A stretch of DNA of 40,971 nt, from positions 1 to 40,971 of the forward strand of contig JACQHS010000110.1 in assembly GCA_016198915.1 (NCBI GenBank). Reading direction: 5' to 3'. The notes below the pieces were generated by a model. The model made no database searches. It saw only the letters and a program-made list of their open reading frames with translations, and had not been told where the DNA came from. This stretch comes from Candidatus Omnitrophota bacterium (GTDB taxonomy: Bacteria; Omnitrophota; Gorgyraeia; Aquiviventales; Aquiviventaceae). Below, one piece after another: positions 1 through 40,971 of the stretch; the first letter of the stretch is position 1, and each line of letters starts with the position of its first letter. A program made the translations under genes and the position numbers.

Positions 1-1
1 C

Positions 2-652
2 GTGAGCGGCCAGGTGGAGTGGCAGCAGGCGGGCAGCGACCTCTGGGAACCGGCGATGGCGCAACACGAGCTGACCAGCGGCGACAAGCTCCGGACCAGC
101 GACGATGGTCGGGCGACCCTGACCCTCGATGAGGGGAGTACCATCGAGCTTTCGCCCGGCTCGGAGTTTGTCATTCAGTCGTTGTCCGAGGACGTGACCG
201 GACGATCCGAATCCATCTTCGGCATCTGGGCAGGCTCGCTTACGGCGCAGGTCATGCCGATGTCGGAGGGCTCGGTGTTTCAGTTTGAGACGCCGACCAC
301 GACGGTCAACGTCGTGGGGACCACGCTGACCATCACCATCAACCCGGATGGGTCGGTGACTGTGAAGAGCGATGAGGGCACCCTTGAGCTGAGCCGCGAG
401 GGCGACAGCCGGCTGCGCCTTGAGCTCGAAAGCGGCGAGGAAGTCCTGGTGGAGTACGACCCGGGCACCGGGGTGCTGCGGGTCACGAGCCTCTCCGGGA
501 CGTTCGACGTCGTGGGGCCGGACAACGTCCCGATCACGCTGGCGGACGGGGACACGGCGGTCTGGAGCGGCGGGGCGGCGACGTTCATCCCGGGGACCCC
601 GCCGGTCGGCGATGCGCCGGCGGCGGATACGCTCGGGGAGCCGGTGAGCTGA
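2..652 (+). CDS. FecR-domain protein, 3' part (gene probably continues beyond the left edge)
   Basis: Frame open from base 2 to TGA 650-652. 'GDKLRTSDDGRATLTLDEGSTIELSPGSEFVIQ...FQFETPTTTVNVVGTTLTI' fits the FecR sensor-domain pattern. The leading GTG is likely internal. Confidence 0.6.
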   Translation: MSGQVEWQQAGSDLWEPAMAQHELTSGDKLRTSDDGRATLTLDEGSTIELSPGSEFVIQSLSEDVTGRSESIFGIWAGSLTAQVMPMSEGSVFQFETPTTTVNVVGTTLTITINPDGSVTVKSDEGTLELSREGDSRLRLELESGEEVLVEYDPGTGVLRVTSLSGTFDVVGPDNVPITLADGDTAVWSGGAATFIPGTPPVGDAPAADTLGEPVS

Positions 653-778
653 TCCAGGTCGCTCAGTGGTGAGCGAGGAGGGAGTAGCCGATGAGGCCGC
701 GAACGAGAGACGTGGGGTCGCGCTGTGAGGTGAAGCAACCGCAGGCCCATGTGGCCGGCAAGCAAGAAGGGGGGGGCG

Positions 779-2050
779 ATGATTAAGCGGGGTAGGTTAG
801 GTGCTCTGGGCGCCTTGGGACTGTTGGGATGCCTCGTGTGGCTCGGCACGGTCCCGCCGGTGGTGGTGGCGGAAGAGCAGGAGCTGCAGATCGGGCTGCC
901 AGACTTCCCGCGGCGAGTCCGGCGGACGTTGCCGGAGCTGAAGCCGGAACAGGAGATCCGAGTCGGCATCCTGAAACTTCATCCTTCGTTTCGCTCGGCC
1001 ATTCAGTTCGATGACAACATCCGGCTGGCAAGTTCAGGTGAGGAGTCGACGGTGATCTTCCAGGAGAAACCGGGGATCATCGGTGAGGTGAAGTTAGGTG
1101 ATCACCGGCTTGAAGCGGGCTACGGCATCGAGATCCTGAGCTTCGCTGGGGACAGCGCGGAAGACTCGCTCAACCATCTGGCCCATGGGCAGCTGGATCT
1201 CAACCTGGCCAACAACTTCAGCGTGACCACGAAGGACACGTTCGAGCGCAACGAAGGGCGTCTCTTCACCGAGACCACGGACCGCGACAAGATCAACATC
1301 AACACACTGGAGATCCTGGGTCGCTACGATCGGCCCATGTGGGCCCTGGAGGGTGGCTGGACGTATAACCTCGTCGACCACGATACCGCCGCCTTTGAGA
1401 GCAACGACTACGACGAGCACGTCCTGGCAATCCTGGGGGGCTACAAGATCTTCCCGAAGACGCTGTGGCTGGTGGAGACCGACGTCGGGTTCATCGAGTA
1501 CGACGCCAACACCACCCGAGGCGACCACACCTACTGGCAGATCCTGACCGGGTTGCGGGGCGAGCTGACCTCGAAGGTCACCTCGACGATCAAGGTGGGG
1601 TTCCAGAACCGGGATTTCGATAACCTGGCGACGGCGCCGGGCGATGCGGACGAGTTCGTGGCCGATGCGGAGCTGGTCTACAGCCCGACGACGGACGATG
1701 TGGCGCGGCTGGAGTACCTGCGGACGCTTCGGACCTCGACGTACGCCACGAACCACTACTACCGCCAGGACAAGATCGCCCTGAGCTACCGCAAGCGCTT
1801 CGCGCGGAAGTGGCTCGTAACACCCCGGTTCTCGTGGCAGCTCAATGACTACCATGTGGCGTCCACCGAGGGCGGGGTGACGAAGGAGCGGGAGGACGAT
1901 TTCTTCCAGGTGGGCCTCGATCTGCGTTATGAGCTCAAGGAGTGGCTCTCGAGCGGCATCGCCTACAACTTCCGCACTCGCAACTCCAACTTCGGCACGT
2001 TTGACTACGACAACAACCGGTACACCTTTGACGTGACCTTGGCGTTCTAG
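779..2050 (+). CDS. Outer-membrane beta-barrel protein, candidate polysaccharide-secretion porin
   Basis: Signal peptide 'MIKRGRLGALGALGLLGCLVWLGTVPPVVVA'. Alternating amphipathic Y/F/G-rich strands throughout. C-terminal 'YTFDVTLAF' ends in the aromatic residue typical of OM barrels. ATG 779 is preceded by a G-rich RBS-like tract (769-776). The alternative ATG 749 gives a poorer signal peptide. Confidence 0.6.
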   Translation: MIKRGRLGALGALGLLGCLVWLGTVPPVVVAEEQELQIGLPDFPRRVRRTLPELKPEQEIRVGILKLHPSFRSAIQFDDNIRLASSGEESTVIFQEKPGIIGEVKLGDHRLEAGYGIEILSFAGDSAEDSLNHLAHGQLDLNLANNFSVTTKDTFERNEGRLFTETTDRDKININTLEILGRYDRPMWALEGGWTYNLVDHDTAAFESNDYDEHVLAILGGYKIFPKTLWLVETDVGFIEYDANTTRGDHTYWQILTGLRGELTSKVTSTIKVGFQNRDFDNLATAPGDADEFVADAELVYSPTTDDVARLEYLRTLRTSTYATNHYYRQDKIALSYRKRFARKWLVTPRFSWQLNDYHVASTEGGVTKEREDDFFQVGLDLRYELKEWLSSGIAYNFRTRNSNFGTFDYDNNRYTFDVTLAF

Positions 2051-2109
2051 CTCGTTCGGTACCACCAGTCGGCTGTGGGGGCTTTTAGGAAGTGACGGGA
2101 GGTCCTTTG

Positions 2110-2139
2110 TAGACATGAAATTCGAAAAACAATTATAAA
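2110..2139 (+). promoter_or_regulatory. Candidate sigma70-type promoter for the export/biosynthesis operon
   Basis: -35 TAGACA (2110-2115), 18-bp spacer, -10 TATAAA (2134-2139). Lies in the only AT-rich patch of the 2051-2164 gap. The predicted TSS (about 2146-2148) is downstream of the track's ATG 2141. Confidence 0.35.
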
Positions 2140-2164
2140 GATGAAACGAAGGGAGGGATCAAAA

Positions 2165-3571
2165 GTGCGTACCGGCATGAGCGTGAGCAGAAGCACCATG
2201 CGATGGGCCGTCATGTGCGGCCTGATTGTCGGAGTCTGCGGATGTTCCAGGGGTCGGACGGAGCTCGTGGTGATTACTGGGGAGACCTATGGGTCCGGGG
2301 TAGATGCGTTGGAGGTAGATGCGTTGGAGTTGAGCGAGCCGTCCGGCGCTGTGCCTGCTGCGACGTTCGTGCCGGTCGGTCCCGCCCCGGAAGCAGCAGG
2401 GCAGCCTGCAGGGCTGCCGCCTGAGGACGTCGAGGACTACGTGAAGGCCGCTCAACGGATGCTCAGAGAGGGGGACTTTGCGACAGCCTCCTTCTTACTC
2501 GAGGACGCGTTCAAGCTGGATCCCGATGCGCGCTCGGTGAGATCGCTGCAAGCGAAACTCGAAAAGGCGCAACGAGCGGCGCAGGAGCAGGCGCGCCGCG
2601 AGCTCATCAACGCGTATGAGCGCGAGGGCCGCCAGATCCTGAAGCAGGGAGACGAAGACCGCGCGCTGGCCTATTTCTACGCAGCGCAGGCGTTGGACCC
2701 CGCGAATCGCAAGATCTTCAATCGCATCCAGCAGGCAAACGCGACCTGGCAGAAGCGCAGGGCGCAGCAGCGCGAAGTGGAGTTTCAGAAGTCCCTGCGG
2801 ATAGCGAAGGCCGCGGCCGAGGGGACGCCGGAGGCCGAGTCGGAGCCAGGGAAGACCATCGAGAACGAAGCGGCTGTCCTCATGAGCGTGAGCGGAACGA
2901 GCGCTGGCACTTCGCAATCGGCCGCGGAGCCACAGCCGTCGCCTGAGGTATCCCAGCTGGTCGCTCAGCCGGCGCCCGTGGCAGAAGCCCCCGTGGCGCA
3001 GGTGGAGCCGGATGCGCCCGCCGAGGAGGCCGTGGCGGATCCGGCGCCTCCGCTCGCTCCGGCGACTTACGGGTACACAATCCAGCCGGAGGATGTCCTG
3101 CGCATCACAGTGTTTGAGGAGCCGGACCTCGCCACCCTGGCTCGGGTCACGGCTGCCGGGACGATTACCTTCCCCCTGCTGGGCCACATCGACGTCGCAC
3201 ACCTGGATGTGACGCAGGTGCAGGAGAAGCTCACCCGGCTGCTGGGCGAGGACTTCCTGGTGAATCCCCAGGTGCATGTGTTCATTGAGAGCTACCATCT
3301 GCAACACGTGTTCGTCACCGGTTCGGTGAATAAACCCGGCTCCTACCCGATTCCGACCGAGCGTCCGACCACGGTCATGGAGGCCGTTGCGTTGGCCGGG
3401 GGATTCAGCGAGGAGGCGGCGGTCAACAAGACCAAGATCATCCGGATCGGGGAGGGGAAGGAGCAGACCATTCAGGTGCGGGTGGACGACATCATCAAGA
3501 GGGGGGACAAGACAAAGGATGTCGTGGTGTACGCGAACGACATCGTCTTCGTCCCGGAGAGTTTCTTCTGA
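2165..3571 (+). CDS. OPX-family polysaccharide export lipoprotein (short Wza-like: Poly_export + one SLBB, no C-terminal helix)
   Basis: 'YTIQPEDVLRITVFEEPDL', 'VFVTGSVNKPGSYPIP' and 'TVMEAVALAGGFSEEA...DIVFVPESFF' are Poly_export/SLBB hallmarks. Lipobox-like 'LIVGVCGC' near the N-terminus. GTG 2165 lies 6 nt after RBS GGGAGGGA (2151-2158). Alternative starts are 2141, 2177 and 2198. Confidence 0.85.
   Translation: MRTGMSVSRSTMRWAVMCGLIVGVCGCSRGRTELVVITGETYGSGVDALEVDALELSEPSGAVPAATFVPVGPAPEAAGQPAGLPPEDVEDYVKAAQRMLREGDFATASFLLEDAFKLDPDARSVRSLQAKLEKAQRAAQEQARRELINAYEREGRQILKQGDEDRALAYFYAAQALDPANRKIFNRIQQANATWQKRRAQQREVEFQKSLRIAKAAAEGTPEAESEPGKTIENEAAVLMSVSGTSAGTSQSAAEPQPSPEVSQLVAQPAPVAEAPVAQVEPDAPAEEAVADPAPPLAPATYGYTIQPEDVLRITVFEEPDLATLARVTAAGTITFPLLGHIDVAHLDVTQVQEKLTRLLGEDFLVNPQVHVFIESYHLQHVFVTGSVNKPGSYPIPTERPTTVMEAVALAGGFSEEAAVNKTKIIRIGEGKEQTIQVRVDDIIKRGDKTKDVVVYANDIVFVPESFF
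2300..2329 (+). repeat. Perfect 15-bp tandem duplication (GTAGATGCGTTGGAG x2), in frame
   Basis: Bases 2300-2314 and 2315-2329 are identical. They encode VDALE-VDALE in the N-terminal linker of the OPX protein. Confidence 0.95.
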
Positions 3572-5367
3572 TGGCTGACGAGTTGACGAACGACGTGAGG
3601 CAGCAGGGGCGGAGCTGGCTGCGACTCGCGCGCCGGAGAGCGTGGACGGTCGTCACCTTCCTGACCCTGACGGTGCTCGTCGTCGCGGCGGGCACGTGGC
3701 TCCAGGCCCCGGTGTATCAGGCGACCGCGACTGTCCTGATCGGTATGGAGACGCCGGATGTGCTGACGGTGTCCTCGACACGGGATGCCTCGCTTCAGCG
3801 GGCAGACTACGATACGTATGCCGATTACTACCGAACGCAGTTGGCGGTCATCACCAGCCGTGCGGTCGCCAATCAGGTGTTTCGGAACCTCAAGCTGGAG
3901 GGGCAACCCCCGTACGGCGCAGCGGCCGATCCTGTCGGGGTCCTCTTGGGCCAAGTCGAGGCGGAGCCGGTGAAGCAGACCCGGCTGGCGCACATCCACG
4001 TGGAAGGCCACGATCCTGAGCTCGCCGCGCGGATCGCCAACGAATTTGGGCGGATCTTTGCGGAGCAGAACCTGGCCAAGACGGTGGCCGCCGAGGCGCT
4101 GACCCTCATGAAGAACGAATACCTGAAGCTTCAGTCGCAGGAGGCGGAGCTGTCCAAGCGGTACAAGGCCAAGCATCCGGCGATGATCCGCGTCCGGCAA
4201 AAGATGCAGCAGCTTGGGCAGGCCATCGAGGAAGAGTTGAAACGAGAGCTGCACGCCGACCAGGGACTCGAGGCCGGGAACGGCTCTCCTGCGGACGGGT
4301 CGGCACCGCCTACATCGGCGTCCATCCTGGACCGGTTCAGCGTCCGTTCGGTCATGGGGAGCCTGCGGCCCAACAACATCCGGGTGCAGGACCTCGCCCA
4401 GGTTCCCACGACACCTGTGAGGCCGAAGAAGACCTTGAATCTTTTCCTCGGGGTGCTCCTCGGGCTGCTCGGAGGGCTCGGGATGGCGGTGGGTCAGGAG
4501 CTGCTCGACAGCTCCGTCAAGATGCCGGAGGACCTGGAGCAGGATGAACGGTTGGTGCTGCTGGGCTATGTGCCACGGATCGACGGGCTACGCAGCGCGT
4601 CCAAGAGCCCGGTGAAGGGCAAGACCCGACAACGCGCCCAATGTGTCGAGGTGGAGCCGCACTCCCAGTCCGCGGAGTCCTACCGGGCGCTGAGAACGAA
4701 CCTCCTCTATGCGGTCGCCAATGGGGACGCGCGCGCCTTCACGGTCACGAGTCCGGGGAAGGAGGAAGGGAAGACGACGACCGTGTCGAACCTGGGCATC
4801 GCCATCGCGCAGAGCGGCCTCAAGGTCCTGCTGGTGGACGCGGATCTCCGTAAGGGTCGGTTGCATGACGTCTTCCAGCTGCGGCGCAAGCCGGGCCTGA
4901 GCGAGTTCCTGACCGGTCAGGCGTCGTTTGAATCGGTGATCCAGCCGACAACCATCGCGGGGCTGTCGGTGGTCGCGAGCGGCGCCTTCCCGCCGAATCC
5001 CGCGGAACTCTTGGGCGCATCCCCCATGCGGGAATTCCTCGCGCAGGCGACGGCGGCGTTCGATCGGGTGCTCCTGGACAGCCCCCCGATCGTGGCGGTC
5101 ACGGATGCCGTCGTCCTGGCGGCCGTGACGGGGACGGTGGTGGCCGTGGCGAAGAGCGGCACGACCCCGCGCCGGGCGCTGTATCGGCTGACGACGGCCT
5201 GTCGGGATGTCCGCGCCAAGGTGCTCGGCGTGATCCTCAATGATGTGCCGCGTGTGGACGCCCCGGAATACTACCGCTACGCGGCCTATCGGTACGCCGC
5301 CCCGAAACAGACCAATGGGCGCGAACGTCGCGCGTCGACGACACCAAAGGCTTCCAACCCGTCGTGA
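3571..5367 (+). CDS. Polysaccharide co-polymerase fused to BY-type tyrosine autokinase (Wzc/GumC-like)
   Basis: N-terminal TM plus Wzz-like periplasmic coiled coil, then a second TM 'LNLFLGVLLGLLGGLGMAV'. Walker A 'SPGKEEGKTT', Walker A' 'VLLVDADLR', Walker B 'VLLDSPP'. C-terminal Tyr cluster 'EYYRYAAYRYAA'. The start ATG overlaps the upstream TGA (TGATG). Confidence 0.9.
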   Translation: MADELTNDVRQQGRSWLRLARRRAWTVVTFLTLTVLVVAAGTWLQAPVYQATATVLIGMETPDVLTVSSTRDASLQRADYDTYADYYRTQLAVITSRAVANQVFRNLKLEGQPPYGAAADPVGVLLGQVEAEPVKQTRLAHIHVEGHDPELAARIANEFGRIFAEQNLAKTVAAEALTLMKNEYLKLQSQEAELSKRYKAKHPAMIRVRQKMQQLGQAIEEELKRELHADQGLEAGNGSPADGSAPPTSASILDRFSVRSVMGSLRPNNIRVQDLAQVPTTPVRPKKTLNLFLGVLLGLLGGLGMAVGQELLDSSVKMPEDLEQDERLVLLGYVPRIDGLRSASKSPVKGKTRQRAQCVEVEPHSQSAESYRALRTNLLYAVANGDARAFTVTSPGKEEGKTTTVSNLGIAIAQSGLKVLLVDADLRKGRLHDVFQLRRKPGLSEFLTGQASFESVIQPTTIAGLSVVASGAFPPNPAELLGASPMREFLAQATAAFDRVLLDSPPIVAVTDAVVLAAVTGTVVAVAKSGTTPRRALYRLTTACRDVRAKVLGVILNDVPRVDAPEYYRYAAYRYAAPKQTNGRERRASTTPKASNPS

Positions 5368-5415
5368 GCGCTGTGGTCGCGGACGGGTGGATGGTGCAGC
5401 GGACAATTCGGTGGT

Positions 5416-8052
5416 ATGCGACAACACGACTTCGGATGGATCATCGCGTGGGGCTTTCTCGGCCTGCTGGCCTTAGCACCTCTGGTGCGGGGAGGGCAGC
5501 AGGCGTGGGTCGCTCTCACCGTGACCGCAGGCATTCTGACGCTCGTGACGGCCGCAATCCTGTGCACGCTCTGGGGGCGGACCGTTCCGATCGTCTGGAG
5601 CCGAACCGACTTAGCGCTCCTGCTAGGGGTATGCTGGGTCTGGGTGAGCCTGCACGTCCCCTCCGCTCCACCTGACGCGCTCGTTTCCTTCCTGCTCCTC
5701 CTTGGCTGCGTCGGCGTCTTCTGGCTCGCGCGCGCGCTCGCCGCTGCCGACTTCGCCCTCTGGCTGTCGTGGTATCTCTGCGCCCTCGGGGGTTTGATCG
5801 CCGGCGTGGGCCTGCTGCAACTTGCCGGGGTGCTGAGCCATGCCTGGTGGGATCCCTCCGAGTTCGTCGCCGCCACCTTCGTCAATCATAACCACTTCGC
5901 CGCCTTCCTGGAACTGACGCTGCCGCTGGGCTGTGCGCTGTGGCTCGCGGGGTCCCTCAAAGGGTTCCGGCGGTTTGTGGTGGCGGTCTGCTGTGTCGCG
6001 ATGGCGATCGGGTTGATCCTGAGCCGCTCGCGCGGGGCGTGGCTCAGCCTCACGATGGCGAGCGCGATCGGCCTTGGCTGGCTGTGGGTACGGCACGATC
6101 AGTTGCGGTGGAACTGGCGTGCCGTGGGGACGGCTGCCGTCGCCATGGCGGCGGTCGGGTTTCTCGTGAGTCAGGCCCCGATCCTCAGCCGTGGAGCGAG
6201 CCTGCTGGATGCGTCGAACGATGCCAGTGTCCAGACGCGCCAGGCGATCTGGGCAGGCAGCGTCGCTCTCGCGCAGGAGCGTCCGGTGAAGGGCCACGGG
6301 CTGGGTAGCTTCGTCTTTGAGTTCCCCCGTCACCGGCCCGACGGACTGTATCGGTTGACCCCGTACGCCTTCAACGAGTACGTGCAGGGGATGGCAGAGC
6401 TTGGACTGGTGGGCTTGGCGATCGGCGCCTGGGCCGCATTCCTCGTCCTGCGGCGCGCCGGACGGCTCATCCGCGGAAGCCGAACGCGCTGGAAGCGGGC
6501 GGTGGGCCTTGGCGGCCTGATCGGACTGGGCAGCGTCGCGCTTCACAGTGTGGTGGATTATCCCTGGCACATCCCGGCGGTCGCCTTCGCGTTCGCGGCG
6601 GTTGCGGGCCTGCTCACCGGCATTCACTACTATACGGATCCCTCGCCCCTCCAGAGACTTGATCCGCGGCGCCTGTCCGATCAGGCCGCGGTGCGGCGCC
6701 TCGCGATCCCTGTGATCCTGGCGGGTCTCGTGGTGCTCGGCACGACGCTGGCCACTCACATCGTGGCAGACCTCTCGGCAGCTGAGGCCGCCACGCAGCG
6801 CGACGCCGGGAACCTCGCGGAGGCGGTCACATCGTTCCGGCGCGCGATCCGGCATGCGCCGGGTCATGCGGCCTATCATCGGCAACTGGGCGAGCAGCTC
6901 ATCGAGCTGGCCTGGACGCATCAGGGCCTCAAGCGTCGCGCCCTCCTGAAGGAGGCGGCCGCGGCGTTCCAGCAGGCCCTGGCCCTGGTGCCGCGTGATG
7001 GGCGCAGCGCCGACGCACTCGGCGAAACACTCAAGGCGCTGGGCGAGCCGGACGCCGCGGATCGTGCGTTTGCCCGGGCGGTCGAGGCCGATCCCAAAAA
7101 CCCCCTCTACTGGAAGCACTGGGCTGACCTGCACCTCTCCCGGGGAAAAGCCCCAGAGGCCTTTGAGGCGTATCAACGTGCCGCGGGATTGGCCAACCCG
7201 CACGGCTTTTTCCCCTCAGTGTTTGCCTCGCTGGATGACCCGGACCACTTTGTCCAGGTTGGCGAATCGGCCTGGTTGTTGGGACGCCTGACGGTGGCAA
7301 GGACCGCCTTCACGATTGCCACGTCGTTTCATCCAACGCCGCTGGACGCCCAAGCGGGCTTAGCCCTCTGTGCCCTGAGCGAAGGAGATCTGCCGGCCGC
7401 CCGGCAGCGCATGGCCTCAGTCCATGAGCGGATCCCCCGGGCCAAGTGGTATGCCGGATTGGCCCAGCATCACCTCACGCGCGGAGAGGAGGCGCCAGCC
7501 GAGGCGGCGCTCACCACGGGTCTGAAACTGGACCCCTCGAACCTGCTCGCGCGGCATCTTGAGCTCGTGGCGGCTCGGAAGCATCAGGATGAGCCGCGTT
7601 ATGCGCAGGCGGTCGAGCGGCTGCTCTCGCTGAACCGGCCCCCGGTGTTCGTCCGCAAGGGTTCGGGGCGCGAGGTGAGCGTCGTCTGGGAGCCGGAGGG
7701 TGGGACGTACCCGCAGGGCGAACGGACGCAGACCGGCTGGGCTCTGTTCGACACGGGCTCGATTCACCAGCGGCTGGTGGTGCCTCCGGGTCGGGTCCGA
7801 TTTCGCCTGAAGGCCCAGGGGGGCGAGACCGCCGCAGGGCTGCCGCCGACGTCCGTCTTGTCATGGAACGGCCGTCAGGTCTTTGCGACCGCCATGGGGG
7901 GCCGGTGGTCCGTCTATGACTTTGAGACGGACGTGCGGCCCGGGGAGTCCCTGCTGACGTTTGACTTCATCGCCGACCCCACCAAGCCGCTGGCCCGCAG
8001 CGGTCGCAAGGTCAAGGTGGATCATGTCGCGGTGAGCTGGACGCCGCTGTGA
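5416..8052 (+). CDS. O-antigen-ligase/Wzy-like polytopic membrane protein with C-terminal TPR repeats and a beta-sandwich-like tail
   Basis: About 12 TM segments. Wzy_C-type motifs 'LSRSRGAWLSL' and 'GHGLGSFVFEF...AFNEYVQGMAELGLVGLAI'. TPR-like 'AVTSFRRAIRHAPGHAAYHRQLG' and 'AFARAVEADPKNPLYW'. Confidence 0.8.
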   Translation: MRQHDFGWIIAWGFLGLLALAPLVRGGQQAWVALTVTAGILTLVTAAILCTLWGRTVPIVWSRTDLALLLGVCWVWVSLHVPSAPPDALVSFLLLLGCVGVFWLARALAAADFALWLSWYLCALGGLIAGVGLLQLAGVLSHAWWDPSEFVAATFVNHNHFAAFLELTLPLGCALWLAGSLKGFRRFVVAVCCVAMAIGLILSRSRGAWLSLTMASAIGLGWLWVRHDQLRWNWRAVGTAAVAMAAVGFLVSQAPILSRGASLLDASNDASVQTRQAIWAGSVALAQERPVKGHGLGSFVFEFPRHRPDGLYRLTPYAFNEYVQGMAELGLVGLAIGAWAAFLVLRRAGRLIRGSRTRWKRAVGLGGLIGLGSVALHSVVDYPWHIPAVAFAFAAVAGLLTGIHYYTDPSPLQRLDPRRLSDQAAVRRLAIPVILAGLVVLGTTLATHIVADLSAAEAATQRDAGNLAEAVTSFRRAIRHAPGHAAYHRQLGEQLIELAWTHQGLKRRALLKEAAAAFQQALALVPRDGRSADALGETLKALGEPDAADRAFARAVEADPKNPLYWKHWADLHLSRGKAPEAFEAYQRAAGLANPHGFFPSVFASLDDPDHFVQVGESAWLLGRLTVARTAFTIATSFHPTPLDAQAGLALCALSEGDLPAARQRMASVHERIPRAKWYAGLAQHHLTRGEEAPAEAALTTGLKLDPSNLLARHLELVAARKHQDEPRYAQAVERLLSLNRPPVFVRKGSGREVSVVWEPEGGTYPQGERTQTGWALFDTGSIHQRLVVPPGRVRFRLKAQGGETAAGLPPTSVLSWNGRQVFATAMGGRWSVYDFETDVRPGESLLTFDFIADPTKPLARSGRKVKVDHVAVSWTPL

Positions 8053-9518
8053 TGCGCGCGCTGACGCTGCCCTGGACAGGCTCACGGATCCTTGGGATCT
8101 TGGCACTCGGCCTCGTCGCCACGGCCATGGCCGGCAGCGTGCTCTGGGCCACGCGTGCGCTGGAGGGCAAGTGGATCATCGCGATGGTCGCGGGCCTGAG
8201 TGTGTTCTGGCTCGCCGTGGCCTCGGGGCGCTTTGAGCGATTCCTCCTGGTGCTCATGCTGTTCATCATTCCATTCAACCCGGACGTCTATTGGCACCCA
8301 ATTGAGGCCGCTCGAGGGACCCCGATGCTGGGGATCTCAGCGATGGATTTGGTCCTCTGCTGTCTGTACGCGGCATGGATCACGCGCCTGCTGGCAACTC
8401 GGGGCTCGCTGGAGCGCCTCTGGCCGGCCGGTGCCGGCGTCCTGCTCGGCCTCATCGGATGGGGGGCCTTGTCCATGATCAACGCCGAAGAGCCGCTCTT
8501 GAGCGTGTTCTTGCTGGTGGGACTCGTGAAGGCCTTTTTGCTGTTCTTCTATCTGGCGAACCACGTCAAGACCCGCGAGGACCTGTGGCTTGCGGTGTGC
8601 TGTCTGATCGCGGGGCTCGTCGCGGAGAGCCTCCTGGCCTTCGCGCAGTCTGCGGCCGGCAGCAACCTTGGCTTGGCGGCCCTCGGCGAAAAGACGGAGA
8701 TGAAAGAAATTGCCATGGAGGGGAGCAAATTCTTTCGAGTCGGCGGCACCCTCGGCCACCCAAATTTCCTGGGCGGGTACCTGGCCACGGTCCTGCCGCT
8801 CGCGCTCGCGCTGGCGCTGGTTGGCGGGCGCAAGGCGGTCCGGCTTGCGGCAGCTGGGGCGTTTGTCCTTGGTGGCATGGCCCTGGTGCTCACGTTGTCA
8901 CGCTCCGCCTGGCTGAGCGCGGGTGTGGCCTGCGTGGCGTTGCTGGGGTGGGTGGCGGCCAGGCGCGGGAGGCGCATTGGGCCGGGTCCTGCGCTCATCG
9001 TGATTCTGGCGATGGGACTCGTTGGGTCGTCCTTCGCTCCGCTGATCATGGCGCGGTGGACCGGGGATGACCGCGGGGCGGCCGCCTCGCGCCTGCCGAA
9101 GATCCATGCGGCGTCGGCGATCATCGCCGACCACCCGATCCTGGGGGTCGGTCTGAACAACTACACGACGGTGAAGCACCTGTATGACACGCGTCCGGTC
9201 GGCGGGACCCGCAAAGGCGTGTCGTCGATCGGCGGGGAGCTGCCACACAATCTCTTCCTGCTCCTGGGCGCCGAAATGGGCCTCATGAGCCTGGTGTTGC
9301 TCACCTGGTTCTTATGGATCGTCGCCCGTCGGGCCTGGCAGGCGATCACCGCGGCCGACGACGACCTAGTGCGTGCGATCCTCCTGGGCATCACGGTGGC
9401 ACTCTTCGCCCGCCTCCTCGTGCACGATACGGTCCATACCGGACATTTGAGCACGAATGACTTCTTCTGGGTCTATTCGGCCCTGTTGGTCGCCAGGAGG
9501 AAGCCGTCCAATGCCTAG
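8052..9518 (+). CDS. Second O-antigen-ligase/Wzy-like polymerase family membrane protein
   Basis: 'GTLGHPNFLGGYLATVLPLAL', 'LTLSRSAWLS', 'GVGLNNY' and 'PHNLFLLLGAEMGLMSLVLL'. ATG 8052 overlaps the upstream TGA. GTG 8049 is an alternative start. Confidence 0.8.
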   Translation: MRALTLPWTGSRILGILALGLVATAMAGSVLWATRALEGKWIIAMVAGLSVFWLAVASGRFERFLLVLMLFIIPFNPDVYWHPIEAARGTPMLGISAMDLVLCCLYAAWITRLLATRGSLERLWPAGAGVLLGLIGWGALSMINAEEPLLSVFLLVGLVKAFLLFFYLANHVKTREDLWLAVCCLIAGLVAESLLAFAQSAAGSNLGLAALGEKTEMKEIAMEGSKFFRVGGTLGHPNFLGGYLATVLPLALALALVGGRKAVRLAAAGAFVLGGMALVLTLSRSAWLSAGVACVALLGWVAARRGRRIGPGPALIVILAMGLVGSSFAPLIMARWTGDDRGAAASRLPKIHAASAIIADHPILGVGLNNYTTVKHLYDTRPVGGTRKGVSSIGGELPHNLFLLLGAEMGLMSLVLLTWFLWIVARRAWQAITAADDDLVRAILLGITVALFARLLVHDTVHTGHLSTNDFFWVYSALLVARRKPSNA

Positions 9519-10959
9519 GCGAATGGGACGGCTAGTCAAGCAATCGGGCATCCTGATGGGGATGGAGCTCGGGATCCGGCTTATCGATGCGCTGGTCGCC
9601 GTCATCCTGGCGCGGTACCTGGCTCCGCAGGGCTTCGGACTGATGGCCTTCGCCTTGTCCTTTGCGTCGCTCTTCAGCATGATCCCGGGTTTCGGCATGG
9701 GCTCCCTGAGTATCAGGGATCTGGCGCGGAACCCGGAACAGGTCAGCCACTACCTGGCGAATGGCTTGGTGGCCAAGGCCTTCCTCGCGGCGTTCACCTT
9801 CGCGCTCATTTTTATCTTGACCCAATTCATGGGATTCGCGGCGAGCAAGACGCTGATCGTGATGCTGGCGGCGCTGTTGATGGTGGTGGAGACGAACGTG
9901 GTGTTCCCGTTGGGTTTCTTCCAGGCCGCCCAGCGGATGTGGACGGTGGCGCTGGTGCAGCTGGCCATCCGGGTGGGATGGCTGATCGCGGCCCTGGCCG
10001 TCATTGGGATGCGGGGCGGCCTGGTGGAGTTGCTCGGCTCCCGCGCCGCGGTCACGGCCGTGGGACTCATCACGGCGCTGGTGCTCATTGACCGTCGGCT
10101 GCAGCGAATTCGCTGGAGCGTGAACCTCCGGTTTATCCCGTGGATGCTGAAATCTTCATTTCCGTTTGTGCTGTTCCGGGTGTTCTCGGCGTACCATCTG
10201 GAGCTCGGCGTGGTGATGCTCTCGATGATCCGCGGTGATGTGGTGACCGGATGGCTGGTTGCGGCCCAGAAAATTATTCGGGTCTTCCAATTTGTTCCAA
10301 GGAGTCTCTACGAGGTGATGGTCCCGGAGCTGTCGCGCCCATCGCGCACGTTGCGGACCGATATCCTCGCAACCCTGACGCGCAGCTGGAAGTATCTGCT
10401 GTTGATCGCGCTGCCGATTGCCGGAGGAACCTACATCCTGGCCGATCGGTTTATTCTGTTGCTCTACGGGCAGGCCTATGCACCGGCCGCGCCAGCGCTG
10501 CGTATTCTGATCTGGCTGATTCCGTTCGGGTTTGTGAACAGTACCCTGAGGGCGGCGGTCGTCTCGGTGGATCTCGAGCGCCAAACCGCCGTGGCGCTCA
10601 TGGGGGTGTTGGCCCTCAACGCCCTGCTCAATCTGGTGGCGATCCCACACTTTGGCTTGGTCGGCGCCGCGGGCACTTTGCTGTTGACCACCATCCTGAC
10701 CTTCCTCCTGCAGCTCTTGCTCCTGCGACGGGCCCTGCCGACACTCGGATTCTCGAACGGGACGATCAAACCGGTTCTGGCCACCGTGGGCATGATGGCC
10801 TTCACGTGGCTGAGCCGTGACAGTGGACTGGTGTACGCGATTCTTGGCTCGGTGGCGGTATATGTCGGGTGTCTGGTCCTGTTGCGAGTCATCGGGCGTG
10901 ATGAGTGGAGCCTCCTGAACGGGATAGTGCGGCCAAAAGCCATTGATGAGCGAGCCTGA
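9511..10959 (+). CDS. MOP-superfamily polysaccharide flippase (Wzx-like)
   Basis: About 12-14 TM segments. N-terminal 'LIDALVAVILARYLAPQGFGLMAFALSF' is typical of the Polysacc_synt family. ATG 9511 lies 10 nt after AGGAGG (9495-9500) and overlaps the upstream gene by 8 nt. Confidence 0.8.
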   Translation: MPRRMGRLVKQSGILMGMELGIRLIDALVAVILARYLAPQGFGLMAFALSFASLFSMIPGFGMGSLSIRDLARNPEQVSHYLANGLVAKAFLAAFTFALIFILTQFMGFAASKTLIVMLAALLMVVETNVVFPLGFFQAAQRMWTVALVQLAIRVGWLIAALAVIGMRGGLVELLGSRAAVTAVGLITALVLIDRRLQRIRWSVNLRFIPWMLKSSFPFVLFRVFSAYHLELGVVMLSMIRGDVVTGWLVAAQKIIRVFQFVPRSLYEVMVPELSRPSRTLRTDILATLTRSWKYLLLIALPIAGGTYILADRFILLLYGQAYAPAAPALRILIWLIPFGFVNSTLRAAVVSVDLERQTAVALMGVLALNALLNLVAIPHFGLVGAAGTLLLTTILTFLLQLLLLRRALPTLGFSNGTIKPVLATVGMMAFTWLSRDSGLVYAILGSVAVYVGCLVLLRVIGRDEWSLLNGIVRPKAIDERA

Positions 10960-11755
10960 GATGTCCACGCACAGCACGGGGATCACCGTCCACTGTCGCA
11001 TCAAGAACGAGGAGCGGTTCATCAGGGCTGCGATTCGCTCGGTGCTGCCGCTGGCCGAGCGGGTGCTGGTCTACGATACCGGCTCGACGGATGCTACCCT
11101 GCACGAGGTCGCCTCGATCAACAGCGAGAAGATCGAGATTGTCCAAAAGAAGTTTTCCACTCCTCAGGAACTGTGCGAGTTTCGAAATGAAATGATCGAG
11201 CGGACCACGACCGAGTGGTACATGGTAGTTGACGGCGATGAAATCTATCCCACCCATGCAGTCCGGCGGATTGCGGAGGAGATGGAGCTGGTTCTGCCAA
11301 CGGTCCATCGGATCGCGGTGAACCGGCGGCACTTCGCGGAGTCGTTCAACTTTCTCTCGCCGACCCATCCGGTGGGACGCATCTTTCGTACAAGCCAGAT
11401 TCGGTGGCGGGGTGCGTCTGGAGGGACGGAGACGCCCTACCTGCGTCACGATCCGTCTGTTTCGTGGAATCAATTTTCGATGCGGCTTCCAAGGGATGTC
11501 TTTTTCTTCCATTGTCACAACTTTGTCCGGTCCTCGCGGGATGCCGAGTTAGGAGAGTTGAGGAGATGGAGAAGGCCGCCCTTTCCGGCCCTCCCATACT
11601 TCGGCCCCTGGCCAGAGACGTTCGAACTGGACGGGGTGACTCACTGGATGACGCCCGAGCTCTTTTGGACTTGGATCGGACTGAATACCAGAATTCTCTG
11701 GACAGGGGGCTTGACGTTGGCGAGAAAATTGACGCGGCAAGTCATCGGGACGTAG
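10946..11755 (+). CDS. Glycosyltransferase family 2-like protein
   Basis: 'ITVHCRIKNEERFIRAAIRSVLPLAERVLVYDTGSTDAT' and 'WYMVVDGDEIYP' (DXD). Start uncertain: TTG 10943, ATG 10946 or ATG 10961. Confidence 0.7.
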   Translation: MSEPEMSTHSTGITVHCRIKNEERFIRAAIRSVLPLAERVLVYDTGSTDATLHEVASINSEKIEIVQKKFSTPQELCEFRNEMIERTTTEWYMVVDGDEIYPTHAVRRIAEEMELVLPTVHRIAVNRRHFAESFNFLSPTHPVGRIFRTSQIRWRGASGGTETPYLRHDPSVSWNQFSMRLPRDVFFFHCHNFVRSSRDAELGELRRWRRPPFPALPYFGPWPETFELDGVTHWMTPELFWTWIGLNTRILWTGGLTLARKLTRQVIGT

Positions 11756-11760
11756 CGGGC

Positions 11761-12888
11761 ATGAGACCAGTCACCGTGATGTTTCTTGAGACGAGCCTGC
11801 GGATCGGCGGGACCGAGATGATGGTGACCCAACTTGTTGAGCGGATGGATCCGCGACGCTTTCGGCCGGTCCTGTGCTGTTTCTACGATCCGGGCATCCT
11901 GGGGGAACGGCTGATGCGGGCTGGGATTCCGGTGCACCACAACCTGGCGGCGCACCGCTGGGATCTGCGGCTGCCTGTTCGGTTGCTGCGGCTGCTCCGA
12001 CAGGAACGGGTCGATGTGCTCTACATCATCAACCAGCCGCTCACCCAGTTCTGGGGCGCGTGGTGCGGGCTCCTGGCCCGGGTACCGGTTCGGCTGAGCG
12101 CGATCCGCTCGACCGGCAAGATCCACCGGATCCACCGGCGCATGTGGATCAACCGGCTGACGTTTCAGGCCATGACCCGCATTACGGCCTTGAGCGAGAC
12201 GCACAAGGCCTACCTGGTCGAGCGGGAGGGCATTCTGGAGGAACAGATCGAGATTATCCCAAACGGCGTGGATCTGGGGCGTTTCACGTCAGACGGAGAC
12301 GGCCGGGAGGTTCGGGCCTCGTTGGGCCTCAGGGACTCGGAGCCCGTCGTGGGCATCGTGGCGATGCTGCGGCCGGAGAAGGCGCACGAGATCTTCCTGC
12401 GGGCGGCGGCTCGTGTGCTGCGAGAGGTCCCCACGACGCACTTCGTGGTCGTGGGGGATGGACCCGAGCGGCCGCGGTTAGAGCAGCTGACGGACACCCT
12501 GGGCATCCGCGACCATGTGCATTTTCTGGGAGCGCGAGAAGATGCGGCGGCGCTCGTCATGCTGCTGGATGTGGCCACGCTCTGCTCGCACGCGGTGGTG
12601 GAGACGCTCTCCAACGCGGTCCTGGAATACATGGCCGCCGGAAGACCTGTCGTCGCCACGCGGGTCGGGAGTCTGCCGGAGCTCATCGAGGAGGGCAGGA
12701 CCGGGTTCCTGGTCGCGCCGGGCGACTGGGAGGGTCTTGCGGAGCGGGTCGTGCGGCTCCTCCAGGATCGTGGGTTGGCTGCGCGGATGGGCCGTGCCGG
12801 GAAGGAGAAGGTGCAGGAGTACTACACCCTCGAGCGCATGGTCCAGGACCACGAAGCCTTGTTCGATCGCCTGCTGAACCATCGATGA
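11761..12888 (+). CDS. Glycosyltransferase family 4 (GT-B fold)
   Basis: 'PNGVDLGRF', 'VGIVAMLRPEKAH', 'FVVVGDGPER' and the EX7E-type 'ETLSNAVLEYMAAGRPVVATRVGSLPELIEEGRTGFLV'. ATG 11761 lies 5 nt after the upstream stop. The track's longer ORF (from 11404) overlaps the previous gene. Confidence 0.85.
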   Translation: MRPVTVMFLETSLRIGGTEMMVTQLVERMDPRRFRPVLCCFYDPGILGERLMRAGIPVHHNLAAHRWDLRLPVRLLRLLRQERVDVLYIINQPLTQFWGAWCGLLARVPVRLSAIRSTGKIHRIHRRMWINRLTFQAMTRITALSETHKAYLVEREGILEEQIEIIPNGVDLGRFTSDGDGREVRASLGLRDSEPVVGIVAMLRPEKAHEIFLRAAARVLREVPTTHFVVVGDGPERPRLEQLTDTLGIRDHVHFLGAREDAAALVMLLDVATLCSHAVVETLSNAVLEYMAAGRPVVATRVGSLPELIEEGRTGFLVAPGDWEGLAERVVRLLQDRGLAARMGRAGKEKVQEYYTLERMVQDHEALFDRLLNHR

Positions 12889-13850
12889 ACAAGCTCCTGC
12901 TGATCAAAACCGGGGCCTTGGGGGACGTCGTCCGCACGACGCCTTTGCTGCACGTGCTTGACGCGGAGGTGACGTGGGTGACGGCGAGCAATGCGTTTCC
13001 ACTCCTGCGTCACAACCCACGCATCGCGCGCGTCGTGGACATCGAGCGCGCCGACGTGGTGTCCGGCCGGGAATACGATCTGGTCGTCAGCCTTGATGAA
13101 GATCCCCGGGCGGCTGATCTGGCCACGCGGGTGATGAAGCAAGCCCTCGTTGGAGTCTATCGAGCTGGGTTCGGCACCACCTACACCGACTCGGCGAGAG
13201 AATGGTTCGATATGAGTCTCATCTCTCAACTGGGGAAGGCGAAGGCCGATGAGTTGAAGTTCCAGAACCAGAAAACGTATCAGGAGTTCATCTTCTCGAT
13301 GATTGGAAAGGCGTTCTGTGGGGAGGAGTATCTCCTGCCTGTGCCTGTGACCACGAGGCCGGTGCCGCAGCTCGTGGGTCTTGAGGCGCGCGCGGGGGAT
13401 CGCTGGCCGATGAAGCGCTGGAACGGCTATGAGGCGTTGGCCGCGCAGCTGGAAGTTGAGGGCTACCGGGTGAAATACCTCGAGCAGCGCGAGCGGCTTG
13501 AGGACTATATCGATGACATCAACGAATGTGACTACCTGGTCTGCGGTGACACTCTGGCCATGCATGTCGGCCTGGCGTTACGGAAGAAGGTGGTGGCGCT
13601 CTTCACCTGCACGAGCCCCCAGGAGATTTATGGTTACGGACGGATGACGAAGGTTGTGAGCCCGATGTTGCGGGAGGACTTCTACAGCCGAAAGCCGGAT
13701 CACGGCGCGGTGAACGGGATCTCGGTGGAACAGGTGCAGCGCATCATCTGCGCCTGGGAGGACGAAGGCGTCGCGGCCGTGCGACGCGCGAGGGACGCGG
13801 ACCAGCGCGACCGGCGCAGGCCTGTCGTCGTTGAGCAGCGAGAGACCTGA
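12885..13850 (+). CDS. Glycosyltransferase family 9 (heptosyltransferase-like)
   Basis: 'MNKLLLIKTGALGDVVRTTPLLHVL...LLRHNPRIARVVDIE' and 'YLVCGDTLAMHVGLALRKKVVALF'. ATGA overlap with the upstream gene. Confidence 0.75.
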   Translation: MNKLLLIKTGALGDVVRTTPLLHVLDAEVTWVTASNAFPLLRHNPRIARVVDIERADVVSGREYDLVVSLDEDPRAADLATRVMKQALVGVYRAGFGTTYTDSAREWFDMSLISQLGKAKADELKFQNQKTYQEFIFSMIGKAFCGEEYLLPVPVTTRPVPQLVGLEARAGDRWPMKRWNGYEALAAQLEVEGYRVKYLEQRERLEDYIDDINECDYLVCGDTLAMHVGLALRKKVVALFTCTSPQEIYGYGRMTKVVSPMLREDFYSRKPDHGAVNGISVEQVQRIICAWEDEGVAAVRRARDADQRDRRRPVVVEQRET

Positions 13851-13853
13851 TCG

Positions 13854-15053
13854 ATGCGCGTGTGTATTCTCTATCAGCATGATCCCACGGCGCACTACTC
13901 CGGGGGGATTGGGACGTTCATCAACACCTTCATCAAGTACGCCCCGGCGGACTTCGACATCAGCCTGGTGGGCGTCGCGGTGGATCCACGAGCCCACCCG
14001 GTGGGGGCATGGCATCGCGTGCGGGTCGCCGGACGCCCCGTCGAGTTCCTGCCGATCGTGGCGGCGCACCCCGCCCTGCGTGATCGGGTACCCTTGAGCC
14101 TGCGATACACGTGGGCCCTCAAGCGGTATTGGAAGACCATCAATGTGCGGGACGCCGTGATCGAGCTGCACCGCATCGAGCCGGGCCTCGCGCTCAAGGG
14201 CCTGACGAACCCCAAAATCCTGTTCCTGCATGTGCACCCGGAGGATCTGTGCAACCCCATGACCGAGGTGGCCTGGGGCCGGTGGTTTCCCTGGTTGTAT
14301 TTCTGGCTCGAGCGTCAACTGATCAAGGACATGGCGCGCGTCTTCCTCGTCCGGCAGGATGCGGTGGGCTGGTACCGGAACCGGTATCCAAACCTGGCGG
14401 AGCGGTTTTCGTTCTTGCCCACGTGGATGGACGAAGAGGTGTTCGTATCGCTGCCGGAGGGCGAGCGCCGTTGGCAGAAACAGGAGCTGGCCCGGGCCCA
14501 CGGGTTGGATCCGAATGACCGCCTGCTGTTGTTCGTGGGACGCTTCGAAGGGCAGAAGGACCCGCTGCGCCTGCTGCAGGCGTTCCGTCAGGTCAATGGG
14601 CGTGAGAACCACACGCGGCTGGTCATGATCGGTGAGGGGGCTTTGGAGGGGGAGATCCGTGGGTATCTGGCGGCTCATAGGTTGACAGGTCGAGTGAGCA
14701 TCGTCCGGCCGCAGCCCCAGTCCGAGATTGCGAAGTGGATGAACGCGGCCGACTGTCTGTGCTTGAGCTCGGCGTTCGAGGGGATGCCCCGCGTGGTGAT
14801 TGAGGCGCTGCGCTGCGGTCTTCCCGTCGTCTCGACGGCCGTGGGTGAGGTGCCGCGTGTCCTCACGACTGATCAGGCGGGACGGCTGGTCCGCGAGCGG
14901 ACCCCTGAAGCCTTGGGAGCGGCGATCGGTGAGGTCCTCAGGCAGCCGCCGGATCGGGAAGCCTGCCAGGAGCAGGGGGCCCCGTTCACGGCCAAGAAGA
15001 TTCTGGGACAGGTCTATGCCTCATATCGGACGCTGGGTCAGCAGGCCGGATGA
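13854..15053 (+). CDS. Glycosyltransferase family 4
   Basis: 'LLFVGRFEGQKDPLRLLQAF', 'LVMIGEGALEGEI' and 'LSSAFEGMPRVVIEALRCGLPVVSTAVGEVPRVL'. Confidence 0.85.
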   Translation: MRVCILYQHDPTAHYSGGIGTFINTFIKYAPADFDISLVGVAVDPRAHPVGAWHRVRVAGRPVEFLPIVAAHPALRDRVPLSLRYTWALKRYWKTINVRDAVIELHRIEPGLALKGLTNPKILFLHVHPEDLCNPMTEVAWGRWFPWLYFWLERQLIKDMARVFLVRQDAVGWYRNRYPNLAERFSFLPTWMDEEVFVSLPEGERRWQKQELARAHGLDPNDRLLLFVGRFEGQKDPLRLLQAFRQVNGRENHTRLVMIGEGALEGEIRGYLAAHRLTGRVSIVRPQPQSEIAKWMNAADCLCLSSAFEGMPRVVIEALRCGLPVVSTAVGEVPRVLTTDQAGRLVRERTPEALGAAIGEVLRQPPDREACQEQGAPFTAKKILGQVYASYRTLGQQAG

Positions 15054-15871
15054 CGATGCGCAGCGTTGAGCTGTTCGGCATGCCGTTTGAGAACGTCACC
15101 ATGCCGCAGGCCCTCGAGCGCATCGACGGATTGGTGCGGCAACCAGGGCGCCGCTACGTCATGACCCCAAATATCGATGCGGTCGTGCGGTGGCCGAAGG
15201 ATCCTGAGTTCCGCGACGCCTACCAGCGGGCGGCGCTCATCTTTGCCGACGGCATGCCTATCGTCCTGGCGAGTCGGCTGCTGGGCTCTCCCCTGAAGGA
15301 GCGGATTGCCGGCTCTGATCTGTTTCCAAGGCTCTGTCGGCAGGCCGCCGAGCGGGGCCACAGCGTGTTCTTCCTCGGAGGCCAAGATGGGGTGGCCGAA
15401 CAGGCCGCCCGGAACCTGCGGGGACGCTTTCCGTCCCTTCGGGTGGTGGGCTGCTATGCGCCGCCGATCGGATTTCAGTTCGATGCGGCTGAACACGAGC
15501 GGATGGTGCAGCGTGTCAATTCGGCGCGTCCCGATCTGTTGTTCCTTGCGCTGGGCTGCCCAAAGCAGGAGAAGTGGATTGCCAAGCACATCCACGAACT
15601 TGAGGTAAAGGTGGCGGTCTGTGTGGGCGCGGCGATTGACTTTGAGGCCGGCACCGTCAGGCGAGCGCCCCGCTGGATGCAGCGCAGCGGGCTGGAGTGG
15701 CTCTGGAGGCTTGTCCGTGAGCCTCGGCGCTTGTGGCGGCGGTACCTGATCGAGGACACGGCGTTTGTCGGCCTATTTCTCAGCGAGTGGTGGCGTGTGT
15801 GCGTCAGGCGAGCGGAAGCCGGCGGGCCCGTTGCGTCGTCAGGGCCACTGCGCAGCGGTGAATCATCATGA
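15050..15871 (+). CDS. WecB/TagA/CpsF-family glycosyltransferase (GT26)
   Basis: 'FADGMPIVLASRLLG', 'VFFLGGQDGVAEQAA', 'LFLALGCPKQEKWI' and 'GLEWLWRLVREPRRLWRRYL'. ATGA overlap at both ends. Confidence 0.85.
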   Translation: MTMRSVELFGMPFENVTMPQALERIDGLVRQPGRRYVMTPNIDAVVRWPKDPEFRDAYQRAALIFADGMPIVLASRLLGSPLKERIAGSDLFPRLCRQAAERGHSVFFLGGQDGVAEQAARNLRGRFPSLRVVGCYAPPIGFQFDAAEHERMVQRVNSARPDLLFLALGCPKQEKWIAKHIHELEVKVAVCVGAAIDFEAGTVRRAPRWMQRSGLEWLWRLVREPRRLWRRYLIEDTAFVGLFLSEWWRVCVRRAEAGGPVASSGPLRSGESS

Positions 15872-18003
15872 GAGGATTTAGCACCGCGTCCTCTTCGTCG
15901 ATGTCCGCCTCTGTGAGCGTGGCACAGATTCGGCGCTGGGTGGGCCTCACGGTCCTTGGCCTGGCCGGCGTGTGGGTCGTCTTCGCGCAGCTCGTCGCAC
16001 CCCAGGCGATTCAGGCGGCCTACCACGGTGAGGGGGCCTCCGTTTTGAGTCACATCATCCGAGAGCTCGGCCAGCCGCTGGATGAGCTCCTGTGGCGCTG
16101 GGGCATGCTCACCCAGGCGGTCGTGCTCGGCTGCCTCGGTCTGTGGCTGCTCGTCTGGGTGACCACGAGTCCCGGCTTCTTCAAGCGGTTTGTGGGAGAG
16201 GCCACGCCGGGGACCCTGGGGGCCATCCGGATGCTGACGTGCGGCATCCTGCTCCTCCACACCCTGTGGGAGGGGCTGGCGAGCACCGCGCTGCTTCCCA
16301 GGGAGATGATCAATACCCCCGGAGGTATCATGCGCGTGCTGGCCCTCCTGCCCATCGGGTTTGAGCGCTTCCTGGCTAACGAGACTGCGCTCGGAGTCTT
16401 CCAGTGGGTGACCGGGGCGCTGCTGTTCTTGGGCGCGATCGGTTGGAGGACGCGGATCACGGTTCCATTGGGCGCCGTGGGCTACCTGCTCATGGGGGGG
16501 ATCTTTCGCCTGTACGCGTGGTTCTACCACACGGGCGTGATCCCGGTGTACGTGATGGCGGTGCTCTCGCTGACGCCCTGCGGGGACGGGTGGTCGGTCG
16601 ATCGTCTGCGGAAAGTGGCCAGAGGAGCGCCGGTGCCTCCTGCCGATCGGGCCACCGCCGTCTACGGATGGGCTCGGTACGCGTGCTGGGTGGTGATTGC
16701 CCTGCCGTACCTGGCGGCTGGGATGAGCAAGCTTCGCAATAGCGGGCTGACGTGGTGGAATGCCACGAACATGAGGATCTTCCTGTACCGGGATACCCTC
16801 AACCCGATGGGGTTTGAGTCCGAGCTGTCCTTGCGGCTCACCTCAGCCCCCGATGCGGTATTTGCGGTGTTGGGTCTCGTCGGGCTTCTTGCTGAGCTCG
16901 TCTTCGTATCGGTCCTCTTCTCCCGCTGGGCCCGCCGGATCCTGCCGTTTGTGGCGGCCGGCATGCACGCAGGGATTTTCCTTCTGCAGAACATCCTGTT
17001 TCTGGATCTCATGCTGCTCCAGCTGGCGTTCATCGATTGGACCAGGATCCGCACGGCGGCTGGCCGGTGGCTCGAGGCCCACCGAGGGACCCTTGAGGTC
17101 CTTTACGATGGGCAGTGCCCGCTGTGCGTCCGGAGCGTCCGTCTGCTGGGTCCGCTCGATCTGTTCAATCGGTTGCGCTGGATTGATTTTCGGACGTTGA
17201 ACCTGACGGACTACAACGCCGGGCATGGCGTGAGGCTCACGTCGAGTGAGCTGGAACAAGCGATGGCCGTCGTGTCGCGGAGAAGGACGCGCCAAGGGTT
17301 TAAGGCCTGGAGGGCCATCGCGCAGGCGATTCCGGCAGGCTGGCTTGTGGCCCCCTGGCTCTACGTGCCGGGGATCCCCTGGCTGGGTGAGCGGGTCTAC
17401 CGGCGCGTGGCGCAGAGTCGCCACAAGCTCTTCAAGTGCGATGCGGCTTGCGCACACGAGGGCGAGGCGGCGCAGGGGCTCGCCCCGCAGCCGAGGAGAG
17501 CTCCCAACGCGCTGCGGGGTCCTCTGGTGGTGTCCGCGTCGGCCATCGTGTTGCTGCTGTGCTGGATCTACCGTGTGGAGGAGTATCCGCTCACCGCCCT
17601 GCAGATGTACACGAAGCCCACGACAGGGATCGCGGAGTACTACAAGGTTCTGGCGCACCGGGCCTCCGGCGAGACCGCCACCGCCCGCATCAAGGAGGCC
17701 ATCCCCGCGATGACCGACGGGCGCTATCGCCGGGTCATCCGGATGTGCTTCAAGCCGGACCAGGTGCAGGTGTGCGAGAAGTTTCTTGCCGCGTGCGGGG
17801 CGGCCTTCAACGCACAGGCTCGCGCCGGCGAACGGGTCACCCATCTCGAAATCCAGAAATGGGCGTGGGATGTCCGCGCTAATCCCTCGGACCCTGAACA
17901 TGGGCGGCTGGCCGACCGTTTTCTCTTCTCGCTGGAGTCGAAGAAGTCCGTGGAGGCGCAAACGCTGCTTGTAGCGTTCGACGAAGTCGGACAGCGCCAA
18001 TGA
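15868..18003 (+). CDS. Fusion protein: HTTM (vitamin-K-dependent gamma-carboxylase-like) membrane domain + DCC/DUF393 CxxC thiol-disulfide oxidoreductase + TM + unknown C-terminal domain
   Basis: HTTM-like 'LGAIRMLTCGILLL', 'LFLGAIGWRTRI', 'GDGWSVDRL' and 'YLAAGMSKL' match human GGCX 'LAVFRFLFGFLMVL', 'LGMMLGLCYRI', 'HYWSVDGL' and 'FIAGVKKL'. DCC module 'LEVLYDGQCPLCVRSVRLL...GERVYRRVAQSRHKLF' (CPLC codons 17116-17127). Confidence 0.7.
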   Translation: MRGFSTASSSSMSASVSVAQIRRWVGLTVLGLAGVWVVFAQLVAPQAIQAAYHGEGASVLSHIIRELGQPLDELLWRWGMLTQAVVLGCLGLWLLVWVTTSPGFFKRFVGEATPGTLGAIRMLTCGILLLHTLWEGLASTALLPREMINTPGGIMRVLALLPIGFERFLANETALGVFQWVTGALLFLGAIGWRTRITVPLGAVGYLLMGGIFRLYAWFYHTGVIPVYVMAVLSLTPCGDGWSVDRLRKVARGAPVPPADRATAVYGWARYACWVVIALPYLAAGMSKLRNSGLTWWNATNMRIFLYRDTLNPMGFESELSLRLTSAPDAVFAVLGLVGLLAELVFVSVLFSRWARRILPFVAAGMHAGIFLLQNILFLDLMLLQLAFIDWTRIRTAAGRWLEAHRGTLEVLYDGQCPLCVRSVRLLGPLDLFNRLRWIDFRTLNLTDYNAGHGVRLTSSELEQAMAVVSRRRTRQGFKAWRAIAQAIPAGWLVAPWLYVPGIPWLGERVYRRVAQSRHKLFKCDAACAHEGEAAQGLAPQPRRAPNALRGPLVVSASAIVLLLCWIYRVEEYPLTALQMYTKPTTGIAEYYKVLAHRASGETATARIKEAIPAMTDGRYRRVIRMCFKPDQVQVCEKFLAACGAAFNAQARAGERVTHLEIQKWAWDVRANPSDPEHGRLADRFLFSLESKKSVEAQTLLVAFDEVGQRQ

Positions 18004-19949
18004 GGTCGAAGGTGTGGCTTGCGGTGCGCATCGGTGCTGTGGTTGGGGCGCTGGTGGGAGCTGCGGAGTGCCTCGCGTTGCTCCTGCGGATCCCGTCGTG
18101 GCCACTCGATACCCCCACGATCCCGGTGGCCATGATGATCTACGGGTTCATTGCGGCAGTGATGGCTGGGGTGTGGGGACTGGCCGCGTGGCGTCGTCTG
18201 GATCATCAGACGTTTCAAGTCAGAACGGTGATGTGTACGCTGTTAGCCATGACCTATTTGCTTGGGGGCTATTGGATTCACCGATGGTGGTCGCCTCAGC
18301 TCCTGGCGCTTCCCAGCCTCCTGGTGACTGGGTTGTGGACCCTGGCGTGGCTGATCGGAAGCTGGATCTTGCTGAGGCCTCCTGGACGGCCTTCAGCCTC
18401 CTTTGAGACCAGTTGGGTCCGTCCCCTTCGAGGACTGATGCTCGGACTGCTCGTGGTCGCCGGTGCGTCACTGATGCTGCCCTCCCTGTGGATCAGGACC
18501 CATCAGGTCCTCGGCGCACGGGACGTTCCCGGGGGGACTCAACGCCCGAATATCCTGCTGATTGTGATGGACACCGCACGGGCCGACCGTTTCTCCTCCT
18601 ACGGCTACCACCGCAAGACAACCCCCAACCTTGATCGCCTGGCCCAGGACGGCGTGCTGTTCGAGCGCGCAAGCTCAGCAGCCCCTTGGACGTTGCCTTC
18701 ACACGCCACGCTCTTTACCGGGCTCTATCCAGCCCAGCATCAAGCGGAACGGCCGCATCCGCGCTTGGACAGTCGTTTCGCGACGCTGGCGGAGCTCTTG
18801 TACGACCACGGCTATCAGACCGCAGGTTTTTCGAATAACCACTGGGTCAGCCGAGAGATGAACTTTCACCAGGGGTTTGAGCACTTTGACGACATGCTGG
18901 ACGGCGGCCGGCTGATCAACCGGCTTGCGGTGGTGCGCGTCATGAAGAAGGTCACAGGGCTTGTGACTCGACGCCTCGACGACGGTGCGGAAGCGACTAA
19001 TCAAAGCGTCAGACGGTGGCTCAAGACGGTCTTCGATCCCGGCCGACCGTTCTTTGTCTTCATCAACTACCGTGAGCCGCATTTTCCCTACAAGCCGCCT
19101 GAGGCCTTCCGGAGCCGTTTCCTTCGACACCCACGCGAACCGGTGGAAAAGGTGCTTGAGGTTGCTGCGAGCCTCCATCGGTTCGCTCCGGCTGCCCATC
19201 AGGCCGCTCGTGTCGATCGGCCGATGCGGCAGCTCCTGAACGACCTCTACGACGGGGAGATCGCGTACCTGGATGCGAAGATTGGAGAGCTGTTAGGGGA
19301 GCTGGAGACCCGCCGGCTCCTCGACGATACCGTGGTCATTGTGACCAGCGACCACGGGGAGAACATCGGCGACCACGGGCTCTTCGGCCATCAGTTCTCC
19401 GTGTATGAAACCCTGCTGCACGTCCCCCTGGTCCTGCGCTACCCCGCCGGCTTGCCCGCCGGCAGGCGGGTGGCAGAGCGCGTCTCCCTGGTGGACCTGC
19501 TGCCCACCCTGATCGAACTCCTCTCCCTCGCGGCGCCGAGCCTTCAGGCGGCCCTGCCGGGTCACAGTTGGGTCGGTTCGTCCCTCGTCGTGGCGCCGGA
19601 CCTGCCCATCCGATCCGAGTATGCGGCTCCGGTTCCCATGCTGGCACGAAGCAGGACGCGGGGACAAGCGATCGACGAGCGTTCTTTCATGCGGAGCCTG
19701 AAGAGCCTTTCCCGTGGCGGCGTCAAGTTCATCTGGGCCTCCGACGGACACCATGAACTCTACGACCTGCGTCACGATCCCGGAGAATCGCAGAATGTCA
19801 TCCAGCAGTTTCCGGACACAGCGAGAGCGCTAAAGGCGGAGCTGGACCAGTGGTTGACGGCCATGCAGTCCGCAGGCACTCCGGAGGACGTCGAGCCGAT
19901 GAGGGAGTGGACGCGCAAGGAACTGCGAGCCCTGGGGTATCTCCAATGA
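18000..19949 (+). CDS. Membrane-anchored alkaline-phosphatase-superfamily (sulfatase-like) enzyme, Thr-nucleophile type, paralog 1
   Basis: N-terminal TM bundle, then 'NILLIVMDTARADRFSSYGY', 'APWTLPSHATLFTGLYP' (Thr codon 18690-18692) and 'VIVTSDHGENIGDHGLFGH'. ATGA overlaps at both ends. Confidence 0.8.
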   Translation: MRSKVWLAVRIGAVVGALVGAAECLALLLRIPSWPLDTPTIPVAMMIYGFIAAVMAGVWGLAAWRRLDHQTFQVRTVMCTLLAMTYLLGGYWIHRWWSPQLLALPSLLVTGLWTLAWLIGSWILLRPPGRPSASFETSWVRPLRGLMLGLLVVAGASLMLPSLWIRTHQVLGARDVPGGTQRPNILLIVMDTARADRFSSYGYHRKTTPNLDRLAQDGVLFERASSAAPWTLPSHATLFTGLYPAQHQAERPHPRLDSRFATLAELLYDHGYQTAGFSNNHWVSREMNFHQGFEHFDDMLDGGRLINRLAVVRVMKKVTGLVTRRLDDGAEATNQSVRRWLKTVFDPGRPFFVFINYREPHFPYKPPEAFRSRFLRHPREPVEKVLEVAASLHRFAPAAHQAARVDRPMRQLLNDLYDGEIAYLDAKIGELLGELETRRLLDDTVVIVTSDHGENIGDHGLFGHQFSVYETLLHVPLVLRYPAGLPAGRRVAERVSLVDLLPTLIELLSLAAPSLQAALPGHSWVGSSLVVAPDLPIRSEYAAPVPMLARSRTRGQAIDERSFMRSLKSLSRGGVKFIWASDGHHELYDLRHDPGESQNVIQQFPDTARALKAELDQWLTAMQSAGTPEDVEPMREWTRKELRALGYLQ

Positions 19950-21952
19950 GGGGAAGGACCTCAAGGGTCACAAAGGGTCTGAGCGGTTTCAGAACCTTCA
20001 GCGCTGCCCTGCTGCAAGGTGTGCTCTGCGGGATCGCGGTCGGATGGTTGACCGGGTTCTTGGAAGTCGTGGTGTTCTTGCCCAACCCCACAGGGACGGC
20101 TCACCACTTCCTCCTGCCCGCGATGCTGTTCTACAGCGTGGTCTGGTCGGTTGTGGCGTTGGCGTTCGGGGTGACGCTGTGGCTGGCGTGCCGGCTGTTC
20201 AATAGGCCGCTTCGGCCTGGCGAGCCTCTGACGCGCTGGTACCTGGCCGTGCTGATTCCCTTGGGGCTGTTCGTGATCGCCGGCGGGCATATCAACATGC
20301 GGTATCTTCCCTCCTTTACCGATGGGCGCTCCTTGCTCTTTGATGCCGTGTTTTTGGCGGCGAATGTGCTGCTGGGGTTGTGGCTCTATCGGCATGGGGT
20401 GGGGTGGGGATGGCGCTTCATCAGGAGGCCATCACGCAGGCTCTGGTGGGCGCTGAGCGCGGGAGGCGTGGCGATCGGCCTTGTGGCGGGCAGCGTGTTG
20501 CTCTGGGGAAGACCTCACGTGGCTCCAACGGTGCGGCCGGCGAGGGCGGATGCCGTCCCCAACGTGCTGTTGATTGCGATCGACGCCTTGCGGCCCGACC
20601 ACGTCTCCGCCTACGGCTATGAGCGGCGGACCACGCCCAGCCTCGATCAACTGGCGCGCGAGGGAGCGCGGTTCACCGAGGCCTACGCGAATTCATCCTG
20701 GACGAAGACCTCGGTGCCGACCATGTTGGCGTCGATCTACCCCTCGGCGCACAACGTGCATCACATGGCGTCCGGGGTGCCGGAATCCCTCTTGCTGCTG
20801 CCTGAGGTGCTGCAATTGCACGGCTATGCGACGGGGATCTTTTCGGCGAATTCCTTCGTCTCGCCGCTCTTTGGTTTTGACCAAGGGGTTGAGGAGTTCT
20901 ATCACGAAGACGTGTCGTTCTTCAAAAATCTGATGTTGGGCCACATCCTGGCGAGTTTGCGCCAGTACTCCCCAGCGATCACCTGGGTCTATCGGGGGCT
21001 GATAAATCTTGACCTGCCGGCGCCCTTTGGCAACCGGAGGAACATCGCAGCACCCGGCTTGAACAAGGCCTTGCTCGACTGGGTTCGCACGCTGGAGGGC
21101 CGGCCGTTCTTTGCGTACATGCATTACATGGAACCGCACACGCCGTACGCGCCGCCGGCGCCCTTCGACACCCTGTTTGATCCCGCGTACCGGCGTCCCT
21201 ATGAGACCGACGGCCCGATCTCTGAGGGCTTTGAGCCGTTTGAACGGAGCGACGCCCTCACTCCTCAACGGCGGCAGAACCTGATTGCGCAATATGACGG
21301 GGAGATCGCCTATGTCGATCAGATGATCGGTGAGCTGTTCCGGAGGCTCAAGGAGTTGGGGCTCTATGAGCGCACGGTGGTCATCATCACGGCGGACCAC
21401 GCGGAAACCTTCTACGAGCATGGCGGGTGGGGCCACGGAAAATCGCTCTTCAATGAGGTGCTGCGTGTGCCCCTCCTCATCCGCTACCCGACTGTCTTCC
21501 CGGCGGGCACGGTGGTGGAAGCGGTGGCCCGTCACGTGGACCTGATGCCGACGATCCTGGAACTCTGTTCGATTGCGCCGGCCGGCTTCATGGAGGGAAC
21601 GGGGCTGGTGTCCCTCGTGCAGGATCCGGAGGCGGCCGGCGACGCGAGGCCGGTGTACAGTGAACTCTTGCGACCGGCTCGGGGATCGTACGGACGGGCT
21701 GTGCAGGACGGCGACTTCAAGCTCATCGAAGTCCACACGCACGATGAGGAACGTTGGCTGCTGTTCGATCTTGCGCAGGACCCGGGGGAGCAACACCCGC
21801 TGGATGTGGAGGCGCATCCGATGGGCCCGCCCCTCAAGGAGCTCCTGGCCTCGTTTCAAGAACGGGCAGCGCGGATGGCGGTGGCCCCGAAGACCGTCAA
21901 GATCGATCGGGAGACACGGGATCGCCTGCGAGCCGTTGGCTACCTGCACTAG
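19946..21952 (+). CDS. Membrane-anchored AP-superfamily (sulfatase-like) enzyme, Thr type, paralog 2 (divergent)
   Basis: TM bundle, then 'NVLLIAIDALRPDHVSAYGY', 'SSWTKTSVPTMLASIYP' (Thr codon 20702-20704) and 'VIITADHAETFYEHGGWGHG'. ATG 19946 overlaps the upstream TGA. Confidence 0.8.
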   Translation: MRGRTSRVTKGLSGFRTFSAALLQGVLCGIAVGWLTGFLEVVVFLPNPTGTAHHFLLPAMLFYSVVWSVVALAFGVTLWLACRLFNRPLRPGEPLTRWYLAVLIPLGLFVIAGGHINMRYLPSFTDGRSLLFDAVFLAANVLLGLWLYRHGVGWGWRFIRRPSRRLWWALSAGGVAIGLVAGSVLLWGRPHVAPTVRPARADAVPNVLLIAIDALRPDHVSAYGYERRTTPSLDQLAREGARFTEAYANSSWTKTSVPTMLASIYPSAHNVHHMASGVPESLLLLPEVLQLHGYATGIFSANSFVSPLFGFDQGVEEFYHEDVSFFKNLMLGHILASLRQYSPAITWVYRGLINLDLPAPFGNRRNIAAPGLNKALLDWVRTLEGRPFFAYMHYMEPHTPYAPPAPFDTLFDPAYRRPYETDGPISEGFEPFERSDALTPQRRQNLIAQYDGEIAYVDQMIGELFRRLKELGLYERTVVIITADHAETFYEHGGWGHGKSLFNEVLRVPLLIRYPTVFPAGTVVEAVARHVDLMPTILELCSIAPAGFMEGTGLVSLVQDPEAAGDARPVYSELLRPARGSYGRAVQDGDFKLIEVHTHDEERWLLFDLAQDPGEQHPLDVEAHPMGPPLKELLASFQERAARMAVAPKTVKIDRETRDRLRAVGYLH

Positions 21953-21968
21953 AAACGCTGAGGATGGC

Positions 21969-23918
21969 ATGAGGCAGCAGTTGGTGGTGGCGATGACGAT
22001 CGGCGGAATGGTCGGGGCCTTCTGCGGGGCCGTCGAGGCGGGCGTGTTCTTGGTGCGCATCTCGTGGGGTCCTCTGGATACGCACACGATCGCCAAGGCG
22101 ATGGTGCTCTATGGACTGCCCAACGCGATCATCGTTGGGTTCTGGGGACTGGTCGCGGGGCGAGGGATGGATCTCAGGACGTTTGAGATCAGGACGCTGG
22201 CGTTCAGTCTCCTGACTATGGGCTATCTGTTCGGAGGGTTGTACGTGAACCGGCTGTGGCTGCCTGAGATCACGAAACTTCCGAGCCTGGTTTTCACCGG
22301 ATCCTGGACCCTCGCATGGCTGGCCGGCGCCTGGGCGCTGCTGAAGCTCCGCACACGCCCGGGGCACCCGCCCCGCACCGATCTTGCCTGGATCGGCGCT
22401 CTGCGGATGGCGGCGATCGGACTCGCCGTTGTGGCGGGGCTGTCGTTCGTGCCTCCGCTCCTGGCGGGCAGGCCCACCCGAGCTGGTGGCGCGGCGCCGA
22501 CCGTGCTGGGGCCTGCCGGGCGCCCGAACGTCCTGCTCATCGTGATGGACACCACGCGAGCCGACCGTTTGTCTTCGTACGGATATCCGCGCAACACGAC
22601 CCCGCATCTGGACCGCTTCGCCCAAGAGGGGGTCCTGTTCGAACAGGCGAGCGCGACGGCCCCGTGGACCCTGCCGTCGCATGCGTCGCTGTTCACCGGG
22701 CTGTATGTGGCCCAGCATGGAGCGGACACGTCGCACCGACGGCTCGATGATCACCTGGTCACGCTGGCTGAGCTGCTCCGCGAGCAGGGCTATCAGACGG
22801 TTGGCTTCTCCAACAATGGAGCCGTCAGCGTGGCGATGAACTTTCAGCAAGGGTTTGAGGTGTTCGAAGAGTCGCGCTTTTTCAGGGGGCAGGCGTTTAG
22901 GCAGCTCGCAATCGTTCGGCTCTTGGACCGATTTCAACTCCCGCAGCGCGGGGGCAACGCGCACGCCGCAGAGACCAACAAGCGCATCAGGGCCTGGTTC
23001 GAGCGCCGCTATGACCGCCGTCGGCCGTTCTTCCTGTTCATCAACTACATGGAGCCGCATTTTTCCTATGAGCCGCCTGAGCCGTACCGCAGGCGGTTCC
23101 TCCGACTGCCGAACGAGGTGAGGCGATCGCTCCGGAGGGGGCATGCGGTGATCAAGAGTCCCCCGCCGGTCTCCCTGGACGAGCCGATACGCGAAACCCT
23201 CGGGGACCTCTACGATGGGGAGCTTGCGTATCTCGATATGCGGATCGGCGAGCTGTTGGACGAGTTCAGGGCGCGCAAGCTGCTGGACGACACCGTAGTG
23301 ATCGTGACGAGCGACCACGGCGAGAACATCGGCCATCACGAAATTCTGGGGCATCACGACTGTGTGTACGAGACCCTGCTGCATGTTCCGCTGATCATCC
23401 GGTATCCGAAGGCGCTGCCGGCCGGTGCGCGGGTTGGCCAGCCCGTCTCGCTGGTGGATGTGCTGCCGACGCTACTCGCACTGCTGGAGGTGAGGGCCCC
23501 CGCCCTCGAGGCGTCGCTGCCGGGCTACAGCTTCGTGGGGTCCGGCTTGGCGGTGCGGGAGGATCGGGTCATCCTGTCCGAGTACGAGATCGCACGTCTC
23601 GGGCCGCAGGGCGCCGGGGGGTCGGGACGGACGAATGCAACAGCGGATGCGACGGCGACGGCGAAGCTGAAGAGTCTACGTGAGGGCGCGCTCAAGTTCA
23701 TCCGGTCGCCAGACGGGCGGCATGAGCTCTATGACCTCGAGCGGGATCCGGCCGAGTCGCGCAACCTGATCGCAGAGTTGCCAGGGCAGGCGGCGGCGAT
23801 GGAGGCGAAGCTCGTGAGACACTTCAAGGCCCTGAAGCCGGTCGGCTCACCCGAGCCGGTGCCTGAGCTCGATGCGGTGACGCGCGAGCAGCTCAGAGCG
23901 CTTGGGTATCTTCATTGA
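21969..23918 (+). CDS. Membrane-anchored AP-superfamily (sulfatase-like) enzyme, Thr type, paralog 3 (close to paralog 1)
   Basis: 'NVLLIVMDTTRADRLSSYGY', 'APWTLPSHASLFTGLYV' (Thr codon 22668-22670) and 'VIVTSDHGENIGHHEILGH'. GAGGA at 21960-21964 precedes ATG 21969. Confidence 0.8.
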   Translation: MRQQLVVAMTIGGMVGAFCGAVEAGVFLVRISWGPLDTHTIAKAMVLYGLPNAIIVGFWGLVAGRGMDLRTFEIRTLAFSLLTMGYLFGGLYVNRLWLPEITKLPSLVFTGSWTLAWLAGAWALLKLRTRPGHPPRTDLAWIGALRMAAIGLAVVAGLSFVPPLLAGRPTRAGGAAPTVLGPAGRPNVLLIVMDTTRADRLSSYGYPRNTTPHLDRFAQEGVLFEQASATAPWTLPSHASLFTGLYVAQHGADTSHRRLDDHLVTLAELLREQGYQTVGFSNNGAVSVAMNFQQGFEVFEESRFFRGQAFRQLAIVRLLDRFQLPQRGGNAHAAETNKRIRAWFERRYDRRRPFFLFINYMEPHFSYEPPEPYRRRFLRLPNEVRRSLRRGHAVIKSPPPVSLDEPIRETLGDLYDGELAYLDMRIGELLDEFRARKLLDDTVVIVTSDHGENIGHHEILGHHDCVYETLLHVPLIIRYPKALPAGARVGQPVSLVDVLPTLLALLEVRAPALEASLPGYSFVGSGLAVREDRVILSEYEIARLGPQGAGGSGRTNATADATATAKLKSLREGALKFIRSPDGRHELYDLERDPAESRNLIAELPGQAAAMEAKLVRHFKALKPVGSPEPVPELDAVTREQLRALGYLH

Positions 23919-23929
23919 GGAAACCACTG

Positions 23930-26900
23930 ATGGTAGCTGAGCGTATCCGAGGAGCGGCAAGCGAAGTCGCAGGGATCTCCGCGAGGCCTCTGCGGCTCGT
24001 GATGATGGCGCTGGTCTGCGCGTTGGTGAGCATCGGGTTCGGCGGCGACTCGAGCGCGGCTTTGGCGGTTCAGGATGCGCTTACCAATGGTGGGTTCGAA
24101 CATCCCGAGGACGGTGCGCAGAGCCCGGAGGGCTGGGAAGTTGGGGGGCGGACGGAGCGCGTCGAGTCCTCCGCGGATGGTGGGGGGGCATGGGCGTTGC
24201 GGCTGTCCTCCACAACGGAGGAGCCGAATCCGAGGGCGTCGCAATCGCTGGACGTTGTCCAGCCGCTTGCGACGGCGGTCACGGTGGCGGGCCTGGTGAG
24301 GATCAAGGATGTGCATCCCATCGGTGACGGGAAGGGCGCCGCCAAGGTCACCGTCAGCTTCTTGTCGGTGGATGGCCGCGTGATCCGTCGCAAGACGATC
24401 CGAACATGGGATGGCACGTTCGGCTGGCGCCCGTGGTCCGGCTCCGTGCGCATCCCGAAGGGCGCCGGCCGGCTTGAGCTCGCGCTCGAGCTGGAGGAGG
24501 CCCTGGGACAGGCCACATTCGATGCCGTGCAGCTGCTGTGGGGCCTGCCGGACGACCATGACCGCGAGAACCTCGTCGTCGATGGCGGGTTCGAGTATGT
24601 GAACCCCCTGTCGGTCTGGGAACTGGATCAGGGAGCGAAAGTGGTGTATCCCGGCGCCGAAGGCCATGCCGCATTGGAGATTTCACGGGACCAACCCGGG
24701 CACGCTGCCGCCCGTCAGCGGCTCGTGTTCGCTGAGGCGTCGATCCGGGAGGCGACACTCACGTTTGACCTCAAGCTGAAGAAGGTCAAGGCACGAGCGC
24801 CCGGGGGAGGCGCGAAGGTGGAGCTGGGCTTCTGGGATCGTGAAGGCGAGCCCGTGGGGAAGCCGGTTGTGGTGGGTCCATGGGCAGGGACACAGGAGAC
24901 TTGGAAGTCGCGCGCCAAACAAGTGCGGGTTCCGCCTGCGGCAAGCGAGGCGACGCTGGGTCTGTTGCTGGATCAGGCGCGCGGAACGGCCTGGTTCGAT
25001 GGGGTGCGGCTGGCGGCGCACGGGGCCGAGGGGCCGCTGGTGCGTCGTCTGGAGTCCCGAACGGACATCGCGACCTGGAGAGTCATTGAGCCCAGCATCG
25101 GACCCTTGGAGCCGCCGTTTGATGCGAGCGGGTTGCTCAATCCGCCCGCGGGGCAGCACGGATTCCTGACCGTGGAGGACGGCCGTTTTGTCTTCGAGGA
25201 CGGGACACCCGCGCGCTTCTTCGGCGTCAATATTGACGCGGCCGCCAACTTCCCGAGCCATGAGCACGCTGACCGCTTCGCCGAGCGGCTGGCGCAGCTT
25301 GGGTGCAACCTCGTGCGGCTGCATCATCTGGATGCCCCGTGGGCCGACCCCAACATCTTCGCTGCCGAATTCGAGGACACCCAGCATCTCTCGCGCGAGA
25401 GCCTGGACCGGCTTGACTACTTCATCGCGCAGCTCAAGGCGCGGGGGATCTACATCTACATGGATCTGTTGGTCAGCCGCCAGTTCAAGTCCGGGGATGG
25501 CGTGCCGGCCTACCGGCAGCTCTCGCGAGGGGCGAAGATCGCCGCCCAGTACAGCCCGCGGCTGATTCAGCTGCAGAAGGCGTATGCGCGCGATCTGCTC
25601 ACCCACTATAACCGGTACACGCGGACGCGGCTGGTCGAGGAGCCGGCGCTCGTCCTGGTTGACCTGATCAACGAGAGTTCGCTCGCGGCTGACTCGAAGC
25701 GGTTCAAGGAGCTCCCAGGGCCCTACCGCGATGAGCTGCAGCTGCTCTGGGGGGAATATCTGTCCGGTCAGGGCGTGGATCGCGCCACGATGGACGCGGA
25801 GCGCTATCTTGAAGTCGACGATCCGTTCGTGCAGGGATTCTACACGAACCTCCAGCAGCGCTACTTTGACGAGCTGTACGGCTACCTCCGCGGGCTCGGG
25901 CTTTCGATTCCGATTGCGGGAAGCAACCGCAGCACCCTGTCGCTGAGGACCTGGGAGCTTGCGACCAACGCCACACTGGATTTCATTGATCGGCATGACT
26001 ACTGGGACCATCCGAAGGGCGGGTACGGGGACCTGGTGCGATTCCACAATCGCTCGATGATCGAAGGCGGCCAGGAGCACCATCCGATCGCCAAGCTGAG
26101 TGTACAGCGTGTGGCGGGCGTGCCGTTCGTGGTGAGCGAGTGGAACATCCCCTGGCCCAATGAGTACCGGGCGGTCGGTCCCCTCCTCATGGCGGCCTAT
26201 GCCTCATTTCAGAATTGGGACGGCCTACTCCTCTTCACCTACGATGGGGATCTCGCCGCCACGCGAATCGCGAATAACTTTGATGTCAGTACAATGCCGG
26301 AGCAGTTCCTGCAGCTTCCAGCCGCAGCTCGGCTCTTCCACCGCCGAGAGGTCCAGCCGGCGCGTCTCACTCGCGCGTATCCCATCGACGCAGAGCACCA
26401 GAGCATCAGCCCGGGGCTTCCGCTTCGGCACGGTGTAGCGCGCGTTGCGGGGGATGCCGCACCACCCAAAGCGCTGGCCATGGCGAGCAACCCCTGGGTG
26501 AGCGATACCGGCGAGCTGGCCTGGGATGAACGGCACGGGCGCGTCTCGATCAAGACGGCTCGTGTACAAGCCGTTGTCGGACAGATGGGGGACGGACCGC
26601 TGTCGCTTCCTGATGCGACGTTCTCGGTGGAGACGCCTTTTGCCTCCGTGGTGCTCTCGAGCCTGGATGAGCAGCCGGTCGTGAGCTCGCGGCACCTGTT
26701 GCTGACGACGGTCGCGCGATCGGAGAACACCGGGACGGTCTATAACGCGACGCGGACGCTGCTGCGGGACAGCGGCACGGGCCCTATCCTCATGGAGCCG
26801 GTGATGGGCTCCGTATCCATGCCGCTGGGCGGGCGTCGACCGACCGGGGTGTTTGCGCTGGATACCACTGGACGCCGGGTGAGCGAGGTGGCGGCTTCCG

Positions 26901-26974
26901 TGCGTGAGGGCTCGATCGAGGTGCCGCTGGGCGAAGCCCTCGCCTATGAAATCGTGTTTGAGGAGCCCTCATGA
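23930..26974 (+). CDS. Secreted multidomain glycoside hydrolase (two CBM-like modules + clan GH-A TIM-barrel-like domain)
   Basis: Signal peptide 'LRLVMMALVCALVSIGFGGDSSAALA'. Two 'NGGFE'/'DGGFE' jelly-roll-type modules. 'GFLTVEDGRFVFEDGTPARFFGVN...LGCNLVRLHHLD', 'LINESS' (candidate acid/base NE) and 'FVVSEWN' (candidate nucleophile). ATG 23930 lies 8 nt after GAGGA. The track start 23915 is a TTG. Confidence 0.65.
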   Translation: MVAERIRGAASEVAGISARPLRLVMMALVCALVSIGFGGDSSAALAVQDALTNGGFEHPEDGAQSPEGWEVGGRTERVESSADGGGAWALRLSSTTEEPNPRASQSLDVVQPLATAVTVAGLVRIKDVHPIGDGKGAAKVTVSFLSVDGRVIRRKTIRTWDGTFGWRPWSGSVRIPKGAGRLELALELEEALGQATFDAVQLLWGLPDDHDRENLVVDGGFEYVNPLSVWELDQGAKVVYPGAEGHAALEISRDQPGHAAARQRLVFAEASIREATLTFDLKLKKVKARAPGGGAKVELGFWDREGEPVGKPVVVGPWAGTQETWKSRAKQVRVPPAASEATLGLLLDQARGTAWFDGVRLAAHGAEGPLVRRLESRTDIATWRVIEPSIGPLEPPFDASGLLNPPAGQHGFLTVEDGRFVFEDGTPARFFGVNIDAAANFPSHEHADRFAERLAQLGCNLVRLHHLDAPWADPNIFAAEFEDTQHLSRESLDRLDYFIAQLKARGIYIYMDLLVSRQFKSGDGVPAYRQLSRGAKIAAQYSPRLIQLQKAYARDLLTHYNRYTRTRLVEEPALVLVDLINESSLAADSKRFKELPGPYRDELQLLWGEYLSGQGVDRATMDAERYLEVDDPFVQGFYTNLQQRYFDELYGYLRGLGLSIPIAGSNRSTLSLRTWELATNATLDFIDRHDYWDHPKGGYGDLVRFHNRSMIEGGQEHHPIAKLSVQRVAGVPFVVSEWNIPWPNEYRAVGPLLMAAYASFQNWDGLLLFTYDGDLAATRIANNFDVSTMPEQFLQLPAAARLFHRREVQPARLTRAYPIDAEHQSISPGLPLRHGVARVAGDAAPPKALAMASNPWVSDTGELAWDERHGRVSIKTARVQAVVGQMGDGPLSLPDATFSVETPFASVVLSSLDEQPVVSSRHLLLTTVARSENTGTVYNATRTLLRDSGTGPILMEPVMGSVSMPLGGRRPTGVFALDTTGRRVSEVAASVREGSIEVPLGEALAYEIVFEEPS

Positions 26975-28422
26975 TCAAACGCTCAGAGGTGTTCGTCAAA
27001 CAGCTCGTGCTGCTAATCGATCTGGCGGTTCTGGTGGTGGCGTTTCTCGCCACCTATGCCCTCCGACAGTCGGTTCAGACGTTCTATCTGCTGGACCTCA
27101 TTCCCGGCCGCGAGGCGATCGGCGAGCTCTATCCGCTGGATCGCTACCTCTGGTTGTTGCTGATCATCCTGCCGCTCTGGATTGGCATACTCTACGCGCT
27201 GGGCGGCTACCGGGAGCTTCGCAACAAATCGTACCGTCAGATTGCGGCGGTGGTGCTGAAGGCCTGCGCGTTGGGACTGCTGTTCTTCGGCTCCTTCGTC
27301 TTTGTCTTGAAGCTCCATTATGTCAGCCGACTCTTCATGGGGATGTTTTTCCTGCTCAGCTTCCTGCTGCTGGCGTACGAGCGGACGGTCGTGATCGTGT
27401 GTTTCCATCTCATGCTGCAGCGGGGGTACTTCCATCGGAATCTCCTCCTAGTGGGGACGGGCCGGCGCGCCCGCGCGGTCATCAAGGATATCCAGGGCCA
27501 CCAGAACTGGGGGGTCGGGTTTGTCGGACTCCTCGATGCCGATCCGGGCATGGTGGAGCAGCACGTGGAGGGTGTCGAGGTCATCGGCACCCTGGAGGAG
27601 CTGCCCCGCATGCTGCAGGAGCGCGTCATCGATGAGGTGGTCTTCGTCGTACCGCGGACCTGGATGGCCAGGATTGAGGAAGCGATCCGCGCCTGCGAGC
27701 TGGCGGGTGTGCGGGCCTCGGTGGCGGTGGATCTGTTCAACATGCGCTTTGCCAAATCGCATCCCTCCGCCCTCAATGGCACGCCGTTCATCAGCTTCGA
27801 TACGACGTCGACGGATCAATGGCAGGTCGCGCTCAAGCGCGTGCTCGACGTGGTGATCGCGGGCCTCGGCCTCGTGGTCCTGTTGCCGCTGTTTGTGGTG
27901 GTCAGCCTGCTGATCAAGGCGACCTCCTCGGGCCCCGTGCTGTTCCAGCAGGTGCGGTGCGGGCTCAACGGTCGTCGGTTTACCCTCTACAAGTTCCGCT
28001 CAATGGTCATGGATGCGGAGGCGAAGCGAGCGGAACTGGCGCACCTGAACGAGCTCAACGGCCCGGTCTTCAAGCTGACCAACGATCCGCGCCTGACGCC
28101 GGTCGGCCGCTGGCTGCGGAAGATGAGCCTCGACGAGTTGCCTCAGCTGTACAACGTCTTCAAGGGGGAGATGAGCCTGGTGGGACCGCGACCGCCCATC
28201 CCGGGCGAGGTGGAGCAGTATCAAGCCTGGCAGCGCAGGCGGCTCAGCATGCGACCGGGGATCACCGGCCAATGGCAGGTGAACGGCCGCAATCATATCG
28301 TGGACTTTGACAAATGGATGCGGCTGGACCTCGAGTACATCGATCGGTGGTCTCTGGCGCTCGATGTGAAGATTCTGGCCAAGACGATCCCGGCGGTGTT
28401 CTTCGGGGTCGGGGCCAAATAG
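26971..28422 (+). CDS. Polyprenyl-phosphate sugar phosphotransferase (WbaP-type priming enzyme, bacterial sugar transferase family)
   Basis: N-terminal TMs plus a central Rossmann-like region. 'RVLDVVIAGLGLVVLLPLFVV', 'GPVLFQQVRCGLNGRRFTLYKFRSM', 'DELPQLYNVFKGEMSLVGPRPP' and 'RPGITGQWQV'. Confidence 0.9.
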   Translation: MIKRSEVFVKQLVLLIDLAVLVVAFLATYALRQSVQTFYLLDLIPGREAIGELYPLDRYLWLLLIILPLWIGILYALGGYRELRNKSYRQIAAVVLKACALGLLFFGSFVFVLKLHYVSRLFMGMFFLLSFLLLAYERTVVIVCFHLMLQRGYFHRNLLLVGTGRRARAVIKDIQGHQNWGVGFVGLLDADPGMVEQHVEGVEVIGTLEELPRMLQERVIDEVVFVVPRTWMARIEEAIRACELAGVRASVAVDLFNMRFAKSHPSALNGTPFISFDTTSTDQWQVALKRVLDVVIAGLGLVVLLPLFVVVSLLIKATSSGPVLFQQVRCGLNGRRFTLYKFRSMVMDAEAKRAELAHLNELNGPVFKLTNDPRLTPVGRWLRKMSLDELPQLYNVFKGEMSLVGPRPPIPGEVEQYQAWQRRRLSMRPGITGQWQVNGRNHIVDFDKWMRLDLEYIDRWSLALDVKILAKTIPAVFFGVGAK

Positions 28423-28439
28423 CGCAGACAACCGAGCCC

Positions 28440-30161
28440 ATGCAGCGAGACCTGGATTGGTTATCGGCGAAGCAGTTTGACCTCCTCGTCATCGGGGGAG
28501 GCATCTACGGCGCGTGCGCGGCCTGGGAGGCGGCACTGCGCGGGCTGTCGGTTGCGCTGGTCGAGCGAGGAGATTTTGGGCAGGCGACGTCGGCGAACAC
28601 GCAGAAGATTGTCCACGGAGGCCTGCGCTACCTCCAGTCGTTTGACGTGAGGCGGATGCTGGAGTCCATTCGGGAACGGAGGGCCTTGTTGCGGGTTGCG
28701 CCGCATCTCGTGCACCCCTTGCCATTCCTGATGCCGATCAATGGCCGGGGCCTCCGAAGCAAAGCGGCGATGGCGGCCGCATTCCTGGTGAATGACCTGG
28801 TGAGCTGGGACCGAAACCGAGAGATGCGCGATCCAGCCCAGCACATCCCTCGCTGCCGCGTGGTATCGAGAGATGAATGCCTCCGACTGGCACCCGGCAT
28901 CGCCAAGGAGGGACTGACCGGCGGGGCCCTGTGGTATGACGGGCAGATCGACAACTCGGAGCGGCTGACCCTCTCGTTTCTGGAGGGTGCCGTGGACCTT
29001 GGGGCAGCGATCGCGAACTACGTCCGGGTCACCAAGTTCCGCTTGGAGGGCAAACGGGTGACCGGCGTGGAGGCGATCGATACCGTGACGGGCAGAAGGC
29101 TCGTCGTCCGAGCCCGCGTCGTGCTGAATACGAGCGGGCCCTGGGTCGATCGGGTGCTGGATCTCCTGGAGGCTCAATCGGTTTCCAGGAAGACGCGCCT
29201 CGTGAAGGCGATGAATCTCGTGACACGCCCGCTGACGCAGGGTGTGGCGCTGGCTGTCCCGAGTGCTGGCGGCAGCAAGACACGCTCACGTCTGTGGTTC
29301 ATGACCCCATGGCGGGATCGCTCAATCGTCGGGACCGCCTATGCGCCCTCCGATGGGGACCCGGAACACTGTCGGGCAAGCGCTGCAGACATTCGGAACA
29401 TGATTGATGTCACCAACCAGGCCTACCCCCCCGCACAGCTCACGACGGACGATGTGGCATTCGTGCATGTCGGGTTGGTGCCGGCGGCTCGTTCGGCAGC
29501 GGAGCCCGATGGCGTGGCGCTCGAGCCCCATTACCAGATCATCGATCATCGACGGCAGAACGGGATCGAGGGGCTCATCTCTGTGGTCGGCGTGAAGTAC
29601 ACCACGGCGCGCGACGTCGCTGCGAAAGCGGTGGATGCCGTCCTGACCAGGTTGGGGAGACCCGTACACAGCAGCCGCAGCGGCGAGACCCCGGTGCATG
29701 GAGGGGCTATCAGCAACGTGCGCAAGTTTCTCGATGACGCCATTGACCGGGCCCCTGGGGGCTTGGGGGCGACGGTTGTTCGGCACCTGGTGCGTGGCTA
29801 CGGCTGTGCGTACCCGGAGGTGCTCAGGTGGCTCGATGAGGACGCGGCGCTCGGCGAGCCTCTCGACGGCTCCTCCGAAGTCATCAAGGCGGAAGTGGTC
29901 CACGCGGTGCGGGAGGAGATGGCGCTTACGCTTGGAGATGTCGTCTTTCGGCGGACCGATCTGGGGTCGCGAGGCGACCCCGGCGAGGCCTGCCTGCGCC
30001 GGTGCGCGCAGATCATGGCGCGGGAGCTTGGGTGGGGTCCCGCGCGCGCAGCCGAGGAAGTGCGCGAGGTCCAGGCCGCGTTTCCAAAGCGCTCGAAGGC
30101 CGGGGCGCATCTGAGCGTCGTCGACGCTCCCGTCGGCACGCACGAAGAGGTCGCCGCATGA
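28440..30161 (+). CDS. FAD-dependent glycerol-3-phosphate dehydrogenase/oxidase homolog (GlpD-like)
   Basis: 'FDLLVIGGGIYGACAAWEAALRGLSVALVERGDFGQATSANTQKIVHGGLRYLQ' and 'APHLVHPLPFLMP'. ATG 28440 lies 17 nt after the upstream stop. Confidence 0.75.
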   Translation: MQRDLDWLSAKQFDLLVIGGGIYGACAAWEAALRGLSVALVERGDFGQATSANTQKIVHGGLRYLQSFDVRRMLESIRERRALLRVAPHLVHPLPFLMPINGRGLRSKAAMAAAFLVNDLVSWDRNREMRDPAQHIPRCRVVSRDECLRLAPGIAKEGLTGGALWYDGQIDNSERLTLSFLEGAVDLGAAIANYVRVTKFRLEGKRVTGVEAIDTVTGRRLVVRARVVLNTSGPWVDRVLDLLEAQSVSRKTRLVKAMNLVTRPLTQGVALAVPSAGGSKTRSRLWFMTPWRDRSIVGTAYAPSDGDPEHCRASAADIRNMIDVTNQAYPPAQLTTDDVAFVHVGLVPAARSAAEPDGVALEPHYQIIDHRRQNGIEGLISVVGVKYTTARDVAAKAVDAVLTRLGRPVHSSRSGETPVHGGAISNVRKFLDDAIDRAPGGLGATVVRHLVRGYGCAYPEVLRWLDEDAALGEPLDGSSEVIKAEVVHAVREEMALTLGDVVFRRTDLGSRGDPGEACLRRCAQIMARELGWGPARAAEEVREVQAAFPKRSKAGAHLSVVDAPVGTHEEVAA

Positions 30162-31327
30162 AGGTCCTGATGGTCGCCCCCACGTCTTTCTTTGCCGACC
30201 GAGGGTGTCATGTGCGCATCCTCGGGGAGATCCGCGGCTTGCAGGAACTCGGGCATGAGGTCGTGCTGTGCACCTACCCGCTCGGGCGTGACGTGCCGGG
30301 CATTCGGACGTGCCGCACCTGGCCGGTGCCGTGGTACCGGAAGGTCACCGCGGGTCCCTCGTGGCACAAGTACTACATTGACCTCTTGTTGCTCGGCCTG
30401 GTGTGGCGCTGGATCCGGCACTGGCGGCCTGACGTGGTCCACGCCCACCTGCATGAGGGAGGCTGCATTGCCGCCTTGGCGCTGGGCAAGCGACGGATTC
30501 CTCTGGTCTTGGACTACCAGGGCAGCCTGTCCGCCGAGGTCGTGGCGCACGGATTCACCGGGCCGCGGTCCCCGCAGTCCCGGTGGCTCAGACGGCTCGA
30601 GCGGTGGATCGATCACCGGGCCGACGTCGTGCTGACCAGCAGCGACCATGGGAAAGCGGATCTCTCGAGCGCGTTTGGCGTGCCGGAGGATCGGATTCAC
30701 GTCGTGAACGACGGCGTGGACGTGCACCAATTCCGACCGGGCTCCAACGGCCATCTCATCCGCGAGCGCTACGGGATCCCGGCCACGCGGCCGCTGATCA
30801 TCTACACAGGACTCCTGAATGCGTATCAGGGAATCGACCTCCTCCTGGACGCGTTCAAAGAGCTCAAGTCGCGCCAGTTGGAGTTTCACGCGCTGTTGGT
30901 GGGCTATCCGGACGTGGAGCGCTACCGCGCCAAGGCCGCGCGGCTTGGCCTGGGCGATGAGGTGACGTTGACGGGGCGGGTGCCGTTTGAGGAGGTGCCG
31001 GAGCTGTTGGCGGCGTCGGATCTGGCGGTGAGCGCGAAGCTGCCCGGTTCGGAGGGCAACTTGAAGCTCTTCAGCTATCTGGCGTCCGGGCTGCCGACGG
31101 TGGCCTTCGATACGCCGCTCAACCGCGAGGTGATCGGCGAGACCGGCGCGCTGGTCACGGGCGTGGAGCCCGCGGCATTCGCCGAGGGCATCGCACAGCT
31201 GCTCGAGCAGCGCGAGCGCTGGTCGACCCTGGGGGCGATGGCCCGAGCGCGGGCGGCCGAGCGATTCAGTTGGCGCCCCGTGGCCCAGCGGATTGTCGAG
31301 ATCTATCAGCTCCTGCTGAACGACTGA
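30158..31327 (+). CDS. Glycosyltransferase family 4
   Basis: 'MKVLMVAPTSFFADRGCHVR', 'IIYTGLLNAYQGIDLLLDAF' and 'GSEGNLKLFSYLASGLPTVAFDTPLNREVIGETGALV'. ATGA overlap. Confidence 0.85.
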   Translation: MKVLMVAPTSFFADRGCHVRILGEIRGLQELGHEVVLCTYPLGRDVPGIRTCRTWPVPWYRKVTAGPSWHKYYIDLLLLGLVWRWIRHWRPDVVHAHLHEGGCIAALALGKRRIPLVLDYQGSLSAEVVAHGFTGPRSPQSRWLRRLERWIDHRADVVLTSSDHGKADLSSAFGVPEDRIHVVNDGVDVHQFRPGSNGHLIRERYGIPATRPLIIYTGLLNAYQGIDLLLDAFKELKSRQLEFHALLVGYPDVERYRAKAARLGLGDEVTLTGRVPFEEVPELLAASDLAVSAKLPGSEGNLKLFSYLASGLPTVAFDTPLNREVIGETGALVTGVEPAAFAEGIAQLLEQRERWSTLGAMARARAAERFSWRPVAQRIVEIYQLLLND

Positions 31328-32394
31328 TGAAACCGAACACCTTGGTCACGGGCGCGAACGGCTACACCGGGTACTGGTTCAGTCGGTACCTCGTGAACCG
31401 TGGGGATGTGGTTCGCGCCATGTACTACGTCCCTGATGGGAAGCCGCAGTTCGATGGCGCCTCGCTCCAGTTGATCCCGGGCGATATCCGAGATCGCCGG
31501 CAGGTTGCCGAGGCCCTTGAGGGGATTGAGACGGTCTTCCATATCGCGGCGCTCTACCGGCCGACGAACGTGGGCCGAAAGGACTTCTGGGATGTGAACG
31601 TCGAGGGCACGCGCAACATGGTGGAGCTGGCCGCCAAGGCCGGGGTGAAGCGGTTCGTGCACTGCAGCACGATGGGCGTCCACGGCACGGTGGGCCGTAC
31701 CCCCCTGACCGAAGAGGCCCCGATTCAGCCGGATGACGACTACCAAGAGAGCAAGTGGGAGGGTGAACGCCTGGCCCTCACACTGGCAAACCGGCTGGGT
31801 CTGCCGCTGACGGTGATCCGGCCCGCAGGAATCTACGGTCCCTATGAGACGCGATTCCTGAAGCTCACGCAGCTGATCGCCAGGGGGCGGTTCGTCATGT
31901 TCGGGTCTGGGGAAACCTATTATCACTTTGTCCATGTGCGAGACCTCTCGGAGGCCTTTGTTCTGGCGGCTGAGTCCGACCGCGCCGTCGGGCGCGCGTA
32001 TCTCGTGGGGGACGATTACGCCATCAGCCTCAATCACATGGTGGGGTGCCTGGCGGAGGCGCTCGGCGTCCGTCGGCCGCGTCTGCGGCTGCCCTACGGG
32101 CTCCTGAAGGCGGCTGCCGTGGCGTGCGAGGGCGTGTGCAGGCCGCTGGGGATTGCCCCGCCGATCCATCGGCGGCGGGCGGCGTGGTTCGCGAGTAACC
32201 GGACGTTTGACATTTCCCGCGCCCGCGCGGAGCTTGGGTATCGTCCGGCGATCCGCATCGAAGATGGACTGCGCGAGATGGTGCAGTCCTACCGGGAGGC
32301 GGGGTGGCTGCAGCTCTCGAGCCGAACACCCGCTGGTTCGCACGAGCGGATCGCAACCTGGCGAGTGGAGCATGTGCGGCATCTACGGGTGTAG
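31327..32394 (+). CDS. NAD-dependent epimerase/dehydratase (extended SDR)
   Basis: 'LVTGANGYTGYWF' (Rossmann motif) and 'YQESK' (YxxxK). The start overlaps the upstream TGA by 1 nt. Confidence 0.85.
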   Translation: MKPNTLVTGANGYTGYWFSRYLVNRGDVVRAMYYVPDGKPQFDGASLQLIPGDIRDRRQVAEALEGIETVFHIAALYRPTNVGRKDFWDVNVEGTRNMVELAAKAGVKRFVHCSTMGVHGTVGRTPLTEEAPIQPDDDYQESKWEGERLALTLANRLGLPLTVIRPAGIYGPYETRFLKLTQLIARGRFVMFGSGETYYHFVHVRDLSEAFVLAAESDRAVGRAYLVGDDYAISLNHMVGCLAEALGVRRPRLRLPYGLLKAAAVACEGVCRPLGIAPPIHRRRAAWFASNRTFDISRARAELGYRPAIRIEDGLREMVQSYREAGWLQLSSRTPAGSHERIATWRVEHVRHLRV

Positions 32395-32473
32395 CTGGAA
32401 GGACCCCGAGCTCCTCGAGCGGATGGGCTCGGCGCTCGTGCATCGCGGCCCGGATATGGGCGTGCGCACATGA
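32372..32473 (+). pseudogene. 5' relic (33 codons) of a glutamine-hydrolysing asparagine synthase (AsnB-type Ntn amidotransferase)
   Basis: '[33 protein letters not shown]' has the obligatory N-terminal Met-Cys-Gly-Ile and the 'HRGPD' motif, then stops. It overlaps the SDR gene 3' end and the next gene start (ATGA). Confidence 0.6.
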
Positions 32474-33468
32474 AACAGCGAGTGAAACGCGGCATCTTCT
32501 TGGCGGTGGGTCTTGGGATCATCGTGGCGATCCTCGCCGAGGCGGATCTGGAGACGCTGGGATCGATCCTGGCCCAGACGGATCCCAGGTTTCTGGGTCT
32601 TGGGATTGCGCTCTCGCTGATTCAGCCGGTGCTGGCGACGTCTCGGTGGCATCTGCTGCTCCGACATAAAGGGATCGAAGTGCCATTCTGGCGGCTGGTC
32701 TCGACGTACATGATCGGCTTCTCGATTTCCTCGTTCCTGCCGAGCAAGTACAGCGGGGACGTGTACAAGACCTACACCGTGGCCAAAGACTCCGGCAGGG
32801 TCTACGACTCTGTGGCGTCGGTGCTGCTCTACCGGCTCTCTGGTTTCTTTGTGATGTGCGTGCTGGGGGTGCTCGCAGCGGCCGTGGGCCTGGCACTCTT
32901 CGATGAGCGGGGGATGACGCTGACGATTCTGGCGATCTCGCTTGCCCTGGTCATCGCGACGTACACCGTGTTCAGCCAGGGGGCCTTCCATGTCCTCGAG
33001 ACGCTGCTCAGGCTCCTCCGACTCGACATGCTCCGACGGCCGGCTGAGAAGCTCCACACGGCGGTCCTGGAGTACCGGGGCGAAACGCGCCTGGTGGTGA
33101 AGCTGCTGTGGCTTGCGCTCCTGTTCTATCTGGAAGCCTACGTCATCGTGTTTGCCGCGGTGCAGGCGGTCGGCGCCGAGGTCTCCTTCGCCTACGTGGT
33201 GCTCGTCGTCCCCATGATCTACCTGCTGGAGGCGTTGCCCGTCTCCGTCAGCGGGCTCGGGGTCCGGGAGGGGGCGTTTGTGTTCTTCTTCACGAAGCCC
33301 GGGCTTGGATGGGAGCGCGCAGTCGCCATTTCGCTGGTCGTGCTATTCTTCCGGCTGGTGAAGGCGCTCGTCGGGGGTGCGCTCTTCCTTGTGCGGTACG
33401 TCGCAATCCGAAAGGTTCGGGCGATGGAGCGCCGGCCCGTTGCAGTCCCCGAAGGGAGCCGAGGATGA
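32470..33468 (+). CDS. Flippase-like membrane protein (UPF0104 / lysyl-PG-synthase TM-region family)
   Basis: 8 TM-like segments. '[46 protein letters not shown]' resembles the family RW...G(G)D motif region. Confidence 0.6.
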
Positions 33469-34049
33469 CCCGGGCCACGCTCTGGAGGCTGCTCGGACGC
33501 TATGCGGTGCCATGCGCAGTCCGGAGTCTCTACTACGCCGTGAGGTTTCGGTGTCTCGTGAGCCTTCGAGCGGATGTGCAGCTCTCCTCCCGCATCCGGC
33601 TGGGCCGGGGGAGCGATATCCGGCCCTACGCCCGGATCATCAACGGCACGGGCTCGATCATCCTGGGGCGGCGCTGCGGCATCAGCAGCTTCACCTATCT
33701 GGCCAACGGCTCAGCGTTCATTCGGATCGGCGACGGCGTGCGGATCGGCCCGCACGTCTACCTCGGGTCATCCAACCGGGGTTTCGAGGATCCCAATACG
33801 CCGATCCTCGACCAGGAGAAAAGCGAGCAAGGCATCGTCATCGAGGATGACGTGTGGGTCGGCGCTCACGTGGTCGTGTTGGACGGGGTGCGCATCGGCC
33901 GGGGATCCGTCATCGGGGCGGGGGCCATCGTGACGCGGGACATCCCGCCGTTGTCCATCGCGGTGGGCAACCCCGCGCGGGTGATTCGTCAACGCGGCGA
34001 CCGGCCCCAGGTGCGCGCGGGCCGGCCCGCTGAGCAGGTCTTGCGATGA
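33465..34049 (+). CDS. Hexapeptide-repeat (LbH) O-acetyltransferase
   Basis: '[15 protein letters not shown]...[49 protein letters not shown]'. ATGA overlaps at both ends. Confidence 0.85.
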
Positions 34050-34984
34050 ACACGATGAAGCGCGTGTCGGTCGTGATCCCGGTGTACAACGAGGTCCAGA
34101 ACATTGAGCCGCTCTATCGGAAGCTGCAGGAGCTTGCCCGGACCACGCCGTCGGTGTCGGAGTTCCTCTTCGTGGATGATGGCAGCACCGATGGAACCTG
34201 GCAGGCGCTCGTGAGCCTGCGCGAGCGGGATGCCCATGCCCGGGCCATTCGATTGCGCCGCAACTTCGGCCAGACCGCGGCGATGGCCTGTGGGATCGAT
34301 CATGCCCGGGGCGAGGTGATCGTCACGATGGACGGCGATCTGCAGAACGACCCCAGCGATATTCCCCGGTTGGTCGCGAAGCTCGATGAGGGCTTCGATG
34401 TGGTGTCGGGCTGGCGCTACCGTCGGCAGGACCGCCTCTGGACGCGACGCATCCCCTCGACGGTGGCGAATCGTCTGATCGGCCTGTTGACGGGCGTCAA
34501 GGTGCACGACTATGGCTGCTCCCTCAAGGCCTATCGCGCCGAGGTGATCCGGCAGACCCCGCTCTATGCGGAGCTGCACCGCTTCATCCCCGCGCTCTCC
34601 ACGATGACCGGGGCGCTGATCGGGGAGCTCAAGGTTGCGCACCATGCGCGAACATTCGGACAGACCAAGTACAACCTCTGGCGCACCTGGAAGGTCGCCT
34701 TGGACATGGTGACGGTCTCGGTGCTCCTGAAGTTCGCCCTGCGGCCGCTGCGCTTCTTCGGATTCGTGGCGCTGGGCGTGCTGGTGCCGGCCGGGATCGC
34801 GCTGGCGAGGGCCTGGCAGGGTTTCGTGGTTCCCTCGTCGCCCGGGCCGGTCGTCCTGGCCGGGGCGGCGTGCCTGGGCCTGTGGCTGGCCGGGCACCTC
34901 CTCATCGTGGGATGCGTCGCCGAGCTGTGCCGGGCCACCGCCCACGCGGATCCACAGCGATCTCTGGTGCCCGAGGGAGCGTGA
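34046..34984 (+). CDS. GT2 polyprenyl-phosphate glycosyltransferase (GtrB/ArnC/DPM1-like) with two C-terminal TMs
   Basis: '[10 protein letters not shown]', '[10 protein letters not shown]', 'RNFGQTAAM', '[11 protein letters not shown]' and 'GWRYRRQD', then TM helices. Confidence 0.85.
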
Positions 34985-35979
34985 TGCCGATGAGGGCGAA
35001 ACGTCCTACGACCGAGTCACGCAGGAGGGCCGCGGCCAGTCCGCCACATCCCCAGCTCTCCGTCGTGCTCCCCCTCGAAACCACGGGTGACGATCCGGGG
35101 GTGATCTGCCGTGAGGCGCGTCGGATCCTCTCGCCGCTGGTGAAAGACTACGAGGTCATCTGTGTGGATGATGCCACGGAGCCCCCGATGCGGGCGATGA
35201 GCGAGGCCGCGCAGGCGCAGTTTCCTGAAGTTCATCTCATCAGACTGAAGCGTCGGATGGGCGAGTCCGCGGCGATCGCCATCGGCGCGGGGGCGGCGCG
35301 GGGCGAGTTCCTGCTCACCCTGGATCCCTATATGCACGTCTCGTTGGAGGATGTCCCGAAGCTGCTCGGGCCGCTGCGCAACGGCGCGGATCTGGTGTGC
35401 GGGTGGCGCTGCCCCCGGCAGGACTCCGGGCTGAGCCGGCTGGCCTCGCGCACCTTTAATGCGCTCGCGCGCTGGCTGACGAAGGTTCCGGTGCACGATC
35501 TCAATTGCCGCACGCGCGCCATGCGCCGCGAGGTCCTCCAGGACGTGCCGCTCTACGGGGATCTGCACCGTTTTCTGCCCGTGTTTGCGGCATCGCGCGG
35601 CTACACCTGGTGCGAGATCCAGGTGCCGCAGCAGCCAGGCAAGCAGGAGACGGGCGCGTTTCGACCGCGGAACTACGCCAGGCGATTCCTCGATCTCGTG
35701 ACGCTGATCTTCCTGACGCGATTCGTCAGGCGGCCCCTGCGCGTCTTTGGGCTCATCGGGTTGGCGAGCTTCTTGGGTGGTATGGCGATCGGCCTCTACC
35801 TGAGTTATGTCCGGCTCGTCATGGGGCAGGCGATCGGGCATCGCCCGCTGCTGCTCCTCGGGATCCTGCTGGTCGTCGTCGGGATTCAGATCGCCTCCAT
35901 CGGCCTGCTCGGCGAACTCATCGTCTTCACGCACGCACGCGATCTCAAGGACTACGTGGTCAAGCAGCGGTTGGGCTAG
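34984..35979 (+). CDS. Divergent GtrB-like GT2 paralog with degenerate catalytic motifs
   Basis: Collinear with the previous gene, but 'PVYNE' becomes 'PLETT', 'DDGSTD' becomes 'DDATEP' and 'DGDLQ' becomes 'DPYMH' (codons from 35323). The C-terminal TM pair is retained. Confidence 0.7.
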   Translation: MPMRAKRPTTESRRRAAASPPHPQLSVVLPLETTGDDPGVICREARRILSPLVKDYEVICVDDATEPPMRAMSEAAQAQFPEVHLIRLKRRMGESAAIAIGAGAARGEFLLTLDPYMHVSLEDVPKLLGPLRNGADLVCGWRCPRQDSGLSRLASRTFNALARWLTKVPVHDLNCRTRAMRREVLQDVPLYGDLHRFLPVFAASRGYTWCEIQVPQQPGKQETGAFRPRNYARRFLDLVTLIFLTRFVRRPLRVFGLIGLASFLGGMAIGLYLSYVRLVMGQAIGHRPLLLLGILLVVVGIQIASIGLLGELIVFTHARDLKDYVVKQRLG

Positions 35980-35987
35980 TTAAGAAC

Positions 35988-37226
35988 ATGAGTGATACGG
36001 AGAACAGGAAGCTCTTTGTGTGTTACATCCCCGGGGCCGATCTGCGGCGCCTTAACCCCGCGAACGCCCCCTACATGGCAGGGCTGCTGCAGTCCTACCC
36101 CATGATGGTGTTCACGCGGGGATTTCCCACCACCGAGACGCTCTCCACGATCATCACGGGCGCGCGTCCCAACGAGCATGGGGTGTGGCAGGCGACCTTG
36201 CGCTCCGACGGGCAGCTCTCCTGGATGGATCGCGTGATGGACGCCCTGCCGGATCCCCTGACGACCACGGTCCAGTGCGTGCTGTACCAGTTGGGGCGGT
36301 TTGGGGAGATGCCGACGATTCCGCCGCGGCGGCGCCGGCGGCTGGAGTTCAGGAGAGTGAAGTTTCGCGGGAGCGCCGACACCAGCGAGATGCTGACCAA
36401 GGTTGGTGACGTCGAATCGGTCTTCCGGATCATTGGGGCGACAGAGTGCAGCTATCGGTTCTCGGACCAGTTTCACGCCCGAGCCAGGTTGCTGCAAGAG
36501 GCCGTGTCGGGGACGCACAAGCTCGAAATCCTCCAATTCCACGGATTGGATGTGCTCTCGCACTGGCGGCTCGACAACGAGCAGGCCGTGCGCCAGTACT
36601 ACCGGCTCACGGATGCGTTTGTGCGCGAGCTCCATGAGAAATGCCAGGCGAGAGGGGTGACGATGGTCCTCTCTTCAGATCACGGACAGGAGACGGTGCG
36701 GGGCACGGTGGATCTGCGCAGGGCGCTGCGCGGGTCGGGCGTGCCGGAGGACGAGTACACCGTATTCATCGAGGTCATGATGGCGAGATTCTGGTTTCAT
36801 TCCCCGGCGGCCCGGGAGGCCCTGACGAGGGTGCTCTCGAAGACGCCGCATGGGAGGGTGGCCGCGTTCGAGGAGTTTGGCCGGTACCGGATGGACCTGG
36901 CGGACGGACGCTACGGCGAGGTGTTCTTCTTGATGGATCCGGGCTACACCATCTTCCCGCATGATTTCTACCACCCGGTCGTCAACTGCTATTTCGGCCT
37001 GAAGGACTGGCAGCAGCGACGCCGCGCGCACAACCCCAGGCACTATGCGTATCATGGCTATGCCACGGTCTGCGACGCGGAGAAAGGGTTCATGACGGTG
37101 CTGGACCACCGCTATCGGACTGATGGCCAGGAGCACGAGCTGATTGACATGGCTCCGTCTCTGCTCGGCCTCCTGGGGTACCCGAAACCCGCCTCGATGT
37201 CGGGTCACCCCAGATTCCATCGCTGA
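35988..37226 (+). CDS. Type I phosphodiesterase/nucleotide pyrophosphatase (NPP)-family AP-superfamily enzyme, apparently cytoplasmic
   Basis: 'FPTTETLSTIITGARPNEHGVW' (NPP-type Thr nucleophile motif T..P...S/T..TG..P..HG) and 'VLSSDHGQE'. No signal peptide or TM at the N-terminus. Confidence 0.65.
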   Translation: MSDTENRKLFVCYIPGADLRRLNPANAPYMAGLLQSYPMMVFTRGFPTTETLSTIITGARPNEHGVWQATLRSDGQLSWMDRVMDALPDPLTTTVQCVLYQLGRFGEMPTIPPRRRRRLEFRRVKFRGSADTSEMLTKVGDVESVFRIIGATECSYRFSDQFHARARLLQEAVSGTHKLEILQFHGLDVLSHWRLDNEQAVRQYYRLTDAFVRELHEKCQARGVTMVLSSDHGQETVRGTVDLRRALRGSGVPEDEYTVFIEVMMARFWFHSPAAREALTRVLSKTPHGRVAAFEEFGRYRMDLADGRYGEVFFLMDPGYTIFPHDFYHPVVNCYFGLKDWQQRRRAHNPRHYAYHGYATVCDAEKGFMTVLDHRYRTDGQEHELIDMAPSLLGLLGYPKPASMSGHPRFHR

Positions 37227-37286
37227 AAAAATTGGGACAACCTTTTTTGGAACGGCACCAGGTGGTAAACGAAGGGAACGGGTGAG

Positions 37287-37600
37287 ATGGCGAAGACCGC
37301 GTCTGTCAGGACATCGCCGCTCGTGTTTGGGAGTCCGATGATCGAGGAGCCGGAGATCGCGGAGGTCGTGGTGGACGGCCGGACAGGCTACCTGGTCCCG
37401 GAGCATGACGTCGAAGGGCTGGGAGACCGCATTGCGCGATTGGCGGAGAACCCCGAGCAGCACCGGGCCTTCGCCCGGGCGGCGCGAGAACACGTCCGCC
37501 GGTCGGGTCGTACCACTTGGATGACACCATGGGGCAGTTGGAGGCACTCTATGACACGGTTTGCGAGGACCTTGGGACTCGCTCATCGCGGAAGCCCTGA
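37287..37600 (+). pseudogene. 3' relic of a GT4 glycosyltransferase, internally frameshifted
   Basis: The frame of 37287 reads 'EVVVDGRTGYLVPEHDVEGLGDRIARLAENPEQHRAFARAAREHVRR' (the usual GT4 C-terminus). The expected continuation 'YHLDDTMGQLEALYDTVCEDLGTRSSRKP*' is in another frame (37511-37600). No GT4 N-terminal half lies upstream. Confidence 0.6.
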
Positions 37601-38285
37601 CGTGGCCGAGAGGCACGTGCAGGCACGTGCCGGGCATGAGGCTGCGCTCCGCAGGCAGGAGAGAGGATTGCTGTATGCCAGCTGCCTACTCTTTACCGTG
37701 TGGACGGTCTATTTGTACGTCTCCGGCTCGCCACTCCTTAAGACGTTGTGTGAGGAAGATGGCCTGGTTGAGAACCTCACGGCGCTGTTCTATGTCATCG
37801 CGGGGCTGATCTTTCTCCTTGCAGCAACACAGTCCGGCCTGAAAGCCTCGGTGTGGTATTGGGGCTTCGGGTTACTCTTCCTCTTTATCGCCGGTGAGGA
37901 GATCAGCTGGGGGCAGCGGCTCTTGGGTTTCTCGACACCTTCAGCGCTGATCGAGAAGAATGTCCAGCGTGAGGTCACCCTCCACAACCTTCAGGGATTC
38001 CAGGGGAGCAGTCGAGGGATTGGGGTGCTGCTCTTCTCGGCCGTGTGTTTCCTCATCCCACTGACGAACCGATTCAGCCACGCGCTGCGACGGTGGTACG
38101 GGACGCTCAGGATGCCCATCTATCCGTTATGGGCTGTCGGCGTCACAGCGTTGGGGATCCTGTTCATGGCGATCCCCAGATTGATGTTCCCTGAGCCGGT
38201 CGCTGAGTTGGATGAGATCGGGGAGCTCTACCTGCCAGTGGGTTTCCTCGTCTTTGCCTACACGGAGTACATCCGAGCGCGCTAA
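37287..38285 (+). CDS. Hypothetical polytopic membrane protein; the ORF as drawn is chimeric (GT4 relic codons + ~6-TM body)
   Basis: TM segments 'LLYASCLLFTVWTVYLYV', 'LTALFYVIAGLIFLLAA', 'VWYWGFGLLFLFIAGEEISWGQ', 'GIGVLLFSAVCFLIPL', 'LWAVGVTALGILFMAIP' and 'LYLPVGFLVFAY'. The true start may be internal (ATG 37521 or 37551). Two 60-nt lines I counted (37681-37800) are about 52% and 58% G+C, visibly below the rest of the locus. Confidence 0.5.
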   Translation: MAKTASVRTSPLVFGSPMIEEPEIAEVVVDGRTGYLVPEHDVEGLGDRIARLAENPEQHRAFARAAREHVRRSGRTTWMTPWGSWRHSMTRFARTLGLAHRGSPDVAERHVQARAGHEAALRRQERGLLYASCLLFTVWTVYLYVSGSPLLKTLCEEDGLVENLTALFYVIAGLIFLLAATQSGLKASVWYWGFGLLFLFIAGEEISWGQRLLGFSTPSALIEKNVQREVTLHNLQGFQGSSRGIGVLLFSAVCFLIPLTNRFSHALRRWYGTLRMPIYPLWAVGVTALGILFMAIPRLMFPEPVAELDEIGELYLPVGFLVFAYTEYIRAR

Positions 38286-38413
38286 GTTCTTGGGCGCTCC
38301 CGGCCGCCTCAGTGGGAGACCGCGCCCTCTGTGACCCGCCGGTACTGACACCTCGGCTCAGGCTGGACGGAACTATCACGTGATATTTGTGAGGATATTT
38401 TTGCCTCCCGCCC

Positions 38414-38443
38414 TTGTCAGTCTCCACGGCGATCAGGCATACT
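38414..38443 (+). promoter_or_regulatory. Candidate sigma70-type promoter for the leader and beta-helix gene
   Basis: -35 TTGTCA (38414-38419), 18-bp spacer, -10 CATACT (38438-38443). Lies in the least GC-rich part of the window. Confidence 0.25.
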
Positions 38444-38492
38444 TTCGGTGCACGATCGTAGGTTGACAATCAGCAGGACGGATTGACCCTCC

Positions 38493-38591
38493 CAGCGGCG
38501 TGAGGCCGCTGCAGGAGAGGCGCCCCGCGAAGATGGGGCGCGAGGTGCTGCGGCACCTGTGAGGCTGGATCCCGCGGCAACGCGGCGGGAT
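38493..38591 (+). promoter_or_regulatory. Candidate structured RNA leader (four consecutive GC hairpins), class unknown
   Basis: H1 38493-38511 (CAGCGGC/GCCGCTG, 5-nt loop). H2 38520-38541 (GCGCCCC/GGGGCGC, 8-nt loop). H3 38543-38558 (AGGTGC-TGCG-GCACCT). H4 38572-38585 (CCGCG-GCAA-CGCGG, GNRA loop), with an alternative register ATCCCGC/GCGGGAT at 38569-38591. Confidence 0.4.
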
Positions 38592-38612
38592 TAGCAGACT
38601 TCGACACGGATT

Positions 38613-38650
38613 GCCGGGCTACCGGAGAACGGTAGCCCGGCTTTTATTTT
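38613..38650 (+). terminator. Rho-independent terminator / attenuator hairpin
   Basis: Perfect 11-bp stem GCCGGGCTACC (38613-38623) / GGTAGCCCGGC (38631-38641), 7-nt loop, then TTTTATTTT (38642-38650). It lies 30 nt upstream of ATG 38681. Confidence 0.8.
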
Positions 38651-38680
38651 CTGCCGCCCGGAGCAGGGAGGGACGAAGCC

Positions 38681-40971
38681 ATGTCGTTCGCGGAGCGTGT
38701 TGGGGCCCGGGTCGTGCGGTTTGGGTGGCTGATCGCCGCTGCCGGGTGTCTCTTGGCGCAGGGAGCGCCTCTGGCAGTCGCGGCTGAGTTTCGGACGACG
38801 GAACCCGCCGTCAGCCTCTACGCCAATTATGAAACGGTCAGTGTCTACGGGACCTACTTCGGCGATGCCAATGGCGATAGCACAGCCCGCTTTGAGTACA
38901 AGGAAGCGACGGCCAGCGCGTGGCGGCCCGGCATGGCGATGCACAAGCTGGGTGAGGAGAGCCGGTTTGCCGCCTTCTTCTTTGCCCAACCCGACGTCAC
39001 CTACGATGTGAAAATCACCTTCACCGATCCCGACGGCGTGACCGGGACCAACCCCGCGCAGGCCGCCGTGACGACCCGCAGCGATGTCGTCCCCGCCGGA
39101 TCAGGCACGACCTACCACGTCTCGCCTGACGGCAGCGACTCCAATCCCGGCACGGAGGCCGAGCCGCTGCGCAACATCTACACCGCCGCGTCACTGGTGT
39201 CCGCAGGGGACACCGTCCTGGTCCATCCCGGCACCTACGGGGGCCGCGTGAAAGTGTACAACAAGGTTGGCACATCCTCCGACTGGATCACCTTCCAGGC
39301 CGTGGGCGATGCGCCGGTTATTCTGGACGGCTCAGACACCGCCCTGCTTTCCACCGGACAGAATCGGTGGGCGCTGCATCAGGGATCGGTGTACAAGACG
39401 CCCTATTCGAGCACCCCGCAGGAGTACGTGGCGATTGACGGGATCCGGGCCTACCATTACCCGACCCTCAACGACCTGATCGCGGGATTCCAAGGCATTC
39501 CGGCCGGCTGGGTGCACGAAAGCGGCCAGCTCTATGTCCGCACCGTGGACGGCTCGGATCCGGATGACCATGTAATTCAGGTGTCCAAGACCGCGCACGG
39601 CTTCGAGCTGGACAACGCGCACTACATCAGGATCACAGGCTTCACCATCCAGTACTACGGCAAGGCGGCCATCCGTCTCAATGGGGGGGAGACGAATATC
39701 CTCATCGAAGACAACACCCTGCAGAACAACGGCTACGGGGTGCACAAGGGGGGCACGGGTGGCAGCCGGTTCACGATCCAGCGCAACACGATCACCGATA
39801 CCGGGGTAGCGACCTGGCCCTGGGACAAGGTGAAGAAAACCGTGCACGAAGCCGGCGGCATCCAGCTCTTTGCCATAGACCGGGGGGCGGTGGTTCGGGA
39901 CAACACGATCAGCGGCTTTTTTGACGGGGTGCAGATCAACCACTGGCCGCCGGAGCTGGGCTACAACTTCGATTCCGATGTCTACCGCAACACCATCAGC
40001 GATATCCGAGATGATGGGATCGAGTTTGAGTCCTCCAACGAGACGAATCTGCGGTTCTGGGAGAACCGCATGGAGCGCAACTATGTGGCGATGTCGGTCA
40101 ATCCTGTGCTGCGCGGGCCGGTGTATCTCTTCCGGAACACGGTGGTTGACGCGATCTCCGAGGGCTTCAAGGTGGGCTCGGCGGGGGCCACCACGTCTGG
40201 GATTGAATCCGTCGGCGCGGTGTATGCCTACCACAACACGATCCACGCCATTGACGATGTGGGCAATGACGACGACGGCGTCCAGTGCACGAACGGACCC
40301 AGCTACCAGAACCACACGTATCGGAACAACATCTTCTACGTCGGGCGGTATGTCGTCACAAACGAGGGCTGCCAGTCGACCGGCACGACCTACGACTACG
40401 ATCTCATGTATACGAAGGACTCCTCACGATTCGTGAAATGGGACAATTCAGTCCGCTACGGGAGCCTGGCGGAGTTCCAGACCGCGACCGGCCAAGCCCT
40501 GCATGCGATCAGTGCCGCGCCACAGTTCGAGGACCTCGCGGCAGGCGATCTGCGGCTCACGGCCACGAGTCCAGGCCTCGATGCCGGGACCGTGTTGGTC
40601 GGGTTTAACGATGCGACCTCCCCCTGGCCCTATACGGGCAGCCTCCCCGATCTGGGCGCGGCTGAGGTCGGGGGCGCACAGCCGGCCAACCAGCCGCCGG
40701 TCTTGGCGGCAATTGACAATCGGGTGGTGAGCATCGGTGAGAGCCTGACGGTCGTCGTGAGCGCGTCCGATCCTGATGGCGATGCGCTGACCTACAGTGT
40801 CCTCAACGCCCCGGCCGGGAGCACGTTCACCGGACAGACCTTGAGCTGGACGCCCACGGCGGGGCAGGCAGGGACCTACCAGGTGACGTTCAGCGTCTCG
40901 GATGGCACGTTGAGCGACGCCGAAACAATCACCGTGACGGTGCAGGACGCCGCGGCCGCCAACCAGCCCCC
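38681..40971 (+). CDS. Secreted right-handed parallel beta-helix protein (pectate-lyase-fold, DUF1565-type N-terminus) with C-terminal cadherin/He_PIG-like Ig repeats; 3' end outside the window
   Basis: I translated this frame codon by codon from ATG 38681 (RBS GGGAGGGA 38666-38673) to the window end and found no stop in 763 codons. Signal peptide 'FGWLIAAAGCLLAQGAPLAVAA'. 'YHVSPDGSDSNPGTEAEPLRNIYTAASLVSAGDTVLVHPGTY' plus repeated 'N-T-I/NN' rungs. 'NQPPVLAAIDNRVVSIGESLTVVVSASDPDGDALTYSV...TVTV' from 40688. Not in the supplied ORF track. Confidence 0.85.
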   Translation, partial: MSFAERVGARVVRFGWLIAAAGCLLAQGAPLAVAAEFRTTEPAVSLYANYETVSVYGTYFGDANGDSTARFEYKEATASAWRPGMAMHKLGEESRFAAFFFAQPDVTYDVKITFTDPDGVTGTNPAQAAVTTRSDVVPAGSGTTYHVSPDGSDSNPGTEAEPLRNIYTAASLVSAGDTVLVHPGTYGGRVKVYNKVGTSSDWITFQAVGDAPVILDGSDTALLSTGQNRWALHQGSVYKTPYSSTPQEYVAIDGIRAYHYPTLNDLIAGFQGIPAGWVHESGQLYVRTVDGSDPDDHVIQVSKTAHGFELDNAHYIRITGFTIQYYGKAAIRLNGGETNILIEDNTLQNNGYGVHKGGTGGSRFTIQRNTITDTGVATWPWDKVKKTVHEAGGIQLFAIDRGAVVRDNTISGFFDGVQINHWPPELGYNFDSDVYRNTISDIRDDGIEFESSNETNLRFWENRMERNYVAMSVNPVLRGPVYLFRNTVVDAISEGFKVGSAGATTSGIESVGAVYAYHNTIHAIDDVGNDDDGVQCTNGPSYQNHTYRNNIFYVGRYVVTNEGCQSTGTTYDYDLMYTKDSSRFVKWDNSVRYGSLAEFQTATGQALHAISAAPQFEDLAAGDLRLTATSPGLDAGTVLVGFNDATSPWPYTGSLPDLGAAEVGGAQPANQPPVLAAIDNRVVSIGESLTVVVSASDPDGDALTYSVLNAPAGSTFTGQTLSWTPTAGQAGTYQVTFSVSDGTLSDAETITVTVQDAAAANQP

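What the first reader, a model, noticed from the sequence alone, without database searches (positions are those of the whole stretch)
15868..18003. Vitamin-K-carboxylase-like HTTM domain fused to a CxxC (DCC/DUF393) oxidoreductase inside an EPS operon
The first ~390 aa are a polytopic domain. By eye it aligns with the HTTM core of vertebrate gamma-glutamyl carboxylase, including 'GDGWSVDRL' vs 'HYWSVDGL' and 'AAGMSKL' vs 'AGVKKL', the segment holding the catalytic Lys of human GGCX. It is followed directly by a DCC-family module ('LYDGQCPLCVRSVRLL', CPLC at 17116-17127), another TM and a ~170-aa domain with no motif I recognise. In animals the carboxylase depends on a separate CxxC enzyme (VKOR) to recycle the quinone. 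Here a CxxC redox module sits in the same polypeptide, suggesting a self-contained quinone/thiol redox couple. The gene is locked by ATGA overlaps between a GT26 and three AP-superfamily ectoenzymes. I know of no described role for HTTM proteins in polysaccharide biosynthesis.
Basis: partly seen in the sequence, partly recalled or inferred. Interest (0 to 1): 0.78.

Follow-up and report, generated by a model that had tools for sequence, protein, structure and literature searches.

The report
GGCX-like enzyme in polysaccharide operons
A bacterial membrane protein related to the human vitamin-K-dependent carboxylase, with a built-in thiol-redox domain, sits inside cell-surface polysaccharide gene clusters in several phyla, which points to an undescribed, probably quinone-driven, step in making or modifying surface sugars.

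Summary
ORF 15868-18003 (711 aa) is a real gene with hundreds of full-length homologues. It has four parts:
- two extra N-terminal TM helices;
- a divergent HTTM core (about aa 100-405), which Foldseek matches only to human GGCX;
- a DCC1-like CxxC domain (aa 411-523, Pfam E=1e-20);
- one further TM helix plus a compact domain of about 125 aa that no library recognises.

GGCX residues K218, H160, W223 and D263 align with family-invariant K288, H221, W296 and E343. Sequence-profile statistics for that alignment are weak.

1. The constant unit of the family is the HTTM core plus TM plus C-domain. The DCC domain is an optional insert at the position of GGCX's cytosolic TM8-TM9 loop. It is absent in about 94 of 132 clusters and lacks CxxC in about 16 more.
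2. CxxC is therefore predicted cytoplasmic, and the Lys site and C-domain periplasmic.
3. Polysaccharide genes lie within 10 kb in 13 of 17 independent loci. Nine are at or beside wzm/wzt, and one repeats this window's Wzx/Wzy locus.

A sister clade keeps an NDH-2-like quinone reductase in the same operon. Function is inferred: a quinol/O2-driven modification of exported polysaccharide, with DCC as an accessory recycler. HTTM-DCC fusions are already described; the polysaccharide link appears new.

The parts
15868..18003 (+). Whole gene: 711-aa HTTM-like / DCC1-like / TM / C-domain protein
   Evidence: ORF and translation. 100% identical protein P0001 in NCBI, named 'MAG: DUF393 domain-containing protein [Candidatus Omnitrophica bacterium]'. 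At least 474 homologues.
15937..16164 (+). Two N-terminal TM helices (aa 24-46 and 78-99) with a loop of about 30 aa, preceding the HTTM core
   Evidence: AF2 helices H18-52 and H71-99. Hydropathy peaks. They lie N-terminal to the region that aligns with GGCX residue 34 onwards.
16165..17082 (+). HTTM-like transmembrane core (aa about 100-405)
   Evidence: Foldseek: the top 13 PDB hits are all human GGCX. Colinear hhalign to GGCX 34-330. Relatives pass the Pfam HTTM cut-off. Sub-threshold LMF1 hit at aa 281-388.
16528..16530 (+). His221 codon, aligned with GGCX His160
   Evidence: hhalign register. Invariant in all 136 clusters of the conservation tally, i.e. 25 with and 111 without a DCC hit. 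Role of H160 in GGCX: PMC12647623.
16729..16731 (+). Lys288 codon, aligned with the GGCX catalytic base Lys218
   Evidence: AAGMSKL aligns with IAGVKKL in every hhalign run. K in 135 of 136 clusters, the other a gap.
16894..16896 (+). Glu343 codon, aligned with GGCX Asp263 (partner of Lys218)
   Evidence: LLAELVF aligns with LLLDLSA. E in 133 of 136 clusters, Q in 3.
17098..17436 (+). DCC1-like thiol-disulfide oxidoreductase domain (aa 411-523), predicted cytoplasmic
   Evidence: PF04134, E=1.3e-20. It lies where GGCX has its cytosolic loop 310-360. The flanking loop carries 24 K+R.
17116..17127 (+). CPLC redox motif (Cys417, Cys420)
   Evidence: Sequence. Invariant in the 36 close homologues. 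Absent from about 16 more distant clusters that keep the insert.
17503..17568 (+). TM helix (aa 546-567), positional equivalent of GGCX TM9
   Evidence: AF2 helix 546-567. Hydropathy. hhalign colinearity with GGCX 362-376.
17569..17937 (+). Periplasmic C-domain (aa 568-690): the E-x-YPLT..QMY motif followed by a beta-beta-alpha-alpha-beta-beta fold
   Evidence: AF2 pLDDT 87.7. No Pfam hit at E<=10. No PDB fold match. Found with the HTTM core in 98+34 of 150 clusters. The motif recurs in the separate small proteins of the sister clade and resembles GGCX 378-387.
15050..15871 (+). Upstream gene: GT26 (WecG/TagA/CpsF) glycosyltransferase, ATGA overlap
   Evidence: PF03808, E=2.6e-71. NCBIfam wecG_tagA_cpsF superfamily model passes its cut-off (168.5 against 69); EpsA-like 226 bits is below its cut-off of 500. 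Overlap.
18000..23918 (+). Three downstream genes for 4-5-TM + sulfatase-fold proteins (locus-type-specific context, not a general partner)
   Evidence: PF00884, E about 1e-50 each. No NCBIfam cut-off reached. T-L-P-S-H replaces C-x-P-x-R in the first and third of them, and the TM counts come from the same script. Overlap.

Best explanation
The gene encodes an inner-membrane enzyme of the HTTM / vitamin-K-dependent-carboxylase superfamily that works in a surface-polysaccharide pathway.

Anatomy (shown):
- two extra TM helices;
- a GGCX-like transmembrane core with invariant K288, H221, W296 and E343 at the positions of GGCX K218, H160, W223 and D263;
- a DCC1-like CxxC domain inserted in the loop that is cytosolic in GGCX (between TM8 and TM9);
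- a TM9-equivalent helix;
- a compact periplasmic domain in the place of GGCX loop LL9 and the start of its lumenal domain.

Mechanism (inferred from GGCX and MloH): at the periplasmic leaflet the Lys deprotonates a reduced naphthoquinone (menaquinol). Reaction with O2 produces a strong base. That base removes a poorly acidic C-H next to a carboxyl or ester group on the exported glycan or on one of its substituents. Carboxylation to a malonate-type group is the precedent; epimerisation is an alternative outcome.

The C-domain closes the active site and selects the substrate. The cytoplasmic CxxC domain is an accessory. In this protein it probably re-reduces the oxidised quinone (epoxide or quinone) using cytoplasmic thiol reductants. 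Relatives that lack it must rely on other enzymes.
For: Fold. The AF2 model (pLDDT 81) matches only GGCX in the PDB: 13 hits at E 1e-5 to 7e-4, then nothing below E=1.

Family link. The N-domain profile finds 2929 clusters at 50% identity, 328 of them below 1e-30. Three of ten sampled relatives hit Pfam HTTM, two above its cut-off; others hit LMF1.

Active-site register. It is stable across four hhalign set-ups. The aligned residues are invariant in 136 clusters, with or without DCC. Their roles in GGCX are documented in PMC12647623.

Architecture. HTTM core + C-domain in 98 clusters, core + DCC + C-domain in about 34, of 150. A DCC-deleted profile aligns colinearly with GGCX 43-516, which puts the DCC insert in the cytosolic loop. 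Charge bias agrees.

Polysaccharide context:
- The window is an EPS locus.
- L001 repeats it at 54% identity.
- L003, L005, L006, L009, L011, L012, L017, L018 and L020 place the gene at or next to wzm and/or wzt, often with MBOAT, an acyl-AMP ligase and a carrier protein.
- L014 has it flanked by GT4 genes, and L090 has it beside GtrA-like, GT2 and carbamoyltransferase genes.

Quinone link. The sister clade (N-profile 45-77 bits) keeps an NDH-2-like Pyr_redox_2 gene just upstream in 12 cyanobacterial loci and in L089. A small TM protein carrying the same YP..MYS motif as the C-domain lies between them.

Precedent. A preprint models an HTTM-DCC protein plus DUF5819 as a GGCX-like complex that binds menaquinol, and MloH is a bacterial vitamin-K-dependent carboxylase.
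Against: - No biochemical evidence exists for any member of this family.
- The query itself has no Pfam HTTM hit. Profile-profile statistics against GGCX are weak (probability 5-28%), so residue equivalences depend on a consistent register plus the fold match. I could not inspect a structural superposition.
- GGCX N159 is not conserved (Y/F/W here). The M401/M402 lid segment aligns to a gap. F378 is one residue off F299. The substrate site therefore differs.
- The C-domain alone has no detectable fold similarity to the GGCX lumenal domain.
- DCC is missing or lacks CxxC in most of the family, so thiol recycling cannot be essential to the core reaction.
- CxxC and the Lys site are predicted on opposite faces of the membrane.
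- No quinone reductase gene is conserved in the target clade. GlpD occurs only in this window.
- The chemistry needs O2, and the source is labelled Omnitrophica, many of which are anaerobes (own knowledge).
- 4 of 17 loci show no polysaccharide genes within 10 kb (L010, L013, L016, L019). The one DCC-less representative that scored highest against the N-domain profile (P0122, loci L007/L008) has only a divergently transcribed GT2 gene nearby.
Confidence: 0.5

Rival explanations
1. Transmembrane thiol/quinone redox conduit, working like MauE, DoxX, LMF1, DsbB or VKOR. The HTTM-like core would hold a quinone and exchange electrons with the DCC CxxC. The purpose would be to support oxidative folding or maturation of periplasmic enzymes, such as the three sulfatase-fold proteins encoded just downstream. 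It would not modify the polysaccharide itself.
For: - Strong DCC domain with an intact CPLC.
- Sub-threshold LMF1 hits in 8 of 36 homologues. LMF1 is a maturation factor for secreted lipases (own knowledge).
- The gene is translationally coupled to a sulfatase-fold ectoenzyme gene.
- An NDH-2-like gene lies in the sister-clade operons.
Against: - DCC is absent in about 94 clusters and lacks CxxC in about 16 of the 132 with both N and C domains, yet the K/H/W/E constellation stays invariant.
- Cys238 and Cys273 are only 60-80% conserved and do not track DCC presence.
- No conserved periplasmic Cys pair was seen.
- Sulfatase-fold neighbours occur only in the window and L001, not in the nine wzm/wzt loci.
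Confidence: 0.15
2. Polyprenyl-glycan handling enzyme. The isoprenoid tunnel of the HTTM fold would bind the undecaprenyl tail of the exported Und-PP-glycan instead of a quinone. The conserved Lys/His/Glu would catalyse a transfer or release step, for example ligation to an acceptor, directly after export by Wzm/Wzt or Wzx.
For: - The gene lies directly between wzm and wzt, or directly upstream of wzt, in L003, L009, L011, L012 and L020.
- GGCX substrate-binding residues (N159, the M401/402 segment) are not conserved.
Against: - No member of the superfamily is known to do this.
- The residues that are conserved are exactly those of the quinol-deprotonation site of GGCX.
- The sister clade is linked to a quinone reductase.
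- The window locus already has two Wzy_C-family proteins.
Confidence: 0.15
3. Protein or peptide carboxylase, a true GGCX/MloH analogue. It would make Gla-like residues in a secreted protein or peptide, and its position in polysaccharide loci would be incidental or regulatory.
For: All characterised relatives act on amino-acid side chains: GGCX on Glu, MloH on an aspartyl intermediate.
Against: - No conserved precursor gene was seen. Small ORFs follow the gene only in L005 and L006.
- There is no NRPS/PKS context.
- Polysaccharide genes lie within 10 kb in 13 of 17 loci of the DCC-bearing clade.
- The propeptide-clamp domain of GGCX (PF22777) is absent.
Confidence: 0.1
4. Assembly or annotation artefact: two or three separate genes joined by a frameshift.
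For: None found. The sister clade does encode the small C-domain-like protein separately.
Against: 36 of 36 aligned homologues from independent metagenomes and genomes are colinear over the full length. Several long contigs and complete genomes carry the same fusion.
Confidence: 0.01

Closest known systems
[quoted passage not shown]
   Same: Only significant structural match. Colinear order: TM core, cytosolic loop, one TM helix, extracytoplasmic domain. Counterparts of K218, H160, W223, D263 and H287 are invariant. A P...Q.Y motif follows the last TM helix.
   Different: 12-17% identity. Two extra N-terminal TM helices. A DCC domain replaces the cytosolic loop. The extracytoplasmic part is about 125 aa instead of about 350 aa, with no PF22777 hit, no jelly-roll clamp and no C-terminal domain. 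N159 and the M401/402 lid are not conserved. The context is polysaccharide loci, not Gla proteins.
Bacterial HTTM + DCC1-like fusion proteins with a DUF5819 partner (e.g. Melghirimyces A0A1G6IBF2/A0A1G6IAS5; bioRxiv 10.64898/2026.08.19.745780)
   Same: HTTM core followed by a DCC domain. A single-TM protein with a small extracytoplasmic domain completes a GGCX-like assembly. The authors propose a vitamin-K-dependent carboxylation system.
   Different: There the partner is a separate gene; here it is fused C-terminally after DCC. The C-domain here does not hit Pfam DUF5819. The query's core is too divergent for Pfam HTTM. The preprint does not mention a polysaccharide context.
Cyanobacterial/Nitrospirales sister clade: NDH-2-like + small TM protein + HTTM-like-DCC operon (L021-L039, L089)
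   Same: 25-29% identity over core + DCC. N-domain profile scores 45-77 bits. The small protein shares the YP..MYS motif of the C-domain.
   Different: The C-domain equivalent is encoded separately and upstream. A quinone-reductase-like flavoprotein is conserved in the operon. No polysaccharide genes were noted next to these operons.
MloH, vitamin-K-dependent carboxylase of malonomycin biosynthesis (Streptomyces; Law et al. 2018, as cited)
   Same: A bacterial member of the superfamily with an HTTM core fused to a DUF5819-like region. It shows that the chemistry is used in bacteria on non-Glu substrates.
   Different: It sits in a PKS-NRPS cluster, no DCC domain is reported, and it was not compared by sequence here.
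VKOR / DsbB (CxxC quinone oxidoreductases)
   Same: Functional analogy only: a CxxC coupled to a membrane quinone, which in animals recycles vitamin K epoxide for GGCX (own knowledge).
   Different: No sequence or fold relation. The VKOR CxxC is membrane-embedded on the same (lumenal) face as the GGCX site. The DCC domain here is a soluble thioredoxin-like fold (weak glutaredoxin similarity) and is predicted on the cytoplasmic face.
Lipase maturation factor 1 (Pfam PF06762)
   Same: Weak hits to the second half of the core: aa 281-388, E=0.038. 8 of 36 homologues hit, the best at 2e-5.
   Different: Below the Pfam cut-off (14.5 against 27 bits). LMF1 has no DCC domain and its function is different and still unresolved.

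Membership tests
HTTM / vitamin-K-dependent carboxylase superfamily (Pfam PF05090) | Match to the Pfam HTTM model above the gathering score | tested here: not met
   The query has no HTTM hit at E<=1, and none of the 36 close homologues has one. Of ten sampled representatives from the N-domain profile search (all >=300 bits), P0255 (32.1 bits) and P0157 (30.7) pass the 27.7 cut-off and P0263 (25.6) falls just below. Membership is therefore transitive only.
HTTM / vitamin-K-dependent carboxylase superfamily (Pfam PF05090) | GGCX-type transmembrane fold | tested here: met
   Foldseek of the AF2 model: ranks 1-13 are all human GGCX, E 1.1e-5 to 7.2e-4, prob 1.00, 338-659 aligned columns. Rank 14 has E=1.1. 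Whole-chain TM-scores are only 0.31-0.37, because the DCC insert and the lumenal domain differ.
HTTM / vitamin-K-dependent carboxylase superfamily (Pfam PF05090) | Catalytic base Lys (GGCX K218) with its partners W223 and D263 | tested here: inconclusive
   K288, W296 and E343 align to them in four hhalign runs and are invariant in 136 clusters. The alignments have low probability (5-28%) and no structural superposition could be inspected.
HTTM / vitamin-K-dependent carboxylase superfamily (Pfam PF05090) | His160 equivalent at the extracytoplasmic end of the preceding helix | tested here: inconclusive
   H221 is invariant (136 of 136) and aligned to H160. The same caveat applies. The neighbouring N159 is not conserved (Y/F/W).
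HTTM / vitamin-K-dependent carboxylase superfamily (Pfam PF05090) | Quinol- and O2-dependent epoxidase/carboxylase activity | not testable with these tools
   Needs biochemistry. The only indirect support is the conserved NDH-2-like gene in the sister clade.
GGCX proper (orthologues of animal carboxylase) | Lumenal propeptide-clamp domain (Pfam PF22777) after the last TM helix | tested here: not met
   Vertebrate GGCX proteins carry PF22777 + PF05090. The query and 8 relatives have no Pfam hit in the C-domain even at E<=10. Foldseek of the C-domain alone finds no GGCX.
DCC1-like thiol-disulfide oxidoreductase (Pfam PF04134, formerly DUF393) | Full-length match to the model above the gathering score | tested here: met
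   aa 411-523 match model positions 1-112 of 113, E=1.3e-20, 75.2 bits against 27.8. 36 of 36 homologues hit.
DCC1-like thiol-disulfide oxidoreductase (Pfam PF04134, formerly DUF393) | N-terminal D-x-x-C-x-x-C redox motif | tested here: met
   YDGQCPLC, with C417 and C420 invariant in alignment A1. About 16 more distant clusters keep the domain but lack the cysteines.
Lipase maturation factor (Pfam PF06762) | Match above the gathering score | tested here: not met
   14.5 bits against 27, E=0.038. The best among relatives is E=2e-5.
DUF5819 (partner of HTTM-DCC proteins in the 2026 preprint) | Match of the C-domain to the Pfam model | tested here: not met
   No hit at E<=10 for 9 C-domains, and none for the sister-clade small proteins at E<=0.01. 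Only the position, the single-TM architecture and a short motif are shared.
VKOR / DsbB | Four-helix membrane bundle with a CxxC embedded next to the quinone | tested here: not met
   No Pfam, NCBIfam or PDB similarity. The CxxC sits in a soluble thioredoxin-like domain.

The most novel reading that the evidence does not exclude
This family would be the first GGCX-superfamily enzymes whose substrate is a carbohydrate polymer. A menaquinol/O2-driven 'strong base' enzyme on the periplasmic face would carboxylate (or epimerise) a carboxyl- or ester-adjacent carbon on exported O-antigen-like or EPS chains. That would create malonate-type, Gla-like metal-binding groups on bacterial surfaces. In some lineages a built-in cytoplasmic CxxC domain would act as a non-homologous analogue of VKOR, so that one polypeptide carries a bacterial 'vitamin K cycle'.
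Probability: 0.18. Interest if true: 0.9.

Novelty: new variant of a known kind. Interest (0 to 1): 0.62.

Why it matters
Vitamin-K-dependent carboxylation is known for animal Gla proteins and for one bacterial natural product. The function of the many bacterial HTTM proteins is an open question.

This work defines a large, uncharacterised branch of at least 328 clusters at 50% identity. The members located in species genomes come from Nitrospirota, Acidobacteriota, Planctomycetota, Cyanobacteria and the window's Omnitrophica-labelled MAG. The branch keeps the quinol-activating residues of GGCX. It is repeatedly built into polysaccharide export and modification operons.

That gives a concrete, testable place to look for the bacterial function. 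It also gives a possible new chemical modification of surface glycans, and a candidate non-VKOR thiol recycler. If the inference is wrong, the family is still an unannotated, conserved component of wzm/wzt and Wzx/Wzy loci that current annotation labels only as 'DUF393/DCC'.

Tried and rejected
1. Direct sequence evidence for HTTM. Pfam and NCBIfam scans of the query, and phmmer and profile searches of PDB sequences, gave no HTTM or GGCX hit.
2. hhalign against human GGCX, as a single sequence and as a 19-sequence vertebrate profile. It gave a stable register but only E 2e-4 to 8e-3 and probability 5-28%. The extra database search for GGCX homologues returned only vertebrates at 70% identity or more and did not improve this.
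3. C-domain identity. No Pfam hit at E<=10. The domain was modelled separately and searched against the PDB. The best hit had E=0.024, with weak T-fold-like matches that I do not trust. The GGCX 'clamp A' equivalence therefore remains positional only.
4. A DCC-specific cysteine relay through Cys238/Cys273 in the membrane core. Rejected, because both are equally and incompletely conserved with and without DCC.
5. GlpD (window 28314-30161) as a conserved quinol supplier. Rejected as general, because it occurs only in this window.
6. NDH-2 as a partner in the target clade. Not found, except in L089, where the sister module lies next door.
7. Sulfatase-fold genes as a general partner. Seen only in the window and L001.
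8. Homology between the 317-, 324- and 427-aa unknown proteins beside the gene in L089, L090 and L003. No significant similarity.
9. Literature. No paper links HTTM to polysaccharides. The first HTTM/DUF393 search returned mostly unrelated acronyms.
10. P0144 could not be located on a contig.

Full report
**1. The observation**

The ORF 15868-18003 (+) exists and encodes 711 aa.
- GDGWSVDRL, aa 239-247
- AAGMSKL, aa 283-289
- LYDGQCPLC, aa 412-420, with CPLC at nt 17116-17127

The ATGA overlaps with the upstream GT26 gene and the downstream sulfatase-fold gene are real.

The window is one long, co-directional polysaccharide locus. In order it encodes:
- a porin, then Wza-like and Wzc-like proteins;
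- two Wzy_C proteins and a Wzx flippase;
- GT2, GT9, GT4 and GT26 glycosyltransferases;
- the target gene;
- three TM + sulfatase-fold proteins;
- a 1019-aa protein of unknown function;
- the initiating Bac_transf enzyme;
- a GlpD-like dehydrogenase and further glycosyltransferases.

An identical protein is in NCBI as 'DUF393 domain-containing protein' from a Candidatus Omnitrophica MAG, on a 40971-bp contig.

**2. Is it a real fusion?**

Yes. The word-indexed search returned at least 474 homologues. The best 120 are mostly about 650-740 aa and 46-81% identical over 85-98% of the query. In an alignment of 36 of them, all four parts are colinear and 78 columns are invariant. These include K288, H221, E343, H367, C417 and C420. 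The frameshift alternative is excluded.

**3. What the parts are**

*DCC domain.* PF04134 matches over its full length with E=1.3e-20. A profile search of PDB sequences gives only a faint glutaredoxin similarity around the CxxC. That is consistent with a thioredoxin-like fold.

*N-terminal core.* Pfam gives only a sub-threshold LMF1 hit, and NCBIfam an insignificant SdpB hit. Sequence searches of the PDB find nothing.

The AlphaFold2 model is confident (pLDDT 81, pTM 0.79). Against 350,542 PDB chains its 13 best matches are all human GGCX, at E 1e-5 to 7e-4 and prob 1.0. Rank 14 has E>1.

A profile of the N-terminal domain, searched against 1.84 billion representatives, finds 2929 clusters, 328 of them below 1e-30. 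Ten of the listed representatives, all scoring >=300 bits, were scanned against Pfam. Three hit HTTM: two pass the cut-off and one falls just below.

I recalled the human GGCX sequence from memory and checked it against the PDB chain. One residue needed correcting. hhalign then gave the same register in every set-up:

| This protein | Human GGCX |
|---|---|
| R121 | the Arg of LAVFRFL |
| H221 | H160 |
| GDGWSVD | NHYWSVD |
| K288 | K218 |
| W296 | W223 |
| E343 | D263 |
| H367 | H287 |

The statistics are weak (E 2e-4 to 8e-3, probability 5-28%). I treat the residue equivalences as probable, not proven. They gain weight because these same positions are invariant across 136 clusters at 50% identity.

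The cryo-EM paper PMC12647623 gives their roles in GGCX:
- W223 and D263 position K218.
- H160 binds the substrate carboxylate.

GGCX N159 is not conserved, and the M401/M402 lid segment aligns to a gap. The substrate site must therefore differ.

*C-terminal part.* It has one TM helix (546-567) followed by a beta-beta-alpha-alpha-beta-beta domain. Modelled on its own it reaches pLDDT 87.7. It hits no Pfam model even at E<=10 and no PDB fold.

**4.

I built local HMMs for the three parts and ran them against the 150 best representatives:

| Architecture | Clusters |
|---|---|
| HTTM core + C-domain, no DCC | 98 |
| Core + DCC + C-domain | about 34 |
| Core only (many look like fragments) | 15 |
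| Core + DCC | 3 |

Measuring the linker between core and C-domain gives a sharper picture for the 132 clusters that have both:
- 94 have a short linker (under 80 aa).
- 20 have a DCC insert with CxxC.
- About 16 have a DCC-like insert of the same length that keeps motifs such as LDLFxRL but has lost both cysteines.

The HTTM core and the C-domain are thus the obligatory pair. The DCC domain is an accessory that has been lost or inactivated repeatedly. In this window's protein and its close relatives it is intact.

**5. Topology**

A profile of DCC-less members, plus the query with DCC removed, aligns colinearly with GGCX 43-516:
- The core corresponds to GGCX TM1-TM8.
- The linker, which is the DCC insertion point, corresponds to the cytosolic loop 310-360.
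- TM 546-567 corresponds to TM9.
- The motif E-x-Y-P-L-T..Q-M-Y corresponds to L-P-Y-S-H-F-L-T-Q-G-Y (378-387).
- The following strands and helix correspond to the start of the lumenal domain. That last stretch is low confidence.

Using the known GGCX topology (PMC12647623) and the K+R distribution, the prediction is:
- Periplasmic: H221, K288 and the C-domain.
- Cytoplasmic: the PCGDGWSVDRLRK loop and the DCC domain (24 K+R in the loop).

The CxxC and the Lys site are therefore on opposite faces of the membrane. I could not inspect model coordinates, so this remains a prediction.

**6. Genomic context elsewhere**

For the DCC-bearing clade, 17 independent loci were examined (window, L001, L003, L005, L006, L009-L020). 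L002 and L004 are second contigs carrying the same proteins as L001 and L003, so they are not counted separately.

- L001 (54% identity) repeats the window's Wzx/Wzy locus: two Wzy_C genes, a Wzx gene, glycosyltransferases, the target, a sulfatase-fold gene, Phosphodiest, a 955-aa homologue of the 1019-aa unknown (48% identity) and Bac_transf.
- In nine loci the gene lies at or next to the polysaccharide ABC transporter. It is directly between wzm and wzt in L003 and L011, and in L020, where wzm is broken into fragments. It is directly upstream of wzt in L009 and L012. It lies downstream of wzm in L017 and L018. It is within about 1 kb of wzt in L005 and L006.
- Several of these loci also carry a fatty-acyl-AMP-ligase-like gene, a carrier protein, a DltB-like MBOAT and an unknown 427-aa protein.
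- L014 has the gene flanked by GT4 genes. L015 has DegT and GT4 genes a few kb away. L019 has a SAM methyltransferase gene overlapping its end.
- L010, L013 and L016 show no glycan genes.

So 13 of the 17 loci have polysaccharide genes within 10 kb.

Three DCC-less members were located on contigs. One sits beside an MBOAT gene (L089). One sits beside GtrA-like, GT2 and carbamoyltransferase genes (L090). One (L007/L008) has only a divergently transcribed GT2 gene nearby.

Identified hosts are Nitrospira/Nitrospirales, Acidobacteriota, Phycisphaerae, Pirellulales and a cyanobacterium. From my own knowledge these phyla use naphthoquinones rather than ubiquinone. That fits the model but is weak evidence.

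**7. A sister clade gives the quinone link**

Cyanobacterial and some Nitrospirales genomes carry 450-aa HTTM-like + DCC proteins. They are 25-29% identical to the query over core + DCC, and the N-domain profile scores them at 45-77 bits.

In 12 cyanobacterial loci and in L089, the gene is preceded by two others:
- a ~440-aa Pyr_redox_2 flavoprotein of NDH-2 type;
- a ~160-180-aa single-TM protein with the motif YPF..Y.MYS after its helix. This is the same motif and position as in the window's C-domain (hmmsearch E 3e-5 to 5e-3 on these few sequences; hhalign E 6e-4).

In that clade, then, the C-domain equivalent is a separate subunit and a quinone-reductase-like enzyme is in the operon.

From my own knowledge, NDH-2-type enzymes reduce vitamin K and phylloquinone (FSP1 in animals, NdbB in cyanobacteria). 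A thiol enzyme (VKOR) is needed for the epoxide. A flavoprotein + CxxC + GGCX-like set would amount to a complete vitamin K cycle. This is inference.

The 2026 preprint reached a related idea for an HTTM-DCC protein with a DUF5819 partner, and points to MloH as a fused bacterial precedent. L043 (Methylococcaceae) shows a canonical Pfam-HTTM + DCC + TM + C-domain protein. The three-part fusion therefore arose more than once.

**8. Most likely mechanism**

*Shown:* superfamily, domain order, invariant residues, optional DCC, polysaccharide linkage.

*Inferred:* the enzyme activates menaquinol with O2 at the periplasmic leaflet through K288. It uses the resulting strong base on a C-H next to a carboxyl or ester group of the exported glycan or one of its substituents. 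Candidate substrates are a uronic-acid C5 or an O-acyl group installed by the MBOAT systems that often sit nearby. Carboxylation is the precedent. The C-domain caps the site. The cytoplasmic CxxC domain helps to regenerate the quinone from the inner leaflet.

I put about 0.75 on 'GGCX-superfamily enzyme working in a surface-polysaccharide pathway'. I put about 0.35-0.4 on the quinol/O2 chemistry acting on a glycan, and about 0.3 on DCC as the epoxide or quinone reductase.

*Rivals:*
- A thiol/quinone redox conduit for maturation of periplasmic proteins. This is weakened by the loss of DCC or of CxxC in most of the family.
- A polyprenyl-glycan handling enzyme. This fits the wzm/wzt position but has no precedent.
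- A protein carboxylase. No precursor gene was found.

**9. Novelty and score**

HTTM-DCC fusions and bacterial GGCX homologues are known, so this is not a new kind of system. Four things look new:
- this large branch, with its own C-domain and N-terminal extension;
- the DCC domain as an insert in the TM8-TM9 loop;
- the decay of its CxxC in some lineages;
- above all, the recurrent placement inside polysaccharide export and modification operons, for which I found no literature.

I rate it a new variant of a known kind, interest 0.62. It is a specific, testable lead on the long-open question of what bacterial HTTM proteins do, but no functional evidence exists yet.

Noticed in passing
window 18000-23918: Three tandem genes encode proteins with 4-5 N-terminal TM helices and a sulfatase-fold domain. 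The first and third have T-L-P-S-H where sulfatases have the formylglycine motif C-x-P-x-R. That suggests Thr-nucleophile phosphotransferases (EptA/LtaS-like logic) rather than sulfatases. None reaches any NCBIfam cut-off.
   Followed up: partly
window 23915-26974; L001 18529-21396: A 1019-aa protein with one N-terminal TM helix has no Pfam or NCBIfam hit. A 48%-identical homologue sits at the same position, just before the Bac_transf gene, in the syntenic locus L001. It is a conserved unknown of this EPS locus type.
   Followed up: partly
window 28314-30161: A GlpD-like FAD-dependent glycerol-3-phosphate dehydrogenase gene (DAO + DAO_C) lies inside the EPS operon, and its ORF overlaps the end of the Bac_transf gene. 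Such enzymes reduce membrane quinone (own knowledge). It was not found in any related locus.
   Followed up: partly
L021, L022, L024, L026-L028, L031, L032, L034, L036, L038, L039, L089: A conserved operon holds an NDH-2-like Pyr_redox_2 flavoprotein, a ~170-aa single-TM protein (no Pfam hit; motif YPFxxYxMYS) and a ~450-aa HTTM-like + DCC protein. L036 carries two tandem copies of the last two genes.
   Followed up: partly
representatives P0142, P0167, P0171, P0175, P0181, P0184, P0214, P0218, P0222, P0230, P0234, P0235, P0242, P0251 and others: These family members keep a DCC-length insert with recognisable DCC motifs (e.g. LDLFxRL) but have lost both cysteines of the CxxC. The domain appears to survive as a structural element after losing redox capacity.
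   Followed up: partly
L003 4368-9124; L005 3980-8811; L006 2002-6049; L089 373-2925: Next to the target gene these loci repeatedly carry a fatty-acyl-AMP-ligase-like enzyme, a small carrier protein, a DltB-like MBOAT and an unannotated protein of about 320-430 aa. This looks like a carrier-protein-dependent acylation system for an exported polymer. The unannotated proteins of L089, L090 and L003 are not detectably related to each other.
   Followed up: partly
P0144 (1275 aa; no contig found): This member of the family has an N-terminal BNR/Sortilin-Vps10 beta-propeller of about 780 aa fused in front of the HTTM core + C-domain. Such a propeller is typical of glycan-binding or sialidase-like proteins.
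   Followed up: no
L043 9875-11779 (Methylococcaceae MAG): A 634-aa protein has a canonical Pfam HTTM domain (38 bits), a DCC domain, a further TM helix and a ~190-aa C-terminal domain. The window's HMMs detect only its DCC domain. It appears to be an independent instance of the same three-part architecture.
   Followed up: partly
L016 12152-16570; L013 538-5478: In two loci without glycan genes, the target homologue sits beside a giant secreted protein: a 1472-aa CotH/LTD/dockerin protein in L016, and a 1646-aa protein with multicopper-oxidase domains in L013.
   Followed up: no
literature: PMC8743628: [quoted passage not shown] It may be coincidence, but it is the only published DCC/quinone/capsule co-occurrence I found.
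   Followed up: no
window 2-652 and 32470-34049: The window starts inside a FecR-domain gene. Downstream of the EPS core lie an LPG_synthase_TM-family membrane protein gene and a hexapeptide acyltransferase gene.
   Followed up: no

Follow-up and report, generated by a model that had tools for sequence, protein, structure and literature searches.

The window, a 40,971-nucleotide stretch of Candidatus Omnitrophota DNA, contains a Wzx/Wzy-type exopolysaccharide (EPS) operon that may be viewed as having two layers, a conserved skeleton and a variable slot. The skeleton is formed by a glycoside hydrolase gene (g5) and the priming transferase gene, and g5 is present even in loci without g1 and the alkaline phosphatase (AP) superfamily enzymes (L004 and L173). 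Genes g1 to g4 fill the slot between WecG and g5. The first-pass annotation had proposed one coherent five-gene system; instead, around the g5 and priming transferase skeleton, g1 to g4 vary in copy number, order and domains. We give an even chance to the reading that the region serves polymer modification within the EPS operon, in which the skeleton GH-A enzyme would trim the cell's own polymer and the AP enzymes would transfer phosphate-linked groups. Recurrence of the families together at ten further divergent loci makes a role in decorating and trimming the polymer probable. The observed basis comprises domain content, conserved catalytic residues, transmembrane (TM) anchoring and recurrent co-localisation. 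The functional logic is already known; uncharacterised families build it here.

The gene array spans positions 749 to 30161. Genes for FecR-like, outer membrane barrel, Wza-like and Wzc-like proteins, two Wzy_C proteins and a flippase are followed by glycosyltransferases (GT2, GT4, GT9-like, GT4 and WecG), g1 to g5 and a WbaP/EPS-type priming transferase, so that domain calls and the gene map reproduce the order first annotated, with the block placed before the WbaP-type primer. WecG, a forward-strand glycosyltransferase gene of the WecG/TagA/CpsF family (15050-15871; PF03808, E = 2.6e-71), bounds the variable slot upstream. The polyprenyl-phosphate hexose-1-phosphate priming transferase (26971-28422, forward strand; PF02397, 5.4e-69) reaches 420 bits for TIGR03025 (cut-off 296). 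ATGA overlaps occur at 15868 (WecG/g1), 18000 (g1/g2), 19946 (g2/g3) and 26971 (g5/transferase). The g3/g4 and g4/g5 gaps are 16 nt and 11 nt, respectively, and GAGGA precedes both the g4 start (ATG 21969) and the g5 start (ATG 23930; alternative start TTGA at 23915). The ATGA overlaps or gaps of at most 16 nt claimed for the five genes and their neighbours are thus found at all junctions. They are not special to this block, the entire cluster being tightly packed, with gaps of at most 96 nt and many 4-nt overlaps.

The product of g5 (23930-26974, forward strand) is a 1014-residue hydrolase with a predicted signal peptide or signal anchor (hydrophobic segment, residues 21-39), interpreted using an AF2 model (pLDDT 84.8, pTM 0.84), Foldseek and a profile search against the PDB. 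Two CBM4/9/22-like β-sandwiches (about residues 50-365) precede a clan GH-A (β/α)8 barrel (about residues 400-810), which is followed by C-terminal β-sandwiches. Foldseek matches the model to GH2/GH5 enzymes (8gf3, target-normalised TM-score 0.70) and to tandem CBM22 modules (4xup), and the profile search finds GH5 mannanases (E = 1.6e-5) at the NE region. The predicted acid/base N581-E582 (25670-25675) and nucleophile E737 (26138-26140) are invariant in 16 g5 homologues. This analysis assigned no Pfam or CAZy family to g5; the hydrophobic N-terminus, tandem CBM-like modules and GH-A barrel agree with its initial description as a large secreted CBM+GH-A hydrolase. In L096, WecG and g5 form one in-frame fusion joined through the hydrophobic segment, consistent with an N-in/C-out anchor for g5.

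The enzymes encoded by g2 (18000-19949), g3 (19946-21952) and g4 (21969-23918), all on the forward strand, each have five N-terminal TM helices followed by an ectodomain of the AP superfamily (PF00884: 1.2e-49, 7.8e-51 and 7.9e-53, respectively). They also match PF01663 at 1e-11 to 1e-16 (g2: 2.6e-16). Types A (g2 and g4, 52% identical; P0251) and B (g3) can be distinguished: g3 belongs to a separate orthologue group, scoring about 200 bits to g2 and g4 but 580-930 bits to its type-B counterparts elsewhere. The predicted nucleophile of g2 is Thr231 (18690-18692) in the motif WTLPSH, which is kept in orthologues and also holds Thr234 of g4 (22668-22670); the corresponding Thr253 of g3 (20702-20704) lies in SSWTKTSV. 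Metal ligands in g2 are D191 and D451/H452, and its C-terminus reads LRALGYLQ; other g3 motifs are DALRPDH and TADH..GWGHG. Of 18 full-length type A/B proteins in nine loci, 17 retain both Thr at the nucleophile position and the D, D-H and H metal ligands. Alignments to orthologues and homologues show the catalytic residues of the AP enzymes and g5 to be intact, and the annotation of three Thr-type AP-superfamily ectoenzymes stands. By the positive-inside rule g3 has five TM helices with the N-terminus inside and the catalytic domain outside, and the natural reading is that the catalytic domains of g2 to g5 are all extracytoplasmic.

A five-helix membrane domain joined to an AP fold is a hallmark of lipid-donor transferases (EptA, LtaS, OpgB, BcsG). 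The TM domains of g2 to g4 match no known family in Pfam, and it is therefore only the architecture that points to transferases. The ectodomains score far below the curated cut-offs of the EptA, LtaS and YejM profiles, and are closer to S1 sulfatases (E = 1e-31) than to EptA/LtaS/YejM (1e-8 to 1e-15).

The remaining slot gene, g1 (15868-18003, forward strand), encodes a 711-residue polytopic membrane protein. It contains an HTTM/LMF1-like TM domain (about residues 100-400), a DCC1-like domain of thioredoxin fold (E = 1.3e-20; residues 411-523, nt 17098-17436) with the DxxCxxC motif YDGQCPLC (17104-17127), a TM helix (about residues 549-572) and a C-terminal α/β domain of about 130 residues. 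In its earlier designation as an HTTM-CxxC fusion, an architecture known from bacteria as HTTM + DCC1 (bioRxiv 10.64898/2026.08.19.745780), the DCC1 part is firm and the HTTM/GGCX-like part is weakly supported. HTTM membership falls below the Pfam threshold, an LMF1 match below threshold is found in 5 of 25 homologues, hhalign to a PF05090 protein gives P = 8e-4, and the top Foldseek match, GGCX (E = 0.037), was obtained with a poor model (pLDDT 63). WSVD (16588-16608), K288 (16729-16731) and H367 are invariant, the PF05090 protein included. More than 470 homologues were found, mostly full length among the matches listed. The TM helix between the DCC and C-terminal domains must place them on different sides of the membrane; the extracytoplasmic location first assigned to all five proteins is natural for g2 to g5 but not confirmable for g1. 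It would be an accessory GGCX-like/thioredoxin-like membrane redox protein.

Eleven mutually divergent loci were compared (window, L001, L003, L004, L006, L090, L092, L096, L169, L172 and L173), with pairwise g5 identities of 41-55% and GC contents of 48-70%. Nine of them (window, L001, L003, L006, L090, L092, L096, L169 and L172) have at least one TM-anchored AP enzyme no more than 10 kb from g5; in the other two, L004 and L173, both such an enzyme and g1 are absent near g5. Five carry a clear g1 relative; such relatives occur in the window, L001, L006 and L172, and also in L168, on a contig without g5, and DCC-containing relatives occur in L003, L090 and L172. WecG precedes the slot in L001, L090, L092, L169, L172 and L173. 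The priming transferase directly follows the g5-family gene in L003, L004, L006, L090, L092, L096, L169 and L172, and also on the short contigs L088, L089, L093, L095 and L138. Gene order varies: the type-B gene of L096 is found beyond the transferase and flippase genes, and the arrangement in L169 is A-B-B. This rearrangement argues against plain inherited synteny. Elsewhere, Acyl_transf_3, methyltransferase, sulfotransferase, APH kinase or PF01663 genes occupy the slot, all of them with functions typical of glycan tailoring. The three AP enzymes of L169 are not accompanied by g1, and in two loci g5 lacks both partners, so the parts are not strictly interdependent. Some 140 loci whose g5 homologues are more distant contain none of the partners, which ties the association specifically to the close g5 clade. 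A g1 relative and type-A AP enzymes also occur together in a Wzm/Wzt ABC-transporter locus (L171). Since other polysaccharide loci also bring the families together, the finding that would have spoken against the first-pass proposal, that they are never co-localised elsewhere, was not made.

In the first layer of the proposed arrangement g5, a CBM-bearing GH-A hydrolase inherited with the transferase and exported or anchored at the outer side of the inner membrane, would most likely cleave the cell's own polymer for trimming of chain length, release or clearing of mis-exported material, by analogy with PslG, BcsZ and ExoK in other systems. In the second layer, g2 and g4 (type A) and g3 (type B) would most likely move phosphate-linked groups onto the sugar chain at the periplasmic face, with donors such as phosphoethanolamine or glycerol phosphate taken from membrane lipids, as BcsG, EptA, OpgB, LtaS and GacH do. 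Membrane-anchored AP members that move phospholipid head groups onto glycans form a recognised class (bioRxiv 10.64898/2026.09.23.753746). We infer the substrate, the donor, the direction (transfer or hydrolysis), the sidedness of g1 and the effect on the polymer.

The chief alternative, possible yet improbable, is that the three AP enzymes are periplasmic phosphodiesterases rather than transferases, for example freeing the finished polymer from undecaprenyl pyrophosphate, stripping phospho-substituents or cutting between phosphodiester-linked repeats. Their PF01663 matches and the motifs D-x-x-R-x-D and T-x-P-x-H-x-x-x-x-T-G-x-Y-P, which we take to resemble those of nucleotide pyrophosphatase/phosphodiesterases, agree with it, as do PF01663 proteins in the slot of L006 and L172. 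The WTxPSH motif is moreover shared by hundreds of soluble relatives of about 470 residues, which would fit a hydrolase family. Against hydrolysis is the fused five-helix domain, which marks lipid-donor transferases; three paralogues of two conserved types are also easier to explain as separate decorations than as one release step. Sulfatases editing a sulfated EPS are far less probable still, to the point of being nearly negligible. The best Pfam, PDB and NCBIfam matches of g2 to g4 are sulfatases, with the overall S1 fold, and L003 and L004 contain sulfotransferase genes. However, all type A/B orthologues have T-x-P-x-H or T-[KR]-A-S-V in place of the formylglycine motif: in g2 aligned with choline sulfatase (GKMHW), Thr occupies the nucleophile position of C/S-x-P-x-R and the aligned Lys is Asn. 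This substitution argues that g2 to g4 are not sulfatases. Domain searches of the window's proteins found no sulfotransferase gene, and the sulfotransferase of L004 has no AP enzyme beside it.

It is somewhat less probable than the phosphodiesterase reading that there is no module at all, the pattern reflecting common descent of one clade's EPS locus with g1 to g4 independent in a recombination-prone slot. The restriction of the partners to the close g5 clade, the variable content, the two loci without partners and the tight packing of the entire cluster would all be expected; yet the families are kept in deeply divergent, rearranged loci, and g1 relatives and type-A AP enzymes meet in another pathway type (L171). 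A role for g1 in maturing or assisting the AP enzymes, as a GGCX-like, quinone- and thiol-dependent membrane enzyme that modifies or supplies them by analogy with sulfatase/maturase pairs, would be quite unlikely. Relatives of g1 adjoin type A/B enzymes in the window, L001, L006, L168, L172 and the unrelated L171, and 9 of the 12 g1 cysteines are conserved in at least 90% of homologues. However, a full g1 is missing beside the AP enzymes of L169, L092 and L003, and the g1 homologues of L007 and L170 have no AP enzyme within 10 kb. The ectodomains of g2 to g5 are almost Cys-free, making a disulfide-forming role of g1 towards them unlikely.

The reading of the region as a site of polymer decoration and trimming has precedents. 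The combination had seemed unlike any known locus; it is in fact approached in function by BcsG with BcsZ, by the modification of alginate and Pel in the periplasm, and by OPG decoration. Enterobacterial cellulose operons likewise carry an AP enzyme and a glycoside hydrolase, the phosphoethanolamine transferase BcsG and the periplasmic GH8 endoglucanase BcsZ, and both act on the polymer outside the cytoplasm, as proposed for the window. That system is synthase-dependent whereas the window is Wzx/Wzy-type, BcsG uses Ser and belongs to another sequence family, BcsZ is not of clan GH-A, and the window encodes three AP paralogues, belonging to two types, as well as a redox membrane protein. EptA/MCR-1, LtaS, OpgB and GacH share with g2 to g4 a multi-helix N-terminal TM region, an extracytoplasmic AP fold, a Thr nucleophile and a D/E + D-H + H metal site. 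Unlike these lipid-head-group transferases, g2 to g4 have their own WT[LF]PSH and SSWT[KR]ASV signatures, are nearer to S1 sulfatases and score only 30-56 bits against curated cut-offs of at least 500.

PslG (GH39, clan GH-A) of the Pseudomonas Psl system and ExoK/ExsH of succinoglycan are, like g5 in the proposed reading, exported or anchored glycanases for the self-polymer whose genes lie in the EPS locus, and PslG likewise has a GH-A barrel whose catalytic residues are NE and E. The g5 protein differs in being much larger, with two CBM-like modules and C-terminal β-sandwiches, and in its consistent position beside the priming transferase. The g1 protein shares with HTTM-like proteins a polytopic domain in which WSxD, Lys and His are conserved, and a TM helix and small domain follow, as in their predicted DUF5819 partner, although the C-terminal domain has no DUF5819 match. 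Its context is polysaccharide synthesis rather than peptide or polyketide maturation, and a peptide substrate is not evident. The central regions of O-antigen and capsule loci resemble the window in combining a conserved export and priming frame with a lineage-variable tailoring slot, which here is occupied by extracytoplasmic AP enzymes and an HTTM-like protein instead of predominantly glycosyltransferase and sugar-nucleotide genes.

The window is an entire contig of 40,971 bp with a GC content of about 65%. Almost all of its genes lie on the + strand, and between position 749 and at least 30161 no gap exceeds 96 nt and overlaps of 4 nt are frequent. According to Pfam and NCBIfam matches, the order begins with a FecR-like fragment, a BBP2_2 outer-membrane barrel, a Wza-like exporter and a Wzc-like tyrosine autokinase. 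These are followed by a Wzy_C+TPR protein, a second Wzy_C protein, a Wzx-type flippase, a series of glycosyltransferases (GT2, GT4, GT9-like, GT4) and a WecG/TagA/CpsF-family glycosyltransferase (WecG, 15050-15871, +). WecG leads into g1-g5, and these into the priming transferase (PGT, 26971-28422, +). Beyond the PGT lie a GlpD-like oxidoreductase, more GTs, an epimerase, a flippase-like LPG_synthase_TM protein, a hexapeptide acyltransferase, two GT2 and a PF01663 protein. The locus is a generic Wzx/Wzy-type EPS operon. Classification as a PEP-CTERM/XrtA EPS locus was rejected because no TIGR030xx PEP-CTERM model reaches its cut-off, whereas the generic model TIGR03025 (EPS_sugtrans) matches the PGT at 420 bits (cut-off 296). 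The window shows no exosortase.

The genes g1 (15868-18003), g2 (18000-19949), g3 (19946-21952), g4 (21969-23918) and g5 (23930-26974), all on the + strand, had been described in the first-pass annotation as a tightly linked extracytoplasmic tailoring block between the glycosyltransferases and the primer. The ATGA junctions are present at 15868, 18000, 19946 and 26971. Gaps of 16 nt and 11 nt separate g3 from g4 and g4 from g5, respectively, and the corresponding ATG codons at 21969 and 23930 each follow a GAGGA; an alternative TTG at 23915 would turn the g4/g5 gap into a TTGA overlap. The tight coupling is therefore real, but the spacing across 749-30161 makes it a property of the whole cluster rather than of the block. 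A sequence scan found no excess over chance of promoter- or terminator-like sites inside the block.

Close orthologues of g5 (44-55% identity) are found on 10 other informative loci. Together with the window these 11 loci are deeply divergent, with g5 41-55% identical pairwise and GC contents of 48-70%. L092 has the order WecG, type B, type A, g5, PGT, where type A denotes g2, g4 and their orthologues and type B denotes g3 and its orthologues. The order is WecG, type A, two type B, g5, PGT in L169, and WecG, type B, g5, PGT, DCC protein in L090. L001 carries WecG, a g1 with N-terminal and C-terminal domains but lacking DCC, type B, g5 and, further on, HTTM and PGT. All five families are present in L172, in the order WecG, type A, g1 (N-terminal and C-terminal domains), type B, PF01663, Acyl_transf_3, g5, PGT, DCC protein. 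L006 has g1, Alg14/13, type A, APH, PF01663, g5 and PGT; L003 has sulfotransferases, type A, Fic, g5, a DCC protein, a g5 paralogue and PGT. Neither an AP enzyme nor g1 occurs in L004 (GTs, sulfotransferase, methyltransferase, g5, PGT) or in L173 (WecG, methyltransferase, g5, PGT). In L096 a WecG::g5 fusion is followed by PGT, a flippase and type B. A short contig without g5, L168, carries g1, type A, type B, APH and PGT. Every partner is absent from about 140 loci of many phyla that have more distant g5 homologues. The sample of loci anchored on g1 is small and partly biased by the way the loci were found.

Because the families recur together in other loci, the concern that they might never be co-localised elsewhere does not hold. 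What recurs, however, is not a fixed block of five genes but a conserved frame (..., WecG, [slot], g5, PGT) in which the content of the slot between WecG and g5 is variable. The slot of the window contains g1 and three AP (alkaline-phosphatase superfamily) enzymes, and other loci fill it with other tailoring genes. The g5 gene is part of the frame.

The protein encoded by g5 (locus tag HY353_04450, from a Candidatus Omnitrophica metagenome-assembled genome) has no Pfam match above threshold, PF00150 being found at an E-value of 0.21; PF00150 or PF02449 are precomputed annotations on some of its homologues. A profile of g5 matches GH5 mannanases in the PDB at 1.6e-5, in the NE region, and has an N-terminal CBM-like match at 6.6e-9. 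The AlphaFold (AF2) model, built with 16 homologues, is confident, has a pLDDT of 84.8 and a pTM of 0.84, and contains a (beta/alpha)8 barrel as expected of the clan GH-A fold. Foldseek matches the model to GH2 at an E-value of 2.7e-16, to the GH5 structure 8gf3 at a TM-score of 0.70 normalised to the target, and to tandem CBM22 (4xup). N581 and the acid/base E582 follow strand 4 (574-578), and the nucleophile E737 ends strand 7 (733-737); all three residues are invariant in the 16 homologues. The earlier assignment of g5 as a CBM and GH-A protein is thus borne out by the CBM22/CBM-like matches, the barrel and the invariant NE and E.

A stretch of charged residues, about 15 hydrophobic residues in one segment and an A-L-A site mark the N-terminus of g5. 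The fusion in L096 (9077-13003) joins WecG to g5 in frame via this hydrophobic segment, giving 1309 aa without a stop codon. The position of the joint fits an N-in/C-out anchor of g5. The fusion implies that g5 can be membrane-anchored beside a cytoplasmic glycosyltransferase, and that a WecG directly adjoining g5 represents the slot when empty. The protein is best read as a putative glycanase for the locus's own polymer. In L003 (6057-15227) two g5 paralogues, 990 and 1478 aa long, flank a DCC1-like protein and a small ORF, and the same region holds two sulfotransferases and one Fic protein.

The products of g2, g3 and g4 match PF00884 at E-values of 1e-50 to 1e-53, with 170-180 bits against a gathering threshold of 25, and match PF01663 more weakly. 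Besides sulfatases, PF00884 (Sulfatase fold domain) takes in enzymes of the LtaS/EptA type. Among solved structures, S1 sulfatases come closest (E 2e-31); in these enzymes a conserved Lys and His of a GKxH-type motif bind the sulfate group. The C/S-x-P-x-R formylglycine motif is missing, its place being taken by W-T-L-P-S-H in g2 and g4 and by W-T-K-T-S-V in g3. The nucleophile position of the choline sulfatase 7oz8 (S-T-P-A-R) aligns with the Thr of W-T-L-P-S-H, and the Lys of its GKMHW motif corresponds to an Asn in g2 (GFSNNHW), where type B has SAN[SA]F. With both the formylglycine motif and the sulfate-binding Lys missing, g2-g4 are not sulfatases. Their earlier description as Thr-type AP-superfamily enzymes is upheld, T231 (g2), T253 (g3) and T234 (g4) occupying the nucleophile position. 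The metal ligands (D191, D451-H452 and the GH motif) are conserved across loci, and Thr and metal ligands are retained together in 17 of the 18 full-length type A and type B proteins from nine loci.

Hydropathy predicts five N-terminal helices in g3, whose charge bias would place the N-terminus inside and the catalytic domain outside, and three to four helices above threshold in g2 and g4, plus weaker ones. A multi-helix N-terminal membrane domain followed by an extracytoplasmic AP fold, as predicted here, is common to the head-group transferases EptA/MCR, LtaS, OpgB, BcsG and GacH, as are the Thr/Ser nucleophile and the D/E, D-H and H metal ligands. The EptA, CptA, MCR, YejM and LtaS models give g2-g4 15-56 bits against cut-offs of 400-1250, and a Pfam scan of the membrane domains found no family, EptA_B_N included. 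Judged from their sequences, g2-g4 thus appear to have the architecture of lipid-head-group transferases while lying outside every curated family of that class. They are best read as putative periplasmic transferases of phospho-groups, although they may instead act as hydrolases.

Type A carries the signature DTxRADR, WT[LFV]PSH and SDHGE, and g2 and g4 are 52% identical. Type B carries DALRPDH, SSWT[KR]ASV and TADHGEEF..GWGHG. The WTxPSH ectodomain family has 3272 matches at E <1e-10, with T-x-P-x-H in 87 of the 120 matches listed, and includes soluble members of about 470 aa. Every type A and type B enzyme ends in L[RK]ALGY[LVI]x, found in the window at 19923-19946, 21926-21949 and 23892-23915, and also in L001, L003, L006, L090, L092, L096, L168, L169 and L171. 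The two types have only about 200 bits in common and yet have the same C-terminal motif, possibly a structural strand, or else a tag for interaction or sorting. In L171 (8684-16128), a Wzm/Wzt ABC-transporter glycan locus, an intact type-A enzyme of 434 aa has as its neighbour a paralogue of 626 aa in which the Thr is gone (PWA-PAH), and an AlgX/GDSL-like protein and a homologue of g1 are close by.

The g1 protein had been called an HTTM-CxxC fusion. The CxxC part is firm: the DCC1-like domain (PF04134/DUF393) matches at an E-value of 1.3e-20, with 75 bits (cut-off 27.8), and is found in all 25 of 25 g1 homologues. Its motif YDGQCPLC is of the DxxCxxC type, and C417 and C420 are invariant. The HTTM part is weak. 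LMF1 (PF06762) reaches 14.5-16.6 bits, below the cut-off of 27, and is sub-threshold in 5 of the 25 homologues (best E 6e-4), while hhalign against a PF05090 (HTTM) protein gives P 8e-4 and a probability of 25%. Foldseek has GGCX as top match at an E-value of 0.037, on a poor model (pLDDT 63); sequence and profile searches of the PDB with g1 returned nothing meaningful and did not find GGCX. With the PF05090 protein g1 has four columns in common, S-x-D, Lys, Trp and His. Their presumable similarity to two motifs of human GGCX, WSVD and KKL, is a possible lead.

A transmembrane helix at about 549-572, seen in hydropathy and in the poor model, lies between the DCC and C-terminal domains, which would place the two domains on opposite sides of the membrane; charge bias gives no decision as to which domain is on which side. 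According to the predictions of a 2026 preprint (10.64898/2026.08.19.745780), an HTTM+DCC1 protein of bacteria and its DUF5819 partner, the latter a transmembrane helix with a domain of about 160 aa, together restore a GGCX-like fold that has a menaquinol pocket. The g1 protein could be a fused form of this pair, although a Pfam scan of its C-terminal domain found no family and no DUF5819 match. Of the 12 Cys residues of g1, nine are conserved in at least 90% of homologues. The g2-g5 proteins have nearly no Cys outside membrane segments, so that g1 is unlikely to make disulfides in their ectodomains, and this role was rejected. A putative accessory membrane redox enzyme is the preferred reading of g1. 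Full-length g1 homologues also occur between or beside Wzm and Wzt in L007 (4368-13404) and L170 (4006-14420), next to AMP-binding, small carrier-protein-like (ACP) and MBOAT genes that form a Dlt-like esterification set. Wzm/Wzt with the Dlt-like set is a second recurrent context of the g1 family.

The combination had not been recognised from described Wzx/Wzy, Pel, Psl, alginate, xanthan or PEP-CTERM loci, and a literature search found no paper describing it. The logic of the arrangement is familiar, since periplasmic decoration together with a locus-encoded glycanase is well known from BcsG and BcsZ, alginate, Pel, OPG and GacH (see in part 10.64898/2026.09.23.753746). The finding is thus a variant of that theme, and what is new is that uncharacterised families build a known kind of arrangement. 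It is improbable that g1, as a GGCX-like HTTM/DCC1 membrane protein, and the Thr-type AP enzymes form an unrecognised glycan-modification system of Wzx/Wzy and ABC-transporter pathways. In such a system a membrane enzyme driven by quinones or thiols would either carry out new chemistry, such as an oxidation or a carboxylation of the vitamin-K type, on a polysaccharide of the cell surface or on groups attached to it, or serve in maturation of the AP enzymes.

If these readings are true, the loci would represent an EPS tailoring toolkit of uncultured groundwater and sediment bacteria, drawn from three large families that each lack a characterised member: the WTxPSH-type AP enzymes (more than 3000 relatives at E <1e-10), the GH-A family with CBM-like modules, and the HTTM-like/DCC1 membrane proteins of about 700 aa. 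Each family would gain a testable role, and annotators would be warned that such 'sulfatases' cannot be formylglycine sulfatases. The GGCX-like protein, recurrently paired with surface-glycan loci, would be the likeliest source of new chemistry.

The GlpD-like FAD oxidoreductase (DAO+DAO_C, 28440-30161) starts 17 nt after the PGT and scores 240 bits with the glycerol-3-phosphate dehydrogenase model, for which the cut-off is 360. It was excluded from the system, since it is not kept after the PGT in related loci; any tie to the chemistry of glycerol phosphate would be a guess. The flippase-like LPG_synthase_TM protein, the hexapeptide acyltransferase, the two GT2 and the PF01663 phosphodiesterase-like protein, which has no NCBIfam match, form a possible second modification set at 32470-37226. 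The two Wzy_C (O-antigen-ligase-like) proteins at 5416-9518, the first with fused TPR repeats, stand in succession. This pair is also kept in L001, L006 and L173, where the first member adds a CBM60 match.

Follow-up and report, generated by a model that had tools for sequence, protein, structure and literature searches.

The enzymes closest by sequence and predicted fold to the three tandem proteins described here are the S1 sulfatases and the phosphonate monoester hydrolases (PMHs), examples being Sinorhizobium choline sulfatase, Agrobacterium/Rhizobium PMH and P. aeruginosa AtsA. The S1 sulfatases join a PF00884 core to a C-terminal SGSH_C subdomain; according to SulfAtlas, each of the 4058 S1 sequences aligned has Cys or Ser at the formylglycine position, and 99% have the Arg. 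A second set of systems resembles the trio in layout. The phosphoethanolamine transferases EptA, LptA and MCR-1 carry an extracytoplasmic domain of the alkaline-phosphatase (AP) superfamily behind five TM helices, and in MCR-1 the Zn1 ligands are Glu246, Thr285, Asp465 and His466 and the Zn2 ligands His395 and His478 (PMC5175174). The glycerophosphate transferases LtaS, OpgB (MdoB) and GacH likewise combine a multi-TM anchor with an extracellular, metal-dependent Thr-nucleophile domain, and they build or decorate glycopolymers outside the cytoplasm with a phospholipid as donor. Polysaccharide-modifying relatives of EptA are Opt, EptC and OpgE. Finally, the nucleotide pyrophosphatase/phosphodiesterases (NPP/ENPP, PF01663) also use an unmodified Thr as nucleophile, placed where a helix begins. 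We propose, with a probability of about 60%, that the trio comprises extracytoplasmic Thr-nucleophile phosphoryl-transfer enzymes that act on EPS or lipid-linked intermediates and use a re-tooled sulfatase/PMH scaffold.

Three sulfatase-like genes in an EPS operon

The window, i.e., the whole stretch of 40,971 nucleotides from a Candidatus Omnitrophota bacterium, contains the following features of interest:

15868..18003, + strand: 711-aa polytopic membrane protein, GGCX/HTTM-like fold with an inserted DCC1-like DxxCxxC domain (PF04134; Foldseek GGCX)
18000..19949, + strand: P1, A-type Thr 'sulfatase-like' protein, 649 aa (PF00884 E 1.2e-49; AF2 model)
~18003-18515, + strand: predicted TM bundle of P1, residues 2-172
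~18537-19946, + strand: predicted catalytic domain of P1, residues 180-649
18570..18572, + strand: Asp191 of P1, putative first metal ligand (Asp13/14 region of sulfatases, Glu246 of MCR-1)
18690..18692, + strand: Thr231 codon (ACG) of P1, at the formylglycine / EptA-Thr position
18702..18704, + strand: His235 of P1, in place of the signature Arg (PAS Arg55)
19080..19082, + strand: His361 of P1, equivalent of SmCS His201, PAS His211 and MCR-1 His395
19350..19391, + strand: D451-H452-G-E454 ... H459 ... H464 of P1
19946..21952, + strand: P2, B-type, 668 aa, with W-T-K-T-S-V-P-T-M-L-A-S and TADHAE
20702..20704, + strand: nucleophile-position Thr codon (ACG) of P2
21969..23918, + strand: P3, A'-type, 649 aa
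22668..22670, + strand: nucleophile-position Thr codon (ACC) of P3
23915..26974, + strand: 1019-aa protein, a conserved neighbour with a weak GH5 match and no Pfam/NCBIfam match
26971..28422, + strand: Bac_transf priming sugar-phosphate transferase of the EPS operon

The ORFs of P1, P2 and P3 are real genes. Each protein has five N-terminal TM helices followed by a PF00884 domain (E 1e-49 to 5e-53, 170–181 bits), as in the earlier note, which had described three membrane-anchored paralogs with an AP-superfamily domain. All three genes carry the label 'sulfatase', and P1 is 100% identical to a database entry under the name 'MAG: sulfatase [Candidatus Omnitrophica bacterium]'. The ATG of P2 shares 4 bp (ATGA) with the stop of P1, so a longer GTG ORF from 19850 is unnecessary. 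Similar 4-bp overlaps join the stop of the 711-aa protein gene to the start of P1, and the 1019-aa protein gene both to the stop of P3 and to the start of the priming transferase. In this tight operon, which is of the Wzx/Wzy EPS type, the trio lies between the WecG-type transferase and priming transferase genes. The polysaccharide-export cluster around it also has genes for Wza, Wzc, Wzy, Wzx and glycosyltransferases. The context of the trio is biosynthetic, whereas that of S1 sulfatases is catabolic or sulfur-scavenging.

Among the homologues, two old clades were distinguished, A (WTLPSH) and B (WT[KR]xS[VT]). Paired A and B genes that overlap by 4 bp also occur at two other loci (L087 and L088), and A and B are found together in a further one (L089); given this recurrence, the order in the trio is A-B-A', as proposed earlier from N-terminal strings (PLDT.TI, PSL..TG.WTLAWL) that are common to P1 and P3 only. 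P3 is an older paralogue inside clade A (53% identity to P1). P2 is no degenerate copy: it belongs to the separate conserved clade B and keeps all catalytic residues.

Relatives are widespread, occur also in haloarchaea and sit in glycan-biosynthesis neighbourhoods. Glycosyltransferases are frequent among the immediate neighbours at 36 diverse family loci, with GT4 making up 15 of 125 and GT2, deacetylase, Wzx and Wzy genes also present. At one related locus (L004), two sulfotransferase genes lie directly upstream of the homologue. No conserved phospho-donor synthesis gene was found at the compared loci; a GlpD-like gene in the window and an APH-type kinase at L002 and L087 are not common to the loci.

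Threonine at the formylglycine position

By fold and sequence, the catalytic domain belongs to the sulfatase/PMH branch and lies outside the EptA and LtaS branches. The best 50 Foldseek neighbours listed are all FGly (S1) sulfatases or PMHs (E ~1e-22, target-normalised TM 0.62–0.71). Like S1 sulfatases, the trio proteins have the PF00884 core with the SGSH_C subdomain, the DHG metal motif, the His201/211 equivalent and a signature helix in exact S1 register (x-x-P-S-x-x-x-L-x-T-G); they differ in the N-terminal 5-TM bundle and in the 'DD' motif, whose second Asp is Thr/Ala. The motif strings LLIVMDTARADR, LLIAIDALRPDH and LLIVMDTTRADR were found in the trio, together with WTLPSH or WTKTSV and TSDHGE or TADHAE, and the metal-ligand motifs noticed before are kept.

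In a phmmer comparison with solved sulfatases, the nucleophile position is occupied by T231 in P1 (TLPSHATLFTG aligned with STPARAGLLTG in 7oz8). The register of the PAS signature is exact, with C51/P53/R55/T60/G61 corresponding to T231/P233/H235/T240/G241 of P1. The earlier reading of Thr, not Cys or Ser, at this position was therefore correct, down to the codon coordinates in all three genes, and it means that no formylglycine is present in the trio. Since 250 of the 273 aligned homologues carry Thr here (Ser in 10), its occurrence is not a chance event. The residues around it have changed as well: the signature Arg55 equivalent is His in the A type (P1/P3) and Val/Thr in the B type, the equivalent of sulfatase Lys102/113 is Asn (Asn279/280), that of His104/115 is a variable residue with no conservation, and that of Lys309/375 is His464, found in 272 of 273 homologues. 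Classical FGly sulfatase identity, which had already been doubted, is ruled out by the Thr and the lost Arg and two Lys (His/Val, Asn and His, respectively).

It is improbable that the trio are genuine sulfatases or editors of the sulfate on a sulfated EPS in which Thr acts directly or after a novel modification. The scaffold, the C-terminal subdomain and the best overall matches are indeed those of S1 sulfatases, the A type still has P-S...L-x-T-G from the signature, and both the sulfotransferase genes of L004 and the haloarchaeal members would suit this explanation; however, formylglycine formation from Thr is not known, none of the residues that bind sulfate and the FGly hydrate (the Arg, both Lys and the His) is retained, and the Pro is not kept in B-type copies. 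No Pfam match to FGE or radical-SAM families was obtained among 26 plus-strand ORFs and one minus-strand ORF of the window, in line with the earlier note, nor does FGE or anSME appear when the 25 commonest families of neighbours at the 36 loci are considered. The Pfam scan covered every plus-strand ORF of at least 200 aa that was judged to be a gene, and the poorly coding 38.3–41 kb end of the window was covered down to that length.

All seven residues of the putative catalytic set (D-T-H-D-H-E-H), as well as H247, N280 and H459, are retained in P1, P2 and P3, and 105 of 123 family ORFs have the complete set. The retention in the trio speaks against a dead enzyme fold that serves, as in YejM/LapC, as a sensor, scaffold or regulator without catalysis, an explanation we regard as very improbable. 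Pseudo-enzyme partners do occur in the family, as seen from a related W-A-P-A-H sub-clade in which the Thr and the H361 equivalent are both missing and which is encoded in tandem behind a Thr-type copy.

Predicted topology and proposed phosphoryl chemistry

The AF2 model of P1 (pLDDT 90.2, pTM 0.89) has five N-terminal TM helices, and in 76 homologues the loop sets assigned inside contain 8.6 K+R as compared with 1.6 for those assigned outside. The catalytic domain is thus predicted to be extracytoplasmic, behind a 5-TM bundle with the N-terminus in the cytoplasm. The bundle probably has a role beyond anchoring because residues on its outer-leaflet side are conserved in both clades (E23 98/97%, Y48 96/100%, N94, P99 and S106).

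The earlier note had compared this layout to LtaS, EptA and OpgB, and the active-site part of the comparison holds for EptA/MCR-1. The hhalign alignment to E. coli EptA (probability 97.9%, ~23% identity, catalytic core only) pairs D191 with E, T231 with T, H361 with H, D451-H452-G-E454 with DHGE and H464 with H, so that the D-T-H-D-H-E-H set matches the Zn1/Zn2 ligands of EptA/MCR-1 residue by residue. Both have a His 13 residues past the Asp of D-H-G-E: the position of P1 H464 is His478 in MCR-1 and Lys in sulfatases (SmCS Lys309). By their conservation, H361, H464, H459, H247 and E454 are candidate ligands of a second Zn, which in NPP/ENPP is bound by Asp, His and His. Family membership, by contrast, did not stand. 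The NCBIfam EptA and MCR models score the trio at 15–46 bits against cut-offs of 500–1250 (scores of about 45 bits face cut-offs of 500–660), and the LtaS model at 17–37 bits against 970; the match to E. coli OpgB (hhalign probability 88%) aligns the Thr/nucleophile region poorly; and EptA/MCR structures are absent among the best 50 Foldseek neighbours listed. The TM bundle gave no PF08019 match in the Pfam search and no hhalign alignment with the TM domains of EptA or OpgB, and the trio has an extra C-terminal sulfatase-type subdomain. Membership in the EptA, LtaS or OpgB families was therefore rejected, and the likeness lies in layout and chemistry rather than in ancestry.

The nucleophile segment also resembles that of NPP. 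PF01663 matches the trio at 43–61 bits (cut-off 23), with PF00884 scoring about three times higher; the match covers the N-terminal region with D191 and the Thr motif, and in P1 its best stretch includes only the N-terminal 60 profile positions. A Xanthomonas NPP matches the nucleophile segment (E 8e-5), and the T-x-P-x-H-x4-T-G-L-Y-P spacing of the trio presumably equals the ENPP motif T-F-P-N-H...T-G-L-Y-P. Unlike NPP/ENPP, the C-terminal part of the trio proteins is sulfatase-like.

In the mechanism we propose, P1, P2 and P3 would be inner-membrane proteins with the catalytic domain on the outer face, and the nucleophile would be an unmodified Thr on a divalent metal held by D191, T231, D451 and H452. 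The H361/H464 pair and E454, standing in place of the sulfatase His-Lys general-acid pair, probably bind a second metal or the leaving group, much as they do in EptA/MCR-1, and the Arg and Lys residues that would hold a sulfate ester are gone. Catalysis would pass through a covalent phospho-Thr intermediate, with a mono-anionic phosphate diester or a phosphonate-ester-like compound as the likely substrate. Their place of action would be Wzx/Wzy-dependent EPS assembly, where the target may be the lipid-linked glycan after flipping or the polymer, or a membrane phospholipid may serve as donor.

As to the reaction itself, we tentatively favour the transfer of phospho-substituents over pure hydrolysis, which appears unlikely though by no means remote. 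In the hydrolytic alternative, the trio would be ecto-phosphodiesterases or pyrophosphatases that cut the finished polymer or a repeat unit off undecaprenyl diphosphate, trim phospho-substituents or return the lipid carrier to the cycle. Hydrolases are nearest both in fold and in sequence, and the NPP-like nucleophile segment points the same way, as does the location between the WecG-type and priming transferase genes, which would make the trio part of lipid-linked assembly. In addition, most of the ~470-aa relatives, which have identical catalytic residues, possess neither a membrane domain nor a signal peptide and are presumably cytoplasmic, so an outer-leaflet lipid donor would not be required by the chemistry of the family. 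On the other hand, the conserved polar residues of the TM bundle face the outer leaflet, and multiple paralogues per cluster suit several decorations better than one release step. To our knowledge, the characterised TM-anchored Thr/Ser enzymes of the superfamily (EptA, LtaS, OpgB, BcsG and GacH) are all transferases. It should be noted that the best 50 Foldseek neighbours listed are all sulfate/phosphonate ester hydrolases and include no transferases, which counts against transfer. The putative role suggested earlier, adding or removing phospho-substituents on the polymer, is plausible, and is complicated by the soluble relatives and the L004 sulfotransferases.

The membrane partner and the wider family

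The 711-aa protein, whose gene is translationally coupled to P1, resembles vitamin K-dependent gamma-carboxylase (GGCX). A homologue of it is encoded beside the TM-type family genes in seven out of seven loci, and the Thr enzymes may cooperate with this GGCX-like DxxCxxC membrane protein. In its radical form, namely a redox modification of the enzymes, this idea is highly improbable. The signature Thr might then be oxidised to a 3-oxo residue whose hydrate would mimic formylglycine, which, if true, would make it a new maturase-dependent cofactor and the trio true ester hydrolases for sulfated or phosphorylated EPS. The partner family is found also without sulfatase-like genes, cytoplasmic relatives carry the same Thr, and the cationic sulfate-binding residues are lost, all of which argue against redox maturation.

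Proteins with Thr that are no sulfatases have already been published within PF00884, and no biochemical data for members of the present family were found in the literature. The clade of the trio appears to be a large, uncharacterised branch of the AP superfamily. Since the A-B pair is conserved and translationally coupled, the two activities may cooperate or form a hetero-oligomer, and A' would be an additional paralogue.

Gene content and organization of the polysaccharide locus

Nearly all genes of the window lie on the + strand and together form one polysaccharide locus. Its 5' part encodes, in order, a FecR-like protein, an EpsL-type beta-barrel (PF10082), a Wza-like exporter and a Wzc-like co-polymerase/kinase, followed by two Wzy_C proteins, a Wzx flippase, GT2, GT4, GT9-like and GT4 proteins, and a WecG-type transferase. 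The three sulfatase-like genes P1, P2 and P3 come next, flanked by two further genes.

Sulfatase-like genes and their immediate neighbours
15868-18003, + strand: 711-aa membrane protein with a DCC1-like domain, between the WecG-type transferase and P1
18000-19949, + strand: P1, 649 aa
19946-21952, + strand: P2, 668 aa, counted from the ATG overlapping the P1 stop
21969-23918, + strand: P3, 649 aa
23915-26974, + strand: 1019-aa protein, between P3 and the Bac_transf priming transferase

Consecutive genes from GT4 to the priming transferase (13854-28422, +) share 4-bp start/stop overlaps in the order GT4, WecG, the GGCX-like gene for the 711-aa protein, P1, P2, P3, the 1019-aa gene and the priming transferase gene, the sole break being a 16-nt gap 5' of P3. 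This chain with its single gap therefore represents one tightly coupled operon and indicates translational coupling over about 14.5 kb. Antisense ORFs of 420-495 aa occur on the - strand opposite the real genes (16843-18105, 20693-22096 and 21897-23384); such long ORFs are a usual artefact of coding sequence with 63-65% G+C, not genes.

The 3' part of the locus encodes a GlpD-like flavoprotein, a GT4 and an epimerase, then a flippase-like LPG_synthase_TM protein (TIGR00374), a hexapeptide acyltransferase and two GT2s (these within 32470-35979, +), and finally a small PF01663 protein. Among the related loci fetched for comparison, L088 also has an LPG_synthase_TM gene and two GT2 genes, but lacks the hexapeptide acyltransferase. 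The GlpD-type homologue of FAD glycerol-3-phosphate dehydrogenases/oxidases, located directly after the priming transferase (28314-30161, +), scores 240 bits, under the equivalog cut-off, and is missing from the syntenic loci examined. Neither this gene nor the APH-type kinase of L002 and L087 was retained as a conserved phospho-donor supplier, since they are not common to the loci. The PF01663 gene (35505-37226, +; E 4.6e-10) is a second AP-superfamily gene of the window, encoding a product with no TM segment and with the motifs P-T-T-E-T-L-S-T-I-I-T-G-A-R-P-N-E-H-G and SSDHGQE. Its 573-aa ORF was not accepted as listed, the first ~157 residues overlapping a GT2 gene in another frame; their apparent similarity is a frame artefact, this stretch is probably untranslated, and the true start probably lies near 35976-36000. 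At the syntenic loci L002, L088 and L089, a TM-anchored PF01663 protein of ~650-720 aa is found instead.

Active-site residues and family placement

P1, P2 and P3 all match PF00884 with E-values of about 1e-50. The three Thr codons that the earlier note had placed at the nucleophile position were recovered at exactly the same coordinates, and every motif string it had quoted is present in the three proteins. The P1 sequence T-L-P-S-H-A-T-L-F-T-G aligns with the S1 sulfatase helix C/S-x-P-x-R-x-x-x-L-T-G in phmmer comparisons with solved structures, and the register with P. aeruginosa AtsA is exact (C51/P53/R55/T60/G61 correspond to T231/P233/H235/T240/G241 of P1), confirming that Thr stands in place of the formylglycine (FGly) Cys/Ser. 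Among 273 P1 and P2 homologues aligned by HMM, this position is occupied by Thr in 250 sequences, Ser in 10 and Ala in 9, and D191, R194, D196, H247, N280, H361, D451, H452, G453, E454, H459 and H464 are near-invariant. The D-T-H-D-H-E-H pattern is intact in 105 of the 123 family ORFs from the fetched loci.

Compared with the choline sulfatase active site (PMC5870055), P1 keeps the metal ligands and has His201 as H361, whereas Lys309 is replaced by H464, with an unchanged spacing of 13 residues after the Asp; H464 pairs with the sulfatase Lys in three independent alignments. Asn occupies the Lys102 position, that of His104 varies, and the sulfatase signature Arg has become His in A-type and Val/Thr in B-type copies; in the 'DD' motif, Thr/Ala takes the place of the second Asp. 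As a consequence, none of the cationic residues that bind the sulfate ester or FGly hydrate is left. None of the window ORFs run against Pfam (26 on the + strand and one on the - strand) matched an FGE or radical-SAM family, in line with the earlier note, which saw no such maturase ORF. Given the Thr nucleophile and the replaced sulfate-binding residues, P1-P3 are not FGly sulfatases, as had been proposed, and it is unlikely that they are true sulfatases. The NCBIfam 'manganese-dependent arylsulfatase' match was rejected as a pointer to an FGly-independent sulfatase, because the E. faecium enzyme has a Cys61/FGly nucleophile.

Profile-profile alignment of P1 with E. coli EptA (probability 97.9%) pairs D191 with a Glu, T231 with the second Thr of G-T-A-T-A-V-S, H361 with the His of S-H-G-P, D451-H452-G-E454 with D-H-G-E, and H464 with the His 13 residues past the Asp. 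The aligned P1 residues are counterparts of the Zn1 ligands Glu246, Thr285, Asp465 and His466 and of the Zn2 histidines His395 and His478 of MCR-1 (PMC5175174).

By whole-domain similarity, P1-P3 are nonetheless neither EptA-like nor LtaS-like. Among NCBIfam models, those for arylsulfatase and choline sulfatase score best, though far under their own cut-offs, and the EptA, MCR and LtaS models score 15-46 bits. The best 50 Foldseek matches are all FGly sulfatases or phosphonate monoester hydrolases (PMH), with target-normalised TM scores of 0.62-0.71. The EptA and OpgB alignments are confined to the catalytic core and leave the TM bundle unaligned; PF08019 has no match in the bundle, and its homology with EptA or OpgB TM domains was dismissed, none being detected by Pfam and profile alignments. 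The PF01663 (NPP) profile exceeds its cut-off in the N-terminal region with D191 and the Thr motif, and a Xanthomonas NPP is among the matches to this segment. The idea that the motifs are nearer to NPP or EptA than to sulfatases was discarded, as segment-only searches rank sulfatases first, and NPP and LptA after them. The EptA/LtaS/OpgB likeness drawn in the earlier note therefore holds for the layout and active-site residues of EptA, but not for membership in any of these three families. Judging from these alignments, the proteins would combine a sulfatase/PMH scaffold with an NPP/EptA-type Thr-metal-His active site.

It should be noted that Thr proteins in PF00884 are not new as a general point, since SulfAtlas already noted many of them and does not regard them as FGly sulfatases. 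For the clade of P1-P3, no characterised member was found in the literature; papers on EPS clusters do no more than list 'sulfatase' genes. In NCBI, a protein with 100% identity to P1 is entered as 'MAG: sulfatase'. The Thr clade on the sulfatase/PMH scaffold is widespread and appears uncharacterised, and is represented here by TM-anchored A/B pairs in an EPS operon.

Paralogue types, membrane topology and genomic neighbourhoods

P1 shares 53% identity with P3 and 35% with P2. The neighbour-joining tree of 76 TM-anchored homologues contains two deep clades, A with the motif W-T-L-P-S-H-A-S-L-F-T-G and B with [WRH]-T-[KR]-x-S-[TV]-A-S-x-x-T-S. P1 and P2 cluster with the A and B copies of L087, respectively, and P3 with another A lineage (P0010); these positions give the order A-B-A', so that the phylogeny bears out the arrangement suggested earlier. 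P2 is not a decayed, pseudogene-like copy, as it belongs to the conserved B clade and has all catalytic residues. An A gene followed by a B gene with a 4-bp overlap is also found in L087 and L088, and L089 contains an A gene, the DCC-like gene and a B gene. More than one copy is present in 26 fetched loci, including 15 with A+A and nine with A+B.

Among the TM-anchored members, P0031-P0042 form a W-A-P-A-H sub-clade, with Ala at the position of the Thr and Gln at that of H361 (D-A-Q-D-H-E-H). Its member P0036 (L005, 10001-11881) is encoded directly 3' of a Thr-type copy and is likely a pseudo-enzyme partner. A non-catalytic role thus appears real for this sub-clade, where both residues are lost, but is unlikely for P1-P3.

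The AF2 model of P1 (70 homologues; pLDDT 90.2, pTM 0.89) has five N-terminal TM helices, the AP core and a C-terminal subdomain, in line with the TM bundle and AP-superfamily domain recognized from sequence. The bundle is homologous between A and B and conserves GxxxGxxxG and E23 in helix 1, Y48, N94, P99 and S106, which the predicted topology puts towards the outer leaflet. Across 76 homologues, the positive-inside rule (8.6 versus 1.6 K+R) predicts an N-terminus on the inside and a catalytic domain on the outside. In most ~470-aa relatives (among P0046-P0120), the catalytic domain starts within the first 5-15 residues with no signal peptide, and these proteins are presumably cytoplasmic. 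A few have Tat signals (P0067, P0072, P0073, P0102), and P0084 and P0089 have lipoprotein or signal-anchor N-termini; it therefore seems that a single type of active site operates both inside and outside the membrane. The soluble signal-less relatives cut against a simple 'EptA-like' story. So does L004, where two sulfotransferase genes (PF00685/PF13469; 174-1981) lie directly upstream of the TM-type P0016, which is 44% identical to P1 and is followed by genes for a Fic protein, two homologues of the 1019-aa protein and a DCC1-like protein.

Among the candidates scored, 3272 homologues matched at E <= 1e-10. The family is spread over many bacterial phyla and archaea, including Planctomycetota, Chloroflexota, Acidobacteriota, Omnitrophota, haloarchaea and Bathyarchaeia; Tautonia sociabilis and Halosimplex aquaticum are examples of cultured species that carry it. 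Where source names are given they read 'sulfatase' or 'arylsulfatase A-like enzyme', and the top matches sampled have Thr where formylglycine chemistry requires Cys or Ser. We counted two genes on each side at 36 diverse family loci (125 immediate neighbours). GT4 (15/125), PF01663 (11/125) and further family copies (7/125) are commonest, with GT2, polysaccharide deacetylase, Wzx, Wzy and sugar epimerases also frequent; FGE and anSME are absent from the 25 most frequent neighbour families at these loci. The setting is biosynthetic, not catabolic.

A homologue of the 711-aa protein is located beside the TM-type genes in all seven loci examined, the L089 version lacking the DCC domain, and in the window its gene is translationally coupled to P1. 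The protein is polytopic and has a beta domain at its C-terminus; residues 411-523 form an inserted thiol-disulfide oxidoreductase domain of the DCC1-like type with a DxxCxxC motif. Human vitamin K-dependent gamma-carboxylase is the only PDB protein that its AF2 model (46 homologues; pLDDT 81.8) resembles (12 matches, E 2e-5 to 4e-4; next E 0.4). This resemblance and the DxxCxxC domain raise the low-probability reading that it modifies, or 'matures', the Thr enzymes. Three homologues (L090-L092) lie between Wzm/Wzt ABC-transporter genes, adjoining genes of a Dlt-like acylation set, and sulfatase-like genes are absent from their surroundings; the protein is therefore not specific to TM-type copies and was rejected as an obligate partner or maturase. 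Being a GGCX-like redox membrane protein of bacteria and a regular part of glycan clusters, it merits its own study. The 1019-aa protein, with a signal or anchor at its N-terminus, has homologues in four of the seven TM-type loci, window counted (46-49% identity; L002, L004 with two copies, L089). It matches no Pfam or NCBIfam family, and its sole PDB match is weak (GH5 mannanase, E 0.009); it may be an EPS-specific glycanase of these clusters.

Proposed chemistry and its significance

We infer that P1-P3 would act as extracytoplasmic metalloenzymes with an unmodified Thr nucleophile, and that catalysis would proceed via a phospho-Thr intermediate. The substrate would be a mono-anionic phosphate diester or phosphonate-ester-like group, on the EPS or its undecaprenyl-linked intermediates, or in a reaction with a phospholipid donor. 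To our knowledge, the characterised Thr-nucleophile members of the superfamily (NPP, PafA, PhnA, EptA, LtaS) all handle phosphorus esters; this habit, together with the residue pattern, argues for phosphoryl rather than sulfuryl chemistry.

Transfer of a phospho-substituent is rated slightly above hydrolysis, because the TM bundle is conserved with outer-face polar residues, several paralogues occur per cluster, and the TM-anchored relatives characterised so far are, as far as we know, all transferases. Hydrolysis, for instance to free the polymer from its lipid carrier, is a strong rival: the nearest folds are hydrolases, and the active site is common to soluble relatives.

The 'sulfatase' labels on the Thr clade inflate the sulfatase repertoires inferred from metagenomes. 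With its EptA-like Thr/His active site on a sulfatase/PMH scaffold, the clade represents a natural intermediate, useful for studying nucleophile and substrate-charge switches in the alkaline-phosphatase superfamily. It also points to a conserved, unstudied step of modification or processing that would take place outside the cytoplasm in glycan pathways of the Wzx/Wzy and ABC-transporter types, with the GGCX-like membrane protein and the ~1000-aa secreted protein as recurring partners.

Follow-up and report, generated by a model that had tools for sequence, protein, structure and literature searches.

The window, meaning the whole stretch of 40,971 nt from a Candidatus Omnitrophota contig that we analysed, carries a 36-kb operon followed by a leader region and a gene for a secreted beta-helix/Big_9 protein, which starts at ATG 38681 and has its 3' end beyond the window. 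Pfam finds Beta_helix, Pel9A-like, DUF1565 and Big_9 in the gene product, and an exopolysaccharide gene cluster adjoins the gene. The GC content of the genome is ~62%. The initial annotation had described a promoter-like element, a structured leader, a terminator and a ribosome-binding site (RBS) ahead of this gene; we found all of them where it had placed them, and the arrangement recurs as a conserved unit in relatives. The features of the region are as follows.

38413-38443, + strand: promoter-like site CTTGTCA-N-CAGGCATACT, found by scan, with -35 TTGTCA at 38414-38419 and -10 CATACT at 38438-38443
38450-38492, + strand: variable 5' leader segment with CAATC (38467-38471) and the first ACGGATTG (38478-38485); no relative has a counterpart
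38493-38511, + strand: hairpin 1, CAGCGGC-GTGAG-GCCGCTG, 7 bp, loop GUGAG, read from the sequence and folded; window-specific
38512-38519, + strand: joining segment CAGGAGAG; when aligned by hand with the RF03167 consensus, G38519 would be G20 of GEMM-I
38520-38541, + strand: P2 (hairpin 2), GCGCCCCG-CGAAGA-TGGGGCGC, 8 bp, read from the sequence
38543-38558, + strand: hairpin 3, AGGTGC-TGCG-GCACCT, 6 bp, loop UGCG, read and folded; window-specific competitor that sequesters the P3 5' strand
38546-38555, + strand: 5' strand of P3 (antiterminator), UGCU-G-CGGCA, pairing with 38612-38620
38556-38609, + strand: P4, a long irregular hairpin of 54 nt from the consensus structure, which holds hairpin 4
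38572-38585, + strand: hairpin 4, CCGCG-GCAA-CGCGG, read from the sequence
38612-38620, + strand: 3' strand of P3, UGCCGGGCU, then A38621-C38622 and C38623-G38624; overlaps the 5' arm of the terminator
38613-38650, + strand: intrinsic terminator GCCGGGCTACCG-GAGAA-CGGTAGCCCGGC (38613-38641) plus TTTTATTTT (38642-38650), found by scan
38666-38683, + strand: Shine-Dalgarno sequence GGGAGGGA (38666-38673) and ATG 38681, read from the sequence

The scan gives the promoter-like site a spacer of 18 (TTGTCA-18-CATACT, 38414-38443). Its motif, CTTGY-N16-CAGGYATAST, is found at one place in the window, where 0.07 occurrences would be expected, and has seven exact matches in related loci, six of them directly 5' of the RNA element described below or of an aptamer. 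The gap between terminator and RBS in the window is too short for any promoter. At the other end, a terminator scan found none belonging to the 36-kb operon before 38613, so the leader terminator may also end that operon. An 11-bp terminator with a U tract had been annotated; the structure is confirmed at 38613-38650, but its stem comes to 12 bp in the scan (38613-38624 / 38630-38641, 10 of 12 GC), and stem and U tract together end 30 nt before the ATG.

The segment 38440-38660 folds at -114.5 kcal/mol, whereas dinucleotide shuffles of it give -88.9 +/- 4.7 (z = -5.46) and none of 200 matches it; the minus strand of the leader folds equally well (z = -5.8), which means that the strand cannot be told from energy alone. 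The four hairpins previously called perfect are all in place, although hairpin 2 is not strictly so because one of its 8 bp is a G.T pair. Their conservation is uneven: hairpin 2 is kept as P2, whereas hairpin 1 was not found in the four other members of the family described below, and hairpin 3 is not kept as a hairpin. GCUGCGGCACC is retained in other members at the position of hairpin 3, where the hairpin cannot form; the sequence is kept because the antiterminator helix draws its 5' strand from it. The GCAA-tetraloop form of hairpin 4 is present in the sequence, but homology favours another register, ATCCCGC/GCGGGAT (38569-38575 / 38585-38591), which is the tip of a far longer hairpin. The switch geometry that the initial annotation had drawn from CAATC and the two copies of ACGGATTG (38478-38485 and 38606-38613) did not hold up: the 5' copy and CAATC lie in a segment (38450-38492) absent or different in all relatives, with no counterpart found in L001b, L002, L004 or L024, and a direct 8-mer repeat is at chance level, being present in 703 of 2000 dinucleotide shuffles of 38450-38652.

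To describe the leader as a family, we built a covariance model, R1, from four sequences, the window among them. Five distinct copies were identified in metagenome assemblies (the window, L002, L004/L005, L024 and a second L001 copy, L001b), the fifth of which, at L001 15006-15151, was found by R1 outside its training set (92 bits, E 6e-23). On the window, a training sequence, the model scores 135 bits, and it finds one copy in the 41 kb. In the alignment A3, which was fitted to the model and covers a family of five distinct sequences only, 92.7% of cells are paired and 11 of 40 pairs have changed on both sides, a result reached by 0 of 500 shuffles; slid controls on the same five sequences leave 30-41% paired. 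The leader is a member of a small RNA family outside Rfam 15. A further ortholog, L003 (52%), combines the promoter with a leader of several hairpins and a homologous terminator that shows compensatory changes; its match to R1 is weak (15.6 bits), and we did not count it as a member.

Each of the five copies sits 3' of the same promoter motif, and all 6 copies found stand behind that motif and face a same-strand gene. The element precedes orthologous beta-helix genes in the window and L002, and a non-homologous heparinase-like gene in L004/L005 and L024; the downstream genes, where identified, are all secreted polysaccharide-acting enzymes as judged from their sequences. Wherever downstream sequence is available, the same-strand gene begins ~30-60 nt past the U tract, which leaves no space for a separate promoter. 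These findings bear on the notion that the hairpins arose by chance in GC-rich DNA or are REP/MITE-like repeats following an operon terminator, for which the GC-richness of the genome and the equal folding of both strands could be cited. Repeats of that kind would come in many copies, in either orientation and without ties to a promoter or gene; here the window has a single copy, the copies are oriented, promoter-borne and in front of a gene, the compensatory changes fall on a + strand model, and shuffles never reach the observed energy, making this reading exceedingly improbable. The fallback once offered, that the region is simply the terminator of the 36-kb operon, is likewise very unlikely, since a promoter-borne unit that recurs before orthologous and non-homologous genes is combined with a conserved structure that excludes the terminator.

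The conserved parts of the element are P2, the 54-nt bulged hairpin P4, the terminator and the P3 pairing. R1 aligns the window P2 with CCCACG-GUAA-CGUGGG (L004), CCCACG-CGA-CGUGGG (L024) and CCCAC..GUGGG (L001b), and two P2 pairs show compensatory changes; in L002, P2 is missing while P3, P4 and the terminator are intact. P4 combines a conserved lower part (CCUGUGAGGCUGGAUC / GAUUAGCAGACUUCGACACGG) and 3'-strand bulges (C38607, G38603, A38598 and A38593-G38594) with a variable apex, and 5 of its 21 pairs have changed on both sides, with 93-95% of cells paired. The terminator is kept in all five members, four of its pairs having changed on both sides, and its stem sequence differs in L024. Mean pairwise identity is ~80% in P3 and 78-82% in lower P4, falling to 42% in the P4 apex and 36% in the junction and P2 (columns 1-30), where the joining segment 38512-38519 is poorly kept; flanking proteins among these organisms are only 63-70% identical, as against ~80% for P3/lower P4. 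The P3/P4 of the window is near-identical to that of L001b and L004.

P3 extends P4 and excludes the terminator, the two helices being mutually exclusive. Over the five members, 86.7% of P3 cells are paired versus 18-44% when the partner strand is slid; the helix is in the minimum-energy fold of four of the five transcripts cut before the terminator 3' arm, and RNAalifold predicts it de novo on a fresh alignment of truncated transcripts. Its support in the alignment consists of conservation and two one-sided changes, with no pair changed on both sides. For the window transcript cut at 38629, the hairpin-3 state (-87.2 kcal/mol) lies only 1.7 kcal/mol below the P3 state (-85.5 kcal/mol), so that the two are nearly isoenergetic; in the full-length fold the terminator state is strongly favoured (-110.5 versus -99.6 kcal/mol). 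The attenuation or riboswitch layout proposed in the initial annotation therefore survives as a conserved unit with a terminator-excluding helix, which is the kind of alternative fold it had recommended looking for, but the helices involved differ from those it had named.

The relatives connect this family to a known riboswitch class. In L001, the leader of the orthologous gene, behind the same promoter, contains a region (9945-10022, L001a) that scores 75.3 bits with RF03167, whose gathering score is 59. RF03167 (c-di-GMP-I-GGC, a GEMM-I variant of clan CL00126) is the best Rfam model for this aptamer and the only one to give a full-length alignment with a member of the window family, L005 (19.8 bits), placing P4 as an insertion in the P3 loop. 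Reciprocally, R1 matches the L001 aptamer weakly (17.1 bits, E 0.007). The 5' half of the L001 aptamer resembles L004 (z 6.4, 0 of 500 shuffles), and the P2 of L004 is almost identical to that of the aptamer. The two share the base of P3 (AGCC-A-CGG/CCG-GGUU versus AGCU-G-CGG/CCG-GGCU), and cmscan puts the P3 strands of L005 on the P3 positions of RF03167 (AgCc-A-cGG). The window strands, UGCU-G-CGGCA and UGCCG-GGCU, adjoin P2 and fit the GEMM-I P3 base (AGCC-A-CGG / CCG-GGYU). On the window itself, Rfam gave nothing at gathering level and nothing relevant at permissive E-values, and the clan CL00126 models (RF01051, RF03167 and RF03168) gave no match at E up to 10 in 501 nt or 128 nt. Because the window matches no c-di-GMP model, its link to GEMM-I is transitive, running through the L001 promoter, ortholog and aptamer, the weak reciprocal model matches and R1. 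The family appears, on this sequence evidence, to descend from the c-di-GMP-I (GEMM-I) riboswitch; the earlier statement that the element belongs to no known class thus holds for the Rfam result on the window but not for the family, which its relatives tie to GEMM-I/c-di-GMP-I.

The architecture of the family is like that of canonical GEMM-I (Vibrio cholerae Vc2, RF01051), with two side-by-side hairpins in a three-part arrangement, and the window shares with RF03167 the P2 hairpin, the P3 base AGCY-R-CGG / CCG-GGYU and a joining dinucleotide whose last base is C; A38621-C38622 would be the counterpart of the GEMM-I joining segment that holds C92. By manual alignment, which is uncertain at 36% identity, the ligand-contact positions G20/A47/C92 would correspond to G38519/G38542/C38622 in the window, giving G/G/C as in the "GGC" pattern of RF03167; the same uncertain alignment reads G/A/C for L004 and L001a, and in it L024, L001b and L002 deviate. 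The A at position 47 (G/A/C) of the L001 aptamer is the canonical GEMM-I pattern. Unlike RF03167, the window has a 54-nt conserved extension instead of a short P3 loop, its P3 3' strand is the 5' arm of an intrinsic terminator, and it has no evident P1 and neither the GNRA loop nor the internal loop of P2. The GEMM-I counterpart of P2 normally has a GNRA loop; the window has a continuous 8-bp helix with loop CGAAGA and no AAA/GAC internal loop. Of the sequences compared, only L004 (GUAA) and the canonical L001 aptamer (GUGA) have a GNRA loop. For P1, inspection of the five members revealed no conserved complement upstream of P2 to the nucleotides after A38621-C38622, and the options in the window are CUCC/GGAG-type local pairings only, which are not conserved. 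The canonical hallmarks GGCAAACC and GACGCAAAGCC are absent from the window, and tetraloop-receptor docking is not inferable for it. Canonical GEMM-I is conserved at the junction, whereas the window family is conserved in the P3 extension instead.

We interpret the leader as an ON-type, cis-acting transcriptional riboswitch (attenuator) derived from a GEMM-I aptamer, a reading to which we assign a probability of about 0.55. With two folds open to it, one a terminator and the other a conserved antiterminator, the leader probably turns on expression of a secreted polysaccharide-acting enzyme. Transcription is predicted, from the conserved promoter motif, to start near 38450, and the nascent RNA would form P2 (38520-38541) and the long hairpin P4 (38556-38609). 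In the ON state, 38546-38555 would pair with 38612-38620 to give P3, which would stack under P4 and consume the 5' arm of the terminator, so that polymerase would read through into the beta-helix gene. In the OFF state, 38546-38555 would remain unpaired or, in the window, be held in hairpin 3; the 12-bp terminator (38613-38641) and U tract would then form, ending the transcript before the RBS. Stabilisation of the P2/P3 junction by a bound effector would tip the balance to ON. Although the ligand is uncertain, c-di-GMP, or else a related cyclic dinucleotide, is the most likely effector; c-di-GMP had been listed earlier among possible ligands and is now the leading candidate. If a high signal switches the leader ON, the enzyme would be made alongside exopolysaccharide. 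c-di-GMP-I riboswitches serve genes for surface, matrix and secreted functions, and their platforms use the aptamer 3' strand (PMC7266159). A precedent is given by rare GEMM-I derivatives (GEMM-Ib), concealed among or close to c-di-GMP-I matches, which sense another ligand, c-AMP-GMP, and control other genes (PMC7266159); those variants are point changes in the pocket and are still caught by GEMM-I models, whereas the window family is remodelled and escapes them.

The same elements could instead belong to a stand-alone, trans-acting small RNA of ~200 nt, with CAGACUUCGACACGGA, a conserved bulged or single-stranded stretch, as its seed and the downstream gene read only incidentally. The conserved promoter, strong terminator and conserved 3' part would suit such an RNA, as would the variation of flanking genes among loci. 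Terminated riboswitch leaders that act in trans include SreA/SreB and EutX. However, at every locus with downstream sequence the same-strand gene follows the U tract too closely to have its own promoter, the identified downstream genes belong to one functional class, the proposed seed is paired in P4 with covariation, a conserved antiterminator would serve no purpose, and the L001 ortholog has a cis aptamer at the same place. We regard a trans-acting role as improbable. Still less probable is a riboswitch that has decayed and lost all sensing, in which a constitutive leaky terminator would hold expression low and also end the 36-kb operon. The GEMM-I junction has eroded differently in each member, the full-length fold favours the terminator and the upstream operon lacks a separate one, as such decay would have it; yet identity in P3/lower P4 has been held above that of the flanking proteins, P4 shows compensatory changes, and a decaying element would not keep an antiterminator.

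A different placement of the sensor deserves more weight. With the terminator/antiterminator layout unchanged, the conserved bulged helix P3-P4 might itself be recognised at its bulges, either by a protein (cf. LicT/SacY) or by another small molecule, and so be stabilised in competition with the terminator, the GEMM-I core being vestigial. Conservation is inverted relative to a canonical aptamer, with GACACGGA invariant and the bulges kept in P3/lower P4 while the junction and P2 are the merely 36% identical part; L002 lacks P2 yet keeps P3, P4 and the terminator, the identity of the P2 loop is not kept, and the freely varying P4 apex suits side-on recognition of a helix. In LicT/SacY/BglG antitermination, the stabilised RAT hairpin prevents termination, and the likeness to the window lies in an irregular hairpin that overlaps the terminator 5' arm and blocks termination when stabilised. 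The RAT is ~29 nt with another consensus, from which P3-P4 of the window differs, with neither an Rfam nor a sequence match, and no gene for such a regulator was seen near the loci. More generally, no candidate RNA-binding regulator is conserved beside them and no known protein-binding RNA pattern fits, Rfam being blank and the comparison with K-turn, ANTAR, RAT, PyrR and CsrA sites having been visual only. For an element descended from an aptamer that binds a ligand, sensing of a small molecule is the simpler assumption. On balance we consider a P3-P4 sensor rather unlikely; slightly less doubtful, though still tentative, is the structural proposal that the P3 and P4 extension forms a new ligand pocket or protein site on a GEMM-I scaffold with a decayed c-di-GMP pocket. 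If true, this would be a new riboswitch or attenuator class with another effector, for example a polysaccharide breakdown product or a nucleotide signal, governing secreted polysaccharide-degrading or -modifying enzymes in an uncultured lineage.

If the preferred reading, an ON-type riboswitch of GEMM-I origin, is right, the family is a structurally remodelled branch of a widespread second-messenger riboswitch, invisible to present Rfam models. It would also extend the targets of c-di-GMP-type switches, in a high-GC lineage without cultured members, to secreted enzymes of the beta-helix and heparinase-like kinds that lie beside an exopolysaccharide cluster. The inverted conservation, an eroded junction with a near-invariant P3-P4, offers a natural test case for the evolution of riboswitch sensors and ligands; because the family is small and clearly delimited and its terminator and antiterminator are clean, the question is directly testable in vitro on an RNA of ~120 nt.

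Several other candidates and searches were considered. Leader-peptide attenuation was rejected, as the lone short ORF, of 12 codons from GTG 38458, falls within the 5' segment that relatives do not conserve. By-eye comparison showed no fit to a CsrA site (ACACGGAUU), to the PyrR loop (CCUGUGAGGCU vs UCCAGAGAGGCU), to ANTAR dual hexaloops, to a RAT or to a K-turn in P4, none of which has Rfam support. ARAGORN found no tRNA or tmRNA in the window, and a scan of viral contigs found nothing. Searching reference genome contigs gave no relatives of the beta-helix protein, and the pattern ACGGATTGCCGGN{14,24}CCGGCTTTT gave 18 matches there, all chance or plain terminators in unrelated taxa; the pattern would miss the L024 and L001b variants, so it does not show absence from reference genomes. 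A literature search returned no description of a window-type variant or of what c-di-GMP-I-GGC binds. Neither the element nor an Rfam riboswitch was present upstream of the more distant homologs L025 and L026 (both 60% to the pectate-lyase-like gene of L001), L027 (39%), L028 (49%) and L029. The nearest named protein homologs come from Planctomycetota and Armatimonadota MAGs, at only 35-47% identity.

The window carries a single long plus-strand gene cluster of exopolysaccharide type, whose products by Pfam include Wza-like export, Wzc-like kinase and Wzy-like polymerase proteins, a flippase, an initiating sugar transferase and many glycosyltransferases, as well as three sulfatase-family paralogues. 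A 395-nt spacer separates this cluster from a gene, running past the window end, whose product is a secreted protein of the right-handed beta-helix type that also carries a Big_9/He_PIG domain. Promoter scanning placed a sigma-70-like element (TTGTCA-18-CATACT) at 38414–38443, and a terminator scan from the last cluster gene stop (38285) to this promoter-like site found no terminator-like site. Downstream of it lie four GC-rich hairpins where the initial annotation had read them, a terminator with a 12-bp stem and TTTTATTTT, the RBS GGGAGGGA at 38666–38673 and the ATG at 38681; the hairpins had been called perfect, but hairpin 2 includes one G.U pair.

Elements of the leader in the window
38493–38511, plus strand: hairpin 1, read from the sequence
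38520–38541, plus strand: hairpin 2, here P2, read from the sequence; conserved as a hairpin
38543–38558, plus strand: hairpin 3, read from the sequence; a hairpin only in the window
38556–38609, plus strand: P4, a 54-nt irregular hairpin with hairpin 4 (38572–38585) as its tip
38546–38549 and 38551–38555 with 38612–38620, plus strand: P3, from RNAalifold on truncated transcripts
38613–38650, plus strand: terminator, from the terminator scan; conserved

The 221-nt leader folds at -114.5 kcal/mol, compared with -88.9 ± 4.7 kcal/mol in dinucleotide shuffles (z -5.46; 0 of 200 as good). The opposite strand is equally foldable (z -5.8), so strand assignment needs other evidence. An antisense ORF of 132 aa (38591–38989, minus strand) overlaps the terminator and the beta-helix gene start; given the high GC content here, it is probably not a genuine gene.

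Close relatives of the beta-helix protein are few and all come from metagenome assemblies: P0001 (64% identity, contig L002), P0002 (63%, L001) and P0003 (52%, L003). The promoter motif lies upstream of the gene on all three contigs, despite differing upstream neighbours; L002 has a terminator almost identical to that of the window and the invariant stretch TCGACACGGATTGCCGGGCTACC, and the terminator on L003 is homologous, its changes (GCCGGUCUGC/GCAGACCGGC) being compensatory. Scans of the genome collection, narrow in scope, added no relatives. Scanning metagenomes with ACACGGATTGCCGGGCTACC found the promoter-leader-terminator unit on L004 and the identical L005, flanked 5' by a REC-MshEN-T2SSE ATPase gene and 3' by a gene for a 1379-aa secreted heparinase-II/III-like protein, non-homologous to the beta-helix protein. 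The unit also accompanies a 70% ortholog of the heparinase-II/III-like protein on L024, with a different terminator stem. Reading the unit as a stand-alone small RNA is less likely. The window has one exact match to CTTGY-N16-CAGGYATAST, where 0.07 would be expected, and the related loci have seven, six of these in front of the element or an aptamer. On L004 (7977–8007, minus strand) the same promoter motif, with no riboswitch, precedes a response-regulator-receiver/MshEN/T2SSE secretion ATPase gene; MshEN domains are known c-di-GMP receptors. The motif may mark a regulon and not be a generic promoter.

We built a covariance model of the family, R1, from three RNAalifold helices on four sequences. 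R1 recovers its sources at 115–137 bits and finds a fifth, independent copy at L001 15006–15151 (92 bits, E 6e-23), again downstream of the promoter motif. With all five sequences aligned, pairing holds in 92.7% of cells, and both sides have changed in 11 of 40 pairs, which none of 500 column shuffles reaches; slid partners are 30–41% paired. Because this alignment was itself fitted to R1 and holds only five distinct sequences, from uncultured organisms, we regard the covariation evidence as good but not overwhelming. The leader is a real, conserved regulatory RNA, and chance hairpins are a less likely explanation. P2 is kept as a hairpin among members, the lower half of P4 is ~80% identical with conserved bulges on its 3' strand, the P4 apex varies (42% identity), and the terminator is conserved. 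Conservation in relatives thus extends to hairpin 2 and the hairpin 4 region, but not to hairpins 1 and 3 as hairpins: no counterpart of hairpin 1 was found in other members, and hairpin 3 is absent from them, although they keep its sequence, GCUGCGGCACC. The switch geometry first proposed, pairing CAATC with a duplicated 8-mer, is not supported. The ACGGATTG duplication is present, but a direct repeat of 8 nt turns up in 35% of shuffles, and the entire stretch 38450–38492 at the 5' end, with CAATC and the first copy, has no counterpart elsewhere.

The conserved GCUGCGGCACC is complementary to the terminator 5' arm. In minimum-energy folds of transcripts cut before the terminator 3' arm (L004, L024, L002 and the second L001 copy), the 5' arm pairs with GCUGCGGCACC and lengthens P4 downward, and RNAalifold on a fresh alignment of five truncated transcripts predicted the same helix, P3. 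P3 is 86.7% paired across members (18–44% in slid controls), with two one-sided changes that keep pairing and no double change. The truncated window transcript has two near-isoenergetic states (hairpin 3, -87.2 kcal/mol; P3, -85.5 kcal/mol), and the full-length RNA favours the terminator (-110.5 vs -99.6 kcal/mol). Formation of P3 excludes the terminator, and P3 has been conserved; together these traits define a terminator/antiterminator expression platform. A decayed constitutive terminator is less likely. The attenuator idea holds up in outline, but its details do not.

The window leader has no Rfam match, but its relatives tie the family to GEMM-I, the c-di-GMP-I class. On L001, the leader of the orthologous P0002 gene follows the same promoter and scores 75.3 bits (gathering score 59) against RF03167 (c-di-GMP-I-GGC) at 9945–10022; the nucleotide equivalent to position 47 is an A, as in the canonical pattern. 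RF03167 aligns end to end with L005 (19.8 bits), matching its GNRA hairpin to P2 and its P3 strands to AGCC-G-CGCGUC and GAUUGCCGGGCU, and treating P4 as extra sequence inserted into the loop of P3; R1 in turn matches the L001 aptamer (17.1 bits, E 0.007), whose 5' half aligns with L004 (z 6.4). These reciprocal matches and the L004 alignment point to descent from the GEMM-I aptamer by remodelling, in which the former aptamer 3' strand now forms the terminator 5' arm. Rfam 15 does not contain the element, which is a structurally novel form of a riboswitch type already known. Unlike in the GEMM-I aptamer, P2 of the window has neither a GNRA loop nor an internal loop, and P1 is not evident. The manual alignment of the junction is uncertain.

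We favour a GEMM-I-derived ON riboswitch, with a probability of about 0.55: an effector stabilising the P2/P3 junction would keep P3 closed, and closed P3 would block the terminator, turning the downstream gene on. c-di-GMP is the first ligand candidate because of the secreted polysaccharide-acting gene class, the adjoining exopolysaccharide cluster and the canonical aptamer that the orthologous gene carries, although within this GEMM-I-derived reading c-di-GMP itself has less than even odds. The mechanism is weakened by the altered P2 and the lack of an evident P1, by the failure of the window against the family model, by the lack of P2 in L002, and by conservation concentrated in P3 and lower P4, not the junction. 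The main rival, which we consider unlikely, keeps the same switch but makes the conserved bulged P3–P4 helix the sensor, with either a protein or some new ligand binding it.

Several observations concern the related loci. The second L001 copy shares its contig with the canonical aptamer; a pectate-lyase-like (PelZ-like) gene precedes it, and the contig ends ~95 nt past it, before any downstream gene can be read. The called ATG of P0002 (L001 10001) falls within the aptamer P3 loop, so the gene probably does not begin there; better candidates are a GTG in frame near 10040 or another site further on, ahead of the signal peptide. The 744-nt spacer 5' of promoter and aptamer holds what is left of a truncated IS5/DDE-type transposase (L001 ~9380–9620). 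Past the L002 terminator (~1915–1960), GACAAACC..GGGCCCGUC..GCCGCGUCGCCGAAGGAACG resembles by eye the L001 aptamer without its 5' third; this piece has no Rfam match and appears to be a decayed second, canonical-type aptamer, which suggests a former tandem arrangement. The L003 leader (5826–5985), multi-hairpin, built differently and enclosed by GACAGC/GCUGUC, matches no Rfam family and R1 weakly (15.6 bits), and may be a further diverged relative.

Within the window cluster, ORF 37287–38285 opens, in the region 37287–37490, with a ~50-aa fragment of a GT4 glycosyltransferase C-terminus (Pfam; NCBIfam EpsE), and continues without a frame change into a multi-pass membrane protein unrelated to it. 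The fragment resembles the remains of a gene, and the membrane protein's true start is probably further downstream. A 1019-aa ORF mid-cluster (23915–26974) has no Pfam match. The three tandem sulfatase-family paralogues (18000–23918), with long N-terminal extensions, and a fourth alkaline-phosphatase-superfamily protein (35505–37226) resemble LtaS/EptA-type phospho-group transferases in architecture; together with a nearby glycerol-3-phosphate oxidase/dehydrogenase-like gene (28314–30161), they hint that the polysaccharide carries phosphoglycerol or a similar decoration.

What the first reader, a model, noticed from the sequence alone, without database searches (positions are those of the whole stretch)
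38681..40971. A 763-codon open reading frame missing from the supplied ORF track: secreted beta-helix protein with Ig-like repeats
Reading frame 2 from ATG 38681 to the last base contains no stop codon; I checked every codon. The track lists only short alternative-frame and antisense ORFs here, presumably because the frame has no stop inside the window. The product has a signal peptide and an Ig/Fn3-like module. It also has the 'YHVSPDGSDSNPG...AGDTVLVHPGTY' entry typical of right-handed beta-helix polysaccharide lyases/depolymerases, many 'NT/NN' rungs, and at least one He_PIG/cadherin-like repeat beginning 'NQPPV' at 40688, with a second 'NQP' starting at 40961. Located directly after the EPS operon and behind a structured leader, it may be a regulated EPS depolymerase/epimerase or a surface adhesin.
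Basis: seen in the sequence. Interest (0 to 1): 0.6.

Follow-up and report, generated by a model that had tools for sequence, protein, structure and literature searches.

The report
Truncated secreted beta-helix glycanase-like gene
The open frame is a real gene, cut off by the end of the contig, for a secreted enzyme of the sugar-chain-cutting type; it lies beside a slime-polysaccharide gene cluster in an uncultured Omnitrophota bacterium, which is an ordinary arrangement, but this enzyme family has never been characterised.

Summary
Frame 38681-40969 has 763 codons and no stop, and it runs off the contig; the window is the whole contig. Full-length orthologues (53-65% identity) have 955-988 residues, so about 200 C-terminal residues are missing.

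The product has these parts:
- a signal peptide;
- an Ig/Fn3-like beta-sandwich;
- a DUF1565-type cap;
- an inserted beta-sandwich;
- a right-handed beta-helix;
- a He_PIG repeat, with a second one starting at the contig end.

A family profile matches the GH120 xylosidase XylC (E 1e-25). The AlphaFold2 core model (pLDDT 85) finds XylC first. All 50 listed PDB matches of the core model are glycan-cleaving enzymes.

Both GH120 catalytic residues are replaced. The family keeps its own invariant set instead: WPWxxVKxxxxE, DDGxExE and GFK497xG. It is therefore an uncharacterised relative, not a GH120 member. Hydrolase versus lyase chemistry is undecided. The C5-epimerase motif is absent, and an adhesin role is poorly supported.

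Three of five loci lie next to the same EPS cluster type. All five carry a promoter and a terminator-containing leader in front of the gene.

Most likely it is a conditionally expressed, secreted EPS-trimming glycanase. It is a modestly interesting new variant of a known kind.

The parts
38414..38443 (+). sigma-70-like promoter TTGTCA-18-CATACT
   Evidence: Consensus scan, (0.0 expected in shuffles). The block CTTGTC...CAGGCATACT is conserved in L003 and L005, with a weaker version in L021 and L004.
38450..38652 (+). structured leader of about 200 nt ending in an intrinsic terminator (stem-loop 38613-38641 plus T-run to about 38650)
   Evidence: Terminator scan. Fold z = -5.2. A terminator hairpin plus T-run lies before the orthologous gene in L005 (same stem, different loop), L021 and L004, with a weaker hairpin in L003. 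No Rfam family matches at gathering score or at E<=10.
38666..38673 (+). ribosome-binding site GGGAGGGA, 7 nt before the ATG
   Evidence: Read from the sequence.
38681..40969 (+). 3'-truncated coding sequence, 763 codons (2 further bases to 40971)
   Evidence: Orthologues P0002 (988 aa), P0003 (983 aa) and P0004 (955 aa) are collinear from residue 17 onwards.
38681..38782 (+). signal peptide, residues 1-34, with predicted cleavage AVA|AE
   Evidence: Sequence inspection. The AxA site is conserved in orthologues. This segment is a low-confidence helix in the model. Inferred, no predictor was run.
38795..39073 (+). N-terminal Ig/Fn3-like beta-sandwich, residues 39-131
   Evidence: AlphaFold2 gives six strands (DSSP) at pLDDT about 90. 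No Pfam hit. Present in all 12 family members aligned.
39089..39328 (+). beta-helix N-terminal cap of DUF1565/Pel9A type (YHVSPDGSDSNPG...AGDTVLVHPGTY), residues 137-216
   Evidence: Pfam DUF1565 and Pel9A-like. PDB sequence hits to XylC, PL9, PL6 and GH136 caps.
39353..39586 (+). beta-sandwich inserted in the helix, residues about 225-302, equivalent to XylC residues 76-200
   Evidence: The profile alignment to 3vst runs through the insert. Strands are present in the models. The XylC domain limits come from PMC3507262.
39587..40465 (+). right-handed parallel beta-helix rungs, residues 303-595
   Evidence: Pfam Beta_helix 307-469, NosD and para_beta_helix. The models show regular three-strand rungs.
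39815..39850 (+). conserved loop WPWDKVKKTVHE (W379, W381, K385, E390)
   Evidence: K385 and E390 are invariant and W379 nearly invariant in the 12-sequence alignment. Kept in 12-13 of 20 wider relatives.
40010..40030 (+). acidic cluster D444-D445-G-I-E448-F-E450, a candidate catalytic or metal site
   Evidence: Invariant and kept in 15 of 20 sequences. E448 aligns with XylC Glu353, a -1 subsite ligand.
40163..40177 (+). GFK497VG motif, a candidate general base
   Evidence: K497 is invariant. HMMER aligns it with GFKLGG of Pel9A at chain index 248. Pel9A's catalytic base is Lys273 (PMC10992409). The +25 numbering offset is my inference.
40466..40666 (+). C-terminal cap of the helix (…GDLRLTATSPGLDAG…PDLGAAE), residues 596-662
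   Evidence: Conserved in the family. It aligns with the C-terminal ends of Pel9A and of 9rx2.
40688..40951 (+). He_PIG/Big_9 Ig-like repeat 1, residues 670-757
   Evidence: Pfam Big_9 1.5e-12 and He_PIG 1e-9. Model pLDDT about 90.
40961..40969 (+). first three codons (NQP) of a second He_PIG repeat, cut by the contig end
   Evidence: P0004 has two such repeats, each opening with N(H/Q)PPVL.

Best explanation
The frame is a real gene, truncated at its 3' end. It encodes a Sec-exported, multi-domain carbohydrate-active enzyme of an uncharacterised beta-helix family distantly related to GH120.

Transcription starts at the gene's own sigma-70-like promoter. It must read through an intrinsic terminator in a roughly 200-nt structured leader, so expression is conditional (inferred).

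After the signal peptide is removed, an Ig/Fn3-like domain and a beta-sandwich inserted in the helix flank a groove on the beta-helix. Invariant charged residues sit on successive rungs of that groove: D444, D445, E448, E450, R458, R485, K497 and H518, plus the loop W379/W381/K385/E390. This is the same site as the XylC active centre.

I infer that these residues cleave a polysaccharide chain. The chemistry would be either acid/base hydrolysis or metal-assisted beta-elimination with Lys497 as base. Which of the two applies is open.

The He_PIG repeats, followed in orthologues by CHU_C/FlgD_ig-like domains, act as a stalk or anchor that keeps the enzyme at the cell surface (inferred).

The most probable substrate is the exopolysaccharide made by the adjacent Wzx/Wzy cluster. 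The enzyme would then trim or release matrix polymer, as WceF does in Pantoea and RbmB does in Vibrio.

My sub-confidences are: real secreted beta-helix protein 0.95; glycan-cleaving enzyme about 0.7; own EPS as the substrate about 0.4.
For: Gene reality. The frame is open, with coding GC3 and an RBS. Orthologues reach E = 0.

Homology. The 12-sequence family profile hits XylC/GH120 (3vst) at E 1.1e-25 over profile positions 138-554 and chain residues 2-462, including the inserted sandwich.

Fold. The core model has pLDDT 85 and pTM 0.88. Its Foldseek order is XylC 4.7e-15, then BT_1002, Pel9A, the GH136 lacto-N-biosidases, the K1 capsule lyase, the PL9 RG lyase, GH110, PL6 and the VPS lyase RbmB. 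All 50 listed matches are glycan-cleaving enzymes. The full model gives the same top order.

Active-site location. E448 aligns with XylC Glu353, a -1 subsite ligand. The invariant cluster is kept in 15 of 20 relatives down to about 30% identity.

Conserved core, variable tail. Relatives end in He_PIG plus FlgD_ig, CarboxypepD_reg, Flg_new_2, SdrD_B plus Dockerin_1, Kelch, or nothing.

Export. There is a signal peptide, and the two mature-chain Cys residues (536, 564) are invariant in close orthologues.

Context. The window is a complete Wzx/Wzy-type EPS locus: Wza, Wzc, Wzy_C, Wzx, an EPS_sugtrans priming enzyme above cut-off, and more than eight glycosyltransferases. L003 and L005 place the orthologue beside the same priming-enzyme lineage at 80-81% identity.

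Regulation. A promoter and a terminator-containing leader precede the gene in all five loci.
Against: No activity data exist for any member. All source names are generic.

Both GH120 catalytic residues are lost. Asp382 aligns with N474, a variable column, and Glu405 aligns with G499. Catalysis is therefore inferred from a different, untested residue set.

TM-scores to solved enzymes are only 0.36-0.51.

Their clustering is argued from rung register only.

Two of five loci (L004, L021) have no EPS genes nearby. None of 40 related Omnitrophota genomes has the helix core. The tie to this EPS is therefore loose.

The C-terminal ~200 residues are unknown.
Confidence: 0.55

Rival explanations
1. It is the same kind of secreted beta-helix glycanase or lyase, but aimed at foreign glycans: the capsule, wall or matrix of a host or prey cell, or an environmental polysaccharide. 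Its position next to the EPS cluster would then be incidental.
For: Orthologous loci L004 and L021 carry the leader plus the gene in unrelated neighbourhoods. The gene is absent from 40 related genomes, so it behaves as an accessory gene. One relative carries a dockerin, which is typical of secreted degradative enzymes. Omnitrophota have small genomes of 0.7-2.2 Mb. From my own knowledge, not tested here, they have been proposed to depend on hosts.
Against: The three closest loci (at least 64% identity) all sit within or beside the same EPS cluster type. No uptake or catabolic genes for released sugars are seen beside it in the window.
Confidence: 0.25
2. It is a non-catalytic surface adhesin or matrix scaffold. 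The beta-helix would act as a rigid lectin-like binding module and the Ig repeats as a stalk.
For: He_PIG/cadherin-like repeats are typical of adhesins. Other giant He_PIG proteins occur in this bin and its relatives. The beta-helix adhesin PfbA appears among fold matches at rank 36, E 9.5e-4. The GH120 catalytic pair is absent.
Against: The Ig tail is the variable part and is missing in several members of about 650 aa, while the helix is conserved. The helix carries an invariant cluster of Asp, Glu, Lys, Arg and His at the canonical active-site position. All closer fold matches are enzymes.
Confidence: 0.1
3. It is a polymer-level modifying enzyme that does not cut the chain, for example a C5-epimerase of AlgG/AlgE type acting on uronic acids in the EPS.
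For: The fold class is the same. AlgE6 and AlgG appear at Foldseek E 1.8e-3 and 3.4e-3. The locus has a WecG-family transferase and the bin has two UDPG_MGDP_dh genes, so uronic acids may be present.
Against: There is no DPH[DE] motif anywhere in the protein. The epimerases rank about 40 places below the hydrolases and lyases.
Confidence: 0.05

Closest known systems
GH120 beta-xylosidase XylC of Thermoanaerobacterium saccharolyticum (PDB 3vst; PMC3507262)
   Same: It is the best sequence-profile match (E 1e-25) and the best fold match. It shares the DUF1565-type cap, an Ig-like beta-sandwich inserted after the cap, the beta-helix, and an active-site rung with a shared Glu (XylC Glu353 = E448).
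   Different: The nucleophile Asp382 and the acid/base Glu405 are both replaced: N474 in a variable column, and G499. Identity is 16%. XylC is a tetramer (PMC3507262) and, to my knowledge, cytoplasmic; it has no N-terminal Ig domain or He_PIG tail. This protein is exported and modular.
PL9 pectate lyase Pel9A (PDB 1ru4) and PL9 rhamnogalacturonan lyase (5olq)
   Same: The cap motif, the C-terminal cap (…SP.ID.G…G.APDLGA.E) and a GFK(L/V)G motif align. Pel9A uses Lys273 as base and Asp ligands for Ca2+ (PMC10992409). The family has the DDGxE pattern and an invariant Lys.
   Different: The Pfam Pel9A-like model matches only the cap (3-53 of 370). The central rungs do not align. In this family the acidic cluster lies about one rung further from the Lys than in Pel9A, by my residue counting. 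The Ca2+-ligand equivalence is not established.
WceF of Pantoea stewartii (PMC7949094)
   Same: It is a beta-helix glycan hydrolase encoded inside a Wzx/Wzy-type EPS cluster that cleaves the cell's own EPS. This is the functional model proposed here.
   Different: WceF is a tailspike-like trimer. There is no detectable sequence relation, and it is not among the listed fold matches. It has a different domain set.
RbmB of Vibrio cholerae (PDB 9ozl; PMC11637428, PMC12993940)
   Same: It is a beta-helix polysaccharide lyase that cleaves the Vibrio matrix polysaccharide VPS. It is a Foldseek match at E 4.7e-5.
   Different: It is much smaller (about 360 residues), with no Ig modules and no sequence similarity. 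Its lyase chemistry is proven, whereas here the chemistry is undecided.
BT_1002 of Bacteroides thetaiotaomicron (PDB 5mqp); by my recollection the founding GH141 member
   Same: It is the second-best fold match (E 6.5e-11) and shares the cap motif.
   Different: Sequence similarity is confined to the cap (profile positions 137-211). Catalytic residues were not compared.

Membership tests
Pectin-lyase-fold / right-handed parallel beta-helix (Pfam Beta_helix, DUF1565 cap) | Match to the Beta_helix and DUF1565 models above their curated cut-offs | tested here: met
   Beta_helix 50.6 bits against cut-off 25.9. DUF1565 35.6 against 20.3. Pel9A-like cap 30.1 against 25.2.
Pectin-lyase-fold / right-handed parallel beta-helix (Pfam Beta_helix, DUF1565 cap) | Three-strand rungs stacked into a helix in a structural model | tested here: met
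   AlphaFold2 core model with pLDDT 85 and pTM 0.88, showing a regular strand pattern. All Foldseek matches are beta-helix proteins.
GH120 (XylC) | Overall homology including the beta-sandwich inserted after the cap | tested here: met
   Profile E 1.1e-25, aligned through XylC residues 2-462. Domain limits are from PMC3507262.
GH120 (XylC) | Catalytic nucleophile Asp382 | tested here: not met
   It aligns with N474. That column holds N, A, D and V across the family.
GH120 (XylC) | General acid/base Glu405 | tested here: not met
   It aligns with G499. That column holds G, S, D, N and K across the family.
PL9 (Pel9A) | Catalytic base Lys273 in a GFKLGG context | tested here: inconclusive
   The family's GFK497VG aligns with GFKLGG at chain index 248 in a weak HMMER domain (i-E 0.015). 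Equating index 248 with Lys273 assumes a 25-residue signal peptide, which I did not verify.
PL9 (Pel9A) | Ca2+ ligands Asp209, Asp233 and Asp237 | tested here: inconclusive
   The D444-D445-x-x-E448 pattern exists, but the Pel9A region that holds the ligands is not covered by any alignment.
PL9 (Pel9A) | Full-length match to the Pfam Pel9A-like_beta_helix model | tested here: not met
   Only model positions 3-53 of 370 match.
Mannuronan C5-epimerases (AlgG / AlgE A-module) | DPH(D/E) catalytic motif (defining motif taken from my own knowledge) | tested here: not met
   A regex search finds none. Fold matches are only E 1.8e-3 and 3.4e-3.
He_PIG / Big_9 bacterial Ig-like repeats | Match above the curated cut-off | tested here: met
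   Big_9 48.7 bits against 23.6 and He_PIG 39.2 against 24, at residues 670-754.
Phage tailspike depolymerases | Sequence relatives in phage genomes | tested here: not met
   tblastn against 50,697 phage records finds only the 51-residue cap in one Bacillus phage 'pectate lyase'. No relative was found in the viral-contig scan. BFVD fold matches (best 1e-10) are weaker than XylC.
Phage tailspike depolymerases | Homotrimer with a particle-binding N-terminal domain | not testable with these tools
   No multimer prediction is available. The N-terminus here is a signal peptide followed by an Ig-like domain.
EPS-cluster-encoded matrix glycanases (WceF/RbmB type; a functional class, not a sequence family) | Encoded in or beside the EPS biosynthesis cluster | tested here: met
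   True for the window and for L003 and L005. Not true for L004 and L021.
EPS-cluster-encoded matrix glycanases (WceF/RbmB type; a functional class, not a sequence family) | Cleaves the cell's own EPS | not testable with these tools
   This needs a biochemical assay.

The most novel reading that the evidence does not exclude
The N-Ig plus beta-helix core defines a new carbohydrate-active enzyme family. The family descends from the GH120/PL9 stock but has rebuilt its active centre as DDGxExE plus WPWxxVKxxxxE plus GFKxG. It travels as a self-contained cassette together with an undescribed terminator-type riboregulator. In that case Omnitrophota and other uncultured bacteria would switch a matrix-cutting enzyme on and off with an unknown signal.
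Probability: 0.35. Interest if true: 0.5.

Novelty: new variant of a known kind. Interest (0 to 1): 0.35.

Why it matters
Self-produced glycanases encoded next to EPS clusters set matrix chain length and control dispersal. Few are characterised, and none in Omnitrophota, a widespread uncultured phylum of very small cells. This gene offers a defined candidate. It has testable residues (D445, E448, K497, E390), a naturally tail-less orthologue for expression (P0048), and a conserved regulatory leader. If it is active, it would add a new specificity or family to the beta-helix CAZymes. It would also give a handle on how these bacteria remodel their envelope polymer. For annotation, it shows that the longest gene of the locus end was missed only because it runs off the contig.

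Tried and rejected
1. Recovering the 3' end failed. No contig of the bin overlaps the window end.

2. Searching the representatives library with the whole protein was a poor choice. The He_PIG repeat swamped the 150 listed hits, and only about 14 of them cover the helix.

3. The genome-contig scan and the metagenome scan are pattern-limited. They added only one new locus, L021, which is identical to L020.

4. Forty related genomes have He_PIG matches only.

5. GH120 membership is rejected because the catalytic residues are replaced.

6. The epimerase reading is rejected.

7. A phage origin is rejected.

8. A known riboswitch in the leader was not found. There is no Rfam hit at gathering score. 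No GEMM or c-di-GMP family appears even at E<=10 in the leaders of the window, L005 and L021.

9. The Kribbella 'PKD domain' proteins (about 25% identity over 92-97% of the core) lack the DDGxE and Lys signature. They are not good proxies for this family.

10. I could not map the invariant residues in 3D, because model coordinates are not exposed to the Python box.
Full report
**Observation.** Translating 38681-40971 gives 763 residues without a stop. The ORF listing reports the frame as 3'-open when open-ended frames are allowed. The window is the whole contig C87 of a 1.0-Mb, 147-contig, roughly 71%-complete bin, so the cut is an assembly end. GC3 is 0.82, like the neighbouring genes. GGGAGGGA precedes the ATG by 7 nt. 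Only 15 open codons lie upstream. At this base composition an open run of 763 codons has a chance of roughly 1e-9 (my arithmetic). SufB on contig C22 of the bin is 95% identical to proteins named Candidatus Omnitrophota.

**Anatomy.**
- Pfam finds the DUF1565 and Pel9A-like cap at 137-187, Beta_helix at 307-469, and Big_9/He_PIG/Cadherin_5 at 670-754. NCBIfam adds only generic repeat models.
- AlphaFold2 on a 12-sequence family alignment gives pLDDT 80 for the whole protein and 85 (pTM 0.88) for residues 136-662.
- The model shows a low-confidence signal helix (1-34), a six-strand (DSSP) Ig/Fn3-like sandwich (39-131) and a cap (about 137-216).
- It then shows a second small sandwich inserted in the helix (about 225-302), regular rungs to about 595, a C-terminal cap to about 662, a disordered linker and one Ig domain (671-756).
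- The mature chain has two cysteines, both invariant in close orthologues. This fits an exported protein.
- Full-length orthologues have 955-988 residues and end in He_PIG plus CHU_C/FlgD_ig-like domains, or in He_PIG x2 plus CarboxypepD_reg. About 200 residues are therefore missing here.

**Relatives.**
- The family is small and unnamed.
- Close members come from metagenome contigs (P0002 and P0003 at 64-65%, P0004 and P0048 at 53-55%).
- More distant members come from a Planctomycetota MAG and other uncultured sources.
- Every source name is generic.
- None of 40 genomes of the same family or class carries the helix core. They match only the He_PIG repeat.
- Across the family the N-terminal Ig domain plus helix is constant. 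The tail is exchanged: He_PIG/FlgD_ig, Flg_new_2, SdrD_B plus Dockerin_1, Kelch, or none.

**What the core resembles.**
- The single sequence matches solved structures only through the cap.
- The family profile matches the GH120 beta-xylosidase XylC at E 1.1e-25 across profile positions 138-554 and chain residues 2-462, which includes XylC's inserted Ig-like sandwich.
- Foldseek with either model puts XylC first (5.6e-16 and 4.7e-15). It is followed by BT_1002, Pel9A, the GH136 lacto-N-biosidases, the Klebsiella K1 capsule lyase, the PL9 rhamnogalacturonan lyase, GH110, PL6 and the Vibrio VPS lyase RbmB.
- All 50 listed matches of the core model are glycan-cleaving enzymes.
- The adhesin PfbA and the epimerases AlgE6 and AlgG appear only at E about 1e-3 to 3e-3 with the full model.
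- Phage proteins match more weakly (best 1e-10). Neither a viral-contig scan nor tblastn against 50,697 phage genomes finds a relative beyond the 51-residue cap.

**Active site.**
- XylC works with Asp382 as nucleophile and Glu405 as acid/base. Glu353 binds the -1 sugar (PMC3507262).
- In the HMMER alignment Glu353 falls on the family's invariant E448. Asp382 falls on N474, a variable column, and Glu405 on G499. The protein is therefore a homologue of GH120 but not a member in the catalytic sense.
- The family has its own invariant set:
  - W379-P-W381..V-K385....E390 in a loop;
  - R406 and N408, and D433 and N437;
  - D444-D445-G-x-E448-x-E450;
  - N456 and R458, R485, K497 in GFKxG, H518 and N519, and D572-Y573-D574.
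- This set is retained in 15 of 20 relatives down to about 30% identity.
- By rung register (strands), the acidic cluster, S472/N474 and K497 lie on three successive PB1 strands. This is the same stack that carries Glu353, Asp382 and Glu405 in XylC (inference).
- A weak HMMER domain (i-E 0.015) aligns GFK497VG with GFKLGG of Pel9A at chain index 248. Pel9A's base is Lys273 and its Ca2+ ligands are Asp209, Asp233 and Asp237 (PMC10992409). If the 400-residue chain lacks a 25-residue signal peptide, index 248 is Lys273. I did not verify that offset.
- The residues thus fit either a carboxylate-pair hydrolase or a metal-assisted lyase with a Lys base. I cannot decide between them.
- The locus has a WecG-family transferase, and the bin has two UDPG_MGDP_dh genes on contig C60. 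Uronic acids, the lyase substrates, are therefore possible but not shown.

**Context.**
- The window is one long plus-strand polysaccharide locus. It runs from a FecR-like gene and a BBP2_2 porin through Wza, Wzc, Wzy_C-TPR and Wzx.
- Next come GT2, GT9, GT1, WecG, a DCC1-like gene and two sulfatase-family enzymes.
- Then come an EPS_sugtrans priming enzyme (26971-28422; 420 bits against a cut-off of 296), DAO, GT4 and an SDR epimerase.
- It ends with LPG_synthase_TM, a hexapeptide transferase, two GT2 genes and a phosphodiesterase.
- In L003 the orthologue follows Phosphodiest, Bac_transf, LPG_synthase_TM, GT2, GT2 and PMT_2.
- In L005 it lies 1.5 kb after the end of a priming enzyme that is 81% identical to the window's.
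- In L004 and L021 the neighbours are unrelated.
- The link to this EPS cluster type therefore holds for the three closest loci only.

**Regulation.**
- A sigma-70-like promoter (38414-38443) and a 12-bp GC-rich hairpin plus T-run (38613-38650) lie between the operon end and the ATG. The leader folds far better than shuffles, z = -5.2.
- The promoter block and a terminator hairpin just before the start codon recur in L005 (identical stem, different loop), L021 and L004, and more weakly in L003. This holds whatever lies upstream.
- The conserved unit is therefore the leader plus the gene, and expression must depend on terminator read-through (inferred).
- No Rfam family matches, even at E<=10 in three of the leaders.
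My Rfam test did not reproduce a GEMM signal. That neither proves nor excludes the claim.

**Verdict.**
- The best-supported function is a conditionally expressed, exported polysaccharide-cleaving enzyme of an uncharacterised family related to GH120. It most probably trims the adjacent EPS, in the manner of WceF (PMC7949094) or RbmB (PMC11637428, PMC12993940).
- My confidence is about 0.7 for glycan cleavage and about 0.4 for own EPS as the substrate.
- Alternatives are a glycanase aimed at foreign glycans (0.25), a non-catalytic adhesin (0.1) and a non-cleaving modifier such as an epimerase (0.05).
- It is a new variant of a familiar kind of system and is of modest interest.

Noticed in passing
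window 38405-38655; L005 1725-1895; L021 2735-2950; L004 5765-5975; L003 9862-10085: The promoter and terminator-containing leader is conserved in front of every orthologue, regardless of what lies upstream. In the window and L005, 23 nt up to the loop and the 12-nt 3' arm of the stem are identical, although the proteins are only 65% identical. A GCTGCGGCA motif recurs in three of the leaders. No Rfam family matches, even at E<=10.
   Followed up: partly
L003 13053-14924 and L005 438-1667: A second secreted protein sits next to the beta-helix gene in both loci, downstream in L003 and upstream in L005. The two copies are 40% identical. It has a weak Pectate_lyase_4 match (E 3e-4, below cut-off), and the L003 copy ends in a He_PIG domain. 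No homologue of its core was found in the window or the bin. It may lie beyond the contig end.
   Followed up: partly
window 26971-28422: The priming glycosylphosphotransferase (TIGR03025 EPS_sugtrans, 420 bits, above cut-off) is hidden among overlapping alternative-frame ORFs. My first greedy ORF pick missed it.
   Followed up: yes
window 37287-38285: The last ORF of the operon matches only the final ~45-50 residues of the GT1/EpsE models (at its residues 24-73), and nothing matches after that.
   Followed up: partly
window 23915-26974: A 1019-residue ORF in the middle of the locus has no Pfam or NCBIfam hit at all.
   Followed up: no
G000 contigs C22 (1-1654, +), C91 (4400-3048, -) and C27 (3707-7543, +): Three other contigs of the bin begin or end inside genes that contain He_PIG repeats. 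These repeats appear to be what breaks the assembly, here as well.
   Followed up: partly
G000 contig C91, minus-strand ORF ending near base 3048: A He_PIG protein ends in ...[29 protein letters not shown].... By recollection this resembles a CFI-box-type C-terminal sorting motif. I did not test this against any model.
   Followed up: no
L003 9257-9700: The longer intergenic region in L003 contains what reads like the C-terminal part of an IS5-type DDE transposase (…GDKGYDSDPLRQTLRRLGIQP…RYRWVVERTISWLNRFRRLRIRYER…). I translated it by eye and did not check it with a model.
   Followed up: no
G000 contig C60, 7876-8427 and 13771-14301: There are two UDP-glucose/GDP-mannose dehydrogenase-family genes, so the organism can probably make uronic-acid sugar donors.
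   Followed up: no
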